Positions 1 to 64,000 of a stretch of DNA of 64,000 nt are shown here, in pieces. This DNA is from Calditrichota bacterium (GTDB lineage Bacteria; Calditrichota; Calditrichia; Calditrichales; J004). Under the pieces are notes generated by a model, which made no database searches, was not told the origin of the DNA, and saw only the letters and a program-made list of their open reading frames with translations. How positions within the stretch are numbered: the first letter of the stretch is position 1; each line of letters begins with the position of its first letter. The stretch is from NCBI GenBank assembly GCA_963723365.1, contig CAVRRG010000079.1, positions 1,382 to 65,381 of the forward strand, read 5' to 3'. The translations under genes were made by a program, and so were the position numbers.

Positions 1-249
1 ACCACAGTAAAAGGATTTGCAGAATGGATAGTTTATTAATAATTCTCCTTGTTCTATTAGATCATATTCTTTCCAGGACAGACATTTTTTTTCAATAATC
101 CAATGTGAGTTTTGAAGTTCACTTTCAGTTTGCCATTCCAGGGTGATGTTCCCATCTTGAAAAAAGGCATCAAAATTAGACAATTTTACCGGTAAAGCAG
201 CATCTTCTGTAGCATCACTCAGCACCAGGGTATCTCTGAACCCCGGCAC
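1..249 (-). CDS. 3' continuation, in a different frame, of the repetitive surface protein. It has an Fn3-like module and runs off the window
   Basis: My own translation of the minus strand from nt 249 to nt 1 is open: VPGFRDTLVLSDATEDAALPVKLSNFDAFFQDGNITLEWQTESELQNSHWIIEKK.... This is the 'LPV.LS.F.A....V.L.W.T..E' module often found before T9SS C-terminal domains. It is entered by a frameshift near the C4 run at 241-244. Confidence 0.5.
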   Translation of the reverse strand, partial: MPGFRDTLVLSDATEDAALPVKLSNFDAFFQDGNITLEWQTESELQNSHWIIEKKCLSWKEYDLIEQGELLINYPFCKSFYCG

Positions 250-1975
250 TTAAATTATAACCGCTGATCAATTCCACATAATTTTTTGATGTATTGGCAA
301 CGCCACCCAGGTTTACCCAGTTACTATTTCTTCTCATCCAAATCACCAATTCTGATTCCACCTCAGCTTGCAGTTCATCATCCCCATAATATAATCGCAG
401 ATCAGCCATTGCACTGTTTGTGGGTTGAATAGTATAATAGCGTGCGACACTGCCATTTGCTTGTGGAAGAATATTGTCAACCAATTCGACATTTACCTCT
501 CCAGGATCCTCTACTGTGCTTAATACAACGTCATTTCCAAAAATGCTGGACGCAGTAACAGTTTCCACCTGGGTAAAGCGCCATCTTACATTGCCATTGT
601 TACCGCTGCCATTGTCGTTCTCAAAATTAACACCTGACATATTTCCTGTATAATTTGAAAATAACATCTTCGTACCACTATATAATAAGTTATTTGTGCA
701 TCGGGAGGTCGAAGCAGAATCAAACTTTACACCATTCATGGTTAAACTTTGCTCGTTAGCAATGGTAAGGTAAGCAGCACCGGTACCGTTTTGAAACAAT
801 GTACTGTCAAAATTTGATCCCGGTCCTATAGTAGCCCCACTCTCTATATGTATTCCACTGCCCTCTGTAAACTCAAAAACAGCATTCTTGGCCTCAATGC
901 TGCCTTCGTTTAACACATTTATACTGTAATGACCACTACTCAAATTTGTTATAATGGGGCGAGTGCTCATTGAGGTACCCAAAACTTTTAAATAGCCATC
1001 CGTATTTACCAGAACTTTTGAACCATTTACCATTTGCACTTTAGAGGAGTCATCCAGATAGAGTTCTCCACTAAGCGATATGGTATCGTCTGCAGCGTCT
1101 CCAAATTGAAGATTCTGACCATTCATTTCCAAAACACCAGACAGTATTTGAAGATCCCCATCAATATCCAAAGTATCTGCTAATGATAAGGTATCTGTAT
1201 TATTAACAGAAATGTTGTGAAATGCTTTGCCAATTCCAATCCCACCTGCATTTACATTTTGCTTGCTGCTGCCATCAAAATTAACTATTCCATTCCCATG
1301 ATTAAAAGTGCCACTATTAAACCAGTCTCCAGCAATATTCAAATCACTGCTGTTAGATGCTAAAGTCAAAGTCGCGTCATTATTGGTACAATTTCCATTT
1401 ATATCCAATGTCATGTCGTTTTCAATCTGTAATATTGCGCCACTGTTTATTGTTATATTATTAGTCATAGAATTATCCAGACTGATAATTGGATTGTTAG
1501 CGGTTGAATTGATTATAACGTCCTCGGCTTCCGACGGAACACCAAAAGGGCTCCAATTTGTAGATGTATGCCAGTTTGTGCTGGTGTTACCAGTCCAGAT
1601 ATATAGAGAACTGGTTGTTTCCCAGGTTATCAGGTCAGCGCCAGGTTCGACAGGATCATTATCATAGTCCTCCCCTGCGAAGGCACCGGCTGCATTTTCA
1701 AAACTCAGGCTATCACTGGAAGAGGATTTCGTAACATTACTTGCTCCGCCGCCAGGGTTTGATATAAATAGAGCAGAACTAATCAGCAACTTTTGTAAGG
1801 CGCCACTAATATCTCCAATCTGCAGCATGGTGCCGCCAGACTGACCATTGTCAAAACTCACATCACTGAAGTTATTGCTGGCATCTATGCTGGCCCCATC
1901 CTGCACGTTGATACCACTGCTTCCCATATACTCAAATAACGCATAACGGGCATGAATAGTAGCCCCTGAAGCCAC
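215..1975 (-). CDS. Repetitive beta-helix/adhesin-like surface protein, distal fragment. Same gene as 2011-5385, separated by a frameshift
   Basis: The ORF repeats modules seen in the upstream ORF (GGGASNVTKS..S..F....G.F.GE.(F/Y)DNDP...W....W.G....W....NW.P.GVP). No independent start context: the 'M' is a GTG inside a continuous alternative frame. Confidence 0.7.
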   Translation of the reverse strand: MASGATIHARYALFEYMGSSGINVQDGASIDASNNFSDVSFDNGQSGGTMLQIGDISGALQKLLISSALFISNPGGGASNVTKSSSSDSLSFENAAGAFAGEDYDNDPVEPGADLITWETTSSLYIWTGNTSTNWHTSTNWSPFGVPSEAEDVIINSTANNPIISLDNSMTNNITINSGAILQIENDMTLDINGNCTNNDATLTLASNSSDLNIAGDWFNSGTFNHGNGIVNFDGSSKQNVNAGGIGIGKAFHNISVNNTDTLSLADTLDIDGDLQILSGVLEMNGQNLQFGDAADDTISLSGELYLDDSSKVQMVNGSKVLVNTDGYLKVLGTSMSTRPIITNLSSGHYSINVLNEGSIEAKNAVFEFTEGSGIHIESGATIGPGSNFDSTLFQNGTGAAYLTIANEQSLTMNGVKFDSASTSRCTNNLLYSGTKMLFSNYTGNMSGVNFENDNGSGNNGNVRWRFTQVETVTASSIFGNDVVLSTVEDPGEVNVELVDNILPQANGSVARYYTIQPTNSAMADLRLYYGDDELQAEVESELVIWMRRNSNWVNLGGVANTSKNYVELISGYNLSAGVQRYPGAE

Positions 1976-2010
1976 CGTGAAATTATAAAAACCTGATGAT
2001 GACTGCTCAC

Positions 2011-5000
2011 TTACCTGCGCATGATTGCTGCTTCTCCCACCACTCGTATTGTCCCACCAGAATTCACTGTCAGCGAACTGCCATTGAACATTGATAAGAT
2101 CGCGCCAGCATCCACCTCAAACATCCCACTCACGGATATCGCATCAGCAGAAGCATTTCCAAAGGTTAATTGATTAGCATTTAAATCAAAGCTACCTGCT
2201 GTAAGTGTTAGATTACCATCAATGTCTGTTGCTCCGCTCAATTGATAAGTCACACCTGATGCATCTATCACCAAATTATTTAATGAGGAAGCGCCACCAT
2301 TTACATTATACGGTCCCCCTGCAGATCCATCAAAGGTTAGCGTGGCGCTATTGCTGAGAATGCCTGCGTTAACAAAACCACCCGCTATATTCACATCTCG
2401 ATTATTCATGTTTACTGTGCCACTGCTAATCGTCATCCCACCATCCACATCCAGATTCTCCATCAAGCGAAAAGTACCGGCACTCTTATTAACCACAATA
2501 TTGTTGAAAGCTTTACCTAATCCCACGCCCCCGGCAGTTAAATCCTGGTTTACACTGCCATCAAAAGTGACTGTCCCGCTGCCGGAACTAAAAGTGGCAT
2601 TCGCATTAGTGATCCAGTGGCGGCCAACCGCTATATTATAAGTCCCAACCTGCAGGGTACCGGCAGTCAAATTAATATCATTATCCACATCCAGACCTGA
2701 TCCCAGCTGATAAATCAGCCCGCTGCCATTCATCGTCAAATCATAAAATGACCCGCTGCCACTGCTGCTGATGCTGTAAGGACCACCGGAAGAAGCATCA
2801 AAGGTTACCAGACTATTTATTTTTAGCCAGCTGCCCGAATTACTCCAATTGCCAGCCACAGTAATGTCCCGCGCTCCTGAATCAAAGGTTCCGTTCTCAA
2901 TATTCAGATTACTGGTCACTTCCAGATCCGCTGTCAATGTCGCTGTTCCCGAAGACTTGTTAACAGTAAAATCATAAAAGGCGCGGTTTGCTCCCACGCC
3001 TCCTGTGGCAATAGTCTGAGCTCCTGTGCCATCAAATACGACTTCGCCACTACCTGCGGTAAAGGTCCCGCTGTTGGTCCAGTCACCACCCACAGTCACC
3101 GCTGGTCCGGCGATAAAATCCCCGGCGTTGCTTAAAGAACCCTCTAAATCAATGTCATAGCCATTGCCATCCAATATCCCACGAGTGATGGTGATATCCC
3201 CATCCGCATCCAGATTTGAGCCCAATTCATGGACGTACGCATCGTTGTTGGTATCTAATATAATGTTGCTAAAGGCCGAGCCGGCGCTTGTAATGGTAAA
3301 AGGACCGGCACTGGGAGCAGTGAAGGTTACCGTGTTATCACCATGAATAAAACTGCCTGTGTTAATCCAGTCCTCGGCAACGCTCATCGCATATCCATTA
3401 GCGTTAAATGTGCCGGAGGTGAGTAGGAAATCGCCTTCCAAAAGAATCCCATCCAGAAGCCTAACAGTTCCACTTGTTTTATTTATTGTCAGATCATAAA
3501 AAGCATCCCTTGCAGCATCCACCCCGCCACTATTGATCCTTTGATCATTACTGCCGTTGAAAATGATAGTTGAATTATTCTTATTTAGAGTCGAATTGTT
3601 TCTCTTATAGTAGTTTTCTTTTAGCTCGAGGCTTGCAGTACCACTTAAAGTGAGCGTCCCGTCGCTGGCTGTCACAGAATCACCGATGGAAAGATTACCA
3701 TTAATGGTAAGAATCAGACCAGAATTAACTTCTAATGAACCGCCTTCTCGTATAAGCATATTATTACATGATGAACTCAATGAAATCGTCGGATCATTGG
3801 CTACATTTGGTATGACTACATTATCGCTATCTGCCGGAACTCCGCTCGGTCTCCAATTACCCCCTTCATCCCAATCATTATTGATCGTCCCGGTCCAGAT
3901 CCGGGTGACAAGGGTGTTACTCCAAACAATGAGATCATTAGGATCATTGTCAAAGTTCTCTCCGCCAAATGTGCCGGATGCCCGCACGAATTCCAGTGTA
4001 TCTGAACTTAGTGATTTTGTGACATTTGATGCTCCTCCACCAGGATCGGTTGGAAAATTGACATTTTCAATTACAATTCTCTGATTACTTCCCGAAATAT
4101 CCCCAATATTTATTCCTGTCCCACCAGAGGCAATATTATCTATCGTACCATTGCTGAGGTTATTCATAGAATCAATGATAGCCCCATCGTTGATTAAAAG
4201 GCCATCTGAATCGATATATTCAAACTTGTAATAATTAGCCTGGATTGTACCAGCGGATTTGACTTCAAAATTATAGGTTCCAGTGATGTTGGAAATGATG
4301 GTAAGGTCTTCTGATTGACCTACAGCACGAACTGTGCCGCCTGAATCAACAATAAAAGCAGACCCATTCGCCATTCTCAATGTTGAAGGCGCAGCAGCAT
4401 CCAAATCGATTGTACCAGAAACCACAATTGAATCAGCAGCATCGGTACCAAAAGTGACGTAGTTCCCATTAAATTTGAAATAACCTGAATTTATCTTTAA
4501 GTCGCCTTCAACCTGGATATTATTTGCCAGATTTATGGTACTAGCCAATGGTTTATTAACCACTAGGTTTTCGAAAACTTCTCCATCAAGTGTTATTGCC
4601 GTAGTAATATTTTGTGTTCCTGCGCCGTCAAAAATAATTTTAGATCCATTACCATCCCTAAAACTATTGTTTGCATTATTATAGTTAGTAAAATCGCCAG
4701 CTAGTTCAATAGTGATACCATCTTCGTTATTATGCTCAATATTTAGAGCATTATTGTTATCCAGCGCAATGGTAATATCTCCATCAACATCTAAATCCGT
4801 GCCTAATAATGCTCTTACTTCAAAGAAACCGCTGGTTAAGGTCAGATCATTTGCGACAGAAATCTTGACAGCAGAAGCATCTTGGTTCCTTAATCTTCTG
4901 CCAGCATTTTTATTCAATGAAAGGTTATAGAAACTTTCTGTTGTTCTTATGTTCCCATCACCATTCCCGTCAAATGTTACCGTTGAAGAATTTGCATTAA

Positions 5001-5385
5001 ATTCACCGCTGCGCAGCCAATCACCTCCCAGATCCATACTGGCAGTTCCTTCAAGGATCAGCACACCGGAAATCGTCACATCACCGTCCACATCCAGATT
5101 AAAACCTGATTTTATAGTTAGCGTATCTCCAAGATTTATGATAATGCTTCTTACCACACCATTTGCTCCAAGTAAGACAACTTTTGCCGCTTGGCCAATG
5201 GTCACATCATCATCGATGCCCGGAACATTGTTATCACTCCAATTCTCAGCAGTGGTCCAAAGACTGTCATTACCCCCGCCATCCCAATTAATATCCGCGC
5301 AAAAAACGTTTGAAAAATTTAGGAAGAGAGCAAGTAGTGTTATAAAGGAGAAATATTTATAAACGATGGTGTTCTGAATTGACAT
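2011..5385 (-). CDS. Repetitive beta-helix/adhesin-like surface protein, N-terminal fragment with signal peptide
   Basis: N-terminal hydrophobic signal (FSFITLLALFLNFSNVFCA). Long degenerate beta-strand repeats (..D.DGD.TI..G.L...G..) and duplicated ~500-aa super-modules. Confidence 0.75.
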   Translation of the reverse strand: MSIQNTIVYKYFSFITLLALFLNFSNVFCADINWDGGGNDSLWTTAENWSDNNVPGIDDDVTIGQAAKVVLLGANGVVRSIIINLGDTLTIKSGFNLDVDGDVTISGVLILEGTASMDLGGDWLRSGEFNANSSTVTFDGNGDGNIRTTESFYNLSLNKNAGRRLRNQDASAVKISVANDLTLTSGFFEVRALLGTDLDVDGDITIALDNNNALNIEHNNEDGITIELAGDFTNYNNANNSFRDGNGSKIIFDGAGTQNITTAITLDGEVFENLVVNKPLASTINLANNIQVEGDLKINSGYFKFNGNYVTFGTDAADSIVVSGTIDLDAAAPSTLRMANGSAFIVDSGGTVRAVGQSEDLTIISNITGTYNFEVKSAGTIQANYYKFEYIDSDGLLINDGAIIDSMNNLSNGTIDNIASGGTGINIGDISGSNQRIVIENVNFPTDPGGGASNVTKSLSSDTLEFVRASGTFGGENFDNDPNDLIVWSNTLVTRIWTGTINNDWDEGGNWRPSGVPADSDNVVIPNVANDPTISLSSSCNNMLIREGGSLEVNSGLILTINGNLSIGDSVTASDGTLTLSGTASLELKENYYKRNNSTLNKNNSTIIFNGSNDQRINSGGVDAARDAFYDLTINKTSGTVRLLDGILLEGDFLLTSGTFNANGYAMSVAEDWINTGSFIHGDNTVTFTAPSAGPFTITSAGSAFSNIILDTNNDAYVHELGSNLDADGDITITRGILDGNGYDIDLEGSLSNAGDFIAGPAVTVGGDWTNSGTFTAGSGEVVFDGTGAQTIATGGVGANRAFYDFTVNKSSGTATLTADLEVTSNLNIENGTFDSGARDITVAGNWSNSGSWLKINSLVTFDASSGGPYSISSSGSGSFYDLTMNGSGLIYQLGSGLDVDNDINLTAGTLQVGTYNIAVGRHWITNANATFSSGSGTVTFDGSVNQDLTAGGVGLGKAFNNIVVNKSAGTFRLMENLDVDGGMTISSGTVNMNNRDVNIAGGFVNAGILSNSATLTFDGSAGGPYNVNGGASSLNNLVIDASGVTYQLSGATDIDGNLTLTAGSFDLNANQLTFGNASADAISVSGMFEVDAGAILSMFNGSSLTVNSGGTIRVVGEAAIMRR

Positions 5386-5688
5386 AAATTTTTAAAGATT
5401 ACAGATTTTCTGAATTATAAGTTAAATTTTTCACAATATATCTCGACACAATATATACTCGGTACATTTAATTTAACCTAAATGATTGTTAACTCCTGTA
5501 TAAAGAATTGATCAAGAATGTAATTGGTACCTTTTCGGATTGCTAATTATTTTCCAATTTTTTTTATCAAATTCAGCTAGGTATAGAAGTGTGCTAACGC
5601 CGGAAACGAAACTTTTCGGCTGCGCCTCATCAAAATTTGATGGGCTGATTTTAATGTGTCTATATCTTGGCATTACCAATGATGAAAT

Positions 5689-6477
5689 TCATTTTGTCTG
5701 ATACATATCCCCGGCAGATATTGCTTTCCTGGTTACCGCATTTAAAATTTGGGCCGTTGCAACTTTCTCCAGTGATTCTACTATCAGGGCTTCCCCAATA
5801 ATATTGATATCGCGATCCATCTTTTTACCGCTAACCGGGTCAATCCTTTCAACACCTTCACGAAAAAAGGTGCATCTCATTCCTCTTCGAAGTCCTGAAT
5901 TTTTTCCGCCATCCAGTAAAACAGTATAGTCATCATTAATCTGAATAACCGAACCTTCTACCACAGGTATACTTTGTGCTATTTTAGCAGCAAGTCTTGC
6001 TGCAGCTTTTTCCAGGCTTAAAGCATCATTCTTTTTTGCTACAACACCATGCGAAATAATTATTAAACGCGATTGCGCATCTAAAATAAAGGCGTCAATG
6101 TTTATAGAGTCCGTCCCGGAAGAAGAAATTGTAGCCAAACATATACCTTCGATAAAATATTCTCTGCCTATTTCAGCAGCAATGGGAATATCAATTTTCC
6201 ATAAAAGTTCCAAATGCCTTTGTTGGACAATTTTATTTAATTGGTTTCTATTAATAACATTAAACCTGTCTTGTTTTATAAATGCTGTTATTAATTCATC
6301 TACAATTTCTTCAACCAGCTCCTGGCTGACATCTTTGTTTTCAAAAGGGAAAACCGCAATGTTCATTCTGTCATCAAAACGGGCAACCGCTTTTTGCAGT
6401 GTGCTGTCCTGGGCATAAGAAGCAGTTGTGATTACAACGCTAAAAATTATAAAGATAATCAGTGTCGTTTTATACAT
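5689..6477 (-). CDS. Secreted protein of unknown function with a CsgG/LpoB-like N-terminal half
   Basis: Signal peptide (IIFIIFSVVITTASYAQ). The motif IAVFPFENKD...DELITAFIKQDRFNVINRNQLNKIV resembles the CsgG/LpoB/FlgO-type scaffold signature. Confidence 0.5.
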   Translation of the reverse strand: MYKTTLIIFIIFSVVITTASYAQDSTLQKAVARFDDRMNIAVFPFENKDVSQELVEEIVDELITAFIKQDRFNVINRNQLNKIVQQRHLELLWKIDIPIAAEIGREYFIEGICLATISSSGTDSINIDAFILDAQSRLIIISHGVVAKKNDALSLEKAAARLAAKIAQSIPVVEGSVIQINDDYTVLLDGGKNSGLRRGMRCTFFREGVERIDPVSGKKMDRDINIIGEALIVESLEKVATAQILNAVTRKAISAGDMYQTK

Positions 6478-6828
6478 AATTCACCTTTAAAATGTTTTAA
6501 TGCCATAGTTACCTGTGACGAATTTCGAAAATATTTGATTGATATTCAAGTTCACAGGAGCTCGAGCATCTGAAATCGACATGTTATTGGTATTGTCCGT
6601 TCCATTCAAGTACCATCCATGAATTTTACTCAAAGTTTATACCATATGACCAGATGTTTATTCTTGTTTAGACTGGATTACAGGATTTACTCGATTTGAA
6701 TTGTCAATTAAAAAGTTGAAATATTCATACTGTTAAACCTAATCTAAAAATGATTTTTACTGTTTATTAAATTTATGTTTTATCCTGTTAATCCTGTCAA
6801 ATGCTTTATATCGACTGGTCATATGACA

Positions 6829-8631
6829 TTATTTAAGCAACACCATTTTCTTCATCTGACGGTACTCCCCTGTATCAATTATGTAATAGTAGATACCGCT
6901 GGCAAAACCCGCAGCATCCCACTTTACATTATGTTTACCAACTGCCTGCTGCTTGTCTACCAGAGTTGCCACTTTTTGTCCAAGAAGATTGTAAATTGTT
7001 AATTCAACATAACTGCTTTTTGATAATTGATAATTGATAATTGTAATGGGATTGAAAGGATTGGGATAATTTTGCTGAAGACTAAATTTCTCAGGTATGG
7101 TTAAATCTTTTAATGCTGTAATATTTAGGACCTCTACAAAAAATGTATCTGAAAATACAGCGTTACTATCATCAACAGCCGTAACAATAAGCGTATCTAA
7201 ACCCACTATACCGTTAGCGCTCAAATATAAAGAGTCGTCATTTAAAACCGCTGATACAATTCCAACCGTACTAATGTAAAAGCTGTCCAGAGGAACATCA
7301 TTGGCATCAAGATCAGCAAAGACATTATTAAGTTTTCTAAAAAAAACATTCTGACTGTCTATATTAAGAACAGTGTCGGGGATGGCCTCCGCCACATAGG
7401 GCGGCGTGTTCTGATTAATGACTTCAACTATAATTGTATCCCGTGCTATTAGGCCACTATCATCCGCCACGCTTACAAACATCGTGTCAAAACCAACAAA
7501 ATTATAGGAACTAAGGTATAATGAGTCCGAGGCAATTTGTGCGCTAACATCGCCATTGGAGTTGATAGAAATATCATCCAAAAAAGCATCATTCTCATCC
7601 ACATCGCTGAAATAGTCGTTTATGGCAGCTAAGAAATTAGCGGAGCTGTTTTCTTTTATAAACATATCGGGAATCGAAGTCATTCGCAGTGGAGCATCAT
7701 TTACAGAACGGATGTTTATAAACACTCGCGCAGAGTCAATACTATTATTTCCATCAGAAATATGGTAAGAAAAGCTGTCACTGCCAAAGAAATTCAAACT
7801 GGGTGTATAAAATATTACACTATCGCCCGGAGAAAAATCTAAAACACCATGCGCGCTTTCCCCTACCGATGTTATGATAATATCATGCCCATCCGCATCA
7901 CTATCATTGCCGGTTACATCCAAAGCAAGCGATGAATCCTCCCAGGCAATAATGTAATCATCCACAGCTAGCGGTGCTTCGTTAAGCCTAAATTCCCGAT
8001 AATTTACCCCCGGTTGGGAATAATTGTAAAATCCAAAACGGCCAGCGCGAAATTCACCTGTAACATCAAATATTTGTGTAGTGTCAATCGCAATTCGTAC
8101 ACGGCTGGCTTCATAAATTAATTCAAAGTTATAAACAACATTCCTGACCCAGCCATAATCGCCATAATAGGTTCCAAGAACCGTTTGGGTCGTATCCATA
8201 TGATCCCAATAGGGATGCGCTGTATTTGTTCCTGAGCCAACATTTACATATCCTTCAACTTTTGATAATGTAAATCCTTCCTGTGCTCCAGATTGGGTAG
8301 CCCCTTTCCAGTCAAAAAGGTAAAAATCAAAATACTCTTCAGCGGAATCCGGGCGCAAGTAGCCAAATACAAAACCAATATAATCATCGTCACTCCCGGT
8401 TACATAAAAGCTGCCCCTGATTGTAACATTTTGGAATGAATCAGGACTGACGAAAAAGGTGGGTTCATCGTTTACACTTTGAAGCACAGAAAGGCTGTCT
8501 GCAGAAACGGTCCAATTGCCATTTTGCAGCAGACCTTCATGTCTCCATTCCCCTAATTTGACCGGTGTTAATTGCGCATGCAGTGTTGAAGTTAAACTAA
8601 TCAACAGGAAACAGTTTATTAAATACCTCAT
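6829..8631 (-). CDS. T9SS-sorted secreted protein: LamG/DUF1080-like N-terminal domain, cadherin-like/VCBS repeats, T9SS C-terminal domain
   Basis: Signal peptide. Cadherin-like repeat (PLAVDDYIIAWEDSSLALDVTGNDSDADGHD...VNDAPL). C-terminal NYPNPFNPITIINYQ...GIYYYII...MVLLK. Confidence 0.8.
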   Translation of the reverse strand: MRYLINCFLLISLTSTLHAQLTPVKLGEWRHEGLLQNGNWTVSADSLSVLQSVNDEPTFFVSPDSFQNVTIRGSFYVTGSDDDYIGFVFGYLRPDSAEEYFDFYLFDWKGATQSGAQEGFTLSKVEGYVNVGSGTNTAHPYWDHMDTTQTVLGTYYGDYGWVRNVVYNFELIYEASRVRIAIDTTQIFDVTGEFRAGRFGFYNYSQPGVNYREFRLNEAPLAVDDYIIAWEDSSLALDVTGNDSDADGHDIIITSVGESAHGVLDFSPGDSVIFYTPSLNFFGSDSFSYHISDGNNSIDSARVFINIRSVNDAPLRMTSIPDMFIKENSSANFLAAINDYFSDVDENDAFLDDISINSNGDVSAQIASDSLYLSSYNFVGFDTMFVSVADDSGLIARDTIIVEVINQNTPPYVAEAIPDTVLNIDSQNVFFRKLNNVFADLDANDVPLDSFYISTVGIVSAVLNDDSLYLSANGIVGLDTLIVTAVDDSNAVFSDTFFVEVLNITALKDLTIPEKFSLQQNYPNPFNPITIINYQLSKSSYVELTIYNLLGQKVATLVDKQQAVGKHNVKWDAAGFASGIYYYIIDTGEYRQMKKMVLLK

Positions 8632-8870
8632 GGTACCTCCTGAAAGTTCATAGATTTATATTAAAGTGCTTGGCTGAGTGATGATCCTGGCTGCGGTCAA
8701 TCCCTCCAGCAAAATGAATTTCCTCACACTTAGAAGATCTAAATATAAAGTGAAAGGTTTTTTGTTTTGTGATTTATTCCTGAAAAAACAAAAAAATTTC
8801 TATCACTTTATCGTTTATGGATATTGAATATGCTAATGTTCAGAAATAATAAGGGTAAATTTTTGCAGTA

Positions 8871-9959
8871 TTAATTTTGCTGATCTGTTTTAAAAAAATT
8901 AGTAAGAATGGAAGAAACTGTATTGGCAAGAAATAGCAGGATGGCAATAACATTAAATAATGATGCCCAGCTTCGGCCATCCAGCCAACCCATTAAATCA
9001 ACGATTATTCTGAAAAGCAAGGAGATATGAAGCAAAAGGTAATGTACATAAAATCGCGGGTGATAATTTATAGGAGATCCAATAATGGCCGGAAAAATGA
9101 TCGGGGCATGTCCAAAAATCATTGAAAATACAAAACCGACAAAAATGCTATGCAAAACAGCATCGTATATTAAACCGCCGCTAACAGGAACTTCAATAAA
9201 TATCAATACACCGCCTATAAATAGCCACAGATAGCCAGCAAGTAAACAGGCGGCAATAAAACGCGTTAATCCTTTTTGACGGATTGTGCGGCGCGGAACA
9301 TCATAAATAACTAACCAAATGGCAAAGATAATAAAAGCGGCACCCAGTAAATACCAGGCATAGTGCAATGCAATAAAAGTCATGACCAGGGCACTCAAAA
9401 CAAAAAATAATGCAATATAATAACCAATAACGGAGGTAAAACTTTTCTGTCCCAGTCCGGACAATTGAATGCGCTCTGCCGTAATGGTCAGCAGCAGAAA
9501 GACAATCCACCAGATTGTTAATTTATTATAAGACCAGCCGGCTATCCAGAATACATTACTTAATGCCCAGACTAATGCAGCCACATTCATTAATAAAATA
9601 TCTAAACTATTTTTAATTCTTTGAAATTGAATAAAGATAAGTATAAGAATGAGACTACCCGCTAATATCAGCCAGGGAGCTAGGAAATTTAAAGATGTAA
9701 TCCACATGGTTACTATACCAATAGCTGTGCTTAGTGGTGCCAGGTAGGACCATTTTTTGCCGAGAGCAACTGCTCTTTCAAGACTGATCACCGTACCCAG
9801 AAAGCCGGCTACCATAATGGGACCATGCAACAGGCTTAGATTTATAGTCACAACAGGGATTTGCCATCCGGCACGCATTAATCCGCCTGTCAGTGCACTT
9901 AACAGTCCCAGAATCCCGATTATTAAAAAGGGTAAATTATGTTTGTTTACCTTTGTCAT
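8871..9959 (-). CDS. Polytopic inner-membrane protein of about 10-12 TM with conserved His motifs; function unknown
   Basis: Continuous hydrophobic segments. Motifs LHGPIMVAGFLGTVISLERAVAL and HSIFVGFVFSMIFGHAPIIFP. Its start abuts the stop of the DUF59 gene. Confidence 0.65.
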   Translation of the reverse strand: MTKVNKHNLPFLIIGILGLLSALTGGLMRAGWQIPVVTINLSLLHGPIMVAGFLGTVISLERAVALGKKWSYLAPLSTAIGIVTMWITSLNFLAPWLILAGSLILILIFIQFQRIKNSLDILLMNVAALVWALSNVFWIAGWSYNKLTIWWIVFLLLTITAERIQLSGLGQKSFTSVIGYYIALFFVLSALVMTFIALHYAWYLLGAAFIIFAIWLVIYDVPRRTIRQKGLTRFIAACLLAGYLWLFIGGVLIFIEVPVSGGLIYDAVLHSIFVGFVFSMIFGHAPIIFPAIIGSPINYHPRFYVHYLLLHISLLFRIIVDLMGWLDGRSWASLFNVIAILLFLANTVSSILTNFFKTDQQN

Positions 9960-10262
9960 TTATCGTCCAAAGATTTTTTTGGCTTCATCACTCATCATAT
10001 TGGCATCCCATGGCGGATCCCAGACAAGATTAACCTCTACTTTCATCCCCGGGTAAAGTTGTTCCACTTTCTGTGCGCTTTGGGCTGTCAGATAGGTGTG
10101 CATGGGGCAGGAAGGTGTTGTCATTGTCATTAAAATCTGGATATAGGAATCGTCTATATTGAGACTGTAAATCAGACCCAGGTTAACAATATCCACTCCT
10201 AATTCAGGATCAATCACTTCTTTTAATTTTTCTAATATTTTTTCTTTTTCAGCTTTATACAT
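9960..10262 (-). CDS. DUF59/MIP18-family Fe-S cluster assembly protein (SufT/PaaD-like)
   Basis: VIDPELGVDIVNLGLIY......TMTTPSCPM.......V......V.V.LVWDPPW is the DUF59 signature. Confidence 0.85.
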   Translation of the reverse strand: MYKAEKEKILEKLKEVIDPELGVDIVNLGLIYSLNIDDSYIQILMTMTTPSCPMHTYLTAQSAQKVEQLYPGMKVEVNLVWDPPWDANMMSDEAKKIFGR

Positions 10263-10457
10263 AAGAATATCACTATATTTTTTTATCGGTTCTTCCAGGC
10301 AGCAGTCTATCAGTCAGCTGCTTTAGGTTATAATATGAAAATATAAATATATTTTAAGGTTAAAACAGTAAAATATAACGGGCAGTGCTTAGCTGCCACG
10401 AGTACTCGGGGTCCGCTGCAGCACATTGTTAAACGCTATTTTTATTTATATCGTGAA

Positions 10458-10775
10458 TTAAAATGAAAACATTTCCTGAAGTATTTGAATTACTTTGTAT
10501 TGAGATTTATCATCGATAACCCCAATCTTTTTTATTAATCTGATCTTATCAACAGTACGAATTTGGTCAAGAATAATTTGTCCTTTTGCACGTTTAAACT
10601 TACAGGTAATTCTCGATGGATAATTTTTAATCCGCGAAGTCATCGGAGCAATTATAACCGTAGAAATGTATTCATTCATTTCATCTGGAGAAATTATTAA
10701 ACAGGGGCGAGTCTTTTTAATTTCTCTACCAATAGTCGGGTCAAGATTGATCAGAAAAACATCAAATCTTTTCAT
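10458..10775 (-). CDS. mazF: Type II toxin, MazF/PemK-family endoribonuclease
   Basis: FDVFLINLDPTIGREIKKTRPCLIISPDEMN...VIIAPMTS is typical of PemK/MazF. 4-nt overlap with the upstream antitoxin gene. Confidence 0.85.
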   Translation of the reverse strand: MKRFDVFLINLDPTIGREIKKTRPCLIISPDEMNEYISTVIIAPMTSRIKNYPSRITCKFKRAKGQIILDQIRTVDKIRLIKKIGVIDDKSQYKVIQILQEMFSF

Positions 10776-11038
10776 TCAGTTTCCCAAACCCATTCACTAT
10801 CATCCCAGGAACTTTGTCTTGAAATTTCATTTTCATCCAATAGCTGATCATCTGAATTTGCAGCCATTTTCTGAAACGCTTTTTCCCATCCGGCTCTACG
10901 ATGATGAATAGGTTTGATAATAATCTTATCCTGATCTACTTCAAGATCTACTTCATTCTCAATACCGATTTGGTTAAGTACTACTTTGGGTAACCTAATC
11001 CCGCGAGAATTTCCAATTTTAATGATTTTAGTTTTCAT
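10772..11038 (-). CDS. mazE: Type II antitoxin, AbrB/MazE/SpoVT-fold
   Basis: N-terminal IIKIGNSRGIRLPKVVLNQIG swapped-hairpin motif, acidic C-terminal tail, and ATGA overlap with mazF. Confidence 0.85.
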   Translation of the reverse strand: MKTKIIKIGNSRGIRLPKVVLNQIGIENEVDLEVDQDKIIIKPIHHRRAGWEKAFQKMAANSDDQLLDENEISRQSSWDDSEWVWETE

Positions 11039-11043
11039 ACATA

Positions 11044-11057
11044 AATGTAATTACATT
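11044..11057. promoter_or_regulatory. Perfect 14-bp palindrome AATGTAATTACATT immediately upstream of mazE; candidate autoregulatory operator
   Basis: Read directly from the sequence. It lies 6 nt upstream of the mazE ATG, and a related half-site (AATTTACATGT) lies ~30 nt further upstream. Confidence 0.35.
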
Positions 11058-11426
11058 GTGCTTCTTTTGCAATCAATAATTTAATTTACATGTGACAAAC
11101 TTTTAGGCGTTTAACACAGCTATATCTGTTTATAAAGGAAATTTATATTGGGTTCTTAACAAAGTACCAAAGTTTCCCGACACATCGTGACTCAAAAAGA
11201 TCTTGGTTTCTTTCTAATCCCGACTAGTCTGAATTTCTTCGGCTAAGAATCTTCTGCTTGTGGAATGCAGTTTTTACTTTTTAAGCGCATGCTAATTCAA
11301 AATTAAATATTTGAAATATTTTATTTATAAAACTAAATGACATAATTACATAAATTATTATATTGTTGAAAAAAGGGTGGTCTTTAACATGCTAAAATCC
11401 CTCAAAAGAAAAACAGGAAAAGCCGC

Positions 11427-13025
11427 ATGCAGTTAGAACATCTCAAACTTCAAAGTGAAGCTTTTAAGGAAAGTTTTAATATTCTAAGCAAGGCTAAAAA
11501 TCATGAAGAGCTTGCCCGGAAATTTTTTCATATTTTACGTGACAATCTTCTTATCGTTAATATCATTGTTTATTTTAGAGCTAATGATAAAGAGACATGG
11601 AAGAAACTTTTCTCAAGGACAAAAAGTACAGATATCTCTATTAAAGATCTTCTAAAAGACGAAGAAAAAACAGGAATTTTCCATATCAAGCACCATGAAT
11701 TTAAAATTTGTATTAAACACCCCTTTTTCGATAAGTCAATAATCGTGGTTTTTTTAGGTGCAAAACTTGATGATTCAGAATACAGTGAATCTGATAAAAT
11801 TGCTCTGCAATTTTTTCTCCAACAATTAGACATTGTATACCGGTTACTTATTTCGCGCAAAAAAGAAAATCAATTGGTTTTCGAACTAAACCATCGTGTT
11901 TTACAACTTACCAGTCTTGTTGATTTAGGGATTGAAGTCGCGCGGTTGCAGGCAGGAAACCAATTATTAAATAACGCTCTTGAAAAAGTGTTTACATTAA
12001 CAAATTCTTCAAAAGGTGTTCTAAGAGTTAAGAAAGGGCGAAAGATTGTTGATGAAGTCTTTTATCCTTTTCCTTTTAGATTAAAAGATGTGAAACATAC
12101 TAAATTTCATATTTCTACATCCTTCAGTTTTATGGATAAAAAATATAACTTCCACTTATATGAAAAAGAAAGCCGCACGGGATTAACTGACTTTGATAAT
12201 AATGATCAGCTTCTATTAGACGCATTTGCCCGACAAGTTCATGTGTCCCTTGAAAATCAGAACCTTCATGAACAGTCTTTAGAAAAAGAACTCATTGATA
12301 AAGAAATATCGCTTGCCGGATCAATCCAAAAAAATCTTATACCGGAAAAATTACCTGATATTAACGGTTATGATCAATTTGGAATTAACATCCCAACAAA
12401 GTTTATTGGCGGCGATTATTACGATTGTATTCCTTTAAAGGACGGACGTTTTATGTTTATCATGGCTGATGTTTCCGGAAAAGGAGTGGCAGCAGGATTA
12501 CTTGTGAGCACATTACACGCTTCAGTGCATGCCTACTTAAATGGACCCTTTCATCTGAAAGAACTTGTACATAATTTAAACAAGGTTGTTTGTGATGCTG
12601 CAAAAGATGAAAGATTTATCACAGCTGTTTTTGCAGTTTTGGATCCAAAAAGCAATGAGCTAATGACGGTAAGCGCAGGACATAATCCAACTTTTCTTTT
12701 ACGAAACAACCAGGTAATAGAAGAGTTATGGGGCGGGATTCCTCTGGGCATGATGCCTACCCCCTTATCCAATCAAATTTCCAAATCCCATCTAAAAAAA
12801 GGTGAAAGTGTGCTTTTTTATACAGATGGCTTAACAGAAGCTTTAAATAGAAAAGAAGAGCAATATGATGACATAAGACCACTGAAAAACTTCCTCATAT
12901 CTCATAAAGCAAAAAGTGCCCAAAGTTTTGTAGAAGATTTGCTGGCTGATTTACATGACTTTACGGGTGATACGGAACAACATGATGATATTACAGCATT
13001 ATACCTTATGCGCAAGAATTTGTAA
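11427..13025 (+). CDS. PPM/SpoIIE-family (RsbU-like) serine phosphatase with an N-terminal sensor (GAF-like) region
   Basis: GGDYYDCIPL...FIMADVSGKGVAAGLL...TAVFAVLD...SAGHNP...LFYTDGLTEA...HDDITALYL. Confidence 0.85.
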   Translation: MQLEHLKLQSEAFKESFNILSKAKNHEELARKFFHILRDNLLIVNIIVYFRANDKETWKKLFSRTKSTDISIKDLLKDEEKTGIFHIKHHEFKICIKHPFFDKSIIVVFLGAKLDDSEYSESDKIALQFFLQQLDIVYRLLISRKKENQLVFELNHRVLQLTSLVDLGIEVARLQAGNQLLNNALEKVFTLTNSSKGVLRVKKGRKIVDEVFYPFPFRLKDVKHTKFHISTSFSFMDKKYNFHLYEKESRTGLTDFDNNDQLLLDAFARQVHVSLENQNLHEQSLEKELIDKEISLAGSIQKNLIPEKLPDINGYDQFGINIPTKFIGGDYYDCIPLKDGRFMFIMADVSGKGVAAGLLVSTLHASVHAYLNGPFHLKELVHNLNKVVCDAAKDERFITAVFAVLDPKSNELMTVSAGHNPTFLLRNNQVIEELWGGIPLGMMPTPLSNQISKSHLKKGESVLFYTDGLTEALNRKEEQYDDIRPLKNFLISHKAKSAQSFVEDLLADLHDFTGDTEQHDDITALYLMRKNL

Positions 13026-13063
13026 GACAATTGATTTTCAAAATTTTTAATCTCTTTTTAACC

Positions 13064-16000
13064 TTATTTAATTCTGATAACAACAAAAGTGATATCGTCT
13101 TCCTGTTGCCTGCCATCCATCCAGCTATCGCCAGCCTTTACCAGTGCTTCTATAATCCCGGAAGGCTGCTTTTCAATTGCTGCCATAAAGTGTTCTTTAA
13201 CGCGATCGTAATCAAACATTTCCTCAGAGTTATTCATTTGTTCAGCCAATCCATCAGAAAGTAACAGAATTGTATCACCACTTTTCAGTTTCTTTTCCAC
13301 AAGATTATAAGAGGCGTTACTCATTGCGCCTAAAGGCATTCCCTCGATCTGTATTTCCTCAATTTGTTTGTTCTTTTTATGGTGAACATAAATGGGAGGC
13401 ATACCAGCAGAACTTGCCTGCATTAATTTTTTATTAATTTTCAAAAAACTAAAGGACATTAATATACGGCCAAGTTTAATTTCTTTAATTGATCTGCTAC
13501 AATGAGTCATAAATTCAATAATTCCAAATTTCGATGACTCAGAAGTAAAAAATCCTTTCATCAATGTTACCATGGTACCAGCTTGCAGACCATGTCCCGT
13601 TGCATCACCAAAAGCAATATTTAATAAACCATTTTCCTGAACATTGAAATCATAATAATCACCGCCTACTTCAGTTGCTGTTCGCATAAAAGCAGCAATT
13701 TCAAGATCTGGCAAAGCAGGGAGTTCCTTGGGGAGCATCGATAACTGAAGTTGTCTGGCTTCTTCCAGTTCCTTTGTTTTTCTTTCATTTTCTGTTTCTA
13801 AAACTCTTTTTTCGGCTTCAGTAGCTTTAATCCGCAATGCTGATTCTCTTATCTGCACTTTTTGTTCGCGTCTATTCAGCTCGATCCGTCTAAATCCAAA
13901 CAGAACGCTGAAAAAGAGGATAAAATATAAAACATAGGCAGCCGTGGTTTTATAAAAGGGAGGAAAAACAAGAATATTTAAGGATGCACCATGTTCATTC
14001 CAAACACCATCATTATTCGATCCCGTTACCCTTAAATAATATTCACCTGCAGATAAATTTGTGAATGTTATGGAGTGGTTATTGCCAAGTTGAATCCAGT
14101 TTTCATTGAATCCCTCCAGTTTATAGCGGTATTGATTATCAAAATTATTGTAAAAACTCAGTGCAGCAAACTCCAGCGTGATAATATTATCCTTATCACT
14201 AAGCAGAATACTGTCACGTTCGCCTATGCCTTTTTCAACGATGGGCTTTCCTTCCTGATCATCTGTATTATACCGCACATACCCTGTAAACTCTATTGGA
14301 GGCAGAAACATGTTATCTTTCAAACTATCCGGGTGAAAAACATTAAATCCATTAGCGCCACCAAAAAGTAAATTGCCTGTTTTTTGATCTTTCGCAAATG
14401 CATTTTGATTAAACTCATTGCCCTGTAAACCATCTTTATCATAATAATTTTTGAATGTTTCGTTTTCAGGATTGAATTTTGATAATCCATTATTGGTGCT
14501 TAACCAAAGGTTGCCCTTTCCATCTTCAACTATTCCCAAAACTAAACTATTTGCCAATCCGTCTTTCTCCGTGTAGTTTTTAAAATTATCGTGCTTCCAG
14601 GAATATCTTCCCAACCCTTTGGTTGTGCCGAACCACATATTACCTTTTGAGTCTTTGAATATCCTGACAACGCTATTATCGATGATACTGGTTGTATCCC
14701 CGGGTACATTTTTGTATTTACGGAAACTATCGCCACCCTGGTCCAGGACGTTAATCCCTCCTCCAAATGTACCAATCCACAATGAACCGGAATCATCTAA
14801 GGCCAGAGACCATGTCTCATTGGAACTGATTGAAGAGGGATCATTTTCTTTGAATTTGTAATTAGAAATTTTATCCTCTTTTCTGTCGATCTTATTGAGT
14901 CCACCACCATATGTTCCAATCCAAATATCACCGTTTGTTTCTTCAACAAGTGAATATATGCGGTTATCGGTAAGTGAAGAAGGATCAGACGGGTTGTGCG
15001 TATAACGTTTAAATTTGCCACTTAGCGGATCATATGAATTCAAACCGTCTCCATAAGATCCTATCCATAACTTTCCTGATTTATCTTCCAATAATGATTG
15101 TACAGAATTGCTTATCAAACTGTTTGAATTAGATGGATTGTTGAGATAATGAGTAAATTTTTTAGAAACCGGATTAAATTTATTTAATCCTCCTGTTCTT
15201 GTTCCAATCCAATAATTTCCATTGTCGTCAACAAGCATCGAGGTAACAATATTATTACTGAGGGAGTTTTTATCTGTTGGTTTATGCTTATAATGCATAA
15301 ACGCCTGGGTTGAAGGATTAAAATAGCTAACGCCGCCTAAATTTGTTCCGACCCATATCAAGCCGCCACGATCTTCGTAAATGGAAAACACAAAATTGTC
15401 ATTTATACTTGCCGGATCGTTAATATCATTTTTAAAATTAACAAATGTTTCTGTATCCGGATTGAACAGGCATAAACCGCCTCGTACAGTTCCGATCCAT
15501 AAATTTCCGCGGGAATCCTCAAATATGGGCCAGACCCAATTATCGGATAAACTTTGCGGATTACGCTGATCATTAACATAATGGGAAAAAATTCCGCTTC
15601 TTTCATCCAGTTTATCCAACCCGTCATGTGTACCAATCCATAAATTTCCCGAGCGATCCCGAAATACGGAATACACTTTATCATTACTTATACTAGATGG
15701 ATTTTGGGGATCATGCTTATAAAGAGTTATTTCTCCTGTGCGTGTATCTGTCCTTTTCAAACCGCTTTCTTTGCCAAGACCGCCTGTCCAGATAATACCA
15801 TTTGCTTCATGAAGCTGAGCACTGACCGTACTCATCCTTACATTAGCTAAATTAATATTTTCCTTACTGACTAGTCTAAAACATTCCAACGCGGCGATAA
15901 ACAGATGCCGATTACCATCGCGTGTTTCGACATAAAGTTGACCGGAACTGTCTTCATAAATCGAAAATATAAAATTTTCACTAAGGCTGGTGGAATCAGT

Positions 16001-16225
16001 AGGATCGTTTTTAAAGACTTTGAAATTATAACCATCAAATCTGTTTAACCCATCCTGGGTTCCAAACCACATAAATCCTTTTTTGTCCTGAAAAATACAG
16101 GTTACTGAACTTTGCGATAATCCATCTTCAACCGTTAGATGATTGAAGGAAATTTGTTGTTGTGAAAATATTTTAGAAATAAATAAAAGCTGAACAATGG
16201 TAAATAAAAGAATCACTCTATTCAT
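13064..16225 (-). CDS. Sensor phosphatase: periplasmic two-component-regulator propeller repeats, Y_Y_Y domain, TM, coiled coil, SpoIIE/PP2C phosphatase
   Basis: Repeated ...D..G.LWIGT..GL..... propeller blades. TM segment (AAYVLYFILFFSVLFGF). C-terminal GGDYYDF...FGDATGHGLQAG...LLSDGLAEQ...EDDITFVVI. Confidence 0.9.
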   Translation of the reverse strand: MNRVILLFTIVQLLFISKIFSQQQISFNHLTVEDGLSQSSVTCIFQDKKGFMWFGTQDGLNRFDGYNFKVFKNDPTDSTSLSENFIFSIYEDSSGQLYVETRDGNRHLFIAALECFRLVSKENINLANVRMSTVSAQLHEANGIIWTGGLGKESGLKRTDTRTGEITLYKHDPQNPSSISNDKVYSVFRDRSGNLWIGTHDGLDKLDERSGIFSHYVNDQRNPQSLSDNWVWPIFEDSRGNLWIGTVRGGLCLFNPDTETFVNFKNDINDPASINDNFVFSIYEDRGGLIWVGTNLGGVSYFNPSTQAFMHYKHKPTDKNSLSNNIVTSMLVDDNGNYWIGTRTGGLNKFNPVSKKFTHYLNNPSNSNSLISNSVQSLLEDKSGKLWIGSYGDGLNSYDPLSGKFKRYTHNPSDPSSLTDNRIYSLVEETNGDIWIGTYGGGLNKIDRKEDKISNYKFKENDPSSISSNETWSLALDDSGSLWIGTFGGGINVLDQGGDSFRKYKNVPGDTTSIIDNSVVRIFKDSKGNMWFGTTKGLGRYSWKHDNFKNYTEKDGLANSLVLGIVEDGKGNLWLSTNNGLSKFNPENETFKNYYDKDGLQGNEFNQNAFAKDQKTGNLLFGGANGFNVFHPDSLKDNMFLPPIEFTGYVRYNTDDQEGKPIVEKGIGERDSILLSDKDNIITLEFAALSFYNNFDNQYRYKLEGFNENWIQLGNNHSITFTNLSAGEYYLRVTGSNNDGVWNEHGASLNILVFPPFYKTTAAYVLYFILFFSVLFGFRRIELNRREQKVQIRESALRIKATEAEKRVLETENERKTKELEEARQLQLSMLPKELPALPDLEIAAFMRTATEVGGDYYDFNVQENGLLNIAFGDATGHGLQAGTMVTLMKGFFTSESSKFGIIEFMTHCSRSIKEIKLGRILMSFSFLKINKKLMQASSAGMPPIYVHHKKNKQIEEIQIEGMPLGAMSNASYNLVEKKLKSGDTILLLSDGLAEQMNNSEEMFDYDRVKEHFMAAIEKQPSGIIEALVKAGDSWMDGRQQEDDITFVVIRIK

Positions 16226-16490
16226 AATCGGAGACTTGATAGGATCAAAGATATTTTTTCAAAACGCTGCTTATTTTTGAAGAAAAATATAGTTAATTCA
16301 TTATAAAGATGAAATAGCCCCAGATTGTATATAACCATCAGAGGCTATTGAAGTTTTTATTTACTTGTAGATATTCTTTGGACCGGATTTAAATTTTTAG
16401 CAGGCCATTAAACATTACAAGATATTTTAATTAATACTCTTTAAACCTTGTTAATCAGGTCTTTTTTTTCAGCAAAGGTGTCATACAATA

Positions 16491-19400
16491 CTATTTCAGC
16501 AATAACAATCTTTTGGTTGAAACAAAAGAACCACTTTCAAATCTATAAAAATAGATTCCACTGGCTAAACCACCTGCGTTCCATTGGGTACTATAGTAGC
16601 CCGGCTCCATTTCCTGTGATAGCAGTGTAGAAATTAGTTTGCCCTGCAGATCGTAAACTTTAAGAGAAACCCAACCTTTCCGGGGTATCTGATAATTAAT
16701 TTTCGTTATCGGATTAAACGGATTTGGATAATTCTGGCTTAGGCTAAATTCTGCCGGCAGCTGAGAAGTATTAAAATTGCTATTATTAGTAGTTGTTTTC
16801 CTTAAATTAATACCCAAACTGTTTATAGCGAACTTCCAGGCATTAGTCAAATGGTTAAAAATGAATACATAATTATTTTGCTTTGACTCGAGTAATGCTT
16901 TTCCCAATTCTTTGTTTACATTTTTCAACAACTCTTCACAATTTGACTGGGTGCAGGCCCCGTCCAATTCTGCTTCGTCACGTACAATCACGGCTAGTTT
17001 ATATGAGCCCTCTTTGAGATAAAATATAGATTGTTCAATATTTTTACCAAAATCCGGTTCTGAGATATAGGCATATATATCATTAACCGCAGAAGTGATT
17101 TTATCATAAAAAGTTAAACCTTTTTTAGTATTTAAATGATTACCATCATTTTCAAAATAACCTAAAGCTGAACTAATCAATGTTATAGCACTGTTTAAAT
17201 TTCTTTCTGTATTTTTATCCAGCCCGCAATCTTTGCGTGTTGGGCAATACGCATCAATAACAGCGGTAAGCTCCTCAAGTGCGAACTGAATGTAAAGTGC
17301 ACCTGTTAATTCAGTCGGTTCATTGTAAGGTGATATAAAGAACGAGTGTTCTGCTGTAGTTATGTATTGGCTGTTATTACGATTGCCACTTGGAATATTA
17401 TCAGAAGCGATGACGCTGATATCATAATTACCAAGTAGGGTTGTTGATAAACTAATACTATAATTACCATCACCGTTATTTTCGAGAAAGCCCACAACTT
17501 TTTGTCCGTCAGGGGAAGTAACTTCAACACTTACAAGAGCATCATCAATGGCTTCACCTTCTGTTACTGTGTGATCATTAAGTCCACTGGATTCACCGCC
17601 CTGAAATAAGTTTGCCTCTAACCTAACAAGAATAGGAATGGGCTGACCGGTTTCATCTTCTTGTAATGTGTACCGTTCCTGATCTGTTTTGAATTTTAAA
17701 ACCAGGTCGGATTCATTGGCCATATAAACTCTTAACATTTCAGTGCTGTCTGGCGCAACTTTTTCTATTAATGCATATCGCCACTGCCCGATGTTGGGGT
17801 TGTGTATACGGAAAAACTTATAGGGATAGTTTTGACCGTCTTGATAACCGTTAAAAAACTCAACATTATAATCGGACATAGTATAATTATCCTCTGTTAT
17901 AGCCCCTTCCGGAATCAGGTCAGGATCAGTCAAAAACACATCGGGTGGAAGTACAATTAAATCATACTCACTTCCCTGCCAGTCTAATCCCATTTCAAGT
18001 GTTCCACCCTGCCAATCCAAACCGCCTTGCCAGTCCAGACCGCCTTGCCAATCCAGACCACCCTGCCAGTCCAGACCACCTTGCCAATCCAAACCACCTT
18101 GCCAGTCCAGACCACCTTCCCAGGCAAGGGCACCCTGCCAATCCAAACCGCCCTGCCAGTCCAGACCGTTTTCAGAATTAAAAAAATCGCTGCTAATTTC
18201 CTCAGAGAGGTAGGAGACTTGTAAACCCAGTAAACGCAGCCATATAATTTTGACTGCTGTTGGAATTTCCGTGGAACTTGCTATCTGATAATATTCACCA
18301 CCTGTCTCATTAGCCAGCCAGCTCATTAAATCCTGACCGTTATTTACTTCCTGAAATCCCATTGTATACACTTTTATATCCGGGCTGAGAGACAAATCTT
18401 CTGTAATAAGTGTGAAAGGATATACTTCTCCGGCGCTGAATAAAATAATGATTTTATTGTTGCCTGAATTGCTCGCTAATAAATTTCCTGCTTCTGTGAT
18501 TCTATCTGCCAGGTTCGCCGTTGGATTGGGTGATAGATTATCAAGATAATTGTAAACAGTACCAATATCACTGCTTACTGCTAATGATTGCCCGCTTCCG
18601 TTAACAACACCTATCCTGTCACCATTTCTTAGTCTGAAAAGCATCTCAATAGCAGATTTTTTTGCAGGTGTAAATCCATTCAACACTTCCGCAGAGGTGA
18701 AGTTTGTCGAGCCGTCGAATACAAAAACTATATCATAAAGTACAGCACTAAGATTGTCGTAGATATGGTTTATTCCGCCTATATCGTATTGCGTTACAAG
18801 CGACTGATCGCTAAATGTCAGTGGGTGTAAATCCCGTTTATATAGTTCCCCCTGATCAATACGTCCGTACATTGTGGCAGGCTGATTATTGTTACCCATG
18901 TCGGGCTGATAATTTGCATCTCCAGGATTATAAAGATCCGCTAACCCGGAAAAATGACCAATTTCATGTGTAGCTACATTTTGTATATCAAGTTTATAAT
19001 CAGCACCATCATTTCCCCAAACACGATGCTCCCCGGTTGTGAGCGAAATTGGATCGCCATTAAAAGCAATATCAATATCAATCATTTCACCATTTAAAGA
19101 ATTGTATCTAACCCTGGTTACTGCAACCACATTTGACGGGGCTTCTGTACTATCTTCCCATTGTGCAGATGATGGAAGCCAGACTATATTATTAACGCCA
19201 TCCGCATTACCACCCCATTTTTCAGTATTAATAAAATTTGTTTCCGTATAAGCTAGTTGATTTAATCCACTCCAGGTGTTAAAGCCATTTCTGACGGCAT
19301 TGTCATAGCCTGTTTCTATTAGTGATGATGCTATATGATAGTCGCCATTTCCATTCTTCCAATGCAGCGGGATACCTGCAAGGGTAGTGTTCACAATATA

Positions 19401-21758
19401 TTGGTCGCCATCTTCAGTACCCCTGGCAATGGACTCTGAAAATTCGGATGTACTGAGGGTTGCATCATTGTCGTTCAGTTTGGTTGCTGTTGAGCTCACC
19501 ACTTCACCATCAAAAAGCACAATATCCTTAAGATTGGCAATGATCTGCGCTGTTCCGGAGAAATCAGTGCTTACATTAATTTCATCGAGATAGCGTTTTC
19601 CTTCCCGGTTTTCGGTATTGCTGTTAGCAAAAAATTGGATTTTATAATTTTCCTGAGCAGGGCTATTCAGAATTCCCTGGATATAAGTACCACCTTTAAT
19701 CTCCGGTTCAGCTGTTACATCCCGCCATGTATAAAGAACATTAAGTATAGGATAGGCTTGAGAATCATTTGCGGGACTGTTTAGTTTTATTCCGTAATCA
19801 ATGTTATCAAAGATTGAATTGTTGAGTATCGAGTTATTATTTCCGGATTGAACAAAAATACCGGTCCCTGTTCCCTCAACTCCATTATTATAAATTGTAT
19901 TCTGTTCTACTAAGTTATTATGTCCATTTATAACAAGACCGTGGCTGGAATTGGCAAAAATTTCATTTTCCCAAAGTCGGTTTTCGGAAGCTGTTAAAGA
20001 CACACCAAAATTTAAGTTTCCTGAAACAGTATTCCTTGTGAATTCCACAATCGTATTTGATATAGAAACACCGCCAAGACCGTTAGACTTAATTTTATTA
20101 TCCGTTATTTGATTTCCATTACCCGAATTGACTAATAATCCCCAACCGGAATTTTCATTTACAAAATTTCCACTCAGGTTGCTATTATTGCCTGCGATAA
20201 CCAGACCATCACCCAGATTTTCTGAAATTGTATTTCCGGAAATGGTACTGCTCTCTAATGAATTTACAGATACCCCAACACCAGGGTTTTGGTAAATGGA
20301 ATTAGTGCTTATAGTTGCGGAACCATCTAAAAACGAAATACCGCCCATGTTATTCGAACTTAATGTGTTGTTTGCAATATTATTTCCGTTCCCGCCGTTA
20401 ATTAGAATTCCATAGCCGTTATTAGTATGGATATCATTAGCCTGTGTTAACCCGATCTGGTTATTCAATGCGCCTGCATTAACAGAGATACCATGACTAA
20501 AAGAATTAGATATAACATTGCCGTTGATAAGATTTTGTGGTGAATGGATTGATATCCCTGAAAGGCGGTTGGCAATAATATTGTTAGCGCCCGTAGCAGA
20601 AAGTTTTAAACTAAAATCTGCGGGGTTATTAATATCAAGTCCTTTTATTGTACTTGCACCGCCATCAATCAGCAAGGATGCAAAAGAACCAACAATCTTT
20701 ACTATGGCTGATCCGTTGTATCCTTTTTGAGTAGTACCATCCAGAATTAACGATTCAGTAATGGGTGGAAGATCGCTTAATGGCTGGATAACCGGTTCAC
20801 TTTCCTTTATATAAAAATAGACAATTTGTTGCCCGGGCAGAGCGTTTGTTTCCTCAATGGCAGATCTTAAGGTAACCTTGCCGTTGGTAGTGGTTGCGCT
20901 TCCATTACCCGGCAAAGCATCAGGCTCATCTAAAGTAGAATTGACAATTATGAAAGGTAATTTTTTACTAGGGACAATCTGCTGGATATTGTTTACATGT
21001 AAATGATTTTTATTATCAGATAAATCAAGCAGGAGGTTGGCAGGACTAATTTCTTTAAAAGACCATTGGCCAGTTGAATACTGTTTTATTGAGGCTGGGA
21101 AATTTTCTGCCGGATTTCCGTTACCGCCTGAATTATTAATATTATTATCACCTAAAGCGCGATCAAAAATCCTTACTTCATCTATCACTCCTTTAAAAGC
21201 CGCCTCATCTGATTTTCCAATAAATAACCCGCTGGAATTAGAGACAGTATAACCCGGGTCTATTTCATAGGTAAGGCTTGAAACCATATCACCATTTAAA
21301 TAGATTTTAAGAGTATTGCCATCATAGGAGCCTGTTAAGGCAACCCAACCGAATGCATCAAATTCTGGTGTTTCAACCGGATCAAAATCTGAAACGGAGA
21401 AATATCCCTTGTTGTTAAGAAGATAAAGCGAAAATGTTGTTCCACCATTAACAGCACGGTAGACTACAGGTATTTCAATATTGGCGGGTGTATCTCCTAA
21501 AAGGTAAATCCAGGCCTGCACAGTTATTTGGTTATTGTGTATATCACTGTTAAAAAATGAAAAGCCATTTTGTATGGCATCCTCATTGGCAGGAAAACCG
21601 TCGTTAACATATGCCTGGCTCGATTCACCATTAAAGACAAAGGCATTATTTTCATTTTGTGCAAAAGTATTAGTGAACAGGTTTAAAACAATGATGGTAG
21701 TTAATATATAAATATTTTTAAATGAAACGCTTTTCATAGGATCCTCATTATATTGCAA
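16491..21758 (-). CDS. Giant mosaic T9SS cargo: LamG, parallel beta-helix (PbH1) repeats, zinc metalloprotease (HEIGHFSGLAD), vWA-like domain, GLDWQG hexapeptide repeat, helical region, T9SS C-terminal domain
   Basis: Motifs read from the translation. The likely true start is the internal MKSVSFKNIYILTT... signal peptide at nt 21737. C-terminal NYPNPFNPITKINYQ...GIYFYRF...RLLLLK. Confidence 0.85.
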   Translation of the reverse strand: MQYNEDPMKSVSFKNIYILTTIIVLNLFTNTFAQNENNAFVFNGESSQAYVNDGFPANEDAIQNGFSFFNSDIHNNQITVQAWIYLLGDTPANIEIPVVYRAVNGGTTFSLYLLNNKGYFSVSDFDPVETPEFDAFGWVALTGSYDGNTLKIYLNGDMVSSLTYEIDPGYTVSNSSGLFIGKSDEAAFKGVIDEVRIFDRALGDNNINNSGGNGNPAENFPASIKQYSTGQWSFKEISPANLLLDLSDNKNHLHVNNIQQIVPSKKLPFIIVNSTLDEPDALPGNGSATTTNGKVTLRSAIEETNALPGQQIVYFYIKESEPVIQPLSDLPPITESLILDGTTQKGYNGSAIVKIVGSFASLLIDGGASTIKGLDINNPADFSLKLSATGANNIIANRLSGISIHSPQNLINGNVISNSFSHGISVNAGALNNQIGLTQANDIHTNNGYGILINGGNGNNIANNTLSSNNMGGISFLDGSATISTNSIYQNPGVGVSVNSLESSTISGNTISENLGDGLVIAGNNSNLSGNFVNENSGWGLLVNSGNGNQITDNKIKSNGLGGVSISNTIVEFTRNTVSGNLNFGVSLTASENRLWENEIFANSSHGLVINGHNNLVEQNTIYNNGVEGTGTGIFVQSGNNNSILNNSIFDNIDYGIKLNSPANDSQAYPILNVLYTWRDVTAEPEIKGGTYIQGILNSPAQENYKIQFFANSNTENREGKRYLDEINVSTDFSGTAQIIANLKDIVLFDGEVVSSTATKLNDNDATLSTSEFSESIARGTEDGDQYIVNTTLAGIPLHWKNGNGDYHIASSLIETGYDNAVRNGFNTWSGLNQLAYTETNFINTEKWGGNADGVNNIVWLPSSAQWEDSTEAPSNVVAVTRVRYNSLNGEMIDIDIAFNGDPISLTTGEHRVWGNDGADYKLDIQNVATHEIGHFSGLADLYNPGDANYQPDMGNNNQPATMYGRIDQGELYKRDLHPLTFSDQSLVTQYDIGGINHIYDNLSAVLYDIVFVFDGSTNFTSAEVLNGFTPAKKSAIEMLFRLRNGDRIGVVNGSGQSLAVSSDIGTVYNYLDNLSPNPTANLADRITEAGNLLASNSGNNKIIILFSAGEVYPFTLITEDLSLSPDIKVYTMGFQEVNNGQDLMSWLANETGGEYYQIASSTEIPTAVKIIWLRLLGLQVSYLSEEISSDFFNSENGLDWQGGLDWQGALAWEGGLDWQGGLDWQGGLDWQGGLDWQGGLDWQGGLDWQGGTLEMGLDWQGSEYDLIVLPPDVFLTDPDLIPEGAITEDNYTMSDYNVEFFNGYQDGQNYPYKFFRIHNPNIGQWRYALIEKVAPDSTEMLRVYMANESDLVLKFKTDQERYTLQEDETGQPIPILVRLEANLFQGGESSGLNDHTVTEGEAIDDALVSVEVTSPDGQKVVGFLENNGDGNYSISLSTTLLGNYDISVIASDNIPSGNRNNSQYITTAEHSFFISPYNEPTELTGALYIQFALEELTAVIDAYCPTRKDCGLDKNTERNLNSAITLISSALGYFENDGNHLNTKKGLTFYDKITSAVNDIYAYISEPDFGKNIEQSIFYLKEGSYKLAVIVRDEAELDGACTQSNCEELLKNVNKELGKALLESKQNNYVFIFNHLTNAWKFAINSLGINLRKTTTNNSNFNTSQLPAEFSLSQNYPNPFNPITKINYQIPRKGWVSLKVYDLQGKLISTLLSQEMEPGYYSTQWNAGGLASGIYFYRFESGSFVSTKRLLLLK
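17974..18170 (-). repeat. In-frame 18-bp tandem repeat, 11 units, encoding (G)LDWQG hexapeptides
   Basis: Plus-strand units alternate ccctgccagtccagacca and ccttgccaatccaaacc. Translation: LDWQG x2, LAWEG, LDWQG x6, TLEMG, LDWQG. Confidence 0.9.
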
Positions 21759-21793
21759 CAGGTGTGTTTTAATTAAGTAATAATGGCTATAAG

Positions 21794-22288
21794 TTATTCT
21801 TCATTTATATAGCTTTGTATTTGTGCTTTAAGAGCCCTTATCCCCATATTGCCATCTGAAATTTTTCCCTTTGATTTTGTCTTATTGAAAACTTTAATTT
21901 TTCCTTCATTTCCATTAAGAATTTTATAACTATTATTCTTTTTGTCCTTTTTAAGGAATACTAATACTTCTTCCTTATCAGATAAGGTTGGCGCATGCGA
22001 ATATAGCTCTCCTATTTCTCCTACTTCTCCACCCATATAGGTAATTTCCACGGATTTTTTCTTTGTGTCTCCTTTTAAGTACTCGTCTACCTGAAGTGTT
22101 GCCTTGGTATAGATTCTCGTTTTTGCTTCATTCCAGTCTGACTTTTTTTGAGTGACTTTACCGGTCAATATTATATCTGCTTCTTTAGAGAGTTTTTTTA
22201 GTTTTGCAGCCTCCGGCTGAGCGTATGCTGATAGACTAATCCCACAAATTAACATCACGATAAAAGTCGCTTTTTGCATGTTCAACAT
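21794..22288 (-). CDS. Small Lys-rich secreted protein of unknown function, probably co-transcribed with the giant cargo gene
   Basis: Signal peptide (ATFIVMLICGISLSAYAQ). Only a 35-nt gap to the next gene on the same strand. Confidence 0.55.
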   Translation of the reverse strand: MLNMQKATFIVMLICGISLSAYAQPEAAKLKKLSKEADIILTGKVTQKKSDWNEAKTRIYTKATLQVDEYLKGDTKKKSVEITYMGGEVGEIGELYSHAPTLSDKEEVLVFLKKDKKNNSYKILNGNEGKIKVFNKTKSKGKISDGNMGIRALKAQIQSYINEE

Positions 22289-22534
22289 TGTTTTGTTCTC
22301 CTTAACATTTTGTATTTAGTGCTCATTAAAAAAAAATAGTCAAAATATCTTAACAACGATTGTATTCTGTTTGTGTGACACATGTTGCTGGGTTTTTAAA
22401 AAGTTATTGTAGTGCCAACCAATATATTCTTTCAAAAATTTCCATTTTTTAAAATTAAATACTTTTTAGGGAAGACCTGGTATAATGCATTGAATCACCT
22501 AACGTACAGGCTTCGGCTAGAAACGAGGTGAGAT

Positions 22535-22562
22535 AAAAAAAAAGCTCGCCGCGGCGAGCTTT
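22535..22562 (-). terminator. Rho-independent terminator: 10-bp GC-rich stem AAAGCTCGCC/GGCGAGCTTT followed by a T9 run on the minus strand
   Basis: Read directly from the sequence. It sits 8 nt after the tRNA-Phe 3'-half remnant, mirroring the terminator after the intact tRNA-Phe. Confidence 0.6.
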
Positions 22563-22570
22563 AAGGTGTG

Positions 22571-22606
22571 TGGCTCTTCCCAGAACTGAATCACACGGAT
22601 TTTCAG
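22571..22606 (-). other. Degenerate copy of the 3' half of tRNA-Phe (anticodon loop to acceptor 3' end); candidate att-site remnant
   Basis: 15/15 identity (CTGAAAATCCGTGTG) with 26675-26689 of the intact tRNA, then a 6-nt gap, then 16/20 identity over the T-loop/acceptor (TTCAGTTCTGGGAAGAGCCA vs TTCAATTCCGGGAGGCGCCA). Same orientation as the tRNA. Confidence 0.55.
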
Positions 22607-22735
22607 ACTTACGAAATTTTATGTAACTTCAATAAAAACAATAACTTTTATTTATATGATCTACAATTCATAATGTCTATAGTTTTCAATGATTTACAAG
22701 AATTGTCCGCACCATCAAATGCCCCTTGAAAAATG

Positions 22736-23707
22736 TTACTTTAAAACTACCATTTTCTTTACCTGCTGAAATCCACCCGACTTGATTCTGTAAAAATATA
22801 TTCCTGAGGGTAGATCATGAGCATTAAAATCTAGGGCATGATCCCCAGCTGTCATAGATCTGTTTAGAAGTATGAGCTCTTTTTGACCAAGCGCGTTAAA
22901 AATCGTAATGGTAGTATTCCCTGGTTGGGCCAGAGAAAATTTTATTGTAGTTGACGGGTTAAACGGATTGGGGTGATTCTGTGCCAGAGAAAATTTAGAT
23001 GGTAAAGCAGAACTTATTTTATTATGGCTTACATCTGTTATTAAAGCCCCATGTAACAAGCCATGATTAGTGTGAACGCTGAGATCATAAACAGAATCAT
23101 TTATTACTTCTTCAAATTGCCAATAACCAACCAAGCCACTGTCTGCAGAGTTATAATAAATTGATCCGAGGGTGCTATTCATCGTAGACTGGATTTCTGC
23201 CTGAGTACGTTCCCTGTTCCAGATACGGACTTCATCAATACTTCCGATAAAGTATGCATTTGCACCATTAGATATGTTTCCTATAAACAGGTTCAGGCCC
23301 GTATTTACAATGCTTTGCTGGCTATTTATCCCTGTGGCCACAGGAATTCCGTTAAAATATATGGCTGAATTAACACCGTCGTAGGTCATAGCAATATGCG
23401 TCCACTGCCCAACCAAACTGCTGGCGGTATAAGCTGCTCGTTGTGACTGATTGATAGTTAACCAGGCTTCGTCAATTAAAAAGTCCATTTCATAACCCGA
23501 ACCACTTCCATATTTAGAAATTATTCGAGAGTTGCTAATTGCCGATGTATTTACCCAAGCCTCAAGAGTTAGCGCGTCGTTTATATTCAAACTTGCGTCA
23601 TTGCCACAATCCACATAATCATTACCATCAAGAAGCAGGACGCTACCGAAAGGCTGCGCCCAAATAGGGCTGGATAATATTAAAAAAAGCAAAATTTGTT
23701 TTATCAT
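22736..23707 (-). CDS. T9SS-sorted LamG/concanavalin-like lectin domain protein
   Basis: Signal peptide. LamG_3-type motifs (LDGNDYVDCGND...LTLEAWVN...IDEVRIWNRERTQAEI). C-terminal NHPNPFNPSTTIKF...GIYFYRI...MVVLK. Confidence 0.8.
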   Translation of the reverse strand: MIKQILLFLILSSPIWAQPFGSVLLLDGNDYVDCGNDASLNINDALTLEAWVNTSAISNSRIISKYGSGSGYEMDFLIDEAWLTINQSQRAAYTASSLVGQWTHIAMTYDGVNSAIYFNGIPVATGINSQQSIVNTGLNLFIGNISNGANAYFIGSIDEVRIWNRERTQAEIQSTMNSTLGSIYYNSADSGLVGYWQFEEVINDSVYDLSVHTNHGLLHGALITDVSHNKISSALPSKFSLAQNHPNPFNPSTTIKFSLAQPGNTTITIFNALGQKELILLNRSMTAGDHALDFNAHDLPSGIYFYRIKSGGFQQVKKMVVLK

Positions 23708-23907
23708 CTTTTTCCCTCCTTATACCCTTTTTGGTAATAAATCATGCTAATATAATTAATTCTCATAATCAAGGTGAGCGATTGTAATCCTAGCAGCTCC
23801 CCCAAGGGTATATCGCGGAAACAAGGACTTAAGTGTTCGGTTTAGCGCAATCTATTTTAATATCGTAGTAAGATTAAAATTTAAAGAAATTAATAACCAT
23901 TAATTCA

Positions 23908-24888
23908 TTAGATCTCTACTACAATTTTACCTTTTGCCCTGTTATCTTCCATATATTGATGAGCTGCTTGAACATCATCAAGTTTATAAATCCGGTCAAT
24001 GGTTAACTGAATATTACCTTTTTCTACCTGGTCAATGAATTCCTGAAGTAATTCTTTAGAAAGATTTTTTGAATCGCCCATATAAACCGTCAATCTGCCA
24101 AGTGATGGAATGTCTCCCATCGGTGTGAAATCAGACACAGTCCACTCGTTTCCTAATATTCCTGTCATACAAACCATTCCTTTATGTCCAATGCATTTCA
24201 ATGAATCTTTCAAAGTCCTTGTACCGATTAGTTCTAATACTTTATTAACACCGTTTGGAAAGCTACTTTTCAGCTCATCATGAATGTTACCGCTATCAAT
24301 TATTACTTTATCAGCGCCATTTTTTAGCAATGTTTTTTGTTTATCAGGATTCCTTGTTGTTGAAATGACCGTTAATTTTTGAGATTTTGCTAATTGACAA
24401 GCCAGCATACCGATCGATGAAGTGCCGCCACGTATTAGTAAAGTTTCACCAGAATTAATCTCTAAAGCCTGGTTAAGTGATCCAGATACGGTTTGAAACA
24501 TTTCCGGGATGGCACCCAAGATAGACCATGCAAGAGAACTACGGAATGGAAAAACTATTTCTAAGGGTACAAGTACATATTCAGCATATCCGCCATCAAA
24601 AAAACGACCCATCCCGCCCATAATTGCTGCAACTTGTTGACCTTTTTTATATGTGTTTGAAGGGTCCTTTTCTACAATACCGACACACTCAATGCCCTGA
24701 ATCCTTGGAAACTCTACTCCGGGTGAATCACCCCGACGTGTAAATAGTTCCGATCGATTTAGACCAAATGCTTTTACCTGGATAAGTATCCAACCTGGTT
24801 TTATATAAGGCTTAGGTACTTCCTTTATTTCAATTTCACCCGGGTTCCCTGCCTTTGTTGTTATTGCTGCCTTCATTTTATTATCCAT
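23908..24888 (-). CDS. Medium-chain dehydrogenase/reductase (zinc-type alcohol dehydrogenase / NADPH:quinone oxidoreductase family)
   Basis: GWILIQVKAFGLNRSELFTRRG...FPRIQGIECVGIV and the Rossmann segment GETLLIRGGTSSIGMLACQLAK. Confidence 0.85.
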   Translation of the reverse strand: MDNKMKAAITTKAGNPGEIEIKEVPKPYIKPGWILIQVKAFGLNRSELFTRRGDSPGVEFPRIQGIECVGIVEKDPSNTYKKGQQVAAIMGGMGRFFDGGYAEYVLVPLEIVFPFRSSLAWSILGAIPEMFQTVSGSLNQALEINSGETLLIRGGTSSIGMLACQLAKSQKLTVISTTRNPDKQKTLLKNGADKVIIDSGNIHDELKSSFPNGVNKVLELIGTRTLKDSLKCIGHKGMVCMTGILGNEWTVSDFTPMGDIPSLGRLTVYMGDSKNLSKELLQEFIDQVEKGNIQLTIDRIYKLDDVQAAHQYMEDNRAKGKIVVEI

Positions 24889-24986
24889 TCTTCATCCAAC
24901 AACATCTGCTATCTGAATTATTCCTTTTAACTAACTCTAAATTGCCGGATAATTGATGAATAATAAAATTCTCAACGCTGTTAAGT

Positions 24987-25685
24987 TCATTGAAACTCAT
25001 TTAATACCATACCGATGTTTTGCATGATCCTAGCAAACCGAACCATCTGCGTTGCGGGTTCTAAATGGATCTGGATAGCCTCCTGTAAATTTGCATTGCC
25101 TTCTATCAATTTTAACTGATAGACGATATATTGCTTTACTATCTGGTCTGAACCCAAAATATCATCTGTCCATTTTATCCGGTTATCAAGCAAATAAACA
25201 ATATCTTCAAAATGTTTACTTTGTCTGGGATCTTCATCTCTGTCATGATAGGCAGTAAATTTTGATGCTAAAAAATAGGGAAAAGGTAAAATGTTAATTT
25301 CTTTATCATTCAATTTATGTTTGATAATATCTTTGAAACCCAGCTCAAACCATTTATCACCCGGTGCCCATCCAATTTCTTTTGTGGCCATTACGTCAAC
25401 TAAAATTGTGTTAATTACAAAGCGGCAGATAACATTTTCGTCCTGAGCATGTTTAAAGCCTTTTTTATTCAGCTTCTTTTCCAGTTCCTGCAATTCAGCT
25501 TGGCTAGCAATTTCAAAAACTAAATCTATATCTCGAGTAGGACGCACATCCATTGCAGTAGGTTCATCAGCATACAGCGATACAACAGCACCACCAACCA
25601 CAGCAACTTGATCAGCAAGCTCATCAAGAGCATCTATAACTTCTTCTATCGCTCTAACAACCTTTTCCCTGGTTGGTTTGTGCAT
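24987..25685 (-). CDS. Minimal nucleotidyltransferase-fold protein, AbiEii/AbiGii-like candidate toxin
   Basis: NTase signature VVGGAVVSLY(x13)TRDIDLVFEI (hGG..., DxD). Its start abuts the stop of the upstream wHTH gene. Confidence 0.55.
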   Translation of the reverse strand: MHKPTREKVVRAIEEVIDALDELADQVAVVGGAVVSLYADEPTAMDVRPTRDIDLVFEIASQAELQELEKKLNKKGFKHAQDENVICRFVINTILVDVMATKEIGWAPGDKWFELGFKDIIKHKLNDKEINILPFPYFLASKFTAYHDRDEDPRQSKHFEDIVYLLDNRIKWTDDILGSDQIVKQYIVYQLKLIEGNANLQEAIQIHLEPATQMVRFARIMQNIGMVLNEFQ

Positions 25686-26198
25686 TTACAGTATCCGTTT
25701 TTTTAATTCTTCGATTGCAATTTTTTGTTCCCTTACCCGTCCCACACGCAAAGCATCAACAAGAGCTAAGAGTTCGTATAATCGCGAATCTATCTTACAA
25801 GCCTGCGGAACATTTGGATACAGCGGTTCAACCAACTGTCCACGGTGATCACCTTTGGCGTATGGCCATACAAAATATTCTTTACTTTGAATTTCTTTGT
25901 TTAAAGGCGGTGCACTCTGGGCTGTAAGCATGCCTCTTTGGATGGGTCCGGGTTCAGCAGGAAAAGCATAGCGCAAACCATATTGTAAAAAATCAATAAG
26001 ATTACTTTTCATCAGCATTTTCTTGTCAGCAGAAAGAAGAGTAGCCAGTTTTGAGCGATTCAAGGATTCACTGACTTCGCTTGCACTGATGTTGAGTTCA
26101 ACAGCCAAATCTTTAGCTAGCCATTGTTTATCTTTAAGAGTAGCAATTTTTAATAAAATAACAATATCCTGTGGCCGCATACCTTTATGTTGTTTCAT
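25686..26198 (-). CDS. Winged-helix DNA-binding protein, AbiEi-like candidate antitoxin/regulator
   Basis: N-terminal wHTH-like segment (DIVILLKIATLKDKQWLAKDLAVELNISASEVSESLNRS). First gene of a two-gene unit with the NTase. Confidence 0.5.
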   Translation of the reverse strand: MKQHKGMRPQDIVILLKIATLKDKQWLAKDLAVELNISASEVSESLNRSKLATLLSADKKMLMKSNLIDFLQYGLRYAFPAEPGPIQRGMLTAQSAPPLNKEIQSKEYFVWPYAKGDHRGQLVEPLYPNVPQACKIDSRLYELLALVDALRVGRVREQKIAIEELKKRIL

Positions 26199-26210
26199 AT
26201 TAGTTCCTTA

Positions 26211-26236
26211 AATTCGTGATTCGCGATTCGCGAATT
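26211..26236. promoter_or_regulatory. Three tandem ATTCG(T/C)G heptads ending in the palindrome ATTCGCGAAT; candidate operator of the wHTH/NTase operon
   Basis: Read directly: aATTCGTGATTCGCGATTCGCGAATt, 13-38 nt upstream of the wHTH start codon. The outer inverted repeat is AATTCG...CGAATT. Confidence 0.3.
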
Positions 26237-26610
26237 GCAAATTACTTATAATAGATGGTCTTTTCAACCCTGTCAGGAGGATTTATTATATCCGGGTTCT
26301 CTAGAGAGAGAAATTTCTGAAATCAGTACTAAATATTTCTTTGAGATACTAAAGGACACTCGGATAAACAATCCGTTGACTCCCAAAGAAAACTCGAAGT
26401 ACGAAATTCTAAATTCTAAACAAAATATTAAATCTCATCTAAACTTTTTGTATTCCTGATAATCGCTCCATTAAAATTTGATTAAATCTTCAGATTTACA
26501 AATAAATACCATTTCATCAATTATTAATCTTTGGATTAGTTTAAGGTAATTGGGATTTGGATCACGCCGGTAGGCGGATCAGTCTACCGACTGATTTAGT
26601 GCTTAGAGTT

Positions 26611-26640
26611 AAAAAATCCCGACGAGATCGGGATCTTTTT
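26611..26640 (-). terminator. Rho-independent terminator after tRNA-Phe (stem ATCCCGA/TCGGGAT, T-runs on both strands)
   Basis: aaaaaATCCCGAcgagaTCGGGATcttttt, starting 8 nt downstream of the tRNA 3' end. Confidence 0.7.
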
Positions 26641-26647
26641 ATTGGAG

Positions 26648-26720
<73 letters not shown>

Positions 26721-26803
26721 ATATTTTACTAGAGCAGGCAATATAAATGTTTCAAATTTTCATTGCAACTTGTTTTTATTACTCACATCTATTCATTCTT
26801 CGC

Positions 26804-27286
26804 TTATTGCAGCAGGCTTTCCAGATCAACTTTATGCCCCGTCGGCACATCACAACATTCAAAATGAACACCTTTCTTGGATGCACCTTTTAAAGGATTC
26901 TATTTCTTCTTTATTTAAATAAAGATAGGGTAAAAAATTCTCGCGGCCTTCTTTAAAATGTATGCCACCAACGTTTATATTGCGCAATTGCTAAAGCCTT
27001 CATTAACCAATGCTTCAATTACATCCGGACCATTTACCAAAACAATGGTTTTTGATAAATCCTGACCAGGCTGCCTGAGATATTCAATCGTTCCTTTAAC
27101 ATCCAGAATTTTTGTCTCCAGGTAATCCGGCGCACAGGAGGCATAGAGCTCTTTTTCCCATTCATTTTCAAAAACGGAGTTATCACAAAGAATAATTGTT
27201 TTTGAATTCAATACCGTAGCCCAGCCAATAACCACCTGGCCGTGAATCAAACGGTCATCAATTCTGAAAAGTTGAACATCATTCAT
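26804..27286 (-). CDS. PTS mannose-family EIIB component, interrupted by two frameshifts (assembly error or pseudogene)
   Basis: FRIDDRLIHGQVVIGW (phospho-His motif) in ORF 26975-27286. My translation of the other frames continues with ...NVGGIHFKEGRENFLPYLYLNKEEIESFKRCIQE / GVHFECCDVPTGHKVDLESLLQ*. Confidence 0.75.
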
Positions 27287-27671
27287 TTTACAATCTTAAT
27301 TGATTTAATCGCATCCTGCTCTACTTTTTCCAGCAGTTCCGGCCATTCCATTCTATCCAGATTTGTTGAAAAAGAAACCAATCCCGGGATATTAATACCG
27401 GCTATAACAGCAATATTATCCCTGTCCTTTTTTAATACTTAAAGCTGCACGCCAGCAGCTGCCGCCTACAAGATCAACAAAAATCACCGTCTTTTCAGGA
27501 CTGCAATTTTTCTATCTGCTCAACTACTTCCATAACTATGTCATCAATATCTTTTTGCTGGTTGGAATAAGTCAGAACCGGAATGTCTAAAGGCAAAAGT
27601 TTTTGCGACGCTTCTTTGAACTCCGCGGCAAGGTTAGCATGGGTAATAATTACACTTAAATAATTTTTCAT
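27283..27671 (-). CDS. PTS mannose-family EIIA component, interrupted by two frameshifts. Not in the ORF track as one ORF
   Basis: My translation across three frames: MKNYLSVIITHANLAAEFKEASQKLLP... / ...KTVIFVDLVGGSCWRAALSIKKGQ / DNIAVIAGINIPGLVSF...KSIKIVK*. This matches the ManX-IIA pattern (ITH.., D..GGS, IAG.N.P). ATGA overlaps with hprK upstream and EIIB downstream. Confidence 0.7.
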
Positions 27672-28654
27672 TCAATATCTTTTTCCAAATGGGCCCTGTC
27701 GCTGGCCAATGGACTATCTTTTTTCCTGGTCATTTTATCCTGCAGTTTATTATTAAACTCCAGTGCCGCATTGTAACCATAGGATTTTAAAAGCTGGTGC
27801 ATAGCGATGCTTTCTGCGATCACCGTAATATTCTTACCAGGATTAATGGGTAAAACAATTTGCGGTAGTTTAACATTCATAATCTGCGTCTCTATTTCTT
27901 CAATTCCAACTCTTTCATATTCTTTATCTTCATCCCAATCTTCGAGCCGCACTTCAACCTCAACTCTTTTTTGCATACGTACACCGCGGATACCAAACAT
28001 TTTTTTTATGTCAATAAGACCAACGCCCCTAATTTCCATCATATGCTCGGAACTTTCAACGCCCTTTCCTATTAACACATCTTCTCCCTTACGGATAATT
28101 ATGACCAGGTCGTCTGCTACAATCCTGTGCCCTCTTTCTACTAAATCCAGCGCTATTTCACTTTTACCTATACCACTGCGCCCGGTGAATAAAATCCCCA
28201 CACCATAAACATCAACAAGCGAACCATGCAGCGAAACACTGGGAGCAAACATAGTCTGCAGGTAATCTGCCAGCAAGTGGCTGAACTCTGTTGTTTGTAT
28301 GGGAGTCGTTATAACAGGAACATATCTGCGTGTTGCCACCTGTACCATGTATTTGGGGGCTTTATTTCCTGAAGTCACAATAACAGCAGGTAAATCGAAT
28401 TCAAAAACTTTATCTATTGATTTTTGCAGCTGTTCATCACTTAGCTGCGACAGGTAGGACATTTCTGTATTTCCCAGGACCTGTATCCTGTGATAGGTAT
28501 ATGTATCCGTGTATCCGGACAGAGCCAGTCCCGGTCTGTGGATTTCACTTGAAGAAATTTTCTTGTTCAGGCCGTTAACGGCGCAAACAAGCTTTAATTT
28601 CAGATCTTCTTTATTATCTTCTAATAAATCACGTACTGTTATAAAATCATTCAT
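27668..28654 (-). CDS. hprK: HPr kinase/phosphorylase
   Basis: GVGILFTGRSGIGKSEIALDLVERGHRIVADD...MEIRGVGLIDIKKMFG. Confidence 0.9.
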   Translation of the reverse strand: MNDFITVRDLLEDNKEDLKLKLVCAVNGLNKKISSSEIHRPGLALSGYTDTYTYHRIQVLGNTEMSYLSQLSDEQLQKSIDKVFEFDLPAVIVTSGNKAPKYMVQVATRRYVPVITTPIQTTEFSHLLADYLQTMFAPSVSLHGSLVDVYGVGILFTGRSGIGKSEIALDLVERGHRIVADDLVIIIRKGEDVLIGKGVESSEHMMEIRGVGLIDIKKMFGIRGVRMQKRVEVEVRLEDWDEDKEYERVGIEEIETQIMNVKLPQIVLPINPGKNITVIAESIAMHQLLKSYGYNAALEFNNKLQDKMTRKKDSPLASDRAHLEKDIE

Positions 28655-28687
28655 CGCGCGTTAATATAGCAAAGATTTTGTGTTTGC

Positions 28688-28713
28688 AAAAAAAAAGGCA
28701 TCACGAAGATGCC
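28688..28713 (-). terminator. Rho-independent terminator after hpf (stem GGCATC/GATGCC plus a T9 run on the minus strand)
   Basis: Read directly. It starts 7 nt after the hpf stop codon. Confidence 0.6.
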
Positions 28714-28719
28714 CTTTAT

Positions 28720-29040
28720 TTATTCTTCCAGAATTTCAACGATCTTTATATTGCTCCGATCTTTCATTTTGTCTTTAGCCTTAGCAACCTGCCTTTCCAG
28801 TTTATCAATCGCTAAATCTACTGATTTAAAAACATCTTCCGACTTTTCTGAAATATGGATCATCTTGTGTCTTAGCTTGATCTTAAAATCTACTACCTGA
28901 TCCATTTTTTCATAAGAAATAATTGCCTCGCCATTCATAATAATGTCCGAAAAGCGGCTTAAACGATTTACTTTATCGTTTACATAATTTTTTAAACTTT
29001 CCGGCGCTTTATAACCTCTGGTAGTTATGGCGATGTTCAT
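28720..29040 (-). CDS. hpf: Ribosome hibernation promoting factor / RaiA (short form)
   Basis: MNIAITTRGYKAPESLKNYVNDKVNRLSRF... is the typical sigma-54 modulation protein/HPF fold sequence. Confidence 0.9.
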   Translation of the reverse strand: MNIAITTRGYKAPESLKNYVNDKVNRLSRFSDIIMNGEAIISYEKMDQVVDFKIKLRHKMIHISEKSEDVFKSVDLAIDKLERQVAKAKDKMKDRSNIKIVEILEE

Positions 29041-29069
29041 AAATTTACTCCTTTAGTTAAGTTAATTAT

Positions 29070-29966
29070 TTATTTCTTCGCCCCTGGATGGGCATTTTTA
29101 TAGACACTTTTTAAATGCTCAATTGAAAGATGCGTATAAACCTGCGTTGTGGATAAATTTTCGTGACCTAACAAATCTTTTACAACTCTTATATTAGCGC
29201 CATTATCAAGCAGATGGGTAGCATAACTGTGGCGCAGCATGTGCGGACTGGCTGAACTTAAACTGACAACCTGGTTTATATATTTTTTTATAAGACGCTG
29301 CACCGCCATGGGATACATCTTTTTTCCTGATTTTAATACAAATAATTCCTGCAGGCCATGTTCAGCAACTTTGGCGCGTTCATCAAGATAATATAACAGG
29401 GCTTTCTTTGAATAATTTCCCACAGGCAGGATGCGCTCTTTTTTACCCTTTCCTTTAACTTTTATAGCGTCTTCGCGCAGCATAAGGTTTTCCAGTTTCA
29501 GGTTTAATAGTTCACTTAAGCGGATCCCGCAGCCATAAAAAAGTTCTAAAATAGCCCTGTCCCTGATGCCTTGAAAATGGTTTAGCTGCGGCAAATGAAT
29601 AATTTTATCAATTTCATTTTTTGTAAGATATTCGGGCAGTTTGTTTTCAAATTTGGGCATCTTAACAGACGAGGCAATACTTTTATCAACGATCTCCTGT
29701 TTTTCCAGAAACCTGAAAAATGATTTTAATGTCGCTACTTTACGGGCTATTGATCTTCTGTTTAGATTGCGTCCTTGCAATTCCATTAAAAAATGGCGTA
29801 CATATTTTTTGTCAATTTTTTTCCAGTGAATATCGTAACCGTCAGAGAGTTCATCGATATAATTTGCAAATTGGGTTAAATCCGTGGAGTAGCTTTCGAC
29901 CGTTTTGGGTGAGTAGCGCTTTTCAAGAGCAATGTACCGCAGAAATTTGGAAATGGTTATGTCCAT
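29070..29966 (-). CDS. xerC: Tyrosine recombinase XerC/XerD family
   Basis: N-terminal SAM-like domain. Catalytic RHSYATHLL...GHENLSTTQVYTHLS (R..H..Y) motifs. Confidence 0.85.
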   Translation of the reverse strand: MDITISKFLRYIALEKRYSPKTVESYSTDLTQFANYIDELSDGYDIHWKKIDKKYVRHFLMELQGRNLNRRSIARKVATLKSFFRFLEKQEIVDKSIASSVKMPKFENKLPEYLTKNEIDKIIHLPQLNHFQGIRDRAILELFYGCGIRLSELLNLKLENLMLREDAIKVKGKGKKERILPVGNYSKKALLYYLDERAKVAEHGLQELFVLKSGKKMYPMAVQRLIKKYINQVVSLSSASPHMLRHSYATHLLDNGANIRVVKDLLGHENLSTTQVYTHLSIEHLKSVYKNAHPGAKK

Positions 29967-30228
29967 TAAAAATTGTTTTAATAAGAACTGTTTTATTATA
30001 TATACATTCGAACTTTATTGTTCCAAATGCAACATTATTTTAAAAATAAATAAAAATTAACCAGCTATTTTATAAAACTTCTTTTTTGAGATAATTATTC
30101 ATTTCTCTTATAATTATTTTTAAAAAATGTGTAGCTTAAAAAAACATATTTGATAATACCCTTTATTAATCATATAATTCAGGCTTTTAAAGCACAGGCA
30201 TAATTTTCAGACCGGAGAAGTATAAATC

Positions 30229-32517
30229 ATGAGTAAGCATCTCATAATAGTAGAATCACCAGCCAAAGCCAAAACCATAAACAAATATCTTGGAGAAGAC
30301 TTTAATGTTATTGCTTCATATGGCCATGTGCGCGATTTGATACCTAAAGAAGGGGCCGTTAATACAGATACATTTGAGATGAAGTATGAAAATGTTAAAA
30401 AAAATAAAAAATATATCGATCAGATTTTAAAAGCCGTTAAGAAAACAGATTCCATATATCTCGCTACTGACCCGGACCGCGAAGGTGAAGCCATTTCCTG
30501 GCATGTATATAATTTGATAAATGATAAAAAACTGCTTAAAGATAAACCAGTGCACCGTGTTGTTTTTTATGAAATAACAAAATCAGCAGTTACGGAAGCG
30601 GTCAATAACCCGCGAGAACTTTCCGAGGATTTAATAAATGCCCAGCAGGCACGACGCGCCCTGGATTATCTTGTCGGATTTAATTTATCCCCGTTATTGT
30701 GGCGCAAGATAAGAAGAGGCCTCTCCGCAGGCCGTGTGCAAAGCCCTGCTTTAAGACTCATTGTTGAAAGAGAGAAAGAGATTGAAGCTTTTAAACCTGT
30801 TGAATACTGGTCAGTGACAGCCGACTGTAAAAAAACAGATCAGACCTTTACAGCTAATCTTACCCGTTATAATGATGAAAAAGTCGGTCAGTTTTATGTT
30901 AAGACCGAAGAACAGTCAACCACTATCCGCCAGGATTTGTTGCAGAGCTCAAACGGGTATTAAAAGTTGCTAAAATTGAAAAGAAACAAAGAAGCAGAAG
31001 ACCGGCTCCCCCTTTTATTACATCAACTCTGCAGCAGGATGCTTCACGAAAATTTGGATTTTCAGCTCAGCGCACCATGCGCATTGCGCAACAGTTATAT
31101 GAAGGTATCGACATTGGCAGCGGTGAGGTGGGATTAATAACCTATATGCGTACGGATTCTGTTAGCTTATCACAACAGGCTATCGCTGAAATACGAAAAT
31201 ATATATCTGAAAAATTTGGAGCGGATAAACACCCCGAAAAACCCAATTTTTATAAAACAAAATCTAAAAATGCCCAGGAAGCACACGAAGCAATACGTCC
31301 CACATCTGCTTTTATAAATCCTGAATCGATAAAAAGCCACTTAACAGCAGACCAGTTAAAACTATATGGCCTTATCTGGAAACGGGCCGTTGCCAGCCAA
31401 ATGATACACGCGACTATTAATACTGTAGGTGTAGATTTTTCTTGCGGCGCACACAGTACCTTTAGAGCAACCGGTTCTACCATAGAAAAACCAGGCTATC
31501 TGCAGGTTTATAAAATAGCCGTGGACGATCCCGAAGAAAATAATGATGAAAAAATATTGCCTGTTTTTAAAGAAGGTGAATCAGTCTCTTTAAATGATAT
31601 TTTAAGCGAACAGCATTTTACAAAACCTCCTGGACGTTTCTCCGAAGCGACACTAATTAAATCGCTGGAAGAGTTTGGGATCGGCCGCCCTTCCACCTAC
31701 GCCTCTATAATTTCAACACTTACCTCCCGTGAGTATGTGGAGTTAGAAGCCCGGCGCTTTAAACCCACCGATATTGGTCGTGTTGTAAACAATTTTTTAA
31801 CCGAGCATTTTAAACAATATGTAGATTATGAATTTACCGCCAAACTCGAGGATCAGTTAGATGCTATTTCGCGCGGTGAAAGTAAATGGGTTCCTATAAT
31901 GAAAGAATTTTGGGATAACTTTCATGCACGCGTTGAAGAGAAACTAAAAATCCCCAGAAATGAAGTTGTCAAAGACCGCGTACTGGGAAATGATCCCCAA
32001 ACGGGTAAACCCTTATCCGTTCGAATGGGCCGCTATGGAGCAATGGCTCAAATTGGTTCTTCGGAAGAAGAAGAAAAGCCGGTCTATGCCAGCCTGCAAA
32101 AAGATCAAAGCATCGAAACAATTACATTTGAAGAAGCACTTAAATTATTTGATCTACCCCGCGAATTGGGAGAGAGTCAAAGAGGGCGAACCTATTTTTG
32201 CAAGTATTGGCCGTTATGGCCCCTATATTCGAATTGGCAAAAAGTTTATATCGATAAAACCGGAGGATCCTCATACTATCTCCCTGGAAAAAGCTTTGGA
32301 GTTTATTGAGAATGAATCAGAAAGAAAAAACAATAGCACCATAAATGAGTTTAAAGATGGGGAAATCCAGGTGCTGAGAGGCCGTTATGGTCCTTACATA
32401 AAAAGCGGCAAAATAAATGCGCGTATTCCCAAAAATAAAGATCCCGAAAAATTAACATTAGAAGAGTGTGAGGAATTAATAAAAATAAGCGCCGAAAGAA
32501 AAGGAAGAAAAAAATAA
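30229..32517 (+). CDS. topA: DNA topoisomerase I, split over three ORFs by two frameshifts (near 30955-30965 and 32165-32180)
   Basis: TOPRIM start MSKHLIIVESPAKAKTINKYLG. PAPPFITSTLQQDASRKFGF and ...MRIAQQLYEG... are read in the shifted frame. C-terminal GRYGPYI repeats follow. The first shift is consistent with one missing G in AACGGGTAT. Confidence 0.9.
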
Positions 32518-32530
32518 ATCCGAAAAGTAC

Positions 32531-32992
32531 TTAATGAATAGTATTCGCGCCGTTATTGAAGAAGAATCCATTTTGGCCAAGATATGATTCCTGGCTAAAA
32601 ATCAAAGATGCAGCCATCGTTTTTACATCTTCCAGTGAAATATGTGTATTTCCTAAAGAAAGAACCCTTTCGATAACATCTTCCATTTCATATTCTTTAA
32701 TCACACCCAAATGCCATAGTTGAAGAAGATAGCCATAAGCTTCAGGCGCTATTACAAGCTTTTCTAAATCGTGTAAAACACGCACAGAATCTGCTTCATA
32801 GGAAAATTCGGCTGCAGGTGCGGTCTTAACCTGCATGTGATTAAATATCCAGGAAAAAGCCAGGTTGATTTCATTTTCTGTATAGCCCCTGGACAGTAAC
32901 TCTTTTGATAAATCAGTATAGTCTTCAGAATTAGGGGTCTGTTGAAATTCACCTAACAGGTAAACAATTATTTCGATTATTCGTTCTTGCAT
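32531..32992 (-). CDS. smg: Smg protein (DUF494 family)
   Basis: ERIIEIIVYLLGEF..........L...LL..GYTENEINLAFSWI resembles the DUF494/Smg N-terminus. It lies adjacent to topA. Confidence 0.7.
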   Translation of the reverse strand: MQERIIEIIVYLLGEFQQTPNSEDYTDLSKELLSRGYTENEINLAFSWIFNHMQVKTAPAAEFSYEADSVRVLHDLEKLVIAPEAYGYLLQLWHLGVIKEYEMEDVIERVLSLGNTHISLEDVKTMAASLIFSQESYLGQNGFFFNNGANTIH

Positions 32993-33080
32993 TAATTTTT
33001 CCGGAATAAAAAATCAGGTTGTGTTGGCTGACTTTAATTTAAATATCTTCAAAAAGGTTTTTGTGTTTAAAATCATTATT

Positions 33081-34774
33081 TTTTGAAAATTTAATTATTG
33101 AAACGTACATCTTCAACCGTAAGCTGCAGGCGTGGTGTTCCTCTAAAAACATTCATATTCATTTTAAAAGCAACATCATAATATGTATCTAGTTTTGATA
33201 ATATCTTTATACTCACCGCCGTTCCACCATAAACATTCAAAAATTTTATTTCCTTTTTGAATATAAAACTTCAAATGTCTTCCATAACTCATTTCGCGGA
33301 TTTCTTTTACCAGGCTTCTTTCCAATACCAATACAGGTTCAGGATTGGTTTCTCCAAAGGGACCGATTTCCTGAATATTGGCTGCTACATTTTCATTAAC
33401 CTGGTCGATATCAATTATCGAGTCTACTTCCATGCGCGGTGTTAAATCTGTGTCCGCCAATTGTTCATTTACATATTGCGTGAATTCCTGTTTAAAGACA
33501 CTAAAATTGGCAGGTATCACCGTAAGGCCCGCCGCTTTATGATGCCCGCCATAGGTCAGAAAATAATGATTAAATTTTGTTAATGCTTCTGTAACATGAA
33601 AGGCTTCTATACTGCGCGCAGAACCAACAAAATTTCCGTCACTATCCCTCGTAAAGGCCAGTGCCGGTCTGCTGTATTGCTCTTTCAATTTTCCCGATAC
33701 AAGTCCGATTAAGCCCGCCTGCCACTGTTCATTTTCAACAATAATTACTTTGTTGCCGTTTGCCCCGCTTTCACCTAATGACTCAAGCGCGTTTTCCAAA
33801 TAGCTTTGCTGCAGCAATTGTCTTTCGCGGTTTAAGCCATCCAACTCCAGTGCCAGCTGTTTGGCATGGCTGGCGCTCTCTTCTACGAGTAAATCAACAG
33901 CCAGAGCGGCATTATCCATTCTTCCTGCGGCGTTTAATCTGGGTGCCAGGAAAAACCCAACCGTGACAGGAGTAATAATATTTGTTTTAACACCACTGAT
34001 TTTTTTTAATTCGATTAATCCCGGTTTTTTTGTGCTTGCTAAAACTTTTAAACCAAATTTTACCAGGGCATAATTTTCATCGCGCAGAGGCATAACATCG
34101 GCAATAGTGCCCATTGCCACGAGATCCAGTTGTGAAAGCAAAAATAGTTTGTACTGCTCTTCCGTCATAAATTTCTGACTAAGGACAAATACCACCTTAA
34201 AGGCAACCGTTACACCACAAATGGCTTTAAAAGGATATTCAGAATCAACTCTGTTAGGATTTATGACAGCATGGGCCCGCGGCAGATCACCCTCTTGTAA
34301 ATGGTGGTCCGTAACTACAACATCTATTCCAAGAGAGGTTGCATAATCAATTGCATCATTAGCGCTGATACCATTGTCTACGGTAATAATCAGCCTGGCA
34401 GCCATCGCATTGGCTTTATCAACTCCAGCTTCCCGCAGTCCATAACCATCCCGTTCGCGGTGCGGAACTATGTATTGTACAGGATAATTTATTGCTCTAA
34501 AGAAATAAAGCATTATAGCTACAGACGTTACACCATCAACATCATAATCACCAAAGATTACTATTTTTTCATCATTCTCTATGGCTTTTAAAATACGCTG
34601 CACTCCTTTTTCCATGTCAGGAAGAAGATGCGGCGCGTGCATCCTGTCTGTGAGTTTAAAGGGCTCCAGGTGGTTTACAGGAAGGTCTCGATTCTCTAAA
34701 ACGACTTCTACTATTGATTTTGATGTGTCTGAATTATTGATCTTCCATAATTTTTGCGGTAGCGAAAGCTCCAT
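33081..34774 (-). CDS. recJ: Single-stranded-DNA-specific exonuclease RecJ, with one frameshift near 33185-33200
   Basis: DHH motifs (IFGDYDVDGVTS, DRERDGYGL, VVTDHH, GGHHKAAG). The C-terminal tail continues in another frame as DTYYDVAFKMNMNVFRGTPRLQLTVEDVRFNN*. Confidence 0.9.
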
Positions 34775-34909
34775 ATAGTAGTTTGTTTTCCATTTTTATT
34801 CTTTTATTTTTTAATTTTAAAAAAAGTGAAAATTTGTTTACCCGGTTACAATCCAATCACTTCTATGCCATATTGCAATAAATTAATTATTATTAGGCCA
34901 TAGTTAAAC

Positions 34910-37878
34910 TTACATATTTTCTTTCATATAATTCAAAATTTCTCTTAGAAATGGTGAAGATTTTTGAATATGACCAAAACGGTTTTTGACGGCTATTAAT
35001 ATTACATCTTCTTTGGCCCTGGTGAGTCCAACATAGAGCAAACGCTTTTGCTCATCTATTTTTTTTGAAACGGATCTATCATCAAAATCATCGTCTCTGT
35101 AAGCATGATAACTGGGCATACTTTCATCTTCCATGCCCATAATAATAACTTTTTTAAACTCCAATCCTTTGGCCGCATGAAAAGTGAGCAGGGAAACAGC
35201 TGCAACCGAAGACAGGTTATCTTGCGGATTTATTAACATAATAACGGATAAAAATTCTGATATGGCTTTATCAATAACCAGCGCTTTAAAATCTGAAGCA
35301 ATTGTAAATAACTTATTTTTAAATTCATCCTTACTGTCATATAGCAATATACCCGGATATAATTCAAAAGCTTTTTTTGCTATTTTTTCTCTTAGCTCAT
35401 CTAGTGTAAAAACAAATTTCTCGCAATAAGCCTCCAGCAGATTTGAAAAGGGTGAAAGCAGCTTTTGGACGCCGGCTAAAAAGAATACTTTATCTTCATA
35501 CGCGCTTAATTTATCATCGATAAAATTAGCCAACGCGCAGTACTCAAATAAAAAGGTCCCCGCGGTTTTTCTTTTATCTTCCTTTTGTTTTGTCAATAAC
35601 CTCTGAAATATTAAATGAAGCACCTTTACATCATCCAGAGCCCGGTGCCTGGTTCCCGCATCAAAATTAAACTTAGTGGCCAGGGCATCAATAGAATTGC
35701 GATCATCCGGAAACATCTGTCGAGCAAAAACGAGAGAATCATAGCGTACATTTTGCAGCTTACGGTTATCGATTTTCAATGCAAAGCGGTCTATTATCCT
35801 GAAATCAAAAGCATAGCCATTATGTGCGATGAGGATATCTTCCCCCAGAAAAGCCATAAACTCCGGCCACACTTTTTCCAAACGTGGCGCGCTTAAAATT
35901 TCTTCATTGGATATGTTGTGCACCTCTTGAGCCTCTTTCTCAACCATCATTTCAGGATTTACAAGTGTCTGATAACTATCGATTATTTCTCTGTCCCTGA
36001 TTCTGACCGCTGCTATTTCAACAATTCCACATTCATCGCTATTGCGTCCTGTCGTTTCAAGATCAAAAACCACATAATCCTTAAATGGATCTTCTTCTCC
36101 CACAATCCAATTTTGACAAAAACGCACAAGAGAGGAAAAACCCGAATCCCGTTTTTCGATAGCCGTATTAAAAAGGTCAAGTGTTTCTGTGTTGAGGGGA
36201 AACTTGCACTCTTCCAACAAAATCACTTTGTCTTTTTTGCCTATTTCCTCTTTGTTTTCTTTTCTTAATTCGAAAACTTCCTCTTTGAAATGGGTCAGCA
36301 TTGTTTGAGCAATATATTTTACATGAACATTTTCGTGGTAAATCCATATTTTGTTTTTCTCATTGAAGTAATTTTTTTGAGGGTGCGTAAAAAAATCTGA
36401 AAACCTGGCAGCTTTTTCCTCAATATAAGATTTGTCCAGATTTTGCAGTCCATCCAATATCAAACGCAAAAGCTGATCAAAGTTGTAGAACGTTTTTAAG
36501 TTTATAAGATTGGCTAAATTGCCTATAAATGTTTCCAGCTGTCGTCTTAATTCCTCATTTATTTCCGGCCTTTTGCTCAACTCATATAATGCTTTTCGAT
36601 AACCGCATTTTAAAGTGTTTTGCAGATTTTGAATTTGTTTGTTGCTGTTATAGCCCAGCTCAAGTTCAACAAGTTCCTGTAAGATGAGCGTATCAAGTGG
36701 ATCCCTGATAATCTGCAGGTAAAGCAATACCTTTTTCATTTGCGGATCATCTGAAAAATTCCTGCCCGCCGACTGCTGAAAAGGAATCCTCTCCGCCAGC
36801 AATTGCAGAGACAGCTTTTCCGCAAATACATGACGGGGATAAAGAACCGCTATTTCGTTTAGCGGGATTTTCTCACTTTCCCTCCAGTTCATAATTTTTT
36901 GCAAAATGAAATTAATTTCCTCTTCTTCGGTGTCAAAAAATTGATACTGCACAGAATCCTTAACAGGTTCTACCGCTTTCAGGATTTTATCCGCTTCAAT
37001 TCGTTCTGTCTGCATAACAACCGAAGTGGCTGTATCAATAATTTTTTGTCCGGAACGGTAATTTATATCCAGAAATATTGGTTCGGAGATATTATAATCT
37101 TCTATAAACGTATTTATATTTTCAGGATTTGCGCCACGCCAGGCATAGATAGACTGATCATCATCGGCCACAACAAAAATATTTTTATGCTTATGGGCCA
37201 GCATTTTAATTATATCATACTGTACCAGGTCTGTATCCTGAAATTCATCGACATGAATAGCTTTATATAAGAAGGCGTATTGATCACAAATATCACTATT
37301 GTCGCTAAGCAGAGACCGCGTAAGAACCAGAATCTGATTAAAGTCTATTAATTTATGTTTTTGCAGATGTGCATTATACTTTTCATAAATCAGAGCTGTA
37401 AAGGGCGGCATCGGTTTTTGATGCATTATAAAATGGCTGATAGCCGTTTCAATGCCTTTTACGACATTGCCAATTCCGGATCTCACTTTTTCTGAAACCA
37501 GTGAGGTCAGCAGGGCAGATTGATAGTTTGCATCACATATAGAAAAATATTCATGCAAGCCCGGCCTTTTTATAATACTTTCTAAGTATTTCCAGGCAAA
37601 AGCTGTGAATAGTAGCACGCCTTTATTGTGCTCAGCTTAGAATTGAAAAGCTCCTCAAGGCGCTTATTAATCTCCCTTGAGGCTTTATTACTAAAAGTGA
37701 GCGCAAGAATATGTTCTTCCGCAATTTTAAAGTGTTGTATTTGATATGCTATGCGGGCAATTAAAGTGCGTGTTTTTCCTGTTCCAGGTCCGGCCAGCAT
37801 TAGAACCGGGACCCGGGGTTTTGTAACCGCCAGAACCTGTTTTTTATTTAAAGTGCTTAAAAGTTTATTAATCTGCAT
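34910..37878 (-). CDS. UvrD/PcrA-family SF1 helicase with a DEDDh (DnaQ-like) 3'-5' exonuclease domain inserted between helicase motifs IV and V. One frameshift near 37610-37630
   Basis: Motif I MLAGPGTGKT, LTFSNKASREI, motif II HVDEFQDT, motif III VVADDDQSIYAWRGA, YRSG. Exonuclease block at 35594-36076 (VVFDLETTG...IAHNGYAFDF...RHRALDDV). Motifs V/VI FHAAKGLEF...LLYVGLTRAK. Confidence 0.85.
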
Positions 37879-37940
37879 TTAACAAAGCTCCAAAGCATGT
37901 ATGCAGCATTAATTGATATGAATAAATAGTGAAAATAAAA

Positions 37941-38402
37941 TTAGTTTAATGAAATGTTTTTATCAGCTAGTATGGCACCCAGTTGGGTAAATTGAATATC
38001 AAATTTATCAGAGTCGCGCATTTTTTTAAAGCGTTGACGACTCTCCCTTTTTTTATCCGAATGGTACACCTCTGCAAAGTCGATAATTAGCTTGTATTTT
38101 TGCAATTCAGCAAGAGGAATGGGGTCACCGAGAATAATGGCATCTGTATCGGGATAATATTCAGAATCACTGAAGATTAAAACCGATTCGGAAATTTCAG
38201 GAGTTCCTGAGGAAATAATTTGATGAGGTATAAAACTCTCCTGCTTCCATGTCCAAAGCTGATTGTCAATTTGAGAAGAACTGCTTTTTGTAAAAATACT
38301 AAGGGCTATGTCATTGTGAAAGAGTTTTTCCGCTATTTCGCAGATATATTTATTTTTGGCTGAAATTTTGAGTTCTACAAAAAAGACGATGGGTTTTTTC
38401 AT
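37941..38402 (-). CDS. holC: DNA polymerase III chi subunit-like protein
   Basis: The pattern ...YICEIAEKLF....I.....S.SSQIDNQLWTWKQESFIPHQI parallels E. coli HolC ...VCEIAAERW...LDEALWARPAESFVPHNL. The size (153 aa) also fits. Confidence 0.65.
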   Translation of the reverse strand: MKKPIVFFVELKISAKNKYICEIAEKLFHNDIALSIFTKSSSSQIDNQLWTWKQESFIPHQIISSGTPEISESVLIFSDSEYYPDTDAIILGDPIPLAELQKYKLIIDFAEVYHSDKKRESRQRFKKMRDSDKFDIQFTQLGAILADKNISLN

Positions 38403-39019
38403 TAAAACCTTTGTCCGATTTCAAAACGAATATCAATCATGGAGTGGTCTTTAGTTTCTCCGAGCTGCTTAATAAATGGCATAAAACGATACTGTGTTCT
38501 AAAACCGACATAATATCCGCCATCAACATCTGCATCGATACCCAACCCTATCATTCCGGCGATAATCCATTCATCCTGGTTCGACAATTTAATTCCGGTA
38601 AAGGCATCATCTTCCGGGAAATTGACACCGTATAAAGGACCGATACCACCAAAAACATAAGGTCTGAAGCTATCATCAAAACTTGTTACAAATAATCTCT
38701 TCTTGGCCGAAACCATTAAATCGAACAGAAAAACATTATTCCTTTTATTAAAAGTTATGGGTTGTCCAAAATAATTAATCGTTTCCAGCTGATTCTTATC
38801 GCGCACCATAATAATGTCAAAGTTAAATCCCACATGCCAGAAATTTTCAGAAAGGGGTATTTCGTAAAATATACCTAATCCTGATCCTGTTTCAAGCAAA
38901 CTGTACACAAAACCCCTATGATCCAGAATGATTGGTTCGGGGTCTTTTTCAATATACTCTTCAAATTGACCAAAACAGAAAACGGGAATTAATAAAAGAA
39001 AAATGTTTACTGACTTCAT
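38402..39019 (-). CDS. Small outer-membrane beta-barrel-like protein
   Basis: Signal peptide, alternating amphipathic strands, C-terminal ...RFEIGQRF (terminal Phe). 1-nt overlap with the holC-like gene. Confidence 0.5.
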   Translation of the reverse strand: MKSVNIFLLLIPVFCFGQFEEYIEKDPEPIILDHRGFVYSLLETGSGLGIFYEIPLSENFWHVGFNFDIIMVRDKNQLETINYFGQPITFNKRNNVFLFDLMVSAKKRLFVTSFDDSFRPYVFGGIGPLYGVNFPEDDAFTGIKLSNQDEWIIAGMIGLGIDADVDGGYYVGFRTQYRFMPFIKQLGETKDHSMIDIRFEIGQRF

Positions 39020-39306
39020 GTATTCACCAATCGCTATTCAAATATTTATTTTTCTGTTTAACACCAAAAATATTAATAATGTTCCTGTTGTTTGCTACTG
39101 CGCCCTATTTCAATTGTATTCCTTCTAATAATTCTGATACGTTTTTTAGGCAGAAATGTTGACATTTTATTAAGGCTATTAAATTGACAACATCTATTTA
39201 AAGGCTATAGCCTTGATTTATTCTGTAAATTCTCATAAAAAAGTATAAATAAAAAACCCCTTCCAAAAGCTTGAAAAGGGAGAGACTTGGTACATAACAG
39301 CATGTA

Positions 39307-39717
39307 TCATCTGAAAATATTTTTAATAGCACCCCAGGTTTTAAATAAACCGCTTATATTTGGATGAACGACCATGGCCCCATCCGGGGTTGTCTCTTTC
39401 ACAGTTCCAGAGGCTCCTATAGCTTCGATTTTGTAATAAACTAAATTGCCATTCTTGAAGAACACATTTTCGTCTGTATAGCTATATTGATATCCCGGTC
39501 CCATAGGATTTATTCTATTTAACTCAACATAGGAATTTTGATAATCATTACTGCGTTTAATCACGAAATATTGAATTTCGGATTCTTTATCGGTGACCCA
39601 GGTAATGGTTACCCTGTTCGACTCCGGCTGGGCGTTAAACTCTTTAAATATTTCAGTTGTAGCAAATACCACAGAGAGGAATATAATGAAGAAAAAAAAT
39701 GTTAAATGTTTTTTCAT
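39307..39717 (-). CDS. Small secreted single Fn3-like domain protein
   Basis: Signal peptide. The motif F.A.P..NRVTITWVTDKESEIQYFVIKRS is the same module type as at nt 1-249. A hairpin plus T-run lies downstream (about 39255-39285). Confidence 0.5.
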   Translation of the reverse strand: MKKHLTFFFFIIFLSVVFATTEIFKEFNAQPESNRVTITWVTDKESEIQYFVIKRSNDYQNSYVELNRINPMGPGYQYSYTDENVFFKNGNLVYYKIEAIGASGTVKETTPDGAMVVHPNISGLFKTWGAIKNIFR

Positions 39718-39962
39718 TTATTTACAGGTTATTAACAACACTAAACCAATATACATTATTGATATTTTAAAGCAAGATTTATTTACTCCGGAGCCCTGAA
39801 AATATGAAGCACTATAAGTTGTCGCTGATGCCTGACAACGCTGAAAAAAATTATTGAGCAGTGATCTCTTTGTGATATGTTGAGCTTAAAATTTATTCGA
39901 TTTAAATAAAATAACAATACAAATCATGTAACTAAATAACAACCAACCGTTCGGAGGTATGA

Positions 39963-40496
39963 ATGAACAGATTTTCTAAACTTTTAACCCTTGTTGCTTT
40001 TGCGGGTTTAATTGCGTTTTTAACAGCTAATGTAACTGCAACTAATTCCTCACTGAATTTAGATGCTGCTTTTGAAGCTGCGGCTTTTGATGTTGATGTT
40101 TCAAAGTGTGACAGCGGCAAAGAAAAAGGCCAAAAAGCTGCTAAAGGTGAAGCTAAAGAAGCTAAATGTGGCGAAGGCAAATGTGGTGAAGGTAAAGCTA
40201 CCAAAAGCGATGCCAAAGTCGAAGGTAAAGAAGCCAAATGTGGCGAAGGCAAATGTGGTGAAGGTAAAGCTACCAAAAGCGATGCCAAAGTCGAAGGTAA
40301 AGAAGCCAAATGCGGCGAAGGCAAATGTGGTGAAGGAAAAGCTGCCAAAGTCGAAGGTAAAGAAGCCAAAGTTGAAGGCAAATGTGGCGAAGGTAAATGC
40401 GGTGAAGGTAAGAAAGCTGTTGAAGGCGAAGCCAAAAAAGCCAAAGGCGAAGGTAAATGTGGTGAAGGTAAATGCGGCGAAGGTAAGTGTGGTTAA
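39963..40496 (+). CDS. Secreted low-complexity Cys-repeat peptide (KCGEGKCGEGK x5), HvfA/oxazolin-like RiPP metallophore precursor candidate
   Basis: Sec-type signal (LLTLVAFAGLIAFLTANVTA). Eleven CGEGK motifs in a K/E/G/A background. Strong GGAGG RBS 7 nt upstream. Strong terminator immediately downstream. Confidence 0.7.
   Translation: MNRFSKLLTLVAFAGLIAFLTANVTATNSSLNLDAAFEAAAFDVDVSKCDSGKEKGQKAAKGEAKEAKCGEGKCGEGKATKSDAKVEGKEAKCGEGKCGEGKATKSDAKVEGKEAKCGEGKCGEGKAAKVEGKEAKVEGKCGEGKCGEGKKAVEGEAKKAKGEGKCGEGKCGEGKCG
40158..40301 (+). repeat. Two tandem 72-bp units (71/72 identical) encoding EAKCGEGKCGEGKATKSDAKVEGK, within a wider degenerate repeat tract (~40140-40496)
   Basis: Direct comparison of 40158-40229 with 40230-40301. 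The single difference is gct vs gcc. Confidence 0.9.
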
Positions 40497-40521
40497 TCAT
40501 TTCATTCCGTAACAAATTAAA

Positions 40522-40555
40522 GCGTAGATAAATTATTATCTGCGCTTTTTTTTTT
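40522..40555 (+). terminator. Strong rho-independent terminator: 10-bp stem GCGTAGATAA/TTATCTGCGC (one G-U pair), 4-nt loop, T10
   Basis: Read directly. It starts 26 nt after the stop codon of the Cys-repeat peptide gene. Confidence 0.85.
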
Positions 40556-40639
40556 AATATTAACTTATTTATTATATTGCCGAATAATATTTTGAATCTT
40601 ATCACATAAAAAGTTATTAATCATATTAGGAGGCAAGTT

Positions 40640-41200
40640 ATGAAACTAGTTACAACCCTATTCATTTTTTCACTGTTTGCGACAACAAGTTTATTTGCCC
40701 AGACAAATCTTTCCATTGGAATACACTCAGGCATCCTGTTTTCTGCATTTGAAGACCAGGAAGAAACCCAGACTGCTATACCGGTAGGTGGATACCTTGG
40801 AGCGCAGGTTTCTGAAAGTGTAGAGTTGGGAGCTGAATTTAGTACTGTATTAGTGCCCTTTGAAGAGAAATTTTTAGGAGAAACTTTTTCCTCTACCCAA
40901 CTCGCATTTGGCGGCTATATAAGAGTTTATTTCCCGATGGAAAGCATTGTGCCTTATATAAGAGGCGGGGTAGGATACTACACAGGTGCGATTGAAATTG
41001 ATAGTGATTTTGGCGGTTTGGATTTTGACTATAATGGCAATGTTGGTTTTAATGTGGGTGCCGGATTTGGAACTGAATCAGGTTTTTATGTAGAATTTAT
41101 CTACCACATTGTTTCGCAAGAGCTTAAAGATTTCGATGGTGATGCCTTTGGTGTGAATAATTTTGGCGGACATGTAGGTTATGCTTTTTCAATTAATTAA
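40640..41200 (+). CDS. Small outer-membrane beta-barrel protein (OmpW/OMP_b-brl-like)
   Basis: Signal peptide (FIFSLFATTSLFAQ). Gly/aromatic-rich alternating strands. AGGAGG RBS. Confidence 0.6.
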   Translation: MKLVTTLFIFSLFATTSLFAQTNLSIGIHSGILFSAFEDQEETQTAIPVGGYLGAQVSESVELGAEFSTVLVPFEEKFLGETFSSTQLAFGGYIRVYFPMESIVPYIRGGVGYYTGAIEIDSDFGGLDFDYNGNVGFNVGAGFGTESGFYVEFIYHIVSQELKDFDGDAFGVNNFGGHVGYAFSIN

Positions 41201-41233
41201 TTAACAGATAGATAATTAAATCAGGAGGTAAAG

Positions 41234-41746
41234 ATGTATAAAGGATTAACTGTGTTATTTTTAGTATTAGGATTCACAACTTTTTCAGTGGCTCAAAATA
41301 TTGGGCTTATGAGTGTTGCACCGAAAGTTTCTCTTATTTTACCACAAGAAACTGGCTTGGAAACCGGCTTTGGTTTTGGTGCTGCGGCAAACTTAGGTGA
41401 AGTGGCCGATGGTATTGGCTTATTTCCCTTTATTGTCTATGAAATACCCGGATCTGAATTTTCCGGGGTTGACATCTCAAATATACAGATTGGAGCAGAT
41501 GTTCATTATGGTGTTGCCGAAAATATCTATGTCGGTGGCGGTGTATCTGTAAACCTTTTTAGTTCAGAAGTTGATTTAGGCCCATTTGGTACTGTTGATG
41601 CCGATGAAACGGAATTTGGTATTTCTGTTCTTGGTGGTTATGATTTTAATATATCAGATATGAATGCTGCCGCGGAAGCACGGTACGATATAATTAGCAA
41701 TTACAACCATCTGGAAGTTTCTGTATTAGTATACTTCCCAATGTAA
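41234..41746 (+). CDS. Small outer-membrane beta-barrel protein, similar type to the preceding gene
   Basis: Signal peptide (VLFLVLGFTTFSVAQ), alternating beta-strand pattern, AGGAGG RBS. Confidence 0.6.
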   Translation: MYKGLTVLFLVLGFTTFSVAQNIGLMSVAPKVSLILPQETGLETGFGFGAAANLGEVADGIGLFPFIVYEIPGSEFSGVDISNIQIGADVHYGVAENIYVGGGVSVNLFSSEVDLGPFGTVDADETEFGISVLGGYDFNISDMNAAAEARYDIISNYNHLEVSVLVYFPM

Positions 41747-41767
41747 TTTTTTATTTAATAATCAATA

Positions 41768-41789
41768 AAGGCTGCCTCTGTGCAGCCTT
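41768..41789. terminator. Bidirectional terminator hairpin (AAGGCTGC/GCAGCCTT) between convergent genes
   Basis: Read directly. Flanked by an A-rich run upstream and a T-rich run downstream. Confidence 0.7.
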
Positions 41790-41792
41790 TTC

Positions 41793-42293
41793 TTATTTTA
41801 ATGCCTGTAAAGCTTTTTCATAATCCGGTTCCTGCCCTATTTGTGGAACCTGCTCCGTGTAAACAACATTTCCATTTTCGTCGACTACAACAACGGACCT
41901 GGAAAACAAACCCTCCCAGGACCCGTCAGCGATCATAACACCATAATCTTTTCCAAACGAGCGCGTGCGCATTGCTGAAAGACTGGTGACATTATCAATA
42001 CCCTCAGCCTCACAAAAAGAGTGGAGTGAAAAAGGTAAATCTACTGAAATACATAAAACAGCTGTATTTTCCAGATTGGCGGCTTCCTGGTTAAAGCGTC
42101 TCACAGAGGCTGAACAGACCCCGGTGGCGATGCTTGGAAATATATTTAATAATATCTTTTTCCCGGAAAAATCGCTTAAGGACACATCTTTAAAATCTGT
42201 TGTTGTTAATCTAAAATCAGGTGCTTTACTGCCAATCGCCGGTAAATCACCAACCGTACTAATTTGATTTTCACCAAGCTTGATATTTGCCAT
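41793..42293 (-). CDS. tpx: Thiol peroxidase (atypical 2-Cys peroxiredoxin)
   Basis: GSKAPDF.L......V.L.DF.GK...LNIFPSI.TGVC.ASVR.FN...VLCIS.DLPF...FC.AEG is near-collinear with E. coli Tpx. Confidence 0.9.
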   Translation of the reverse strand: MANIKLGENQISTVGDLPAIGSKAPDFRLTTTDFKDVSLSDFSGKKILLNIFPSIATGVCSASVRRFNQEAANLENTAVLCISVDLPFSLHSFCEAEGIDNVTSLSAMRTRSFGKDYGVMIADGSWEGLFSRSVVVVDENGNVVYTEQVPQIGQEPDYEKALQALK

Positions 42294-42314
42294 TTTCTTT
42301 TCCTTGTTTTCTGT

Positions 42315-43076
42315 TTAACCAATTTTATCTTTATCTAAAATAAATGATTCAAATTCTTTATATAATTGTAATTGTAGTTTTTCAAAACTGCTGGCACCGT
42401 ATGTTGACACTACAACTTCTAAATCTACCAAATTATTCTTTTCAGACTTTTTAATTATATGCGGAACCAAATGAGAGGCATGCCATGGGGAATTTAAAAT
42501 ACTTTTTCTTATTTTATCAATTACCCCCTCCAATAGCTGATGTGAAGATACCTTTAATACAAACTTATGCGTGCTCACCATTTTATTTTCATTTTTATTT
42601 ACATGTATGTTGCTGGTAATCTTGCTGTAGGGAATTTTTAAAACAGCGCCATCCTGTTCCTGAACTTCAATATTCAGGTATCCTAATTTTGAAATTTTGC
42701 CCTTTACGTCACCCACAGAAAGTTGATGGCCTGTGGCATAAATATCCTGTGCTCTTAAAATAATACCAGCCACATAGTCACGTGCCCCAAACCAACCAAT
42801 CCAGATGAGCCCAATAATTGAAATTGTCATAAAAAAAACTGTAAAATAAAATGTATCATTAAATATTTGTCCCAGCGACCAATAAATAAACGCCAGCCAA
42901 ACAATCATTTCAAACGCCGGAAAATATCTTTGATAACCGATGTTCGTTTTATATCTCATCTCCAAAATTCTCAGGGATTTGAGCAATAACCTTAATACAA
43001 TAAAAACAATGATACCAACAACAAGAACTTGAATTACAGCCCATTGCTGCCAATTATTTGCTACTAGTTGCCCCAT
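42315..43076 (-). CDS. MscS-family (small mechanosensitive channel-like) membrane protein
   Basis: Three or four N-terminal TM segments, then ARDYVAGIILRAQDIYATGHQLSVGDVKGKISKLGYLNIEVQEQDGAVLKIPYSKI (MscS pore-helix/beta-domain pattern). The start overlaps the upstream gene by 13 nt. Confidence 0.6.
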   Translation of the reverse strand: MGQLVANNWQQWAVIQVLVVGIIVFIVLRLLLKSLRILEMRYKTNIGYQRYFPAFEMIVWLAFIYWSLGQIFNDTFYFTVFFMTISIIGLIWIGWFGARDYVAGIILRAQDIYATGHQLSVGDVKGKISKLGYLNIEVQEQDGAVLKIPYSKITSNIHVNKNENKMVSTHKFVLKVSSHQLLEGVIDKIRKSILNSPWHASHLVPHIIKKSEKNNLVDLEVVVSTYGASSFEKLQLQLYKEFESFILDKDKIG

Positions 43077-46000
43077 ATCATGCCCATCCTGGAGAATTGA
43101 TTAACAAATAAATGTTCAATAAAAGGATTAATCCTTAAACTGTTATTTGGTCCTTTAACCACAAAACCACTTCTCTGTAAAGCCTCAATGGTCTGCTTTG
43201 TAGATTTTTCAGTGCTATTAAAAATTCTACGTAATCGCGCTATAGTCAATTCTTTGTGCAATACAAATTGTGTCAGCCAAATATTCCATTCATTTTCCAC
43301 AGATAAAAGGATCTCCCAATCGAGTTTGGGTAATTTCTTTAATTCAATCGTGTCATTAGTGAAATCCTCAATCATGATAAGCCAGCTTAAAAGTGATACA
43401 CCGATCGATCCCACTGAATATTTGAAAATATCATTAAAAATACCGGCTTTACGAATGTCCGACATTTGATCTTCCAGCCTGTTTTGGTAAACGAAGTTAA
43501 GACCAGTTGAGCTATGCCTGTGCAGAATGGCGGTTTCAATTTCTTTTGCATTAAAAGGTTCAACATTTATAACACCCACAAAACTTTTTTCAATATTTTG
43601 AATATTATTAATCAGGCGGTATGAAAATGAATTAATGTTAAGTATAAAAAACACCTTTTTACCAAAAGTATCTATCAGGTTTAAGATGATGTCAATTATT
43701 TGGAATCCTGAAGCACTCCTCTCCCACCACATCTCCAGATCATTGATTATAACTGTGCTATGCGGCGCTAAACCTTTAATAATCTGCTCCACACTACCAG
43801 AGCGGTTTGTACCTTCAGCGAGAGCTTTATTAAAATGTTCAGGATTAATAGATCCTCCCGATTTTGGATTTACCCAAAAAACATTTTCAGCATCAAAATA
43901 GCTGTGAGCGATATTCCTGCTTAATGCTGTTTTCCCTGAACGAGGTTCTCCTTTTATAAGTAAGGCCCCTGAAAAGCCTTCTTTATATCTTTTGTAAATT
44001 CTTTCCGCGCGGTCTATCAATGTTTTTTTAGAGACCAGAAATTGACTGCTTATCGAGCTCTCACCCGAGAATAATTGTTTATAATAACGGGGCAGGGTGT
44101 TTATAACTTCACTATCCGGAGAATAATTTTGTGTAAAGGTGATCATCATGTCAATAGAACCGGTTTGCTTCTCCTCCAGCTTATTTAACCTGCGGGCAAA
44201 TAGTATTCCTTCACTTTTGCTGTATTGTAAATTGACGGCCAGTCTTTGAATAAAGCCGTAAATGTTCTGCTTGGTTTTTTCGAGACCGCTCAATACTTTG
44301 CGTTGCTCTTGAGAAAAAATATACTGTTTTAGATTATTGGTTGTATGCGTAATCAGGTAGGGACTCAAACTGTCAAACGTTGAGCGCAGTCTTTTGTAAG
44401 CGTATTTCTGCAATTCTTCCAGTAAAGATTCAATTTTTTCTTTACTATCAGAGAGCCGTCTTACTCCATGGCCAATTAAATGGTCTAAGTCTTCTTCCTC
44501 GGAAAGAGCATCCATTTTGAGTGGGTTCTCGGCATTACTTACACTGGCCACAATTAATCTTTGCGTATCCTCAATGGCGACCACTGCTTCTTTTAATCCG
44601 CTGTTAAATACCAGTACTTCATCATTTAAGTCCTGTAAAAATTCAGTATCCACCAAATAAGTGACCAGTCTTTTTAAATAAACGGATACAATATCCTGCT
44701 CTTCAAATTGGTTCTCCTCCAACGCTTTGAAAGAACCTTCACTCATCACTTCTATTATTTCTGGTAACTCTTTTATATAATTTTGAACTTCACCCGACAA
44801 GACTGCAGTATCAGCACCTAATTCAATCGATTTTGTATCCTCTGCTACCACAAGTTTTTTAAGATTTTCCGGTTTCTGATTATTAATATAATTATTAAAT
44901 AGCGACTCTATCGGCTCAAAATAAACATTGAGCGTTTCATTGATTAAGTTTTCAAGATTATCAACCCATTTATACAACAACAGGCGCAGCCTGTTTTTAA
45001 ACAAAATCAGGGTCAACTCCATTTCGGCAAAATCAATCATCAGCAACATATTTTGGGACCACTGCCCGGATAGTGATAACAGTTTTTCTTCTTGAATACT
45101 GGTTTTCTTTAAACGGAAATTTTTGCGGATAATACTATTTACCTGAACTAAATTGAAGGTCTTTATCTTGTTCTGAAAACTTTGGTGATGCGCGGCAGTA
45201 AAACTATTTACAACCTTGGCAAAACTCGATTCAACATCATCACAATATTTATTGAATAAAGTGGTTATGGAGGATACTGACTCCTCTATTCTTTTTTTAC
45301 TTAAAGTGTTGTTGTCAAGCGTATAATTTTCAAGGTTTCTTAAGACATCCTGCACCCGGCTAAAGATTTTTTGGAGTTCTGAAATACTATCATAACCAAT
45401 TAAGCCAATTTGTTTAACATGCTGTAATAGCTGCATCCTTAAAAATCCGTTTATATGATGTCTCAAAAACATCTTTATCTTAATTGGAACTTTGATATCC
45501 GATTTAAAGATTTTATTGTTGATAAGTTTTTTAGTTTTAAAAAACTTAACGGAAGTGGGGTCCTTCATATTTATAGCAATTGCTTCCCTGTCAAAAAGGG
45601 CTGTCTCTGTTTCGGGACAACTATTCAAGATCTCGTTATGGACAAATATTATATTTTCAATGCCGTTCCCGAGGCTCTCTTTTAAATGCTGCATATTCTC
45701 ATTTTTAAACGTTTGCAGAAGTTTTTGACTATTGGTAAACGATTCTCGCTGCAAACGTGTAATCAATTTAACAATGCGTTTTGTATCCAGGGCTTTAAGA
45801 TTTTTTGATAAAAGCTGAAAACTATTTATAATTTGTGATTCGATTTTCCTGCCGAGGTCTTTGAAGTCCTGTTCAATCTCCAATATATAACTGCGATAGA
45901 ATTCATTTAACGAGTCGTTAATCTGATTATGAATTGTTAATACCCGTTCTGCTAACATCTCGTCTTTAGGCAGTTCAATTGCTGTATGTTCTGTTTTTGC

Positions 46001-48205
46001 CTTTTCCAGTGTAGATTTAACCTGGCTCTCAACAACGCGTTCTATGCCTATATAATAGGGTTCAAAATAGGAGGAGGCACTTAAGAAGAGAACTGTTTTT
46101 AAATCCTTAGTCAGCCTGTTTGTTTTGCGGATAAATTCACCACCTTCGTTTGCAAGGTCCGGTAAACCAATCATTGTCAAATCTGAATCACTGGATTCTA
46201 TTCTCAAGATTTCGTTAAAACTTCTTTTTTCGATGGAATTATTTATAATTTTTACTTCAGCTTCCTGTCGTAAATTTTGTAATAAACGCAGCATGTTACT
46301 GTTTACTTTATTTACCAATGCACTATCATCAATAATAATCAGGATGCGGATTTTTGCCTCTTTCCATTCATCCGAAGAATGCATAAAGCGCAATATAGAA
46401 AGAGCAAGTGCCGCATTATTACTTCCTCCCCGCCACCAAACATCTATTGTTTTAAAAGATTTTGAATCTTTAACAGCCGTTTGATCCAGTAAAAGAATAT
46501 TGTAATCCAATGACATCAGTTTGCTAAACAGAGAAACTGCTTTGTCTGGCTGTTCTGACTTTCGAGGCCAGCCTAACAGAACTGTATTAGGTTCAACTCC
46601 TGAGAATCCGTAAAACTGAGAAACAGATTCTATACCATCATAAATATTTACACATTCATATCTGCGGTGGAAAATACCCGTACTGTCTGTATTTTCTTTT
46701 TTTACCTGTTGCGCTGCTTTGGTAAATTTTAGATTGCCATTGTCCGTTTCGACCAGTTCAAAATCTGAAATGATGCCTACTTTCCCGACAATTGCTTTTC
46801 CAAAATCCAGCAGGTGCGATCTGCTATCCACAGCTCCACGGAATAATAATAAATTAGGACTCCAGTTACGTTTATGTATTACAAACTCATTTAATTTGTG
46901 CAGCCCTGTGCGCACAACAGAAGACCAAAAACTTCCCCAGGTGTCGCCCGATTCCAGCGTTAATTCTTTTCTTTTAAGAAAAATGTAAATAAGCGACAGG
47001 ATAAGTGTTGCTCCAATAAAGGCCAAAACATCCAGTTCAAACATTATAATAGCGCAGGCCAGGGCCCCGGTGACACCAACCCAAATAGGGACTTTAAAAG
47101 ATGGTCTAAAATCAGTGCTGGCCCAGGATTCCAGAGCGTAACTTAAGTTTATCAATCCATACGTACTGAGAAAGAATATCGATACAATACGTGCAATCAC
47201 ATTTAAATCACCAATAAGGATGCCTGTTTCAGCAATCAGGAAAGTAAAAAAAAGTGCGCGCCGCGGCTCATTTAAACCACCGCTTCCTTTTGAGAAAAAC
47301 TTAGGTGTAATCTTATCTTTGGAGGTTGCCTGCAGTATACGCGGTGCACCCAACATACTGCCCATGGCCGAAGATATGGTAGCTCCCCAAATTCCTGCTA
47401 TCACCAATTGCGAATTCCAGGCCACTTCTGCCAAAATATTCGGGTTAGCTATTAATTGCTCAACTTGAATATTGTAAGCTATAAATATAGCAAGGAAAAT
47501 ATATATGATAAATCCAATACCAATTGCGGATATTGTTCCAAAAGGAATTGACTTTTTGGGATCTTTGAGATCTCCTGACATTTGCACACCGGCGGTAAAA
47601 CCTGTTACAGCCGGGAAGAAAATCGCAAATATAACAAATAAACTTTCACCATTCGCTACCGGGTTTAAAACAACTTGCTGTTGGGTTAATTCGTTTCCTC
47701 CTAAAAAAATTGAAACTATGGAAAGAACCACTGCGGCGAGTATTAAATATTGTGTTTTTATGGCCAGCGACGTACTTACAAAGACAATAATGGTTAGGAT
47801 AACAATGCTTATCGATCCGTAGATTTGAATAGTTTCTTTTGTAATGGCGATATCCAGGACAGAAAGCAGGCTCTCCGTGAAACCGATAATATATAAACTG
47901 ATACTGAAAGAAAGCCCGACAAAAAGTGCAATACCCAATGTCCCGCCAATGGGCAGCCCCATGCTGCGGGAAATAATATAATAATTGCCGCCTGCTTCCA
48001 CCTTTTTATCAGTGGCAATACTAGAGACACTTAAGCCGGTTGTGATTGAAACAATGTGAGCAACTACTATTATACCGATAGTATAAAATAAACCACCCTG
48101 CGCGACAATCCAGGGCAGACGCAAATACATAATTACGCCTAAAATGGTTAGCAGTGATGGTACAAAAACGCCGCCAAAGGTTCCGAACTTTCTAGTCTTT
48201 GCCAA
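43064..48205 (-). CDS. Fusion protein: SLC12/cation-chloride-cotransporter-type APC permease with its C-terminal domain, a ~650-aa helical region of unknown function, a P-loop ATPase, and a winged-helix-like C-terminus
   Basis: N-terminal FGTFGGVFVPSLLTILGVIMYLRLPWIVAQGG, GGNYYIISRSMG and 12 TM segments. Walker A LIKGEPRSGKTAL (nt 43921-43960). Walker B-like STVIINDLE. A single uninterrupted 5.1-kb ORF. Confidence 0.8.
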   Translation of the reverse strand: MAKTRKFGTFGGVFVPSLLTILGVIMYLRLPWIVAQGGLFYTIGIIVVAHIVSITTGLSVSSIATDKKVEAGGNYYIISRSMGLPIGGTLGIALFVGLSFSISLYIIGFTESLLSVLDIAITKETIQIYGSISIVILTIIVFVSTSLAIKTQYLILAAVVLSIVSIFLGGNELTQQQVVLNPVANGESLFVIFAIFFPAVTGFTAGVQMSGDLKDPKKSIPFGTISAIGIGFIIYIFLAIFIAYNIQVEQLIANPNILAEVAWNSQLVIAGIWGATISSAMGSMLGAPRILQATSKDKITPKFFSKGSGGLNEPRRALFFTFLIAETGILIGDLNVIARIVSIFFLSTYGLINLSYALESWASTDFRPSFKVPIWVGVTGALACAIIMFELDVLAFIGATLILSLIYIFLKRKELTLESGDTWGSFWSSVVRTGLHKLNEFVIHKRNWSPNLLLFRGAVDSRSHLLDFGKAIVGKVGIISDFELVETDNGNLKFTKAAQQVKKENTDSTGIFHRRYECVNIYDGIESVSQFYGFSGVEPNTVLLGWPRKSEQPDKAVSLFSKLMSLDYNILLLDQTAVKDSKSFKTIDVWWRGGSNNAALALSILRFMHSSDEWKEAKIRILIIIDDSALVNKVNSNMLRLLQNLRQEAEVKIINNSIEKRSFNEILRIESSDSDLTMIGLPDLANEGGEFIRKTNRLTKDLKTVLFLSASSYFEPYYIGIERVVESQVKSTLEKAKTEHTAIELPKDEMLAERVLTIHNQINDSLNEFYRSYILEIEQDFKDLGRKIESQIINSFQLLSKNLKALDTKRIVKLITRLQRESFTNSQKLLQTFKNENMQHLKESLGNGIENIIFVHNEILNSCPETETALFDREAIAINMKDPTSVKFFKTKKLINNKIFKSDIKVPIKIKMFLRHHINGFLRMQLLQHVKQIGLIGYDSISELQKIFSRVQDVLRNLENYTLDNNTLSKKRIEESVSSITTLFNKYCDDVESSFAKVVNSFTAAHHQSFQNKIKTFNLVQVNSIIRKNFRLKKTSIQEEKLLSLSGQWSQNMLLMIDFAEMELTLILFKNRLRLLLYKWVDNLENLINETLNVYFEPIESLFNNYINNQKPENLKKLVVAEDTKSIELGADTAVLSGEVQNYIKELPEIIEVMSEGSFKALEENQFEEQDIVSVYLKRLVTYLVDTEFLQDLNDEVLVFNSGLKEAVVAIEDTQRLIVASVSNAENPLKMDALSEEEDLDHLIGHGVRRLSDSKEKIESLLEELQKYAYKRLRSTFDSLSPYLITHTTNNLKQYIFSQEQRKVLSGLEKTKQNIYGFIQRLAVNLQYSKSEGILFARRLNKLEEKQTGSIDMMITFTQNYSPDSEVINTLPRYYKQLFSGESSISSQFLVSKKTLIDRAERIYKRYKEGFSGALLIKGEPRSGKTALSRNIAHSYFDAENVFWVNPKSGGSINPEHFNKALAEGTNRSGSVEQIIKGLAPHSTVIINDLEMWWERSASGFQIIDIILNLIDTFGKKVFFILNINSFSYRLINNIQNIEKSFVGVINVEPFNAKEIETAILHRHSSTGLNFVYQNRLEDQMSDIRKAGIFNDIFKYSVGSIGVSLLSWLIMIEDFTNDTIELKKLPKLDWEILLSVENEWNIWLTQFVLHKELTIARLRRIFNSTEKSTKQTIEALQRSGFVVKGPNNSLRINPFIEHLFVNQFSRMGMIWGN

Positions 48206-48241
48206 AACTTAGTCCAAATTAATTGTTAGTATTAAAGGTAA

Positions 48242-49642
48242 TTAAACTTTTAACCCAAAATATTGATGGATAAACTCTTTCCGATTATCATCCAACTTTG
48301 CGTATAACATCATTTTGTAAAGTTTTTCCTGTTCGCGCTTCAACTTTACATTAAGATATTCCTGATCGACTAAATTTTCAGGAATATCAGAAATTACTCT
48401 AATATTCTTTTTCTCAATATCACCTTCGATTACACCATAGCGATCAAAAATAGAAATTACTGTCTCGGCCCTGAAATCGCGCCTGTTTTTATAGGTGAGT
48501 TGTTCTTTTAAATAATCTATCCCTTCACCATTAACACGCTCAATATCGGCCTTCATTAAGCTATAAGCCCTGTGGTAAAACTCTGCGTCAGGATTATTCC
48601 ATTTCATAAACTCCATGTGGATGTTCAAATCCTGCTCATCATATAAAAGAACACAGAGTGAAGGTTCATCGTCCCTTCCGGCGCGACCAATTTCCTGGTA
48701 GTATGATTCGATCGAACCGGGAACCTGAGCATGCACCACAAAACGAATATCCTCCTTATCTATGCCCATTCCAAATGCATTTGTCGCTAAAATAACGGTG
48801 TCTTTTCCAGACATAAATATTTCCTGGATAGATTTTCTTTTTCCTGTTTCCAATTTACCATGATAAACCAAATTTTTAATTCCTTTTTTGATCAGCAATT
48901 CGCTCATTTGTTCCAGGTCTTTTATCAAAGAGAAATAAACAATCCCGTTTCCCGGGTTTTCCTTTATTATTTTCAATATTTCATTAAGCTTTTCAGATTC
49001 ACCCCACAATGGAACTGTTTCTAATTTTAAATTAGGACGGTTGATCCCTTCGTGAAAAAGTTTTACATGCTTTTCCTTAAAACCAAGCTGGGTAATGATA
49101 TCTTTTTGCACATCAGGTGTTGCAGTGGCGGTTAACGCAATTGTAACCGGGTTATTCATCGCATTGCGGAATTCTTTTAAACGTGTGTAATCAGGTCTAA
49201 AATCATGTCCCCATTCGCTTATGCAGTGGGCCTCATCTACAGCCATCAAATTGATTGTACGTTTTTTTATAACATTTAGAAATATTTTTTTCCTAAATCG
49301 CTCCGGTGTCACATAAACCAGTTTATGTCTTCCCTTTTTTAAATTGTGATAACGTTGCTCTCTTTCGTCCTGGGAAAGAGAAGAATTTATATATATTGCA
49401 TCTATGTTTTTCTTAATCAGGGTATCTACCTGATCTTTCATTAATGCTATCAGAGGCGATATAACTACTGTCAGTCCATTTTGCATAAGAGCAGGTATTT
49501 GATATAATAAAGATTTACCGGATCCCGTCGGCATAATTACCAAAGAATTTTGTTTGTCCAGAACTGATTCGATAACTTTTTTCTGAATGCCCCGAAATTT
49601 ATTATAACCAAAGGTTTTTTTAAGAATTTTTTCTGCGGTCAT
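48242..49642 (-). CDS. RecQ-family DEAH-box DNA helicase, short form without HRDC
   Basis: FGYNKFRGIQKKVIESVL....LVIMPTGSGKSLLYQIPA, MAVDEAHCISEWGHDFRPDY, LTATAT, GMGIDKEDIRFVVH. Confidence 0.85.
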   Translation of the reverse strand: MTAEKILKKTFGYNKFRGIQKKVIESVLDKQNSLVIMPTGSGKSLLYQIPALMQNGLTVVISPLIALMKDQVDTLIKKNIDAIYINSSLSQDEREQRYHNLKKGRHKLVYVTPERFRKKIFLNVIKKRTINLMAVDEAHCISEWGHDFRPDYTRLKEFRNAMNNPVTIALTATATPDVQKDIITQLGFKEKHVKLFHEGINRPNLKLETVPLWGESEKLNEILKIIKENPGNGIVYFSLIKDLEQMSELLIKKGIKNLVYHGKLETGKRKSIQEIFMSGKDTVILATNAFGMGIDKEDIRFVVHAQVPGSIESYYQEIGRAGRDDEPSLCVLLYDEQDLNIHMEFMKWNNPDAEFYHRAYSLMKADIERVNGEGIDYLKEQLTYKNRRDFRAETVISIFDRYGVIEGDIEKKNIRVISDIPENLVDQEYLNVKLKREQEKLYKMMLYAKLDDNRKEFIHQYFGLKV

Positions 49643-49844
49643 CTGAAGTATTAGGCCTGTTATAAAAATAGTTTTAAAACATATGTAAAAGGTATCATTT
49701 AAAAAAGAACTTTTTGAGTTTTGCTCTCAATTTTTTGATTCGGGGGCTTCATTTTTTATTATATTAGATAAGAATTTTGCGGGGAATGTAACCTCTGGGA
49801 TTTCAGTCTCCAGCAAGATAATGCTCTTATAGGGAGGCACCATT

Positions 49845-50735
49845 ATGAAACCATTAAAAATTTTAGTCCCGATCGATTTTAGTCCGTATTCTTCCTATGC
49901 TGCAGATTTCGCGTCTTTCCTGGCGCAGGAATATAAAGCAGATATTACATTATACCATGTTGTAGTTATGTTTGAAACTGAAGTTGAGGAAGAAGAACAT
50001 CTAAAAAATATAGAAGGAATAGTAAAACATAAAATTCTATCTACAAATTCTCTTTTGGAAAAAAAGAAAAAAACGATAGATGTTACAGATTTTAAAATTC
50101 ACTCTGTCACAGAGCATGGCGTTAACGCTGCAAATTCTATTCTTGAATTTATTAACAGTCATAATTATGATTTGGTAATAATTGGAACTCATGGCAGAAC
50201 AGGGTTAAAAAACTGGATCTATGGCAGTGTTGCAGAAAAAGTAGTGAGACTGGCACAAATTCCTGTTATCACTTTGCATAATATACCAGTTTTCAGTCAT
50301 ATGAAGAATATCCTTGTGCCTGTAGATTTTTCTGAAAACTCCCGCAAAACACTTGAAACAGCCAGGAAGATTGCAAAAACGTTTCATTCCCAGCTAAACT
50401 ACATTCATATTATTGAACAACAATTACATCCTTCCTACCAGGTGGTTGGTATTGAATCCGTTTTTACACTTAATCCGGACCTCAAGGATATTTCACTTAA
50501 TAAACTGAAGGAATTCTGCTATAAAGAAAATGAAAAGGCAACCTTTGCCATACTGGAAGGAACAGCCCATCGTGATATTACTGATTATGCAAAAGAAATA
50601 AACTGTGGATTAATTGTTATGTCTACGCATGGATATACAGGAATAGACCATGTCCTAATTGGGTCGACAACCGAGAGAGTTGTAAGGATAGCTCCTTGTC
50701 CTGTTTTAATTATTGGCCGGGATAATAAAAATTAA
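49845..50735 (+). CDS. Tandem universal stress protein (two UspA domains)
   Basis: Two copies of the pattern ILVP.DFS..S......A...A......L...HV......(x).GTHGRTGL...GSVAEKV.R....PV. Confidence 0.85.
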   Translation: MKPLKILVPIDFSPYSSYAADFASFLAQEYKADITLYHVVVMFETEVEEEEHLKNIEGIVKHKILSTNSLLEKKKKTIDVTDFKIHSVTEHGVNAANSILEFINSHNYDLVIIGTHGRTGLKNWIYGSVAEKVVRLAQIPVITLHNIPVFSHMKNILVPVDFSENSRKTLETARKIAKTFHSQLNYIHIIEQQLHPSYQVVGIESVFTLNPDLKDISLNKLKEFCYKENEKATFAILEGTAHRDITDYAKEINCGLIVMSTHGYTGIDHVLIGSTTERVVRIAPCPVLIIGRDNKN

Positions 50736-50775
50736 AAAAGAAAGATTAGGGGAATGTTGTGTTCGATAAGAAATT

Positions 50776-51168
50776 CTATGTCAAATGAAAGATATCAATC
50801 TCCTGGATTTTAGACATATTAAGATAAACAACACTGGAGCTATTCCCCGTTAATATATATTTCCAGTCCCCTTTGTGATTGCGGACTATTGATCCCCAAA
50901 TCTTTCTCTTTCTGCGCTCACTAAAAACTTCCCAAAAAAGATGTCCAAAAAATGCTGTTTGTTTGTCAAGGTAAAATCCCGGTATACGAATTCCAATTTC
51001 AAGTACTGTATTTTTTAATGGTATAGGGTTAAATGATTTATTAATTAAACATTCAATAAACAAAGGTGAATAGTCCTGGTTTTTAAAAACAAGATTATGA
51101 ACCGATCGCTTTACACCATTTCCCAAAATAATATCGTAAAAGATTTCTTTAATTTGTTTACTATTCAT
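50776..51168 (-). CDS. Hypothetical protein with no recognisable motif
   Basis: ORF only. It lies 2 nt downstream of the DsrE-like gene on the same strand. Confidence 0.4.
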   Translation of the reverse strand: MNSKQIKEIFYDIILGNGVKRSVHNLVFKNQDYSPLFIECLINKSFNPIPLKNTVLEIGIRIPGFYLDKQTAFFGHLFWEVFSERRKRKIWGSIVRNHKGDWKYILTGNSSSVVYLNMSKIQEIDIFHLT

Positions 51169-51170
51169 TC

Positions 51171-51686
51171 TTAGATAAACAGCTGAATGTCAGCATCCAC
51201 AGCAAAATCGAGAAAAGTAGCGGCACCACCCTCTTCAATTTCATCTATAAAATCATCTCTTTTAAAACCAAATACATCCATTGTCATGGTGCAGGCAATA
51301 AACGTAACACCACTCTCGATGCATGCCGCTCGCAGTTCCTCAACAGTAGATATACCATTTTTCTTAAATGTTTTTTTCATCATACTTGATGCCATTGTCT
51401 CAAAACCGGGGATGTTACCCGATAATATATTGGGAACAGACCAATTTATTTTTGCAACCTCTTGCGGTCCAAATGGCAATTTAAAAGGCATGGCGGGGTT
51501 TGAGGCCGGGGAAATTTTTGCTTCAATTTTTTTTTTCAACAGGCTTAAGCCATAAAAAGTGAAAAATATTTTAACCTCCATGTCCATTGCTGCTGCTGTT
51601 GAAGCTAAAACAAAAGGAGGGTAAGCCCAGTCTAATGTGCCCTTTGAAGCTATCAGTGCGACCTTTTTCTTTTTAGAATTTGCCAT
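51171..51686 (-). CDS. DsrE/DsrF-like sulfur-relay family protein (COG2210 type)
   Basis: KKVALIASKGTLDWAYPPFVLASTAAAMDMEVKIFFTFYGL...ACTMTMDVFG. Directly downstream of a TusA-like gene. Confidence 0.7.
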   Translation of the reverse strand: MANSKKKKVALIASKGTLDWAYPPFVLASTAAAMDMEVKIFFTFYGLSLLKKKIEAKISPASNPAMPFKLPFGPQEVAKINWSVPNILSGNIPGFETMASSMMKKTFKKNGISTVEELRAACIESGVTFIACTMTMDVFGFKRDDFIDEIEEGGAATFLDFAVDADIQLFI

Positions 51687-51690
51687 AATA

Positions 51691-51927
51691 TTACTTTTTG
51701 GTTATGTAAAAAATAAAGGTGTCATTTTCATGTGACTGCTCTAATATTTTATTACCCGTTCTGCGGCTCCAGGCGTTTGTATCGTTTATAGAACCCGGAT
51801 CTGTAGCGATCATTTTTAACACATCACCACTTTTTAGTGTTTCGATTATTTTTCTTGTTTTAATTATGGGTTGTGGACATTTCAAGCCACTGCAGTCCAG
51901 AACTAATGTCACATTTATATCATTCAT
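51691..51927 (-). CDS. tusA: TusA/SirA-family sulfur carrier
   Basis: LDCSGLKCPQPIIKTRKIIETLKSGDVLKMIATDPGS (CPxP active-site motif). Confidence 0.85.
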   Translation of the reverse strand: MNDINVTLVLDCSGLKCPQPIIKTRKIIETLKSGDVLKMIATDPGSINDTNAWSRRTGNKILEQSHENDTFIFYITKK

Positions 51928-51933
51928 TTTTTA

Positions 51934-53076
51934 TTATTTTTTTCCAAGTAGATAAATCAATGCTTCGCTTAGGTGCCCTTTTAAACTAAAATCAGATTTT
52001 CCTTCATTATAGTAGTCAAAGCCATAGTTAACTTTTTTACTTTCCAAAAATTTTCTTATGTGATTGTAAGTGCTGTCCTTCCTCTCAAAAGTCCCAAAAT
52101 TAAAATAGATATTGACAGCCGAGAGATCGGCATTTTGTAACTCTTTTTTTATTAACAGGCTATCTATCTCAAAGGCTGCCGATTGAGCAAAAACGGCATT
52201 AAGCTTGTCCGAATAATTTTTGAGTGCATAAAAAGCTGTTACACCTTCATTTAGTGCCCCGCCTAATGCAACGGGGTTGTCTGAAAGGTTATATAATCCT
52301 TGTATTTGCGGCAAGAACTTCTTTAGTAAATTATTCAAAAACAAATCATCAAAAACAGAGATTTGATTTTTAGAAATTATAAAGACCGCTATACAGGGCT
52401 CTATTGATTTGCTAAAAATTAAATTTTCTATTGTAATATTAGCTTTCAAATCTGCCAGGTATTTCTGGCCATCAAGGAATAACAGTATGGGGGCATTTGA
52501 ATCCGCCAAGTGGTGTTTAAAAACAATAAAATTATTCTGAACATTATTATTAATTTTTAAAGTTAAAGAATCCAGCTTCGTGTAGATATAGTTCCTTTTA
52601 ATTAATGTTGTTGTCGGATATTCATATTCCGGTAAAAACAAAAGCGAATATCTTTTCTTTTTTGAAAAATGTACTTTGGGATTCAGGGAATCCAGCAATA
52701 GTTTCCCGCCGGCAAAAAAATTATAGGCAAAAGCGCTATTGACGGGGTAACTCTCTTTTATATAATAATAATTTGTACCAACAATGCGCAGTAACTGCGT
52801 TTTGCTTTTACTCCACTGGTTCATATCGCCAACAAGGAAAACTGGCAAATCCCGGCCTTCCCTGAGCAGAAAATAAACATCTGAATTATCTATAATTGGA
52901 AATTCTTCTTGCAAATTTAACCACTTTTCTAATTCCGGCTGCCGCTTGTTTTCATCAATTTCAGCTAAATTATATAAAAATTCTGTGAAGTTTTTTGGAG
53001 ATGAATCGCACCCAAAAAGCAGGAAAGCAAGTAATAATAAGGGTTTACAATACAAAAAAATACTTTTAAAAATCAT
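51934..53076 (-). CDS. Lipoprotein, putative esterase (enterochelin-esterase-like alpha/beta hydrolase with an N-terminal Ig-like domain)
   Basis: Lipobox LLFGC. N-terminal DVYFLLREGRDLPVFLVGDMNQW (esterase N-domain-like). The call is tentative. Confidence 0.45.
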   Translation of the reverse strand: MIFKSIFLYCKPLLLLAFLLFGCDSSPKNFTEFLYNLAEIDENKRQPELEKWLNLQEEFPIIDNSDVYFLLREGRDLPVFLVGDMNQWSKSKTQLLRIVGTNYYYIKESYPVNSAFAYNFFAGGKLLLDSLNPKVHFSKKKRYSLLFLPEYEYPTTTLIKRNYIYTKLDSLTLKINNNVQNNFIVFKHHLADSNAPILLFLDGQKYLADLKANITIENLIFSKSIEPCIAVFIISKNQISVFDDLFLNNLLKKFLPQIQGLYNLSDNPVALGGALNEGVTAFYALKNYSDKLNAVFAQSAAFEIDSLLIKKELQNADLSAVNIYFNFGTFERKDSTYNHIRKFLESKKVNYGFDYYNEGKSDFSLKGHLSEALIYLLGKK

Positions 53077-53397
53077 TTGACTATTCGTCCAAAAAAGACA
53101 ATAACATTGATTGTGGATAACATGTGGAGAACTTAAAGATTTCCGCAGTCAAAAAAAATTAGCAAATGCTCAATATAAGACATACACAATTGTTAAAACC
53201 GCCTTATGTAATTGTTTTTATTTGGTTTATAGAATAATGGGGTTTCGTTCCCGGACAAATTAGATTTATTTTTTAATATACTTATAGAAATTATAGTATC
53301 ATTGTTAATAAGTTAGACAGCAACTGCTTCCAAAAATCACCCGCACAGCAGTAAATAAGAGACATTACAAAGTTTCGTTGTTATAAAAATGATACTT

Positions 53398-53847
53398 TTA
53401 CTCTACCCATTTAGTGTGCTTATCAGCCATGATTTCTTTTTTCCAAATAGGAACATCATATTTAATTTTTTCAACGATTTCTGTCATTGCTGCAATAGCC
53501 TCTTTTCTGTGCATCGAGGAAACAAAAATGAATAATGAAATCTCACCCACAGCAACAAATCCTGTGCTATGGTATATATGCAGGCAGCTGAGTTTTCTTT
53601 TCGACAAAGCCTCCTCCCTAATTTTGAAAATCTCATTATTGGCCATTTCTTCATAAGCAGAGTACTCTATTTTTTCGACTATTCTGCCTTCTTTCTCATC
53701 AGCCCGCACCTGTCCAAGAAATATAGCATGTCCACCAATATTAGTTTTGCTGCTATGATTGGCAATTTGTTCAGCAATAAACATTGCTCTTATTGGTCCG
53801 TTAATAAAATAGGATTTTGAGTTACTTTTCTTTTTTTTACTGCTCAT
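53398..53847 (-). CDS. moaE: Molybdopterin synthase catalytic subunit MoaE (start moved to the internal Met)
   Basis: GGHAIFLGQVRAD...IEYSAYEEMA...IYHSTGFVAVGEISLFIFVSSMHRKEA...IKYDVPIWKKE. The ATG at 53847 overlaps the moeB stop by 11 nt. Confidence 0.85.
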   Translation of the reverse strand: MSSKKKKSNSKSYFINGPIRAMFIAEQIANHSSKTNIGGHAIFLGQVRADEKEGRIVEKIEYSAYEEMANNEIFKIREEALSKRKLSCLHIYHSTGFVAVGEISLFIFVSSMHRKEAIAAMTEIVEKIKYDVPIWKKEIMADKHTKWVE

Positions 53848-54946
53848 TTCTGTTCCATTGTTGAAGCCCGCCCTGTAAATTATATACATTTAGACCCAGT
53901 TTCTGCAATTCTGCAGCGGCTTTTTGACTTGTTATGCCATAATCACAAAATACGACAATCTTCTTGTTCTTATTCAGAGTGTCAATATTTTCCTTTAATT
54001 TGGAAGATGGAATTCGCTGACTATCAGTGATTGTATCAGAATTGAAACTCTCCCTAACATCAATCATTTGAAAATCCCTTAATGAAGTGCTCTGAATCTC
54101 ATTTTGTGTAATATTTTTTACTGTATGGAAAGGATGGCCGTTGCAGAAGTCATAGTATATTGAATCACTAATTCCCTTTTTCAGATCAAAAATATTCTGG
54201 CGGGGGTTGTCATCCCTGTTAACAAGAATATGCATAAAGCGGTTCTGCAGTAAATCAATTAATAGCAATTTCCCGGAAAGCACTTCTCCCGGCCCACCTG
54301 CCATTTTAATCACTTCATTGGCCTGCAGACATCCTATTGTACCGGGTAAAACACCAACAACGCCAATTTCTGCGCAATTCGGAGCTGCTTCAGGAGAGGG
54401 CGGGTTTGGGAACAAACAGCGGTATGTAGGTCCTTTAATACCTTTTTCGCTTTCATAATTGAAAACACAAATCTGACCCTGAAATTGATCAATGGAGGCA
54501 AAGACAAAAGGTTTGTCTAAAATTACGCAGGCATCATTAATTAAATAACGGGCGGTAAAATTATCTGTGGCATCCACTATTATATCAAAGTTATTTATAA
54601 CTTCCAGAGCATTGCCTGCCTCGAGTTTTGTTGGAAAGGCTTTATATTCAATATATGGATTAATATCACTAAGTCTTTCAATGGCCGCATTTGCTTTTAA
54701 AGAACCAATTTGAGAATGGCCATATAAATTTTGCCGATGCAGATTACTTAAATGCACGGTATCTGCATCTACAACACCCAATGTTCCAATACCGGCGCCA
54801 GCCAGGTGCATAAGAGCAGGGCAACCTAATCCACCGGCTCCGATTACGAGCACACGGGTTTTTTTTAAGGCTAACTGAACCTGCTCACCCATATCTTCAA
54901 GTAAAATATGTCTGGAATAAAAAACCAGTTCATCTTTTGAAAACAT
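53837..54946 (-). CDS. moeB: Molybdopterin-synthase adenylyltransferase MoeB/ThiF with a C-terminal rhodanese domain
   Basis: YSRHILL...VLVIGAGGLGCPALMHLAGAGIGTLGVVDADTVHLSNLHRQ. C-terminal ...IDVRE...VVFCDYGITS... Confidence 0.9.
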   Translation of the reverse strand: MFSKDELVFYSRHILLEDMGEQVQLALKKTRVLVIGAGGLGCPALMHLAGAGIGTLGVVDADTVHLSNLHRQNLYGHSQIGSLKANAAIERLSDINPYIEYKAFPTKLEAGNALEVINNFDIIVDATDNFTARYLINDACVILDKPFVFASIDQFQGQICVFNYESEKGIKGPTYRCLFPNPPSPEAAPNCAEIGVVGVLPGTIGCLQANEVIKMAGGPGEVLSGKLLLIDLLQNRFMHILVNRDDNPRQNIFDLKKGISDSIYYDFCNGHPFHTVKNITQNEIQSTSLRDFQMIDVRESFNSDTITDSQRIPSSKLKENIDTLNKNKKIVVFCDYGITSQKAAAELQKLGLNVYNLQGGLQQWNRNEQ

Positions 54947-55183
54947 TTACCCTCCGGCAAATGGTGGCATAAAAGCGACTACATCATTTTCTTTTAATTC
55001 CTGATCATTATTAACTATGTTCTCATTAATAGCAATACGATATGTATATCGTTCAAGATCAGGATAGTTACTTTGTAATATTTTTTGTAATTGGTAAGCC
55101 GTTGTTTTTTCATCCAGCACTATATTTTGCTGTTTATTAACGACATCTACAAGCCTTCCAAAAAAGAGCAGATTAATTTTCAT
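54947..55183 (-). CDS. moaD: Molybdopterin synthase sulfur carrier MoaD
   Basis: 78-aa ubiquitin-like protein ending ...VAFMPPFAGG. Located between moaA and moeB. Confidence 0.85.
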   Translation of the reverse strand: MKINLLFFGRLVDVVNKQQNIVLDEKTTAYQLQKILQSNYPDLERYTYRIAINENIVNNDQELKENDVVAFMPPFAGG

Positions 55184-55198
55184 GTTGTTAAATCCATT

Positions 55199-56218
55199 CT
55201 AGCCACCTATTTGAGCCATTGATATATTGCCGTTCAAAGATCGGCTTTCTGATTCAAATCCATCTTTTGCGCGTTTCATAACCGCTTGAACAATTTTCTT
55301 CCTGATCTCTTCGTCCGCTGCACCTGCCCGCAGCAGTTGTTTGAGGTTTAAAGCAATTCTGTCGTATAAGCAGGTTTTTAACATACCGTCTGCCGTTAAA
55401 CGAAGCCTATTGCATGCTCCGCAAAAAGAACGCGAATATCCGGCTATGATCCCAATCCTACCCTGATAACCTTTAATATTAAATATCCTGGCAGTTGAAG
55501 TGACATCTGTTATTTGCGGAGTAAGTTTATATTCTTTTTCTAATCTGGATTCAATTTGATCTGCTGTGATAATATTTGAATCAAATTGTCCACCACTAAA
55601 TGGCATCTGTTCAATAAATCGAACTTCAATGGGATAATTTTTTGTTAATTCACAAAAGGCAAGTATTTCATCTTCGTTTATACCGGCCATTACGACCATG
55701 TTTATTTTAACGGGTAAACGTAAAGAGATGGCTTGCTGCAAGTTAGTGTAAACAACATTAAAATCATCACGCCGTGTGATTTGAAAGAATTTATCTTTAT
55801 TTAATGAATCCAGGCTGATATTCAGGCTGCCTAACTTGAGGAAATTAAATTCTTTCAAATGCTCGGATATAAGGACTGCATTTGTTGTGAGATTGAGAGA
55901 ATTTATTTTTTCTTTTGCATTTACGCTCTTTATGAAATCAAACGCTCCTTTTCTTACAAAAGGCTCGCCACCTGTTATTCTAATTTTATTGATACCTAAA
56001 GCAAGAAATATTTCAATACTGCGATCCATCTCTTCATATGATAAAAGATGTTGGCGACTTTTTAAAGGAATTCCTTCGGCAGGCATACAATAGGTACAAC
56101 GCAAATTACACCTTTCTGTAATAGCCAATCGCAGGTAATCCAATTTTCTGCCAAATGGATCTGTTAATGAAAAATGTTCAGGTACGCTATGAGACTGAAT
56201 TCGTGACACTGAATCCAT
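55199..56218 (-). CDS. moaA: GTP 3',8-cyclase MoaA (radical SAM). Start reassigned to the ATG at 56218
   Basis: FGRKLDYLRLAITERCNLRCTYCMP, C-terminal CGACNRLRLTADG...GG. The longer track ORF (to 56296) would run through the riboswitch. Confidence 0.9.
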   Translation of the reverse strand: MDSVSRIQSHSVPEHFSLTDPFGRKLDYLRLAITERCNLRCTYCMPAEGIPLKSRQHLLSYEEMDRSIEIFLALGINKIRITGGEPFVRKGAFDFIKSVNAKEKINSLNLTTNAVLISEHLKEFNFLKLGSLNISLDSLNKDKFFQITRRDDFNVVYTNLQQAISLRLPVKINMVVMAGINEDEILAFCELTKNYPIEVRFIEQMPFSGGQFDSNIITADQIESRLEKEYKLTPQITDVTSTARIFNIKGYQGRIGIIAGYSRSFCGACNRLRLTADGMLKTCLYDRIALNLKQLLRAGAADEEIRKKIVQAVMKRAKDGFESESRSLNGNISMAQIGG

Positions 56219-56220
56219 GG

Positions 56221-56322
56221 CACTCCTTTCCAAGTACGGGAGGCTATGCTGTTTCCGGCACAACCCTGTCGGCATTAAACCATTGCCTTCCGGCAAGAAG
56301 GTTTTTCAGCTCGGAGTTTATA
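56221..56322 (-). promoter_or_regulatory. Moco (molybdenum cofactor) riboswitch in the moaA leader
   Basis: The minus strand reads aaaCUCCGAGCug...GCCGGAAGGC...AUGCCgacaggguugUGCCGGAAACagcauAGCCUCCCguacuuGGAAAGGAGugccAUG. The CCGAGC, AGCCUCCC and GGAAAGGAG blocks are as I recall them from the Moco RNA motif, with the RBS inside the closing helix. Confidence 0.7.
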
Positions 56323-56333
56323 ATATTTTTAAT

Positions 56334-56951
56334 TTACAGTTTTTCTTTCAAATCTCTAAAACCAGATTGATAGAAACTTGTTTCCAAAGAATTTAAATCA
56401 TTTTTATAATTGATGTTCTCAAACCAAAGTGAATTATAGCCCGGAACTCTGGAAAGGTCTATCTCTACTGCGTTTAACATTTTAAGAAGAAAATGTAACC
56501 GGAAATCTTTTTTATCAATTTGATTTTTCATTGCCGCTAAGTTTTCAATAGGCCAGATACTTACAAGTGGTTCAATACCAGCCTCTGATTTTGCAACTAT
56601 GGGGTGTCCCTCTTTGCAGGAAGCATACAGAAAACGATAAACGCTAATTGGTAACAAAGGCATATCCACTGGCAGGATAGCAACCCATTTTTTGTGTGAG
56701 AAATGCAAAGCGGTATATATTCCACCCAGCGGGCCGCAATTTTCTACTAAATCCCTAAAAAGTGGAATAGGTTTTTTTAATGCACTGCGTTGCAAATTAC
56801 CCACAATAATGATGTCGTCCGATATGTGACTAATTTTTTCTACTGCAGAATCAAGTAGAGATTTGCCATTATAAAGTGCGTTTTGTTTAGGTGATCCAAA
56901 ACGTTCACTTTTTCCGCCCGCAATCAGGGCTGCTGTTACATGTGCTAACAT
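56334..56951 (-). CDS. mobA: Molybdenum cofactor guanylyltransferase MobA
   Basis: AALIAGGKSERFGSPK...PLGGIYTAL...VAILPVDMPLL. Confidence 0.85.
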   Translation of the reverse strand: MLAHVTAALIAGGKSERFGSPKQNALYNGKSLLDSAVEKISHISDDIIIVGNLQRSALKKPIPLFRDLVENCGPLGGIYTALHFSHKKWVAILPVDMPLLPISVYRFLYASCKEGHPIVAKSEAGIEPLVSIWPIENLAAMKNQIDKKDFRLHFLLKMLNAVEIDLSRVPGYNSLWFENINYKNDLNSLETSFYQSGFRDLKEKL

Positions 56952-57021
56952 AGTTCAAAGGTAAGAGAATTGGGGTCTAACTTCCAGTAATTTTGACCTA
57001 GAAAGATATATATTCAGGTAA

Positions 57022-57050
57022 TAAAAAAAGCCCCTGGCTGGCAGAGGCTT
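57022..57050 (-). terminator. Probable terminator after htpG (imperfect 9-bp stem plus a T7 run on the minus strand)
   Basis: aaaaaaaGCCCCTGgctggCAGAGGCtt read directly. One mismatch in the stem. Confidence 0.5.
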
Positions 57051-57068
57051 TTACATATAAATGAAAGA

Positions 57069-59006
57069 CTACTTATTCGCCGGATGCCATGAACTGGATT
57101 TTTCCAGGACCTCGTTGATCCTGTTAACCAGCTTGTGCGGATCACTTAAATAACCCTCTAACAAAAGCGCGGATTCATACATTTGTTCTACCGCATTGGC
57201 AATAAATTCATCCCTTGGATCTTTTTTATAAATAATTAACAGGTTTCTTGTAAGCGGGTGATCCTTGTTAATCTCCATAACTTTTGGCGGTACTGTCATA
57301 TCTTTATTCATCATTTGCATCATTTTATGCATGTGAGAAGACATACTTCCATCTGGATTGACAAGGCAAGAGGGGCTGTCATGCAAACGTTTCGATTCTT
57401 TTACTTCTGTTACTCTATCCCCCAATACATCCTTAAAACGTTTTAACAGTTTTTCAAAAAGCTTTTCATCTGTCTTGCTTAAATTTTTAGGTTCTTCATC
57501 ATCTTTTTTCTTTTTGGCTTTATCCTTAAATGAATCCAGTTTACCTAAGTCTGCCTGCTCAACGGCTGTTAAATCAAAGTCTTTATACTTACCCAAACCA
57601 CTTAAAGCAAATTCGTCTACCGGCTCATAAAGATAAAAAACTTCTATTCCCTTGCTCTTGAATATTTCAAGATGCGGATCAGATTCTACTCCTGCTCTGC
57701 TTGCACCCGTTAAATAGTAAATATCTTTTTGATCCTTTTTCACGCGCTCAACATATTCGTCTAAAGAAGTTAGCTCATCTGCATTTTTACTTACGGATGA
57801 ATTGAACCTCAATAATTCTGCAAATTTATCTTTGTTCGCAAAATCCTGGTAGCCAAACTTGAATACTTTGCCATGTTCTTTCCAAAATTCTTCAAATTTC
57901 TCTTTTTCTTTTTGGGCTCTTTTTGCTAAATGATTTAAAATTTGTTTTACCAAAGCTGTTGAAATCTTCTTAATAACAAGGTTTTCCTGAAGCGTCTCGC
58001 GGGAGATATTCAAAGGTACATCCGGCGATTCAACCATCCCCCGGCAAAAGGCCAGATATTCAGGGATCAGATCTTTGTTTTTATTCTGAATCAGAACGCC
58101 ATTCACGTATAAATCCAGTCCGCGATCTTCACGCTGCGCGCCAAACATATCAAACACCTGTTTTGGAATAAATACCAGCGCATTAAACTGCACGGGAGCG
58201 TCTACAGCAACATGGATTGTATCCATCGGCTCCTGGTAATCGTGACTTATAAATTTATAAAATTCGTCGTATTGTTCTTGTTTGATTTTGAATTTTGGTT
58301 CGCGCCATAGAGCAACAACCGAATTGACTTTTTCGCCCCCCACATTAATCGGGAAATTAACAAAGTTAGAGTGTTTTTTTATGGTCTCTTTTATTTTATC
58401 ACTTTTGGCAAAATCAGCAGCATCTTCACGCAGGCTGATTTCAATAGAAGTACCGCGCTTAACCTTTTCATCCAAAACGTCGAGGTTGAAACTGCCTAAT
58501 CCGTCAGATGTCCAACGAATGGCAGCTGCATCTTTTTTAAATGATTTTGATGTGACCACAACTTTTTCGGCAGCCATAAACACAGAGTAAAAGCCTACCC
58601 CGAATTTGCCAATTATGGCAGAGGCATCGTCTTTTTTATCCTTTTTATCTTTTTTCTCTTTTTTGCCATTTTCAGACATCATGCTCAAAAAGGCTTCCGT
58701 CCCTGATTTAGCGATTGTACCCAGATTGGTTACAATTTCCTCTTCAGTCATCCCGATACCGCTATCTGAAATGGTGATTTGTTTAGCGTTTTCATCGACT
58801 TCAATATTTATTGCCAGCTCAAGATCCGGATCCGCCATAGCAGTTCCTCTGGTTGATTCAAATCTTAATTTATCTAAGGCATCAGAGGCATTTGATATAA
58901 GTTCACGTAAGAATATTTCTCTGTTTGAGTATAACGAATGAACCAAAATATCTAGAAGTTTATTTACCTCAGCTTTGAATTTTAATTTTTTACTTTTTGC
59001 AGCCAA
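57069..59006 (-). CDS. htpG: Molecular chaperone HtpG (Hsp90)
   Basis: FKAEVNKLLDILVHSLYSNREIFLRELISNASDALDKLRF...IGKFGVGFYS. Confidence 0.95.
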   Translation of the reverse strand: MAAKSKKLKFKAEVNKLLDILVHSLYSNREIFLRELISNASDALDKLRFESTRGTAMADPDLELAINIEVDENAKQITISDSGIGMTEEEIVTNLGTIAKSGTEAFLSMMSENGKKEKKDKKDKKDDASAIIGKFGVGFYSVFMAAEKVVVTSKSFKKDAAAIRWTSDGLGSFNLDVLDEKVKRGTSIEISLREDAADFAKSDKIKETIKKHSNFVNFPINVGGEKVNSVVALWREPKFKIKQEQYDEFYKFISHDYQEPMDTIHVAVDAPVQFNALVFIPKQVFDMFGAQREDRGLDLYVNGVLIQNKNKDLIPEYLAFCRGMVESPDVPLNISRETLQENLVIKKISTALVKQILNHLAKRAQKEKEKFEEFWKEHGKVFKFGYQDFANKDKFAELLRFNSSVSKNADELTSLDEYVERVKKDQKDIYYLTGASRAGVESDPHLEIFKSKGIEVFYLYEPVDEFALSGLGKYKDFDLTAVEQADLGKLDSFKDKAKKKKDDEEPKNLSKTDEKLFEKLLKRFKDVLGDRVTEVKESKRLHDSPSCLVNPDGSMSSHMHKMMQMMNKDMTVPPKVMEINKDHPLTRNLLIIYKKDPRDEFIANAVEQMYESALLLEGYLSDPHKLVNRINEVLEKSSSWHPANK

Positions 59007-59128
59007 TTTATTTCTCCTTATAACTATTAACTATTTAACCGACTAATAACGAACGGCGGAAATTTACACACTATATTTTTCAAATCAAGTAGTTTATTTA
59101 AAATAAAAAACCCGATTAAAAACCGGGT

Positions 59129-59674
59129 TTATGCAAGCAGTTTTGATATCAGAGATCGTAGCGTTTTCAAAAAGGCCTCACCATCTTTAAAGCCCTTTTT
59201 TACTAGTTGGATTTTTCCCTCTTTATCAATAACGATGAGCCTGGGAAGAGAAGTCGCTCCATATTTTTCAGACGTTTGCTGGTAACGATCATGCAGGACT
59301 TTTAATTTTATATCATTCAAAGCCAGAAATTCCATAAGTTTTTCTCTTTCTTCACCAACATCAACCAGAAAAAACTTTATGGATTGATCTTTAAATTCCT
59401 GCTGCAACTGTTCTAAATATGGAATTTCTTTTTTGCAGGGCCCGCACCATGTCGCAAAAAAACTAACAACCACAACATGTTTAATTTTGTTTTTCCAGGG
59501 TTTACGCAATTTCTCGCCACTAAAGTCTCTTAAAAAAACATATTTATTATTAAGATCAGGCAGTGAAAATGCAGGCGCTTCATCTCCTTCTTTTAATTCT
59601 ACTTTAGCCGTCTGTGAAAAAGAGGCACTGCAAATTGAAAAGCTAATTACTATTAATACAAACAATTTCTTCAT
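59129..59674 (-). CDS. TlpA/ResA-like periplasmic thiol:disulfide oxidoreductase
   Basis: Signal peptide. FFATWCGPCKKEIPYL thioredoxin active site. Confidence 0.8.
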   Translation of the reverse strand: MKKLFVLIVISFSICSASFSQTAKVELKEGDEAPAFSLPDLNNKYVFLRDFSGEKLRKPWKNKIKHVVVVSFFATWCGPCKKEIPYLEQLQQEFKDQSIKFFLVDVGEEREKLMEFLALNDIKLKVLHDRYQQTSEKYGATSLPRLIVIDKEGKIQLVKKGFKDGEAFLKTLRSLISKLLA

Positions 59675-59737
59675 TTACTGTCCTTAGTATTTTCTGAATA
59701 AGCGGCGGGAAATGTACGAATAAATAACTAATTAAAC

Positions 59738-59774
59738 AAAAAAGGCAGGGAATTGCTACCCTGCCCTTTTTTTT
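59738..59774. terminator. Hairpin GGCAGGG/CCCTGCC flanked by A- and T-runs; terminator after the SGNH lipoprotein gene
   Basis: Read directly from the sequence: aaaaaaGGCAGGGaattgctaCCCTGCCcttttttttt. Confidence 0.6.
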
Positions 59775-59787
59775 AAATAATCGTGAA

Positions 59788-61194
59788 TTATCTGCCGCTG
59801 AACATTTTAACTACATTGTGAAATGCATCGGGGTGGAACTTGATCTGGTTTATATTGATCTCATTTGTTCTTTTTGCCAGTTGATCTGTGATATTCACCA
59901 TGGGTATAGTGGCATCAAACTCTTCATTTATGGTCATAATAAAGCGATTGGCAATTATTGAATACCCCAGGTCTGACGGATGGACACCATCCAGGCTGAA
60001 TAAGTTACCCGTTAAAAATGAAGTGGTAAAATTAAGACCGCCGGCATTGTAGCCGTTGGCAGCCACATCATTAAAAAAGCTGTTCATATCGACCACCTGG
60101 ATGCCTCTTGCCGCAGCAAGCGTGGCAATAGCGCTATTGAAATCTGCAACAGCCTGTGAGGCAATGGCTATTTCAGCAGCATCTAAAACAACCTCATCCG
60201 GTAATGGTAAATCCGTGCCGCCCAGTGAAGCAGGAACGCCAAGGCCTTGTCCTAAAGCTGCCGCAGCTGTCAGTAAAACCAAATCCGCACCGGGTGTAAC
60301 CCCTAATAATGGTACAGGATTACCGCCAACCAAAAGAAGATCGTTAGTCTCCGGGTTAAGTAAATAAGGCGGTACCGTTGTAAAATAAGGAATAGCTGTT
60401 ACATCGGGTATATTTGCTACAACTATATCAGCGCCAAGGGCTTGTAAAGAATCCAACAGCTGGCCATAAAGAAAAGTGAATGTTGGCGCATCTGTTGGAG
60501 CGGGAGGAAATGTACCTCCGCTTGTGGCATACCCCAGAACATCATTGTTACCAATCCAGCAGGTAATAAAGGTAGGTGCACCCGCTCCTAAACCGCTGGC
60601 CTGCTGAACAGCATTTGTATTTCCAAGCTGCGGATTACGTAAAATAATATCAAAAAAGTTGTTCCCGGATAAACTTGTAGCCGCATCATAAGAGCCTAAC
60701 ATTTCAAAAGTTAAAGCACCGGGAATGCCAAGGTTATTATAAGGTGCCGGGTAATCTCTGATGGTACTGGAAATCCAGGGCATAAAAGGATTAAAATCAG
60801 GATGATTTGCAAACAATTCGGGAGTTATAACTGGATCGGGATTTATAGTATTAGGAGTTGCCGGATTATCCAGAAATGTGAGTTCCAGAATTCCAGCGGG
60901 ATTTGTAGTATCGCTGGAATAAGCTCCAATACCGGGGTATCCTAATAATGGTTGGATGAATGATCCGCCAACTCCTGCCTGTGTAGCTATTTGCAGTGGA
61001 TAACTTTTAAGTTGGCGGCTTTCGGTTAAAGCGCCAGATTGATAACCGGCTGTTAAACTATTTCCAATAGCCACATATCGGGTAAAGTCTGCATTGCCCA
61101 AAGTTAATTTTGTGGATGTTGTACCTGGCTCATCAAGAGAACATCCAAAAAACACCATCAATAATAATATAGAAATATATTTTAAAATTTTCAT
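59788..61194 (-). CDS. SGNH/GDSL-type hydrolase lipoprotein (start moved to MKILKY...)
   Basis: Lipobox LLLMVFFGC. SGNH blocks IGNSLTAGY, WIGNNDVLGY, LDGVHPS. AGGAGA RBS 8 nt upstream of the ATG at 61194. Confidence 0.65.
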   Translation of the reverse strand: MKILKYISILLLMVFFGCSLDEPGTTSTKLTLGNADFTRYVAIGNSLTAGYQSGALTESRQLKSYPLQIATQAGVGGSFIQPLLGYPGIGAYSSDTTNPAGILELTFLDNPATPNTINPDPVITPELFANHPDFNPFMPWISSTIRDYPAPYNNLGIPGALTFEMLGSYDAATSLSGNNFFDIILRNPQLGNTNAVQQASGLGAGAPTFITCWIGNNDVLGYATSGGTFPPAPTDAPTFTFLYGQLLDSLQALGADIVVANIPDVTAIPYFTTVPPYLLNPETNDLLLVGGNPVPLLGVTPGADLVLLTAAAALGQGLGVPASLGGTDLPLPDEVVLDAAEIAIASQAVADFNSAIATLAAARGIQVVDMNSFFNDVAANGYNAGGLNFTTSFLTGNLFSLDGVHPSDLGYSIIANRFIMTINEEFDATIPMVNITDQLAKRTNEININQIKFHPDAFHNVVKMFSGR

Positions 61195-61210
61195 ACATAT
61201 TCTCCTGTTT

Positions 61211-62464
61211 TTATAAGCCAAACTCAACACTTACACCAAAAAGATTCCCAATACCGGTGTAAATGCCATTCATTGCTTCAACACTGTTAGTTATTTTGCG
61301 GTCTTCCTGGCTTAAAAGCATATAAAATCCATCAATTGTAATGTTATCTATTGTATATCCAAAACCGATAGAATAAAGGTTACGGTCACCCTCAGGTAAT
61401 GAAGGTTCCAGTCTGTTGTCAGGTGCGGCATGATTATCTCTTATATAACCAAGACGAATTGCCATGTTGCTTTCTATCAGGTATTCTACACCAAAGCGCA
61501 AACTATATGAATCTTCATACTCTCTTTCAGAAGTTGTTTCGGTTGATCCCCCAACGGCCTCATCAAATTTAACCGTAAGTTTGTCATAAGAACTCCAGCC
61601 CAGCTGCAGCCAGTCAAACTCCGCAACCAGTTTATCTGTAAACTGATATGCAACACCAAAGCCTAAACTTGTGGGCAGTTCCAGATCAGCACTTCCTTTT
61701 GTATCCGGGAAAATAGCCGCTAATTCAGCAGCAATAACCGGATTTCCTGTGGCTGGAAAATCGAAGGTGGCGTCACCATCTTCAAATTCCAATAATACAT
61801 TTCCGCGGTGAATCAGGCCAAGGGTAAGTTCCGGCATGGGCTTATATTGCAGGGCAACATTATATCCCCAGCCTGTGGTACTGGCCTCAAGCTTTGAGTC
61901 TCCCAGTAAATCGCGTGGTCCAAAATAAATCGCCCGTTCCAAAAGCACTGTGCCATAAACAAAACTAAAGCCTGCGGCAACTGAAAGACCATCCATTACC
62001 TGATAAGCCACAACAGGATTAAGAAAAAAGGTTTGAATTTCTGACTTGGTAGCCAGCTGTTTACCTACCCAGTCCTTATCCCATTCTGAACCCAATCCAA
62101 ATGCAGTGAAAAAACCAAAACCGGCAGTCAATTTATCATCAATTTGGTAGGTAGCATATAAAGTTGATGGCGGGAAAACCCCTTTTTCAGCTTCAGTGTA
62201 TAAATTAGGATCTATATTTGTAGGTCCCTGAAAACCAAAAGTAGGCATAATAATTGTAGTTCCTAATCCCAGCTTCGTCCCTTCAAGACTTGTAATACCG
62301 GCCGGATTATAAAAAACGGCGGAAACATCATTTGCCTGGGCAATAAATGCACCACCCAGTGCCGAAGCTTTTGCACCCTGTTCATAAATAGAAAAACCGG
62401 ATCCAAAAACCATTGAAGCAGATAACACGATGGATGATACCATCAACGATAATTTTTTATGCAT
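61211..62464 (-). CDS. FadL/OMPP1/TodX-family outer-membrane hydrophobic-compound transporter
   Basis: GSGFSIYEQGAKASALGGAFIAQANDVSAVFYNPAGI N-terminal hatch signature. Beta-barrel pattern, C-terminal ...GVSVEFGL. Confidence 0.8.
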   Translation of the reverse strand: MHKKLSLMVSSIVLSASMVFGSGFSIYEQGAKASALGGAFIAQANDVSAVFYNPAGITSLEGTKLGLGTTIIMPTFGFQGPTNIDPNLYTEAEKGVFPPSTLYATYQIDDKLTAGFGFFTAFGLGSEWDKDWVGKQLATKSEIQTFFLNPVVAYQVMDGLSVAAGFSFVYGTVLLERAIYFGPRDLLGDSKLEASTTGWGYNVALQYKPMPELTLGLIHRGNVLLEFEDGDATFDFPATGNPVIAAELAAIFPDTKGSADLELPTSLGFGVAYQFTDKLVAEFDWLQLGWSSYDKLTVKFDEAVGGSTETTSEREYEDSYSLRFGVEYLIESNMAIRLGYIRDNHAAPDNRLEPSLPEGDRNLYSIGFGYTIDNITIDGFYMLLSQEDRKITNSVEAMNGIYTGIGNLFGVSVEFGL

Positions 62465-62688
62465 AATGCCTCCATAAAAGTAATGAATGGTTTATTTTTT
62501 TTATAAGGTAGTTGGTGTTATTAAAGTCTATAAAACAAGAGAAAGTACAAGAAGCTGGCTCTAAAGTCAATCATTATTGGAACGCGAACCAAACGTATTA
62601 TTTTTTTTTAACGCTTGATTAATTGCCGATTGAACTTTAAAAGTGTAAATTTCGTTAACACTATTTTAGAATGGTTTAAACCCAAATT

Positions 62689-64000
62689 ATGAGTTTTACA
62701 AAATCTTTTTTCTTTCTATTTGTATTTTTTATTTCGCTTGGGTTTGGCAGGTTTCAAAATGATACTTCTTTTACGATGCTGCAATCTAATCAGATCACAG
62801 GGATGATTCCAAATGTAAGCGATGCTTACGGGGTAGTTTTTCGGGATCTTAATGATGATACCCATCCGGATCTTTACTTCACGTGTTTTAGAAGTCTTAA
62901 TCGGTTATTGATAAATAATGGCGGAATTATTCCTTTTGTAGACAGGACAATTTATTCCGGGACAGGCGGTTTCTTAATGGTCACCGGCAATAAAAACCTG
63001 GAGCTGGGGGCTAGCACCGCCGACTTTGACAATGACGGATTACCCGATTTGTTTCTGGCGGGATGGGGTAAAGCCAGCAAACTTTTTAGAAATACCGGTG
63101 GTGTATCCTTTGAAGATGTAACCGAAAATCTGAATCTTCAGGGCACTATAGATGCCAATCAGGGTTTATGGTTTGATGCAGATAATGATGGTTATTTAGA
63201 TCTATATATATCTGACCAGCATTACAGTAACCGCTTGTTTAAAAACCTTCAAAACGGGTATTTTCAAGAGACCTTGTGGATTGATACTTTTATTGACAAT
63301 GCTGTAAGCCAAAGTGCAAGTAACTGTGATATCGATTTGGACGGGGATCAGGATTTATATGTATCAAATTGGTTCTATCCCGATTATTTACTTATAAATA
63401 ATGGTGATGGCTCATTCAACAAGAAAGAATTAGTCCTAACAACATTAACTGATTCAGTCTCTACCAACAGCTCTTCCTTCGCTGATTTAGACAATGATGG
63501 CGATCCCGATTTACTGGTAGCGGGTAACAATGGCTACGTCTATTATTATCAAAATATCTCTGACAGTTCCGGGATTAAATTCACAGAAATTACATCCCAT
63601 CCCTTTTATCACTTAAAAAACCGCATATTTGGAACGCTGATTGAAGATTTTAACCTGGATGGCTGGCTCGATTGTTTTATAACAACAAATGGCGAAAACC
63701 GCTTATATCTGAACGATGGACAGGGATCTTTTTTAAACAACTTTGATTCTGATTTTAAACAGACCTACAGCACAGGTTCTTCAGCTGCTGATATTGATCG
63801 TGATGGTGACCTGGACATTGTTGTATCAAATAAATTTGAAAATAGCCAGATTTATTTAAATCCCAGTAATACAAAAAAATATTTAAAGCTAAAATTTTTA
63901 GGCGTTGAATCAAACCGCGATGCAGTGGGAACAAAGGTATTTTTTTATTCACTGCAAGATACCATAAAAACTTTTTTAGGCTACAGAGAAGTTGGCGTTT
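62689..64000 (+). CDS. CRTAC1-family FG-GAP/VCBS repeat protein with the beginning of an ASPIC/UnbV domain. 3'-partial, runs off the window, and is absent from the ORF track
   Basis: My translation from the ATG at 62689 gives a signal peptide, then repeated DLNDDTHPDLYF / DFDNDGLPDLFLAG...LFRN / DADNDGYLDLYI / DLDNDGDPDLLVAG / DIDRDGDLDIVV blocks, then LKLKFLGVESNRDAVGTKVFFY. Confidence 0.8.
   Translation, partial: MSFTKSFFFLFVFFISLGFGRFQNDTSFTMLQSNQITGMIPNVSDAYGVVFRDLNDDTHPDLYFTCFRSLNRLLINNGGIIPFVDRTIYSGTGGFLMVTGNKNLELGASTADFDNDGLPDLFLAGWGKASKLFRNTGGVSFEDVTENLNLQGTIDANQGLWFDADNDGYLDLYISDQHYSNRLFKNLQNGYFQETLWIDTFIDNAVSQSASNCDIDLDGDQDLYVSNWFYPDYLLINNGDGSFNKKELVLTTLTDSVSTNSSSFADLDNDGDPDLLVAGNNGYVYYYQNISDSSGIKFTEITSHPFYHLKNRIFGTLIEDFNLDGWLDCFITTNGENRLYLNDGQGSFLNNFDSDFKQTYSTGSSAADIDRDGDLDIVVSNKFENSQIYLNPSNTKKYLKLKFLGVESNRDAVGTKVFFYSLQDTIKTFLGYREVGV

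Follow-up and report, generated by a model that had tools for sequence, protein, structure and literature searches.

A stand-alone HvfA-family cysteine-repeat peptide gene conserved in Calditrichota

The peptide gene and its product

The window analysed here, a 64-kb stretch of DNA from an uncultured Calditrichota bacterium, contains a gene for a 177-residue peptide, followed by two small outer-membrane β-barrel genes and a convergent thiol peroxidase gene (Table 1). The initial annotation had described the product as a signal peptide leading into a K/E/G/A-rich chain of Cys repeats. The reading frame and its composition agreed with this description, the mature part having 34 Lys, 31 Gly, 24 Glu and 21 Ala among its 150 residues. 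The signal peptide was called from its n-, h- and c-regions and the VTA-T cleavage site by inspection, together with the helix predicted there by AlphaFold2, and inspection of the N-terminal sequence revealed no lipobox. This helix, at residues 3-30, was the sole confident part of the AlphaFold2 model, which was built on a shallow alignment of 14 sequences. From residue 38 to the end the pLDDT stayed below 50, and this part is predicted to be disordered. The disordered model of the peptide does not lend itself to a fold search.

The peptide has 12 Cys residues, C49 included. Five KCGEGKCGEGK pairs were found, and the last one continues to the C-terminal KCGEGKCGEGKCG. The count of eleven CGEGK motifs given earlier holds for KCG (n = 11); CGEGK itself occurs 10 times, with a terminal KCG in addition, and EGKCG occurs 8 times. 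Tandem Repeats Finder reported a period of 72 with 3.7 copies. The 72-bp units, annotated initially as nearly identical, matched at 72 of 72 positions in the best register, with 40164-40240 repeated at 40236-40312 as a perfect 72-bp tandem duplication. Two further reading frames, 39932-40444 on the minus strand and 40063-40512 on the plus strand, were dismissed as shadow frames of the repeat, having neither a signal peptide nor a ribosome-binding site nor conserved orthologues.

Table 1. Features of the peptide locus, in window coordinates.
Feature	Coordinates	Strand	Basis and details
Conserved upstream promoter/operator block, putative	39846..39895	+	AAAAAT, GTGAT-N6-GTGATA, then CTTAAAATTT
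Shine-Dalgarno GGAGG	39953..39957	+	5 nt ahead of ATG, read from sequence
HvfA-family Cys-repeat peptide CDS	39963..40496, stop included	+	177-aa ORF; NF050137 match
Sec-type signal peptide, residues 1-26	39963..40040	+	MNRFSK / LLTLVAFAGLIAFLTA / NVTA, then TN
Cys-repeat region, residues 68-177	40164..40493	+	five KCGEGKCGEGK modules between K/E/A linkers
Intrinsic terminator of peptide gene	40519..40558	+	13-pair stem, 4-nt loop, T run
Small 8-stranded outer-membrane β-barrel gene 1, 186 aa	40640..41200	+	AGGAGG at 40628-40633; AlphaFold2
Small outer-membrane β-barrel gene 2, 170 aa	41234..41746	+	AGGAGG at 41223-41228; weak Pfam matches
Bidirectional terminator hairpin, barrel gene 2 / convergent tpx	41767..41790	.	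hairpin
Thiol peroxidase Tpx, convergent neighbour	41793..42293	-	NF001808, 228.7 bits vs cutoff 123

Orthologues and gene neighbourhood

HtpG showed 80-81% identity to proteins of Calditrichota MAGs. Six other Calditrichota loci carry an orthologue of the peptide gene in the matching syntenic position: L008, L012, L016 (3' end only), L027, L028/P0001 and L090. The block topA-recJ-uvrD-holC-omp-p136-[peptide]-barrels-tpx-mscS-1713-aa permease was conserved in L008, and its part from p136 to the permease was retained in L012 with insertions. The CGEGKCG core was invariant across the orthologues, which are about 50% divergent, while the linkers varied freely.

Relative to the L008 orthologues, the contig carries frameshifts in topA, the uvrD-like gene and recJ, indicating that its base-level accuracy is imperfect. 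These frameshifts would fit the view that the repeat copy number is an assembly artefact. Against this, the repeat codons differ from one another at synonymous positions, which argues for real, selected repeats, and the orthologues have comparable yet different numbers of modules. An artefact was judged highly improbable.

The most constant neighbour was tpx, which adjoins the peptide locus in L008, L012, L016 and L027. The two small barrel genes with AGGAGG sites that had been annotated behind the peptide gene were confirmed, and fold support was strongest for barrel 1. Its product has a signal peptide and an antiparallel barrel fold of 8 strands in the AlphaFold2 model, which had a pLDDT of 87, and the best PDB matches from Foldseek were the OmpA transmembrane domain, OmpX, Ail and NspA, with E-values of 1e-7 to 1e-6. 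PF13505 was present in some of its homologues. Barrel 2 gave only weak Pfam matches (Autotransporter, OmpA_membrane and Opacity), and showed 24% identity to barrel 1 in the alignment. It was conserved in L008, L012, L016 and L090.

The barrels might be regarded as partners of the peptide, serving its outer-membrane export or anchoring, within a different partner set in which local proteins process, export or use the peptide and an unrelated oxidoreductase might even act as maturase. Consistent with this, a small outer-membrane protein gene lies 3' of the peptide gene in the window and in L008, L012, L016, L027 and L090, and the peptide gene of the Bacteroidota MAG locus L001 is followed by genes for Gluconate_2-dh3, a GMC oxidoreductase and DoxX. 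However, a strong terminator and separate ribosome-binding sites lie between the genes in the window, and the identity and number of the outer-membrane genes vary among relatives. A transporter gene is inserted between the peptide gene and the barrels in L012 and L016, a different outer-membrane protein replaces the barrels in L027, and L090 has barrel 2 alone. A 38%-identical barrel homologue also occurs in another context at L018, where the 16.6 kb examined contain no peptide gene. The neighbourhood holds no conserved enzyme, and we know of no channel in eight-stranded barrels of the OmpX/OmpA class that would fit a 15-kDa chain. We considered a local partner set very unlikely. We therefore read the barrel genes and tpx as neighbours by synteny, the barrels variably so, and not as members of a biosynthetic cluster. 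The GMC oxidoreductase and DoxX genes were considered as an alternative cluster and rejected, as they occurred only in L001 and L002, with the same protein in both.

Expression signals

The window, L008, L012 and L027 all have GGAGG immediately 5' of the start codon; L028 aligns poorly there. Further upstream lies a block that was invariant in alignments of three, and then of five, Calditrichota orthologous upstream regions. Its direct repeat, GTGAT-N6-GTGATA (39861-39877), recurs in every locus for which upstream sequence was available, five in all (the window, L008, L012, L027 and L028). In the latter four it sits about 85-105 bp 5' of the start codon. The exact motif occurs once in the 64-kb window, and the other loci examined, about 1 Mb of sequence, contained just one further match. 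From this conservation we infer a regulatory role for the block. Rfam gave no match to an RNA element in the vicinity of the peptide gene. With the conserved element upstream and the terminator downstream, the peptide gene looks like its own transcription unit. The monocistronic arrangement with a GGAGG site and a terminator, as first annotated, was supported, and the terminator stem-loop at 40519-40548 has 13 pairs and precedes a T run.

By eye, a hairpin and T run were seen after the truncated end of the L016 peptide gene, and an imperfect hairpin 3' of the L008 peptide gene.

Family assignment

The window peptide scored 45.9 bits against NF050137 (KCGExKCG_twice, the HvfA-family domain model of NCBIfam; cutoff 19.5), with four matched stretches. 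Against the HvfA equivalog model NF050188 it reached 39 bits, below the cutoff of 95. The Calditrichota orthologues behaved similarly: those of L008, L012 and L027 were above the NF050137 cutoff, and equivalog scores ranged from 31 to 38 bits. The closest homologue, P0001, fell below the domain model cutoff. In total 962 homologues were retrieved, several with the UniRef name 'HvfA family oxazolone/thioamide-modified RiPP metallophore'. The window peptide differed from the described Buf_EGKCG 'type 1' proteins, whose 17-residue repeats are predicted to form a β-helix, in having a 24-residue unit that is predicted to be disordered.

The scores below the equivalog and, for P0001, the domain cutoff, together with the predicted disorder of the mature part, could suggest an ordinary low-complexity periplasmic protein, resembling HvfA in composition for reasons unrelated to metals. 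This was the least likely of the explanations considered. The domain model cutoff was surpassed by more than 25 bits, and the exact CGEGKCG pairs were kept in the orthologues despite drift elsewhere. These matches place the window peptide in the HvfA / Buf_EGKCG ('oxazolin') family as a stand-alone member, and not as a strict HvfA orthologue. The initial assignment to the HvfA class thus stands at the level of the family domain, but not of the equivalog. The lack of an adjacent MNIO does not exclude membership, since the published family description accepts stand-alone members.

The peptide resembles HvfA/oxazolin of nontypeable Haemophilus influenzae (doxX-hvfA-hvfB-hvfC) in its Sec signal peptide, repeated (A)EGKCGEGKCG pairs and NF050137 match. 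HvfA has 95 residues and three modules, whereas the window protein has 177 residues and five modules joined by 13-residue K/E/A linkers. Where HvfA has an N-terminal Cys38/Cys43 disulfide pair, the window protein has the single Cys49. The host here belongs to Calditrichota rather than Pseudomonadota, and hvfB, hvfC and doxX do not accompany the gene within the 64 kb.

Search for a maturase

The initial annotation had noted the lack of DUF692, DUF2063 and DoxX genes in the window, and two kinds of search gave the same result. No ORF of at least 120 aa anywhere in the 64 kb matched the Pfam profiles of MNIO/DUF692, DUF2063/HvfC or DoxX, and six-frame searches, by HMM and by phmmer with Shewanella HvfB, HvfC and a DoxX, had no match there. 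As a positive control, the identical profiles retrieved MNIO genes at 50 other loci. MNIO, HvfC and DoxX were likewise not found in L008 (20.6 kb), L012 (25.1 kb) or L016 (10.2 kb), and none of the six other Calditrichota loci had an MNIO within the sequence examined. Among the distinct Calditrichota and Bacteroidota-like loci examined (the window, L008, L012, L027, L001, L003 and L076), no adjacent MNIO was seen.

The gene had been singled out as an orphan, but this arrangement is not unusual. Of 50 HvfA-family loci sampled from metagenomes, each with 1.5 kb or more of downstream sequence, 35 had an MNIO directly downstream and 15 had none adjacent. The order in Shewanella is hvfA-MNIO-hvfC. 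Single-gene precursor units without a neighbouring MNIO have already been described, and their authors allow either modification in trans or none (PMC12452194). In complete genomes with a Buf_EGKCG gene, an MNIO is encoded somewhere in 2516 of 2583 (97%) and is lacking in 67 (PMC12452194 Table 3). The arrangement without a nearby modifying enzyme is therefore already documented for the HvfA family, and the locus is a modest extension and not a new system. Unlike the published stand-alone genes, it is preserved at a single syntenic site throughout a Calditrichota lineage, and the element upstream of it is specific to that lineage.

The Buf_EGKCG family was mostly found in Pseudomonadota in the 2025 survey of the MNIO landscape, and the accessible part of the survey's supplementary table has no Calditrichota rows among the genomes listed (PMC12452194). 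Our literature search returned nothing tying Calditrichota to MNIO or HvfA. The accessible part of the same supplement lists one DUF692, one DUF2063 and three DoxX genes for Cytophaga hutchinsonii (Bacteroidota), three of them with consecutive accessions, so FCB bacteria can own the machinery.

Discussion

The best overall explanation of the locus, to which we assign a probability of about 0.5, is a stand-alone exported metal peptide of the HvfA family that is matured in trans. By analogy with H. influenzae HvfA, each Cys pair would chelate one Cu(I) or other soft metal ion after export, and the peptide, holding about 5-6 ions, would buffer or scavenge metal either in the periplasm or as a secreted protein. 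The GTGAT-N6-GTGATA direct repeat may be the operator that gives stress-inducible expression. Both metal binding and modification of the window peptide are presumed by this analogy.

For maturation, there is roughly an even chance that an HvfB-type MNIO and its HvfC partner, both encoded elsewhere in the genome, turn the Cys residues into 5-thiooxazoles in the cytoplasm. The same laboratory has meanwhile replaced the oxazolone/thioamide chemistry given in the initial annotation with 5-thiooxazole (10.64898/2026.07.17.739211). Each Cys loses 4 Da in this conversion (PMC11252979; 10.64898/2026.07.17.739211). HvfBC modifies HvfA lacking its signal peptide or N-terminal region (PMC11252979). No locus-specific leader is thus needed, and modification in trans is feasible. 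On the other hand, MNIO enzymes require O2, and in a lineage that possessed the enzymes one might look for an occasional operon link, but none was seen in the loci examined.

A second reading is that the peptide is never modified, and that Calditrichota, and perhaps related FCB lineages, lack the HvfB/HvfC pair. It would then be an exported, disordered, metallothionein-like thiolate chain that binds Cu(I) or other soft metals, or a periplasmic thiol redox buffer working alongside Tpx. We regard this as a serious but less probable alternative, with perhaps one chance in three. In its favour, no MNIO was seen, within the sequence examined, at the Bacteroidota-like loci L001, L003 and L076 or at any of the six other Calditrichota loci, and Tpx is the most constant neighbour. 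Even without modification, HvfA binds about 2-3 Cu(I) (PMC11252979), and the authors of the landscape survey, with their 67 genomes devoid of any MNIO, themselves raise the option of no modification (PMC12452194). However, MNIO is present in 97% of precursor-bearing genomes, Cytophaga hutchinsonii appears equipped in the part of the supplement noted above, and free thiols would probably form disulfides in the oxidising periplasm. Strict conservation across phyla extends beyond Cys alone to the entire CGEGKCG, which fits enzyme recognition and metal geometry equally. Among the possibilities raised initially, a maturase encoded elsewhere and metal binding through unmodified thiols are both possible.

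Two further kinds of known protein invite comparison. Metallothioneins and Csp copper storage proteins have a high Cys density with close Cys pairs, and are a model for an unmodified peptide; metallothioneins reside in the cytosol, and Csp proteins fold into four-helix bundles. In contrast, the window protein is exported, predicted to be disordered and rich in Lys and Glu, so the likeness is one of functional analogy only. Bufferins (Buf1/DUF2282 and Buf2, made by the MNIO BufB with BufC) are also Sec-exported, Cys-containing peptides. They are RiPP metallophores that buffer periplasmic copper via 5-thiooxazoles, and their clusters often include DoxX and, for Buf1, sigma/anti-sigma genes. A bufferin is a small folded domain containing few Cys, unlike the low-complexity repeat chain of the window, and no sequence relationship between this peptide and the bufferins was found.

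Taken together, the locus extends a mostly proteobacterial family of copper peptides to Calditrichota and reveals no new mechanism. The GTGAT-N6-GTGATA motif is a conserved candidate operator, which offers a handle for seeking the inducing signal. A broader, tentative proposal, less probable than maturation in trans, is that Calditrichota, and possibly other FCB lineages, keep HvfA-type peptides without a genomic MNIO or HvfC, as unmodified thiolate metal buffers or with maturation by non-MNIO enzymes, under a lineage-specific regulator that recognises this motif. If a whole phylum does retain the peptides but not the iron enzyme, the function of the repeat motif would be independent of thiooxazole formation, which would bear on the evolution of oxazolins and bufferins and on the role of unmodified HvfA.

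The Cys-repeat peptide and its family assignment

The ORF at 39963-40496 (+) encodes a product of 177 residues, and its initial annotation as a signal-peptide-bearing, K/E/G/A-rich Cys-repeat protein held. Read from the sequence, the product starts with a Sec signal peptide whose n-, h- and c-regions are recognisable (MNRFSK / LLTLVAFAGLIAFLTA / NVTA, then TN) and which lacks a lipobox, and the rest of the chain consists of K, G, E and A plus 12 Cys. The CGEGK motif occurs 10 times; the eleven copies counted initially correspond to KCG, which includes the KCG at the end. There are five KCGEGKCGEGK pairs, the C-terminal one being lengthened to KCGEGKCGEGKCG. Tandem Repeats Finder returned a period of 72 bp with 3.7 copies, matching the unit length reported before, but 40164-40240 and 40236-40312 are identical rather than 71/72 identical, suggesting that the duplication in tandem is recent. 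The remaining modules differ by synonymous codons, so a simple artefact does not account for the repeats. The ORF is intact, and its exact repeat number is as assembled in a contig where indel errors are possible. No other KCG-rich ORF occurs in the window. The mature chain was predicted to be disordered (AlphaFold2), unlike the Buf_EGKCG type with 17-residue repeats and a predicted beta-helix (PMC12452194).

On NF050137, the NCBIfam domain model for the HvfA family, the peptide scored 45.9 bits and so exceeded the cutoff of 19.5; on the equivalog model for HvfA it reached 39 bits, below the cutoff of 95. The proposed assignment to the HvfA family is correct. The NCBI annotation pipeline takes protein names from models such as NF050137 and would name this gene as an HvfA-family metallophore. 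A database search returned 962 homologues; several are named 'HvfA family oxazolone/thioamide-modified RiPP metallophore' in UniRef, and many are labelled 'uncharacterized low-complexity protein' by JGI.

Local absence of maturase genes and conservation of the locus

Pfam scans of every window ORF of at least 120 aa detected no MNIO (PF05114), HvfC/DUF2063 or DoxX, and six-frame phmmer searches of the window with Shewanella HvfB and HvfC and a DoxX gave nothing at E <= 1. The absence of DUF692, DUF2063 and DoxX seen by the initial annotation was thus borne out. As a positive control, iterative profiles from the HvfB/HvfC/DoxX queries found MNIO genes in 50 other loci, so the negative result is meaningful.

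The window HtpG is 80-81% identical to Calditrichota MAG proteins, and Por_Secre_tail (type IX secretion) domains encoded in the window are consistent with the FCB group of phyla. A neighbouring 1713-aa permease-fusion protein is conserved among Calditrichales and Bacteroidota MAGs (33-48% identity), with its best match (48%) on a Calditrichales chromosome (L012). A 247-kb JGI contig (L008) has the same topA-to-dsrE gene order, with a 159-aa orthologue of the peptide in the same position. On L012, a solute:sodium symporter gene lies between a 141-aa orthologue and barrel 1; the same insertion is found in L016, where the contig edge carries the 3' end of the peptide gene (…KCGEGKCGN*) and a hairpin. 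Downstream of the peptide gene, L027 has a different outer-membrane-type protein of 252 aa, then tpx, and L090 has barrel 2 alone. No MNIO was present in the available sequence of the compared Calditrichota loci, and no enzyme is conserved beside the peptide gene. Orthologues at the same site across relatives indicate that the gene is an old, vertically inherited resident of its chromosomal block.

The orphan state is genuine at this locus and kept across the lineage; in the HvfA family, such an arrangement had been recognised before. Among 2583 complete genomes with Buf_EGKCG genes, 67 are without any MNIO (PMC12452194). We surveyed 50 HvfA-family loci on metagenome contigs with at least 1.5 kb downstream: MNIO was directly downstream in 35 and absent in 15, and with at least 5 kb downstream it was absent in 8 of 27. 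A stand-alone precursor is not very unusual in this family.

A gammaproteobacterial-looking, MNIO-less clade (L021-L026, L029-L032, L036, L039, L049, L054; GC 0.36-0.40) has HvfA genes that stand alone and encode up to 20 Cys. Most of these loci place the gene with tonB/exbBD/TPR genes on one side and apt-dnaX-ybaB on the other; the neighbours differ in L032 and L049. Shewanella (L006) has hvfA-MNIO-hvfC a short way upstream of this apt-dnaX pair, and the shared flank suggests that the maturase genes were locally lost or relocated in the clade. Bacteroidota-like relatives (L001, L003, L076) are stand-alone too. In L001 (10001-13538, MAG GCA_054013155.1), the HvfA-like gene precedes genes for a Gluconate_2-dh3-like protein, a GMC oxidoreductase and DoxX, and the 10 kb on each side contain no MNIO; L002, which has the same protein, is the only other locus where this order was seen. 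The HvfA-family proteins of L076 (9794-10168; no MNIO within 10 kb) and L078 (1652-2095) combine acidic linkers with a signal peptide of lipoprotein type (…LTSCGGG). In L003 (9020-10444), the two ORFs directly upstream of the HvfA-like gene, one of 100 aa and one for an ECF sigma factor, are reminiscent of the sigma/anti-sigma pairs of bufferin gene clusters.

Neighbouring genes and expression signals

Both genes after the peptide gene carry AGGAGG sites, as annotated initially. Barrel 1 gave a confident AlphaFold2 model (pLDDT 87), with OmpA transmembrane domain, OmpX, Ail and NspA as best PDB matches; barrel 2 had weak matches only, to outer-membrane barrel families. Small outer-membrane protein genes and tpx (thiol peroxidase) are habitual but variable neighbours of the peptide gene. 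The barrel set varies among loci with the peptide gene, and a barrel homologue (38% identity) sits in an unrelated context, where the 16.6 kb covered contain no peptide gene. The barrel genes are at most candidate partners of the peptide.

GGAGG lies 5 nt upstream of the peptide ATG, and a hairpin and T run follow the gene. Both signals had been described, the stem having 13 pairs instead of 10. Five independent orthologues share a block ~85-105 bp 5' of the start codon, AAAAAT…GTGAT-N6-GTGATA…CTA(A/T)(A/T)ATTTG. The direct repeat has a single exact copy in the window and one in each orthologous locus, with one further match in ~1 Mb of retrieved DNA, and is a candidate operator. Its 11-bp register suggests a dimeric regulator bound on one helix face.

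Contig quality and other features

Relative to intact L008 orthologues, topA is split over frames 1/3/1, the uvrD-like gene over frames -2/-3/-1, and the recJ tail is frame-shifted. These split housekeeping frames suggest either assembly indels or pseudogenes. The Moco riboswitch precedes a moaA-like gene and a series of molybdopterin genes (moaE, ThiF/MoeB-like, MobA-like). Since the riboswitch overlaps the TTG start listed for ORF 55199-56296, translation of that ORF probably begins further downstream.

Features of the window and of the compared loci
Feature	Position	Strand	Remark
PemK/MazF-like ORF overlapping small AbrB/MazE-like ORF	10461-11050	-	likely toxin-antitoxin pair, by eye from sequences
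AbiEii-family nucleotidyltransferase and upstream 170-aa ORF	24987-26198	-	likely toxin-antitoxin pair
topA	30229-32517		split
recJ 3' end	33103-33231		frame-shifted
uvrD-like gene	34910-37878		split
205-aa protein resembling outer-membrane barrel	38402-39019	-	conserved upstream of peptide gene in L008, L012
136-aa secreted protein, family unassigned	39307-39717	-	end …HPNISGLFKTWGAIKNIFR; conserved upstream of peptide gene in L008, L012
GTGAT-N6-GTGATA, window	39861-39877		
GTGAT-N6-GTGATA, L008	9258-9274		
GTGAT-N6-GTGATA, L012	20049-20065	-	
GTGAT-N6-GTGATA, L027	282-298		
GTGAT-N6-GTGATA, L028	262-278		Calditrichota locus
Hairpin and T run	40519-40548		3' of peptide gene
Barrel 1	40640-41200	+	
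Barrel 2	41234-41746	+	
1713-aa protein	43064-48205	-	amino-acid-permease/SLC12-like membrane domain, very long C-terminal part with weak AAA-type match
Molybdenum-cofactor (Moco) riboswitch RF01055	56207-56328	-	69 bits, gathering score 36

Proposed function

HvfB and HvfC modify every Cys of the EGKCG pairs, one Cu(I) is bound per two modified Cys, and the signal peptide and N-terminal region of HvfA are dispensable for modification (PMC11252979). The oxazolone/thioamide chemistry cited in the initial annotation has since been reassigned to 5-thiooxazole (10.64898/2026.07.17.739211). From these properties of HvfA Cys pairs, we take the window peptide to be a putative exported soft-metal (Cu(I)) chelator with ~5 sites, which would be expressed by itself from a regulated promoter. 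HvfA without modification still binds ~2-3 Cu(I) (PMC11252979), and the peptide may function through unmodified thiolates, a reading that we hold tentatively. Maturation in trans is the reading we favour, with a probability of about 0.5. The locus raises a testable question, whether Calditrichota modify this peptide at all.
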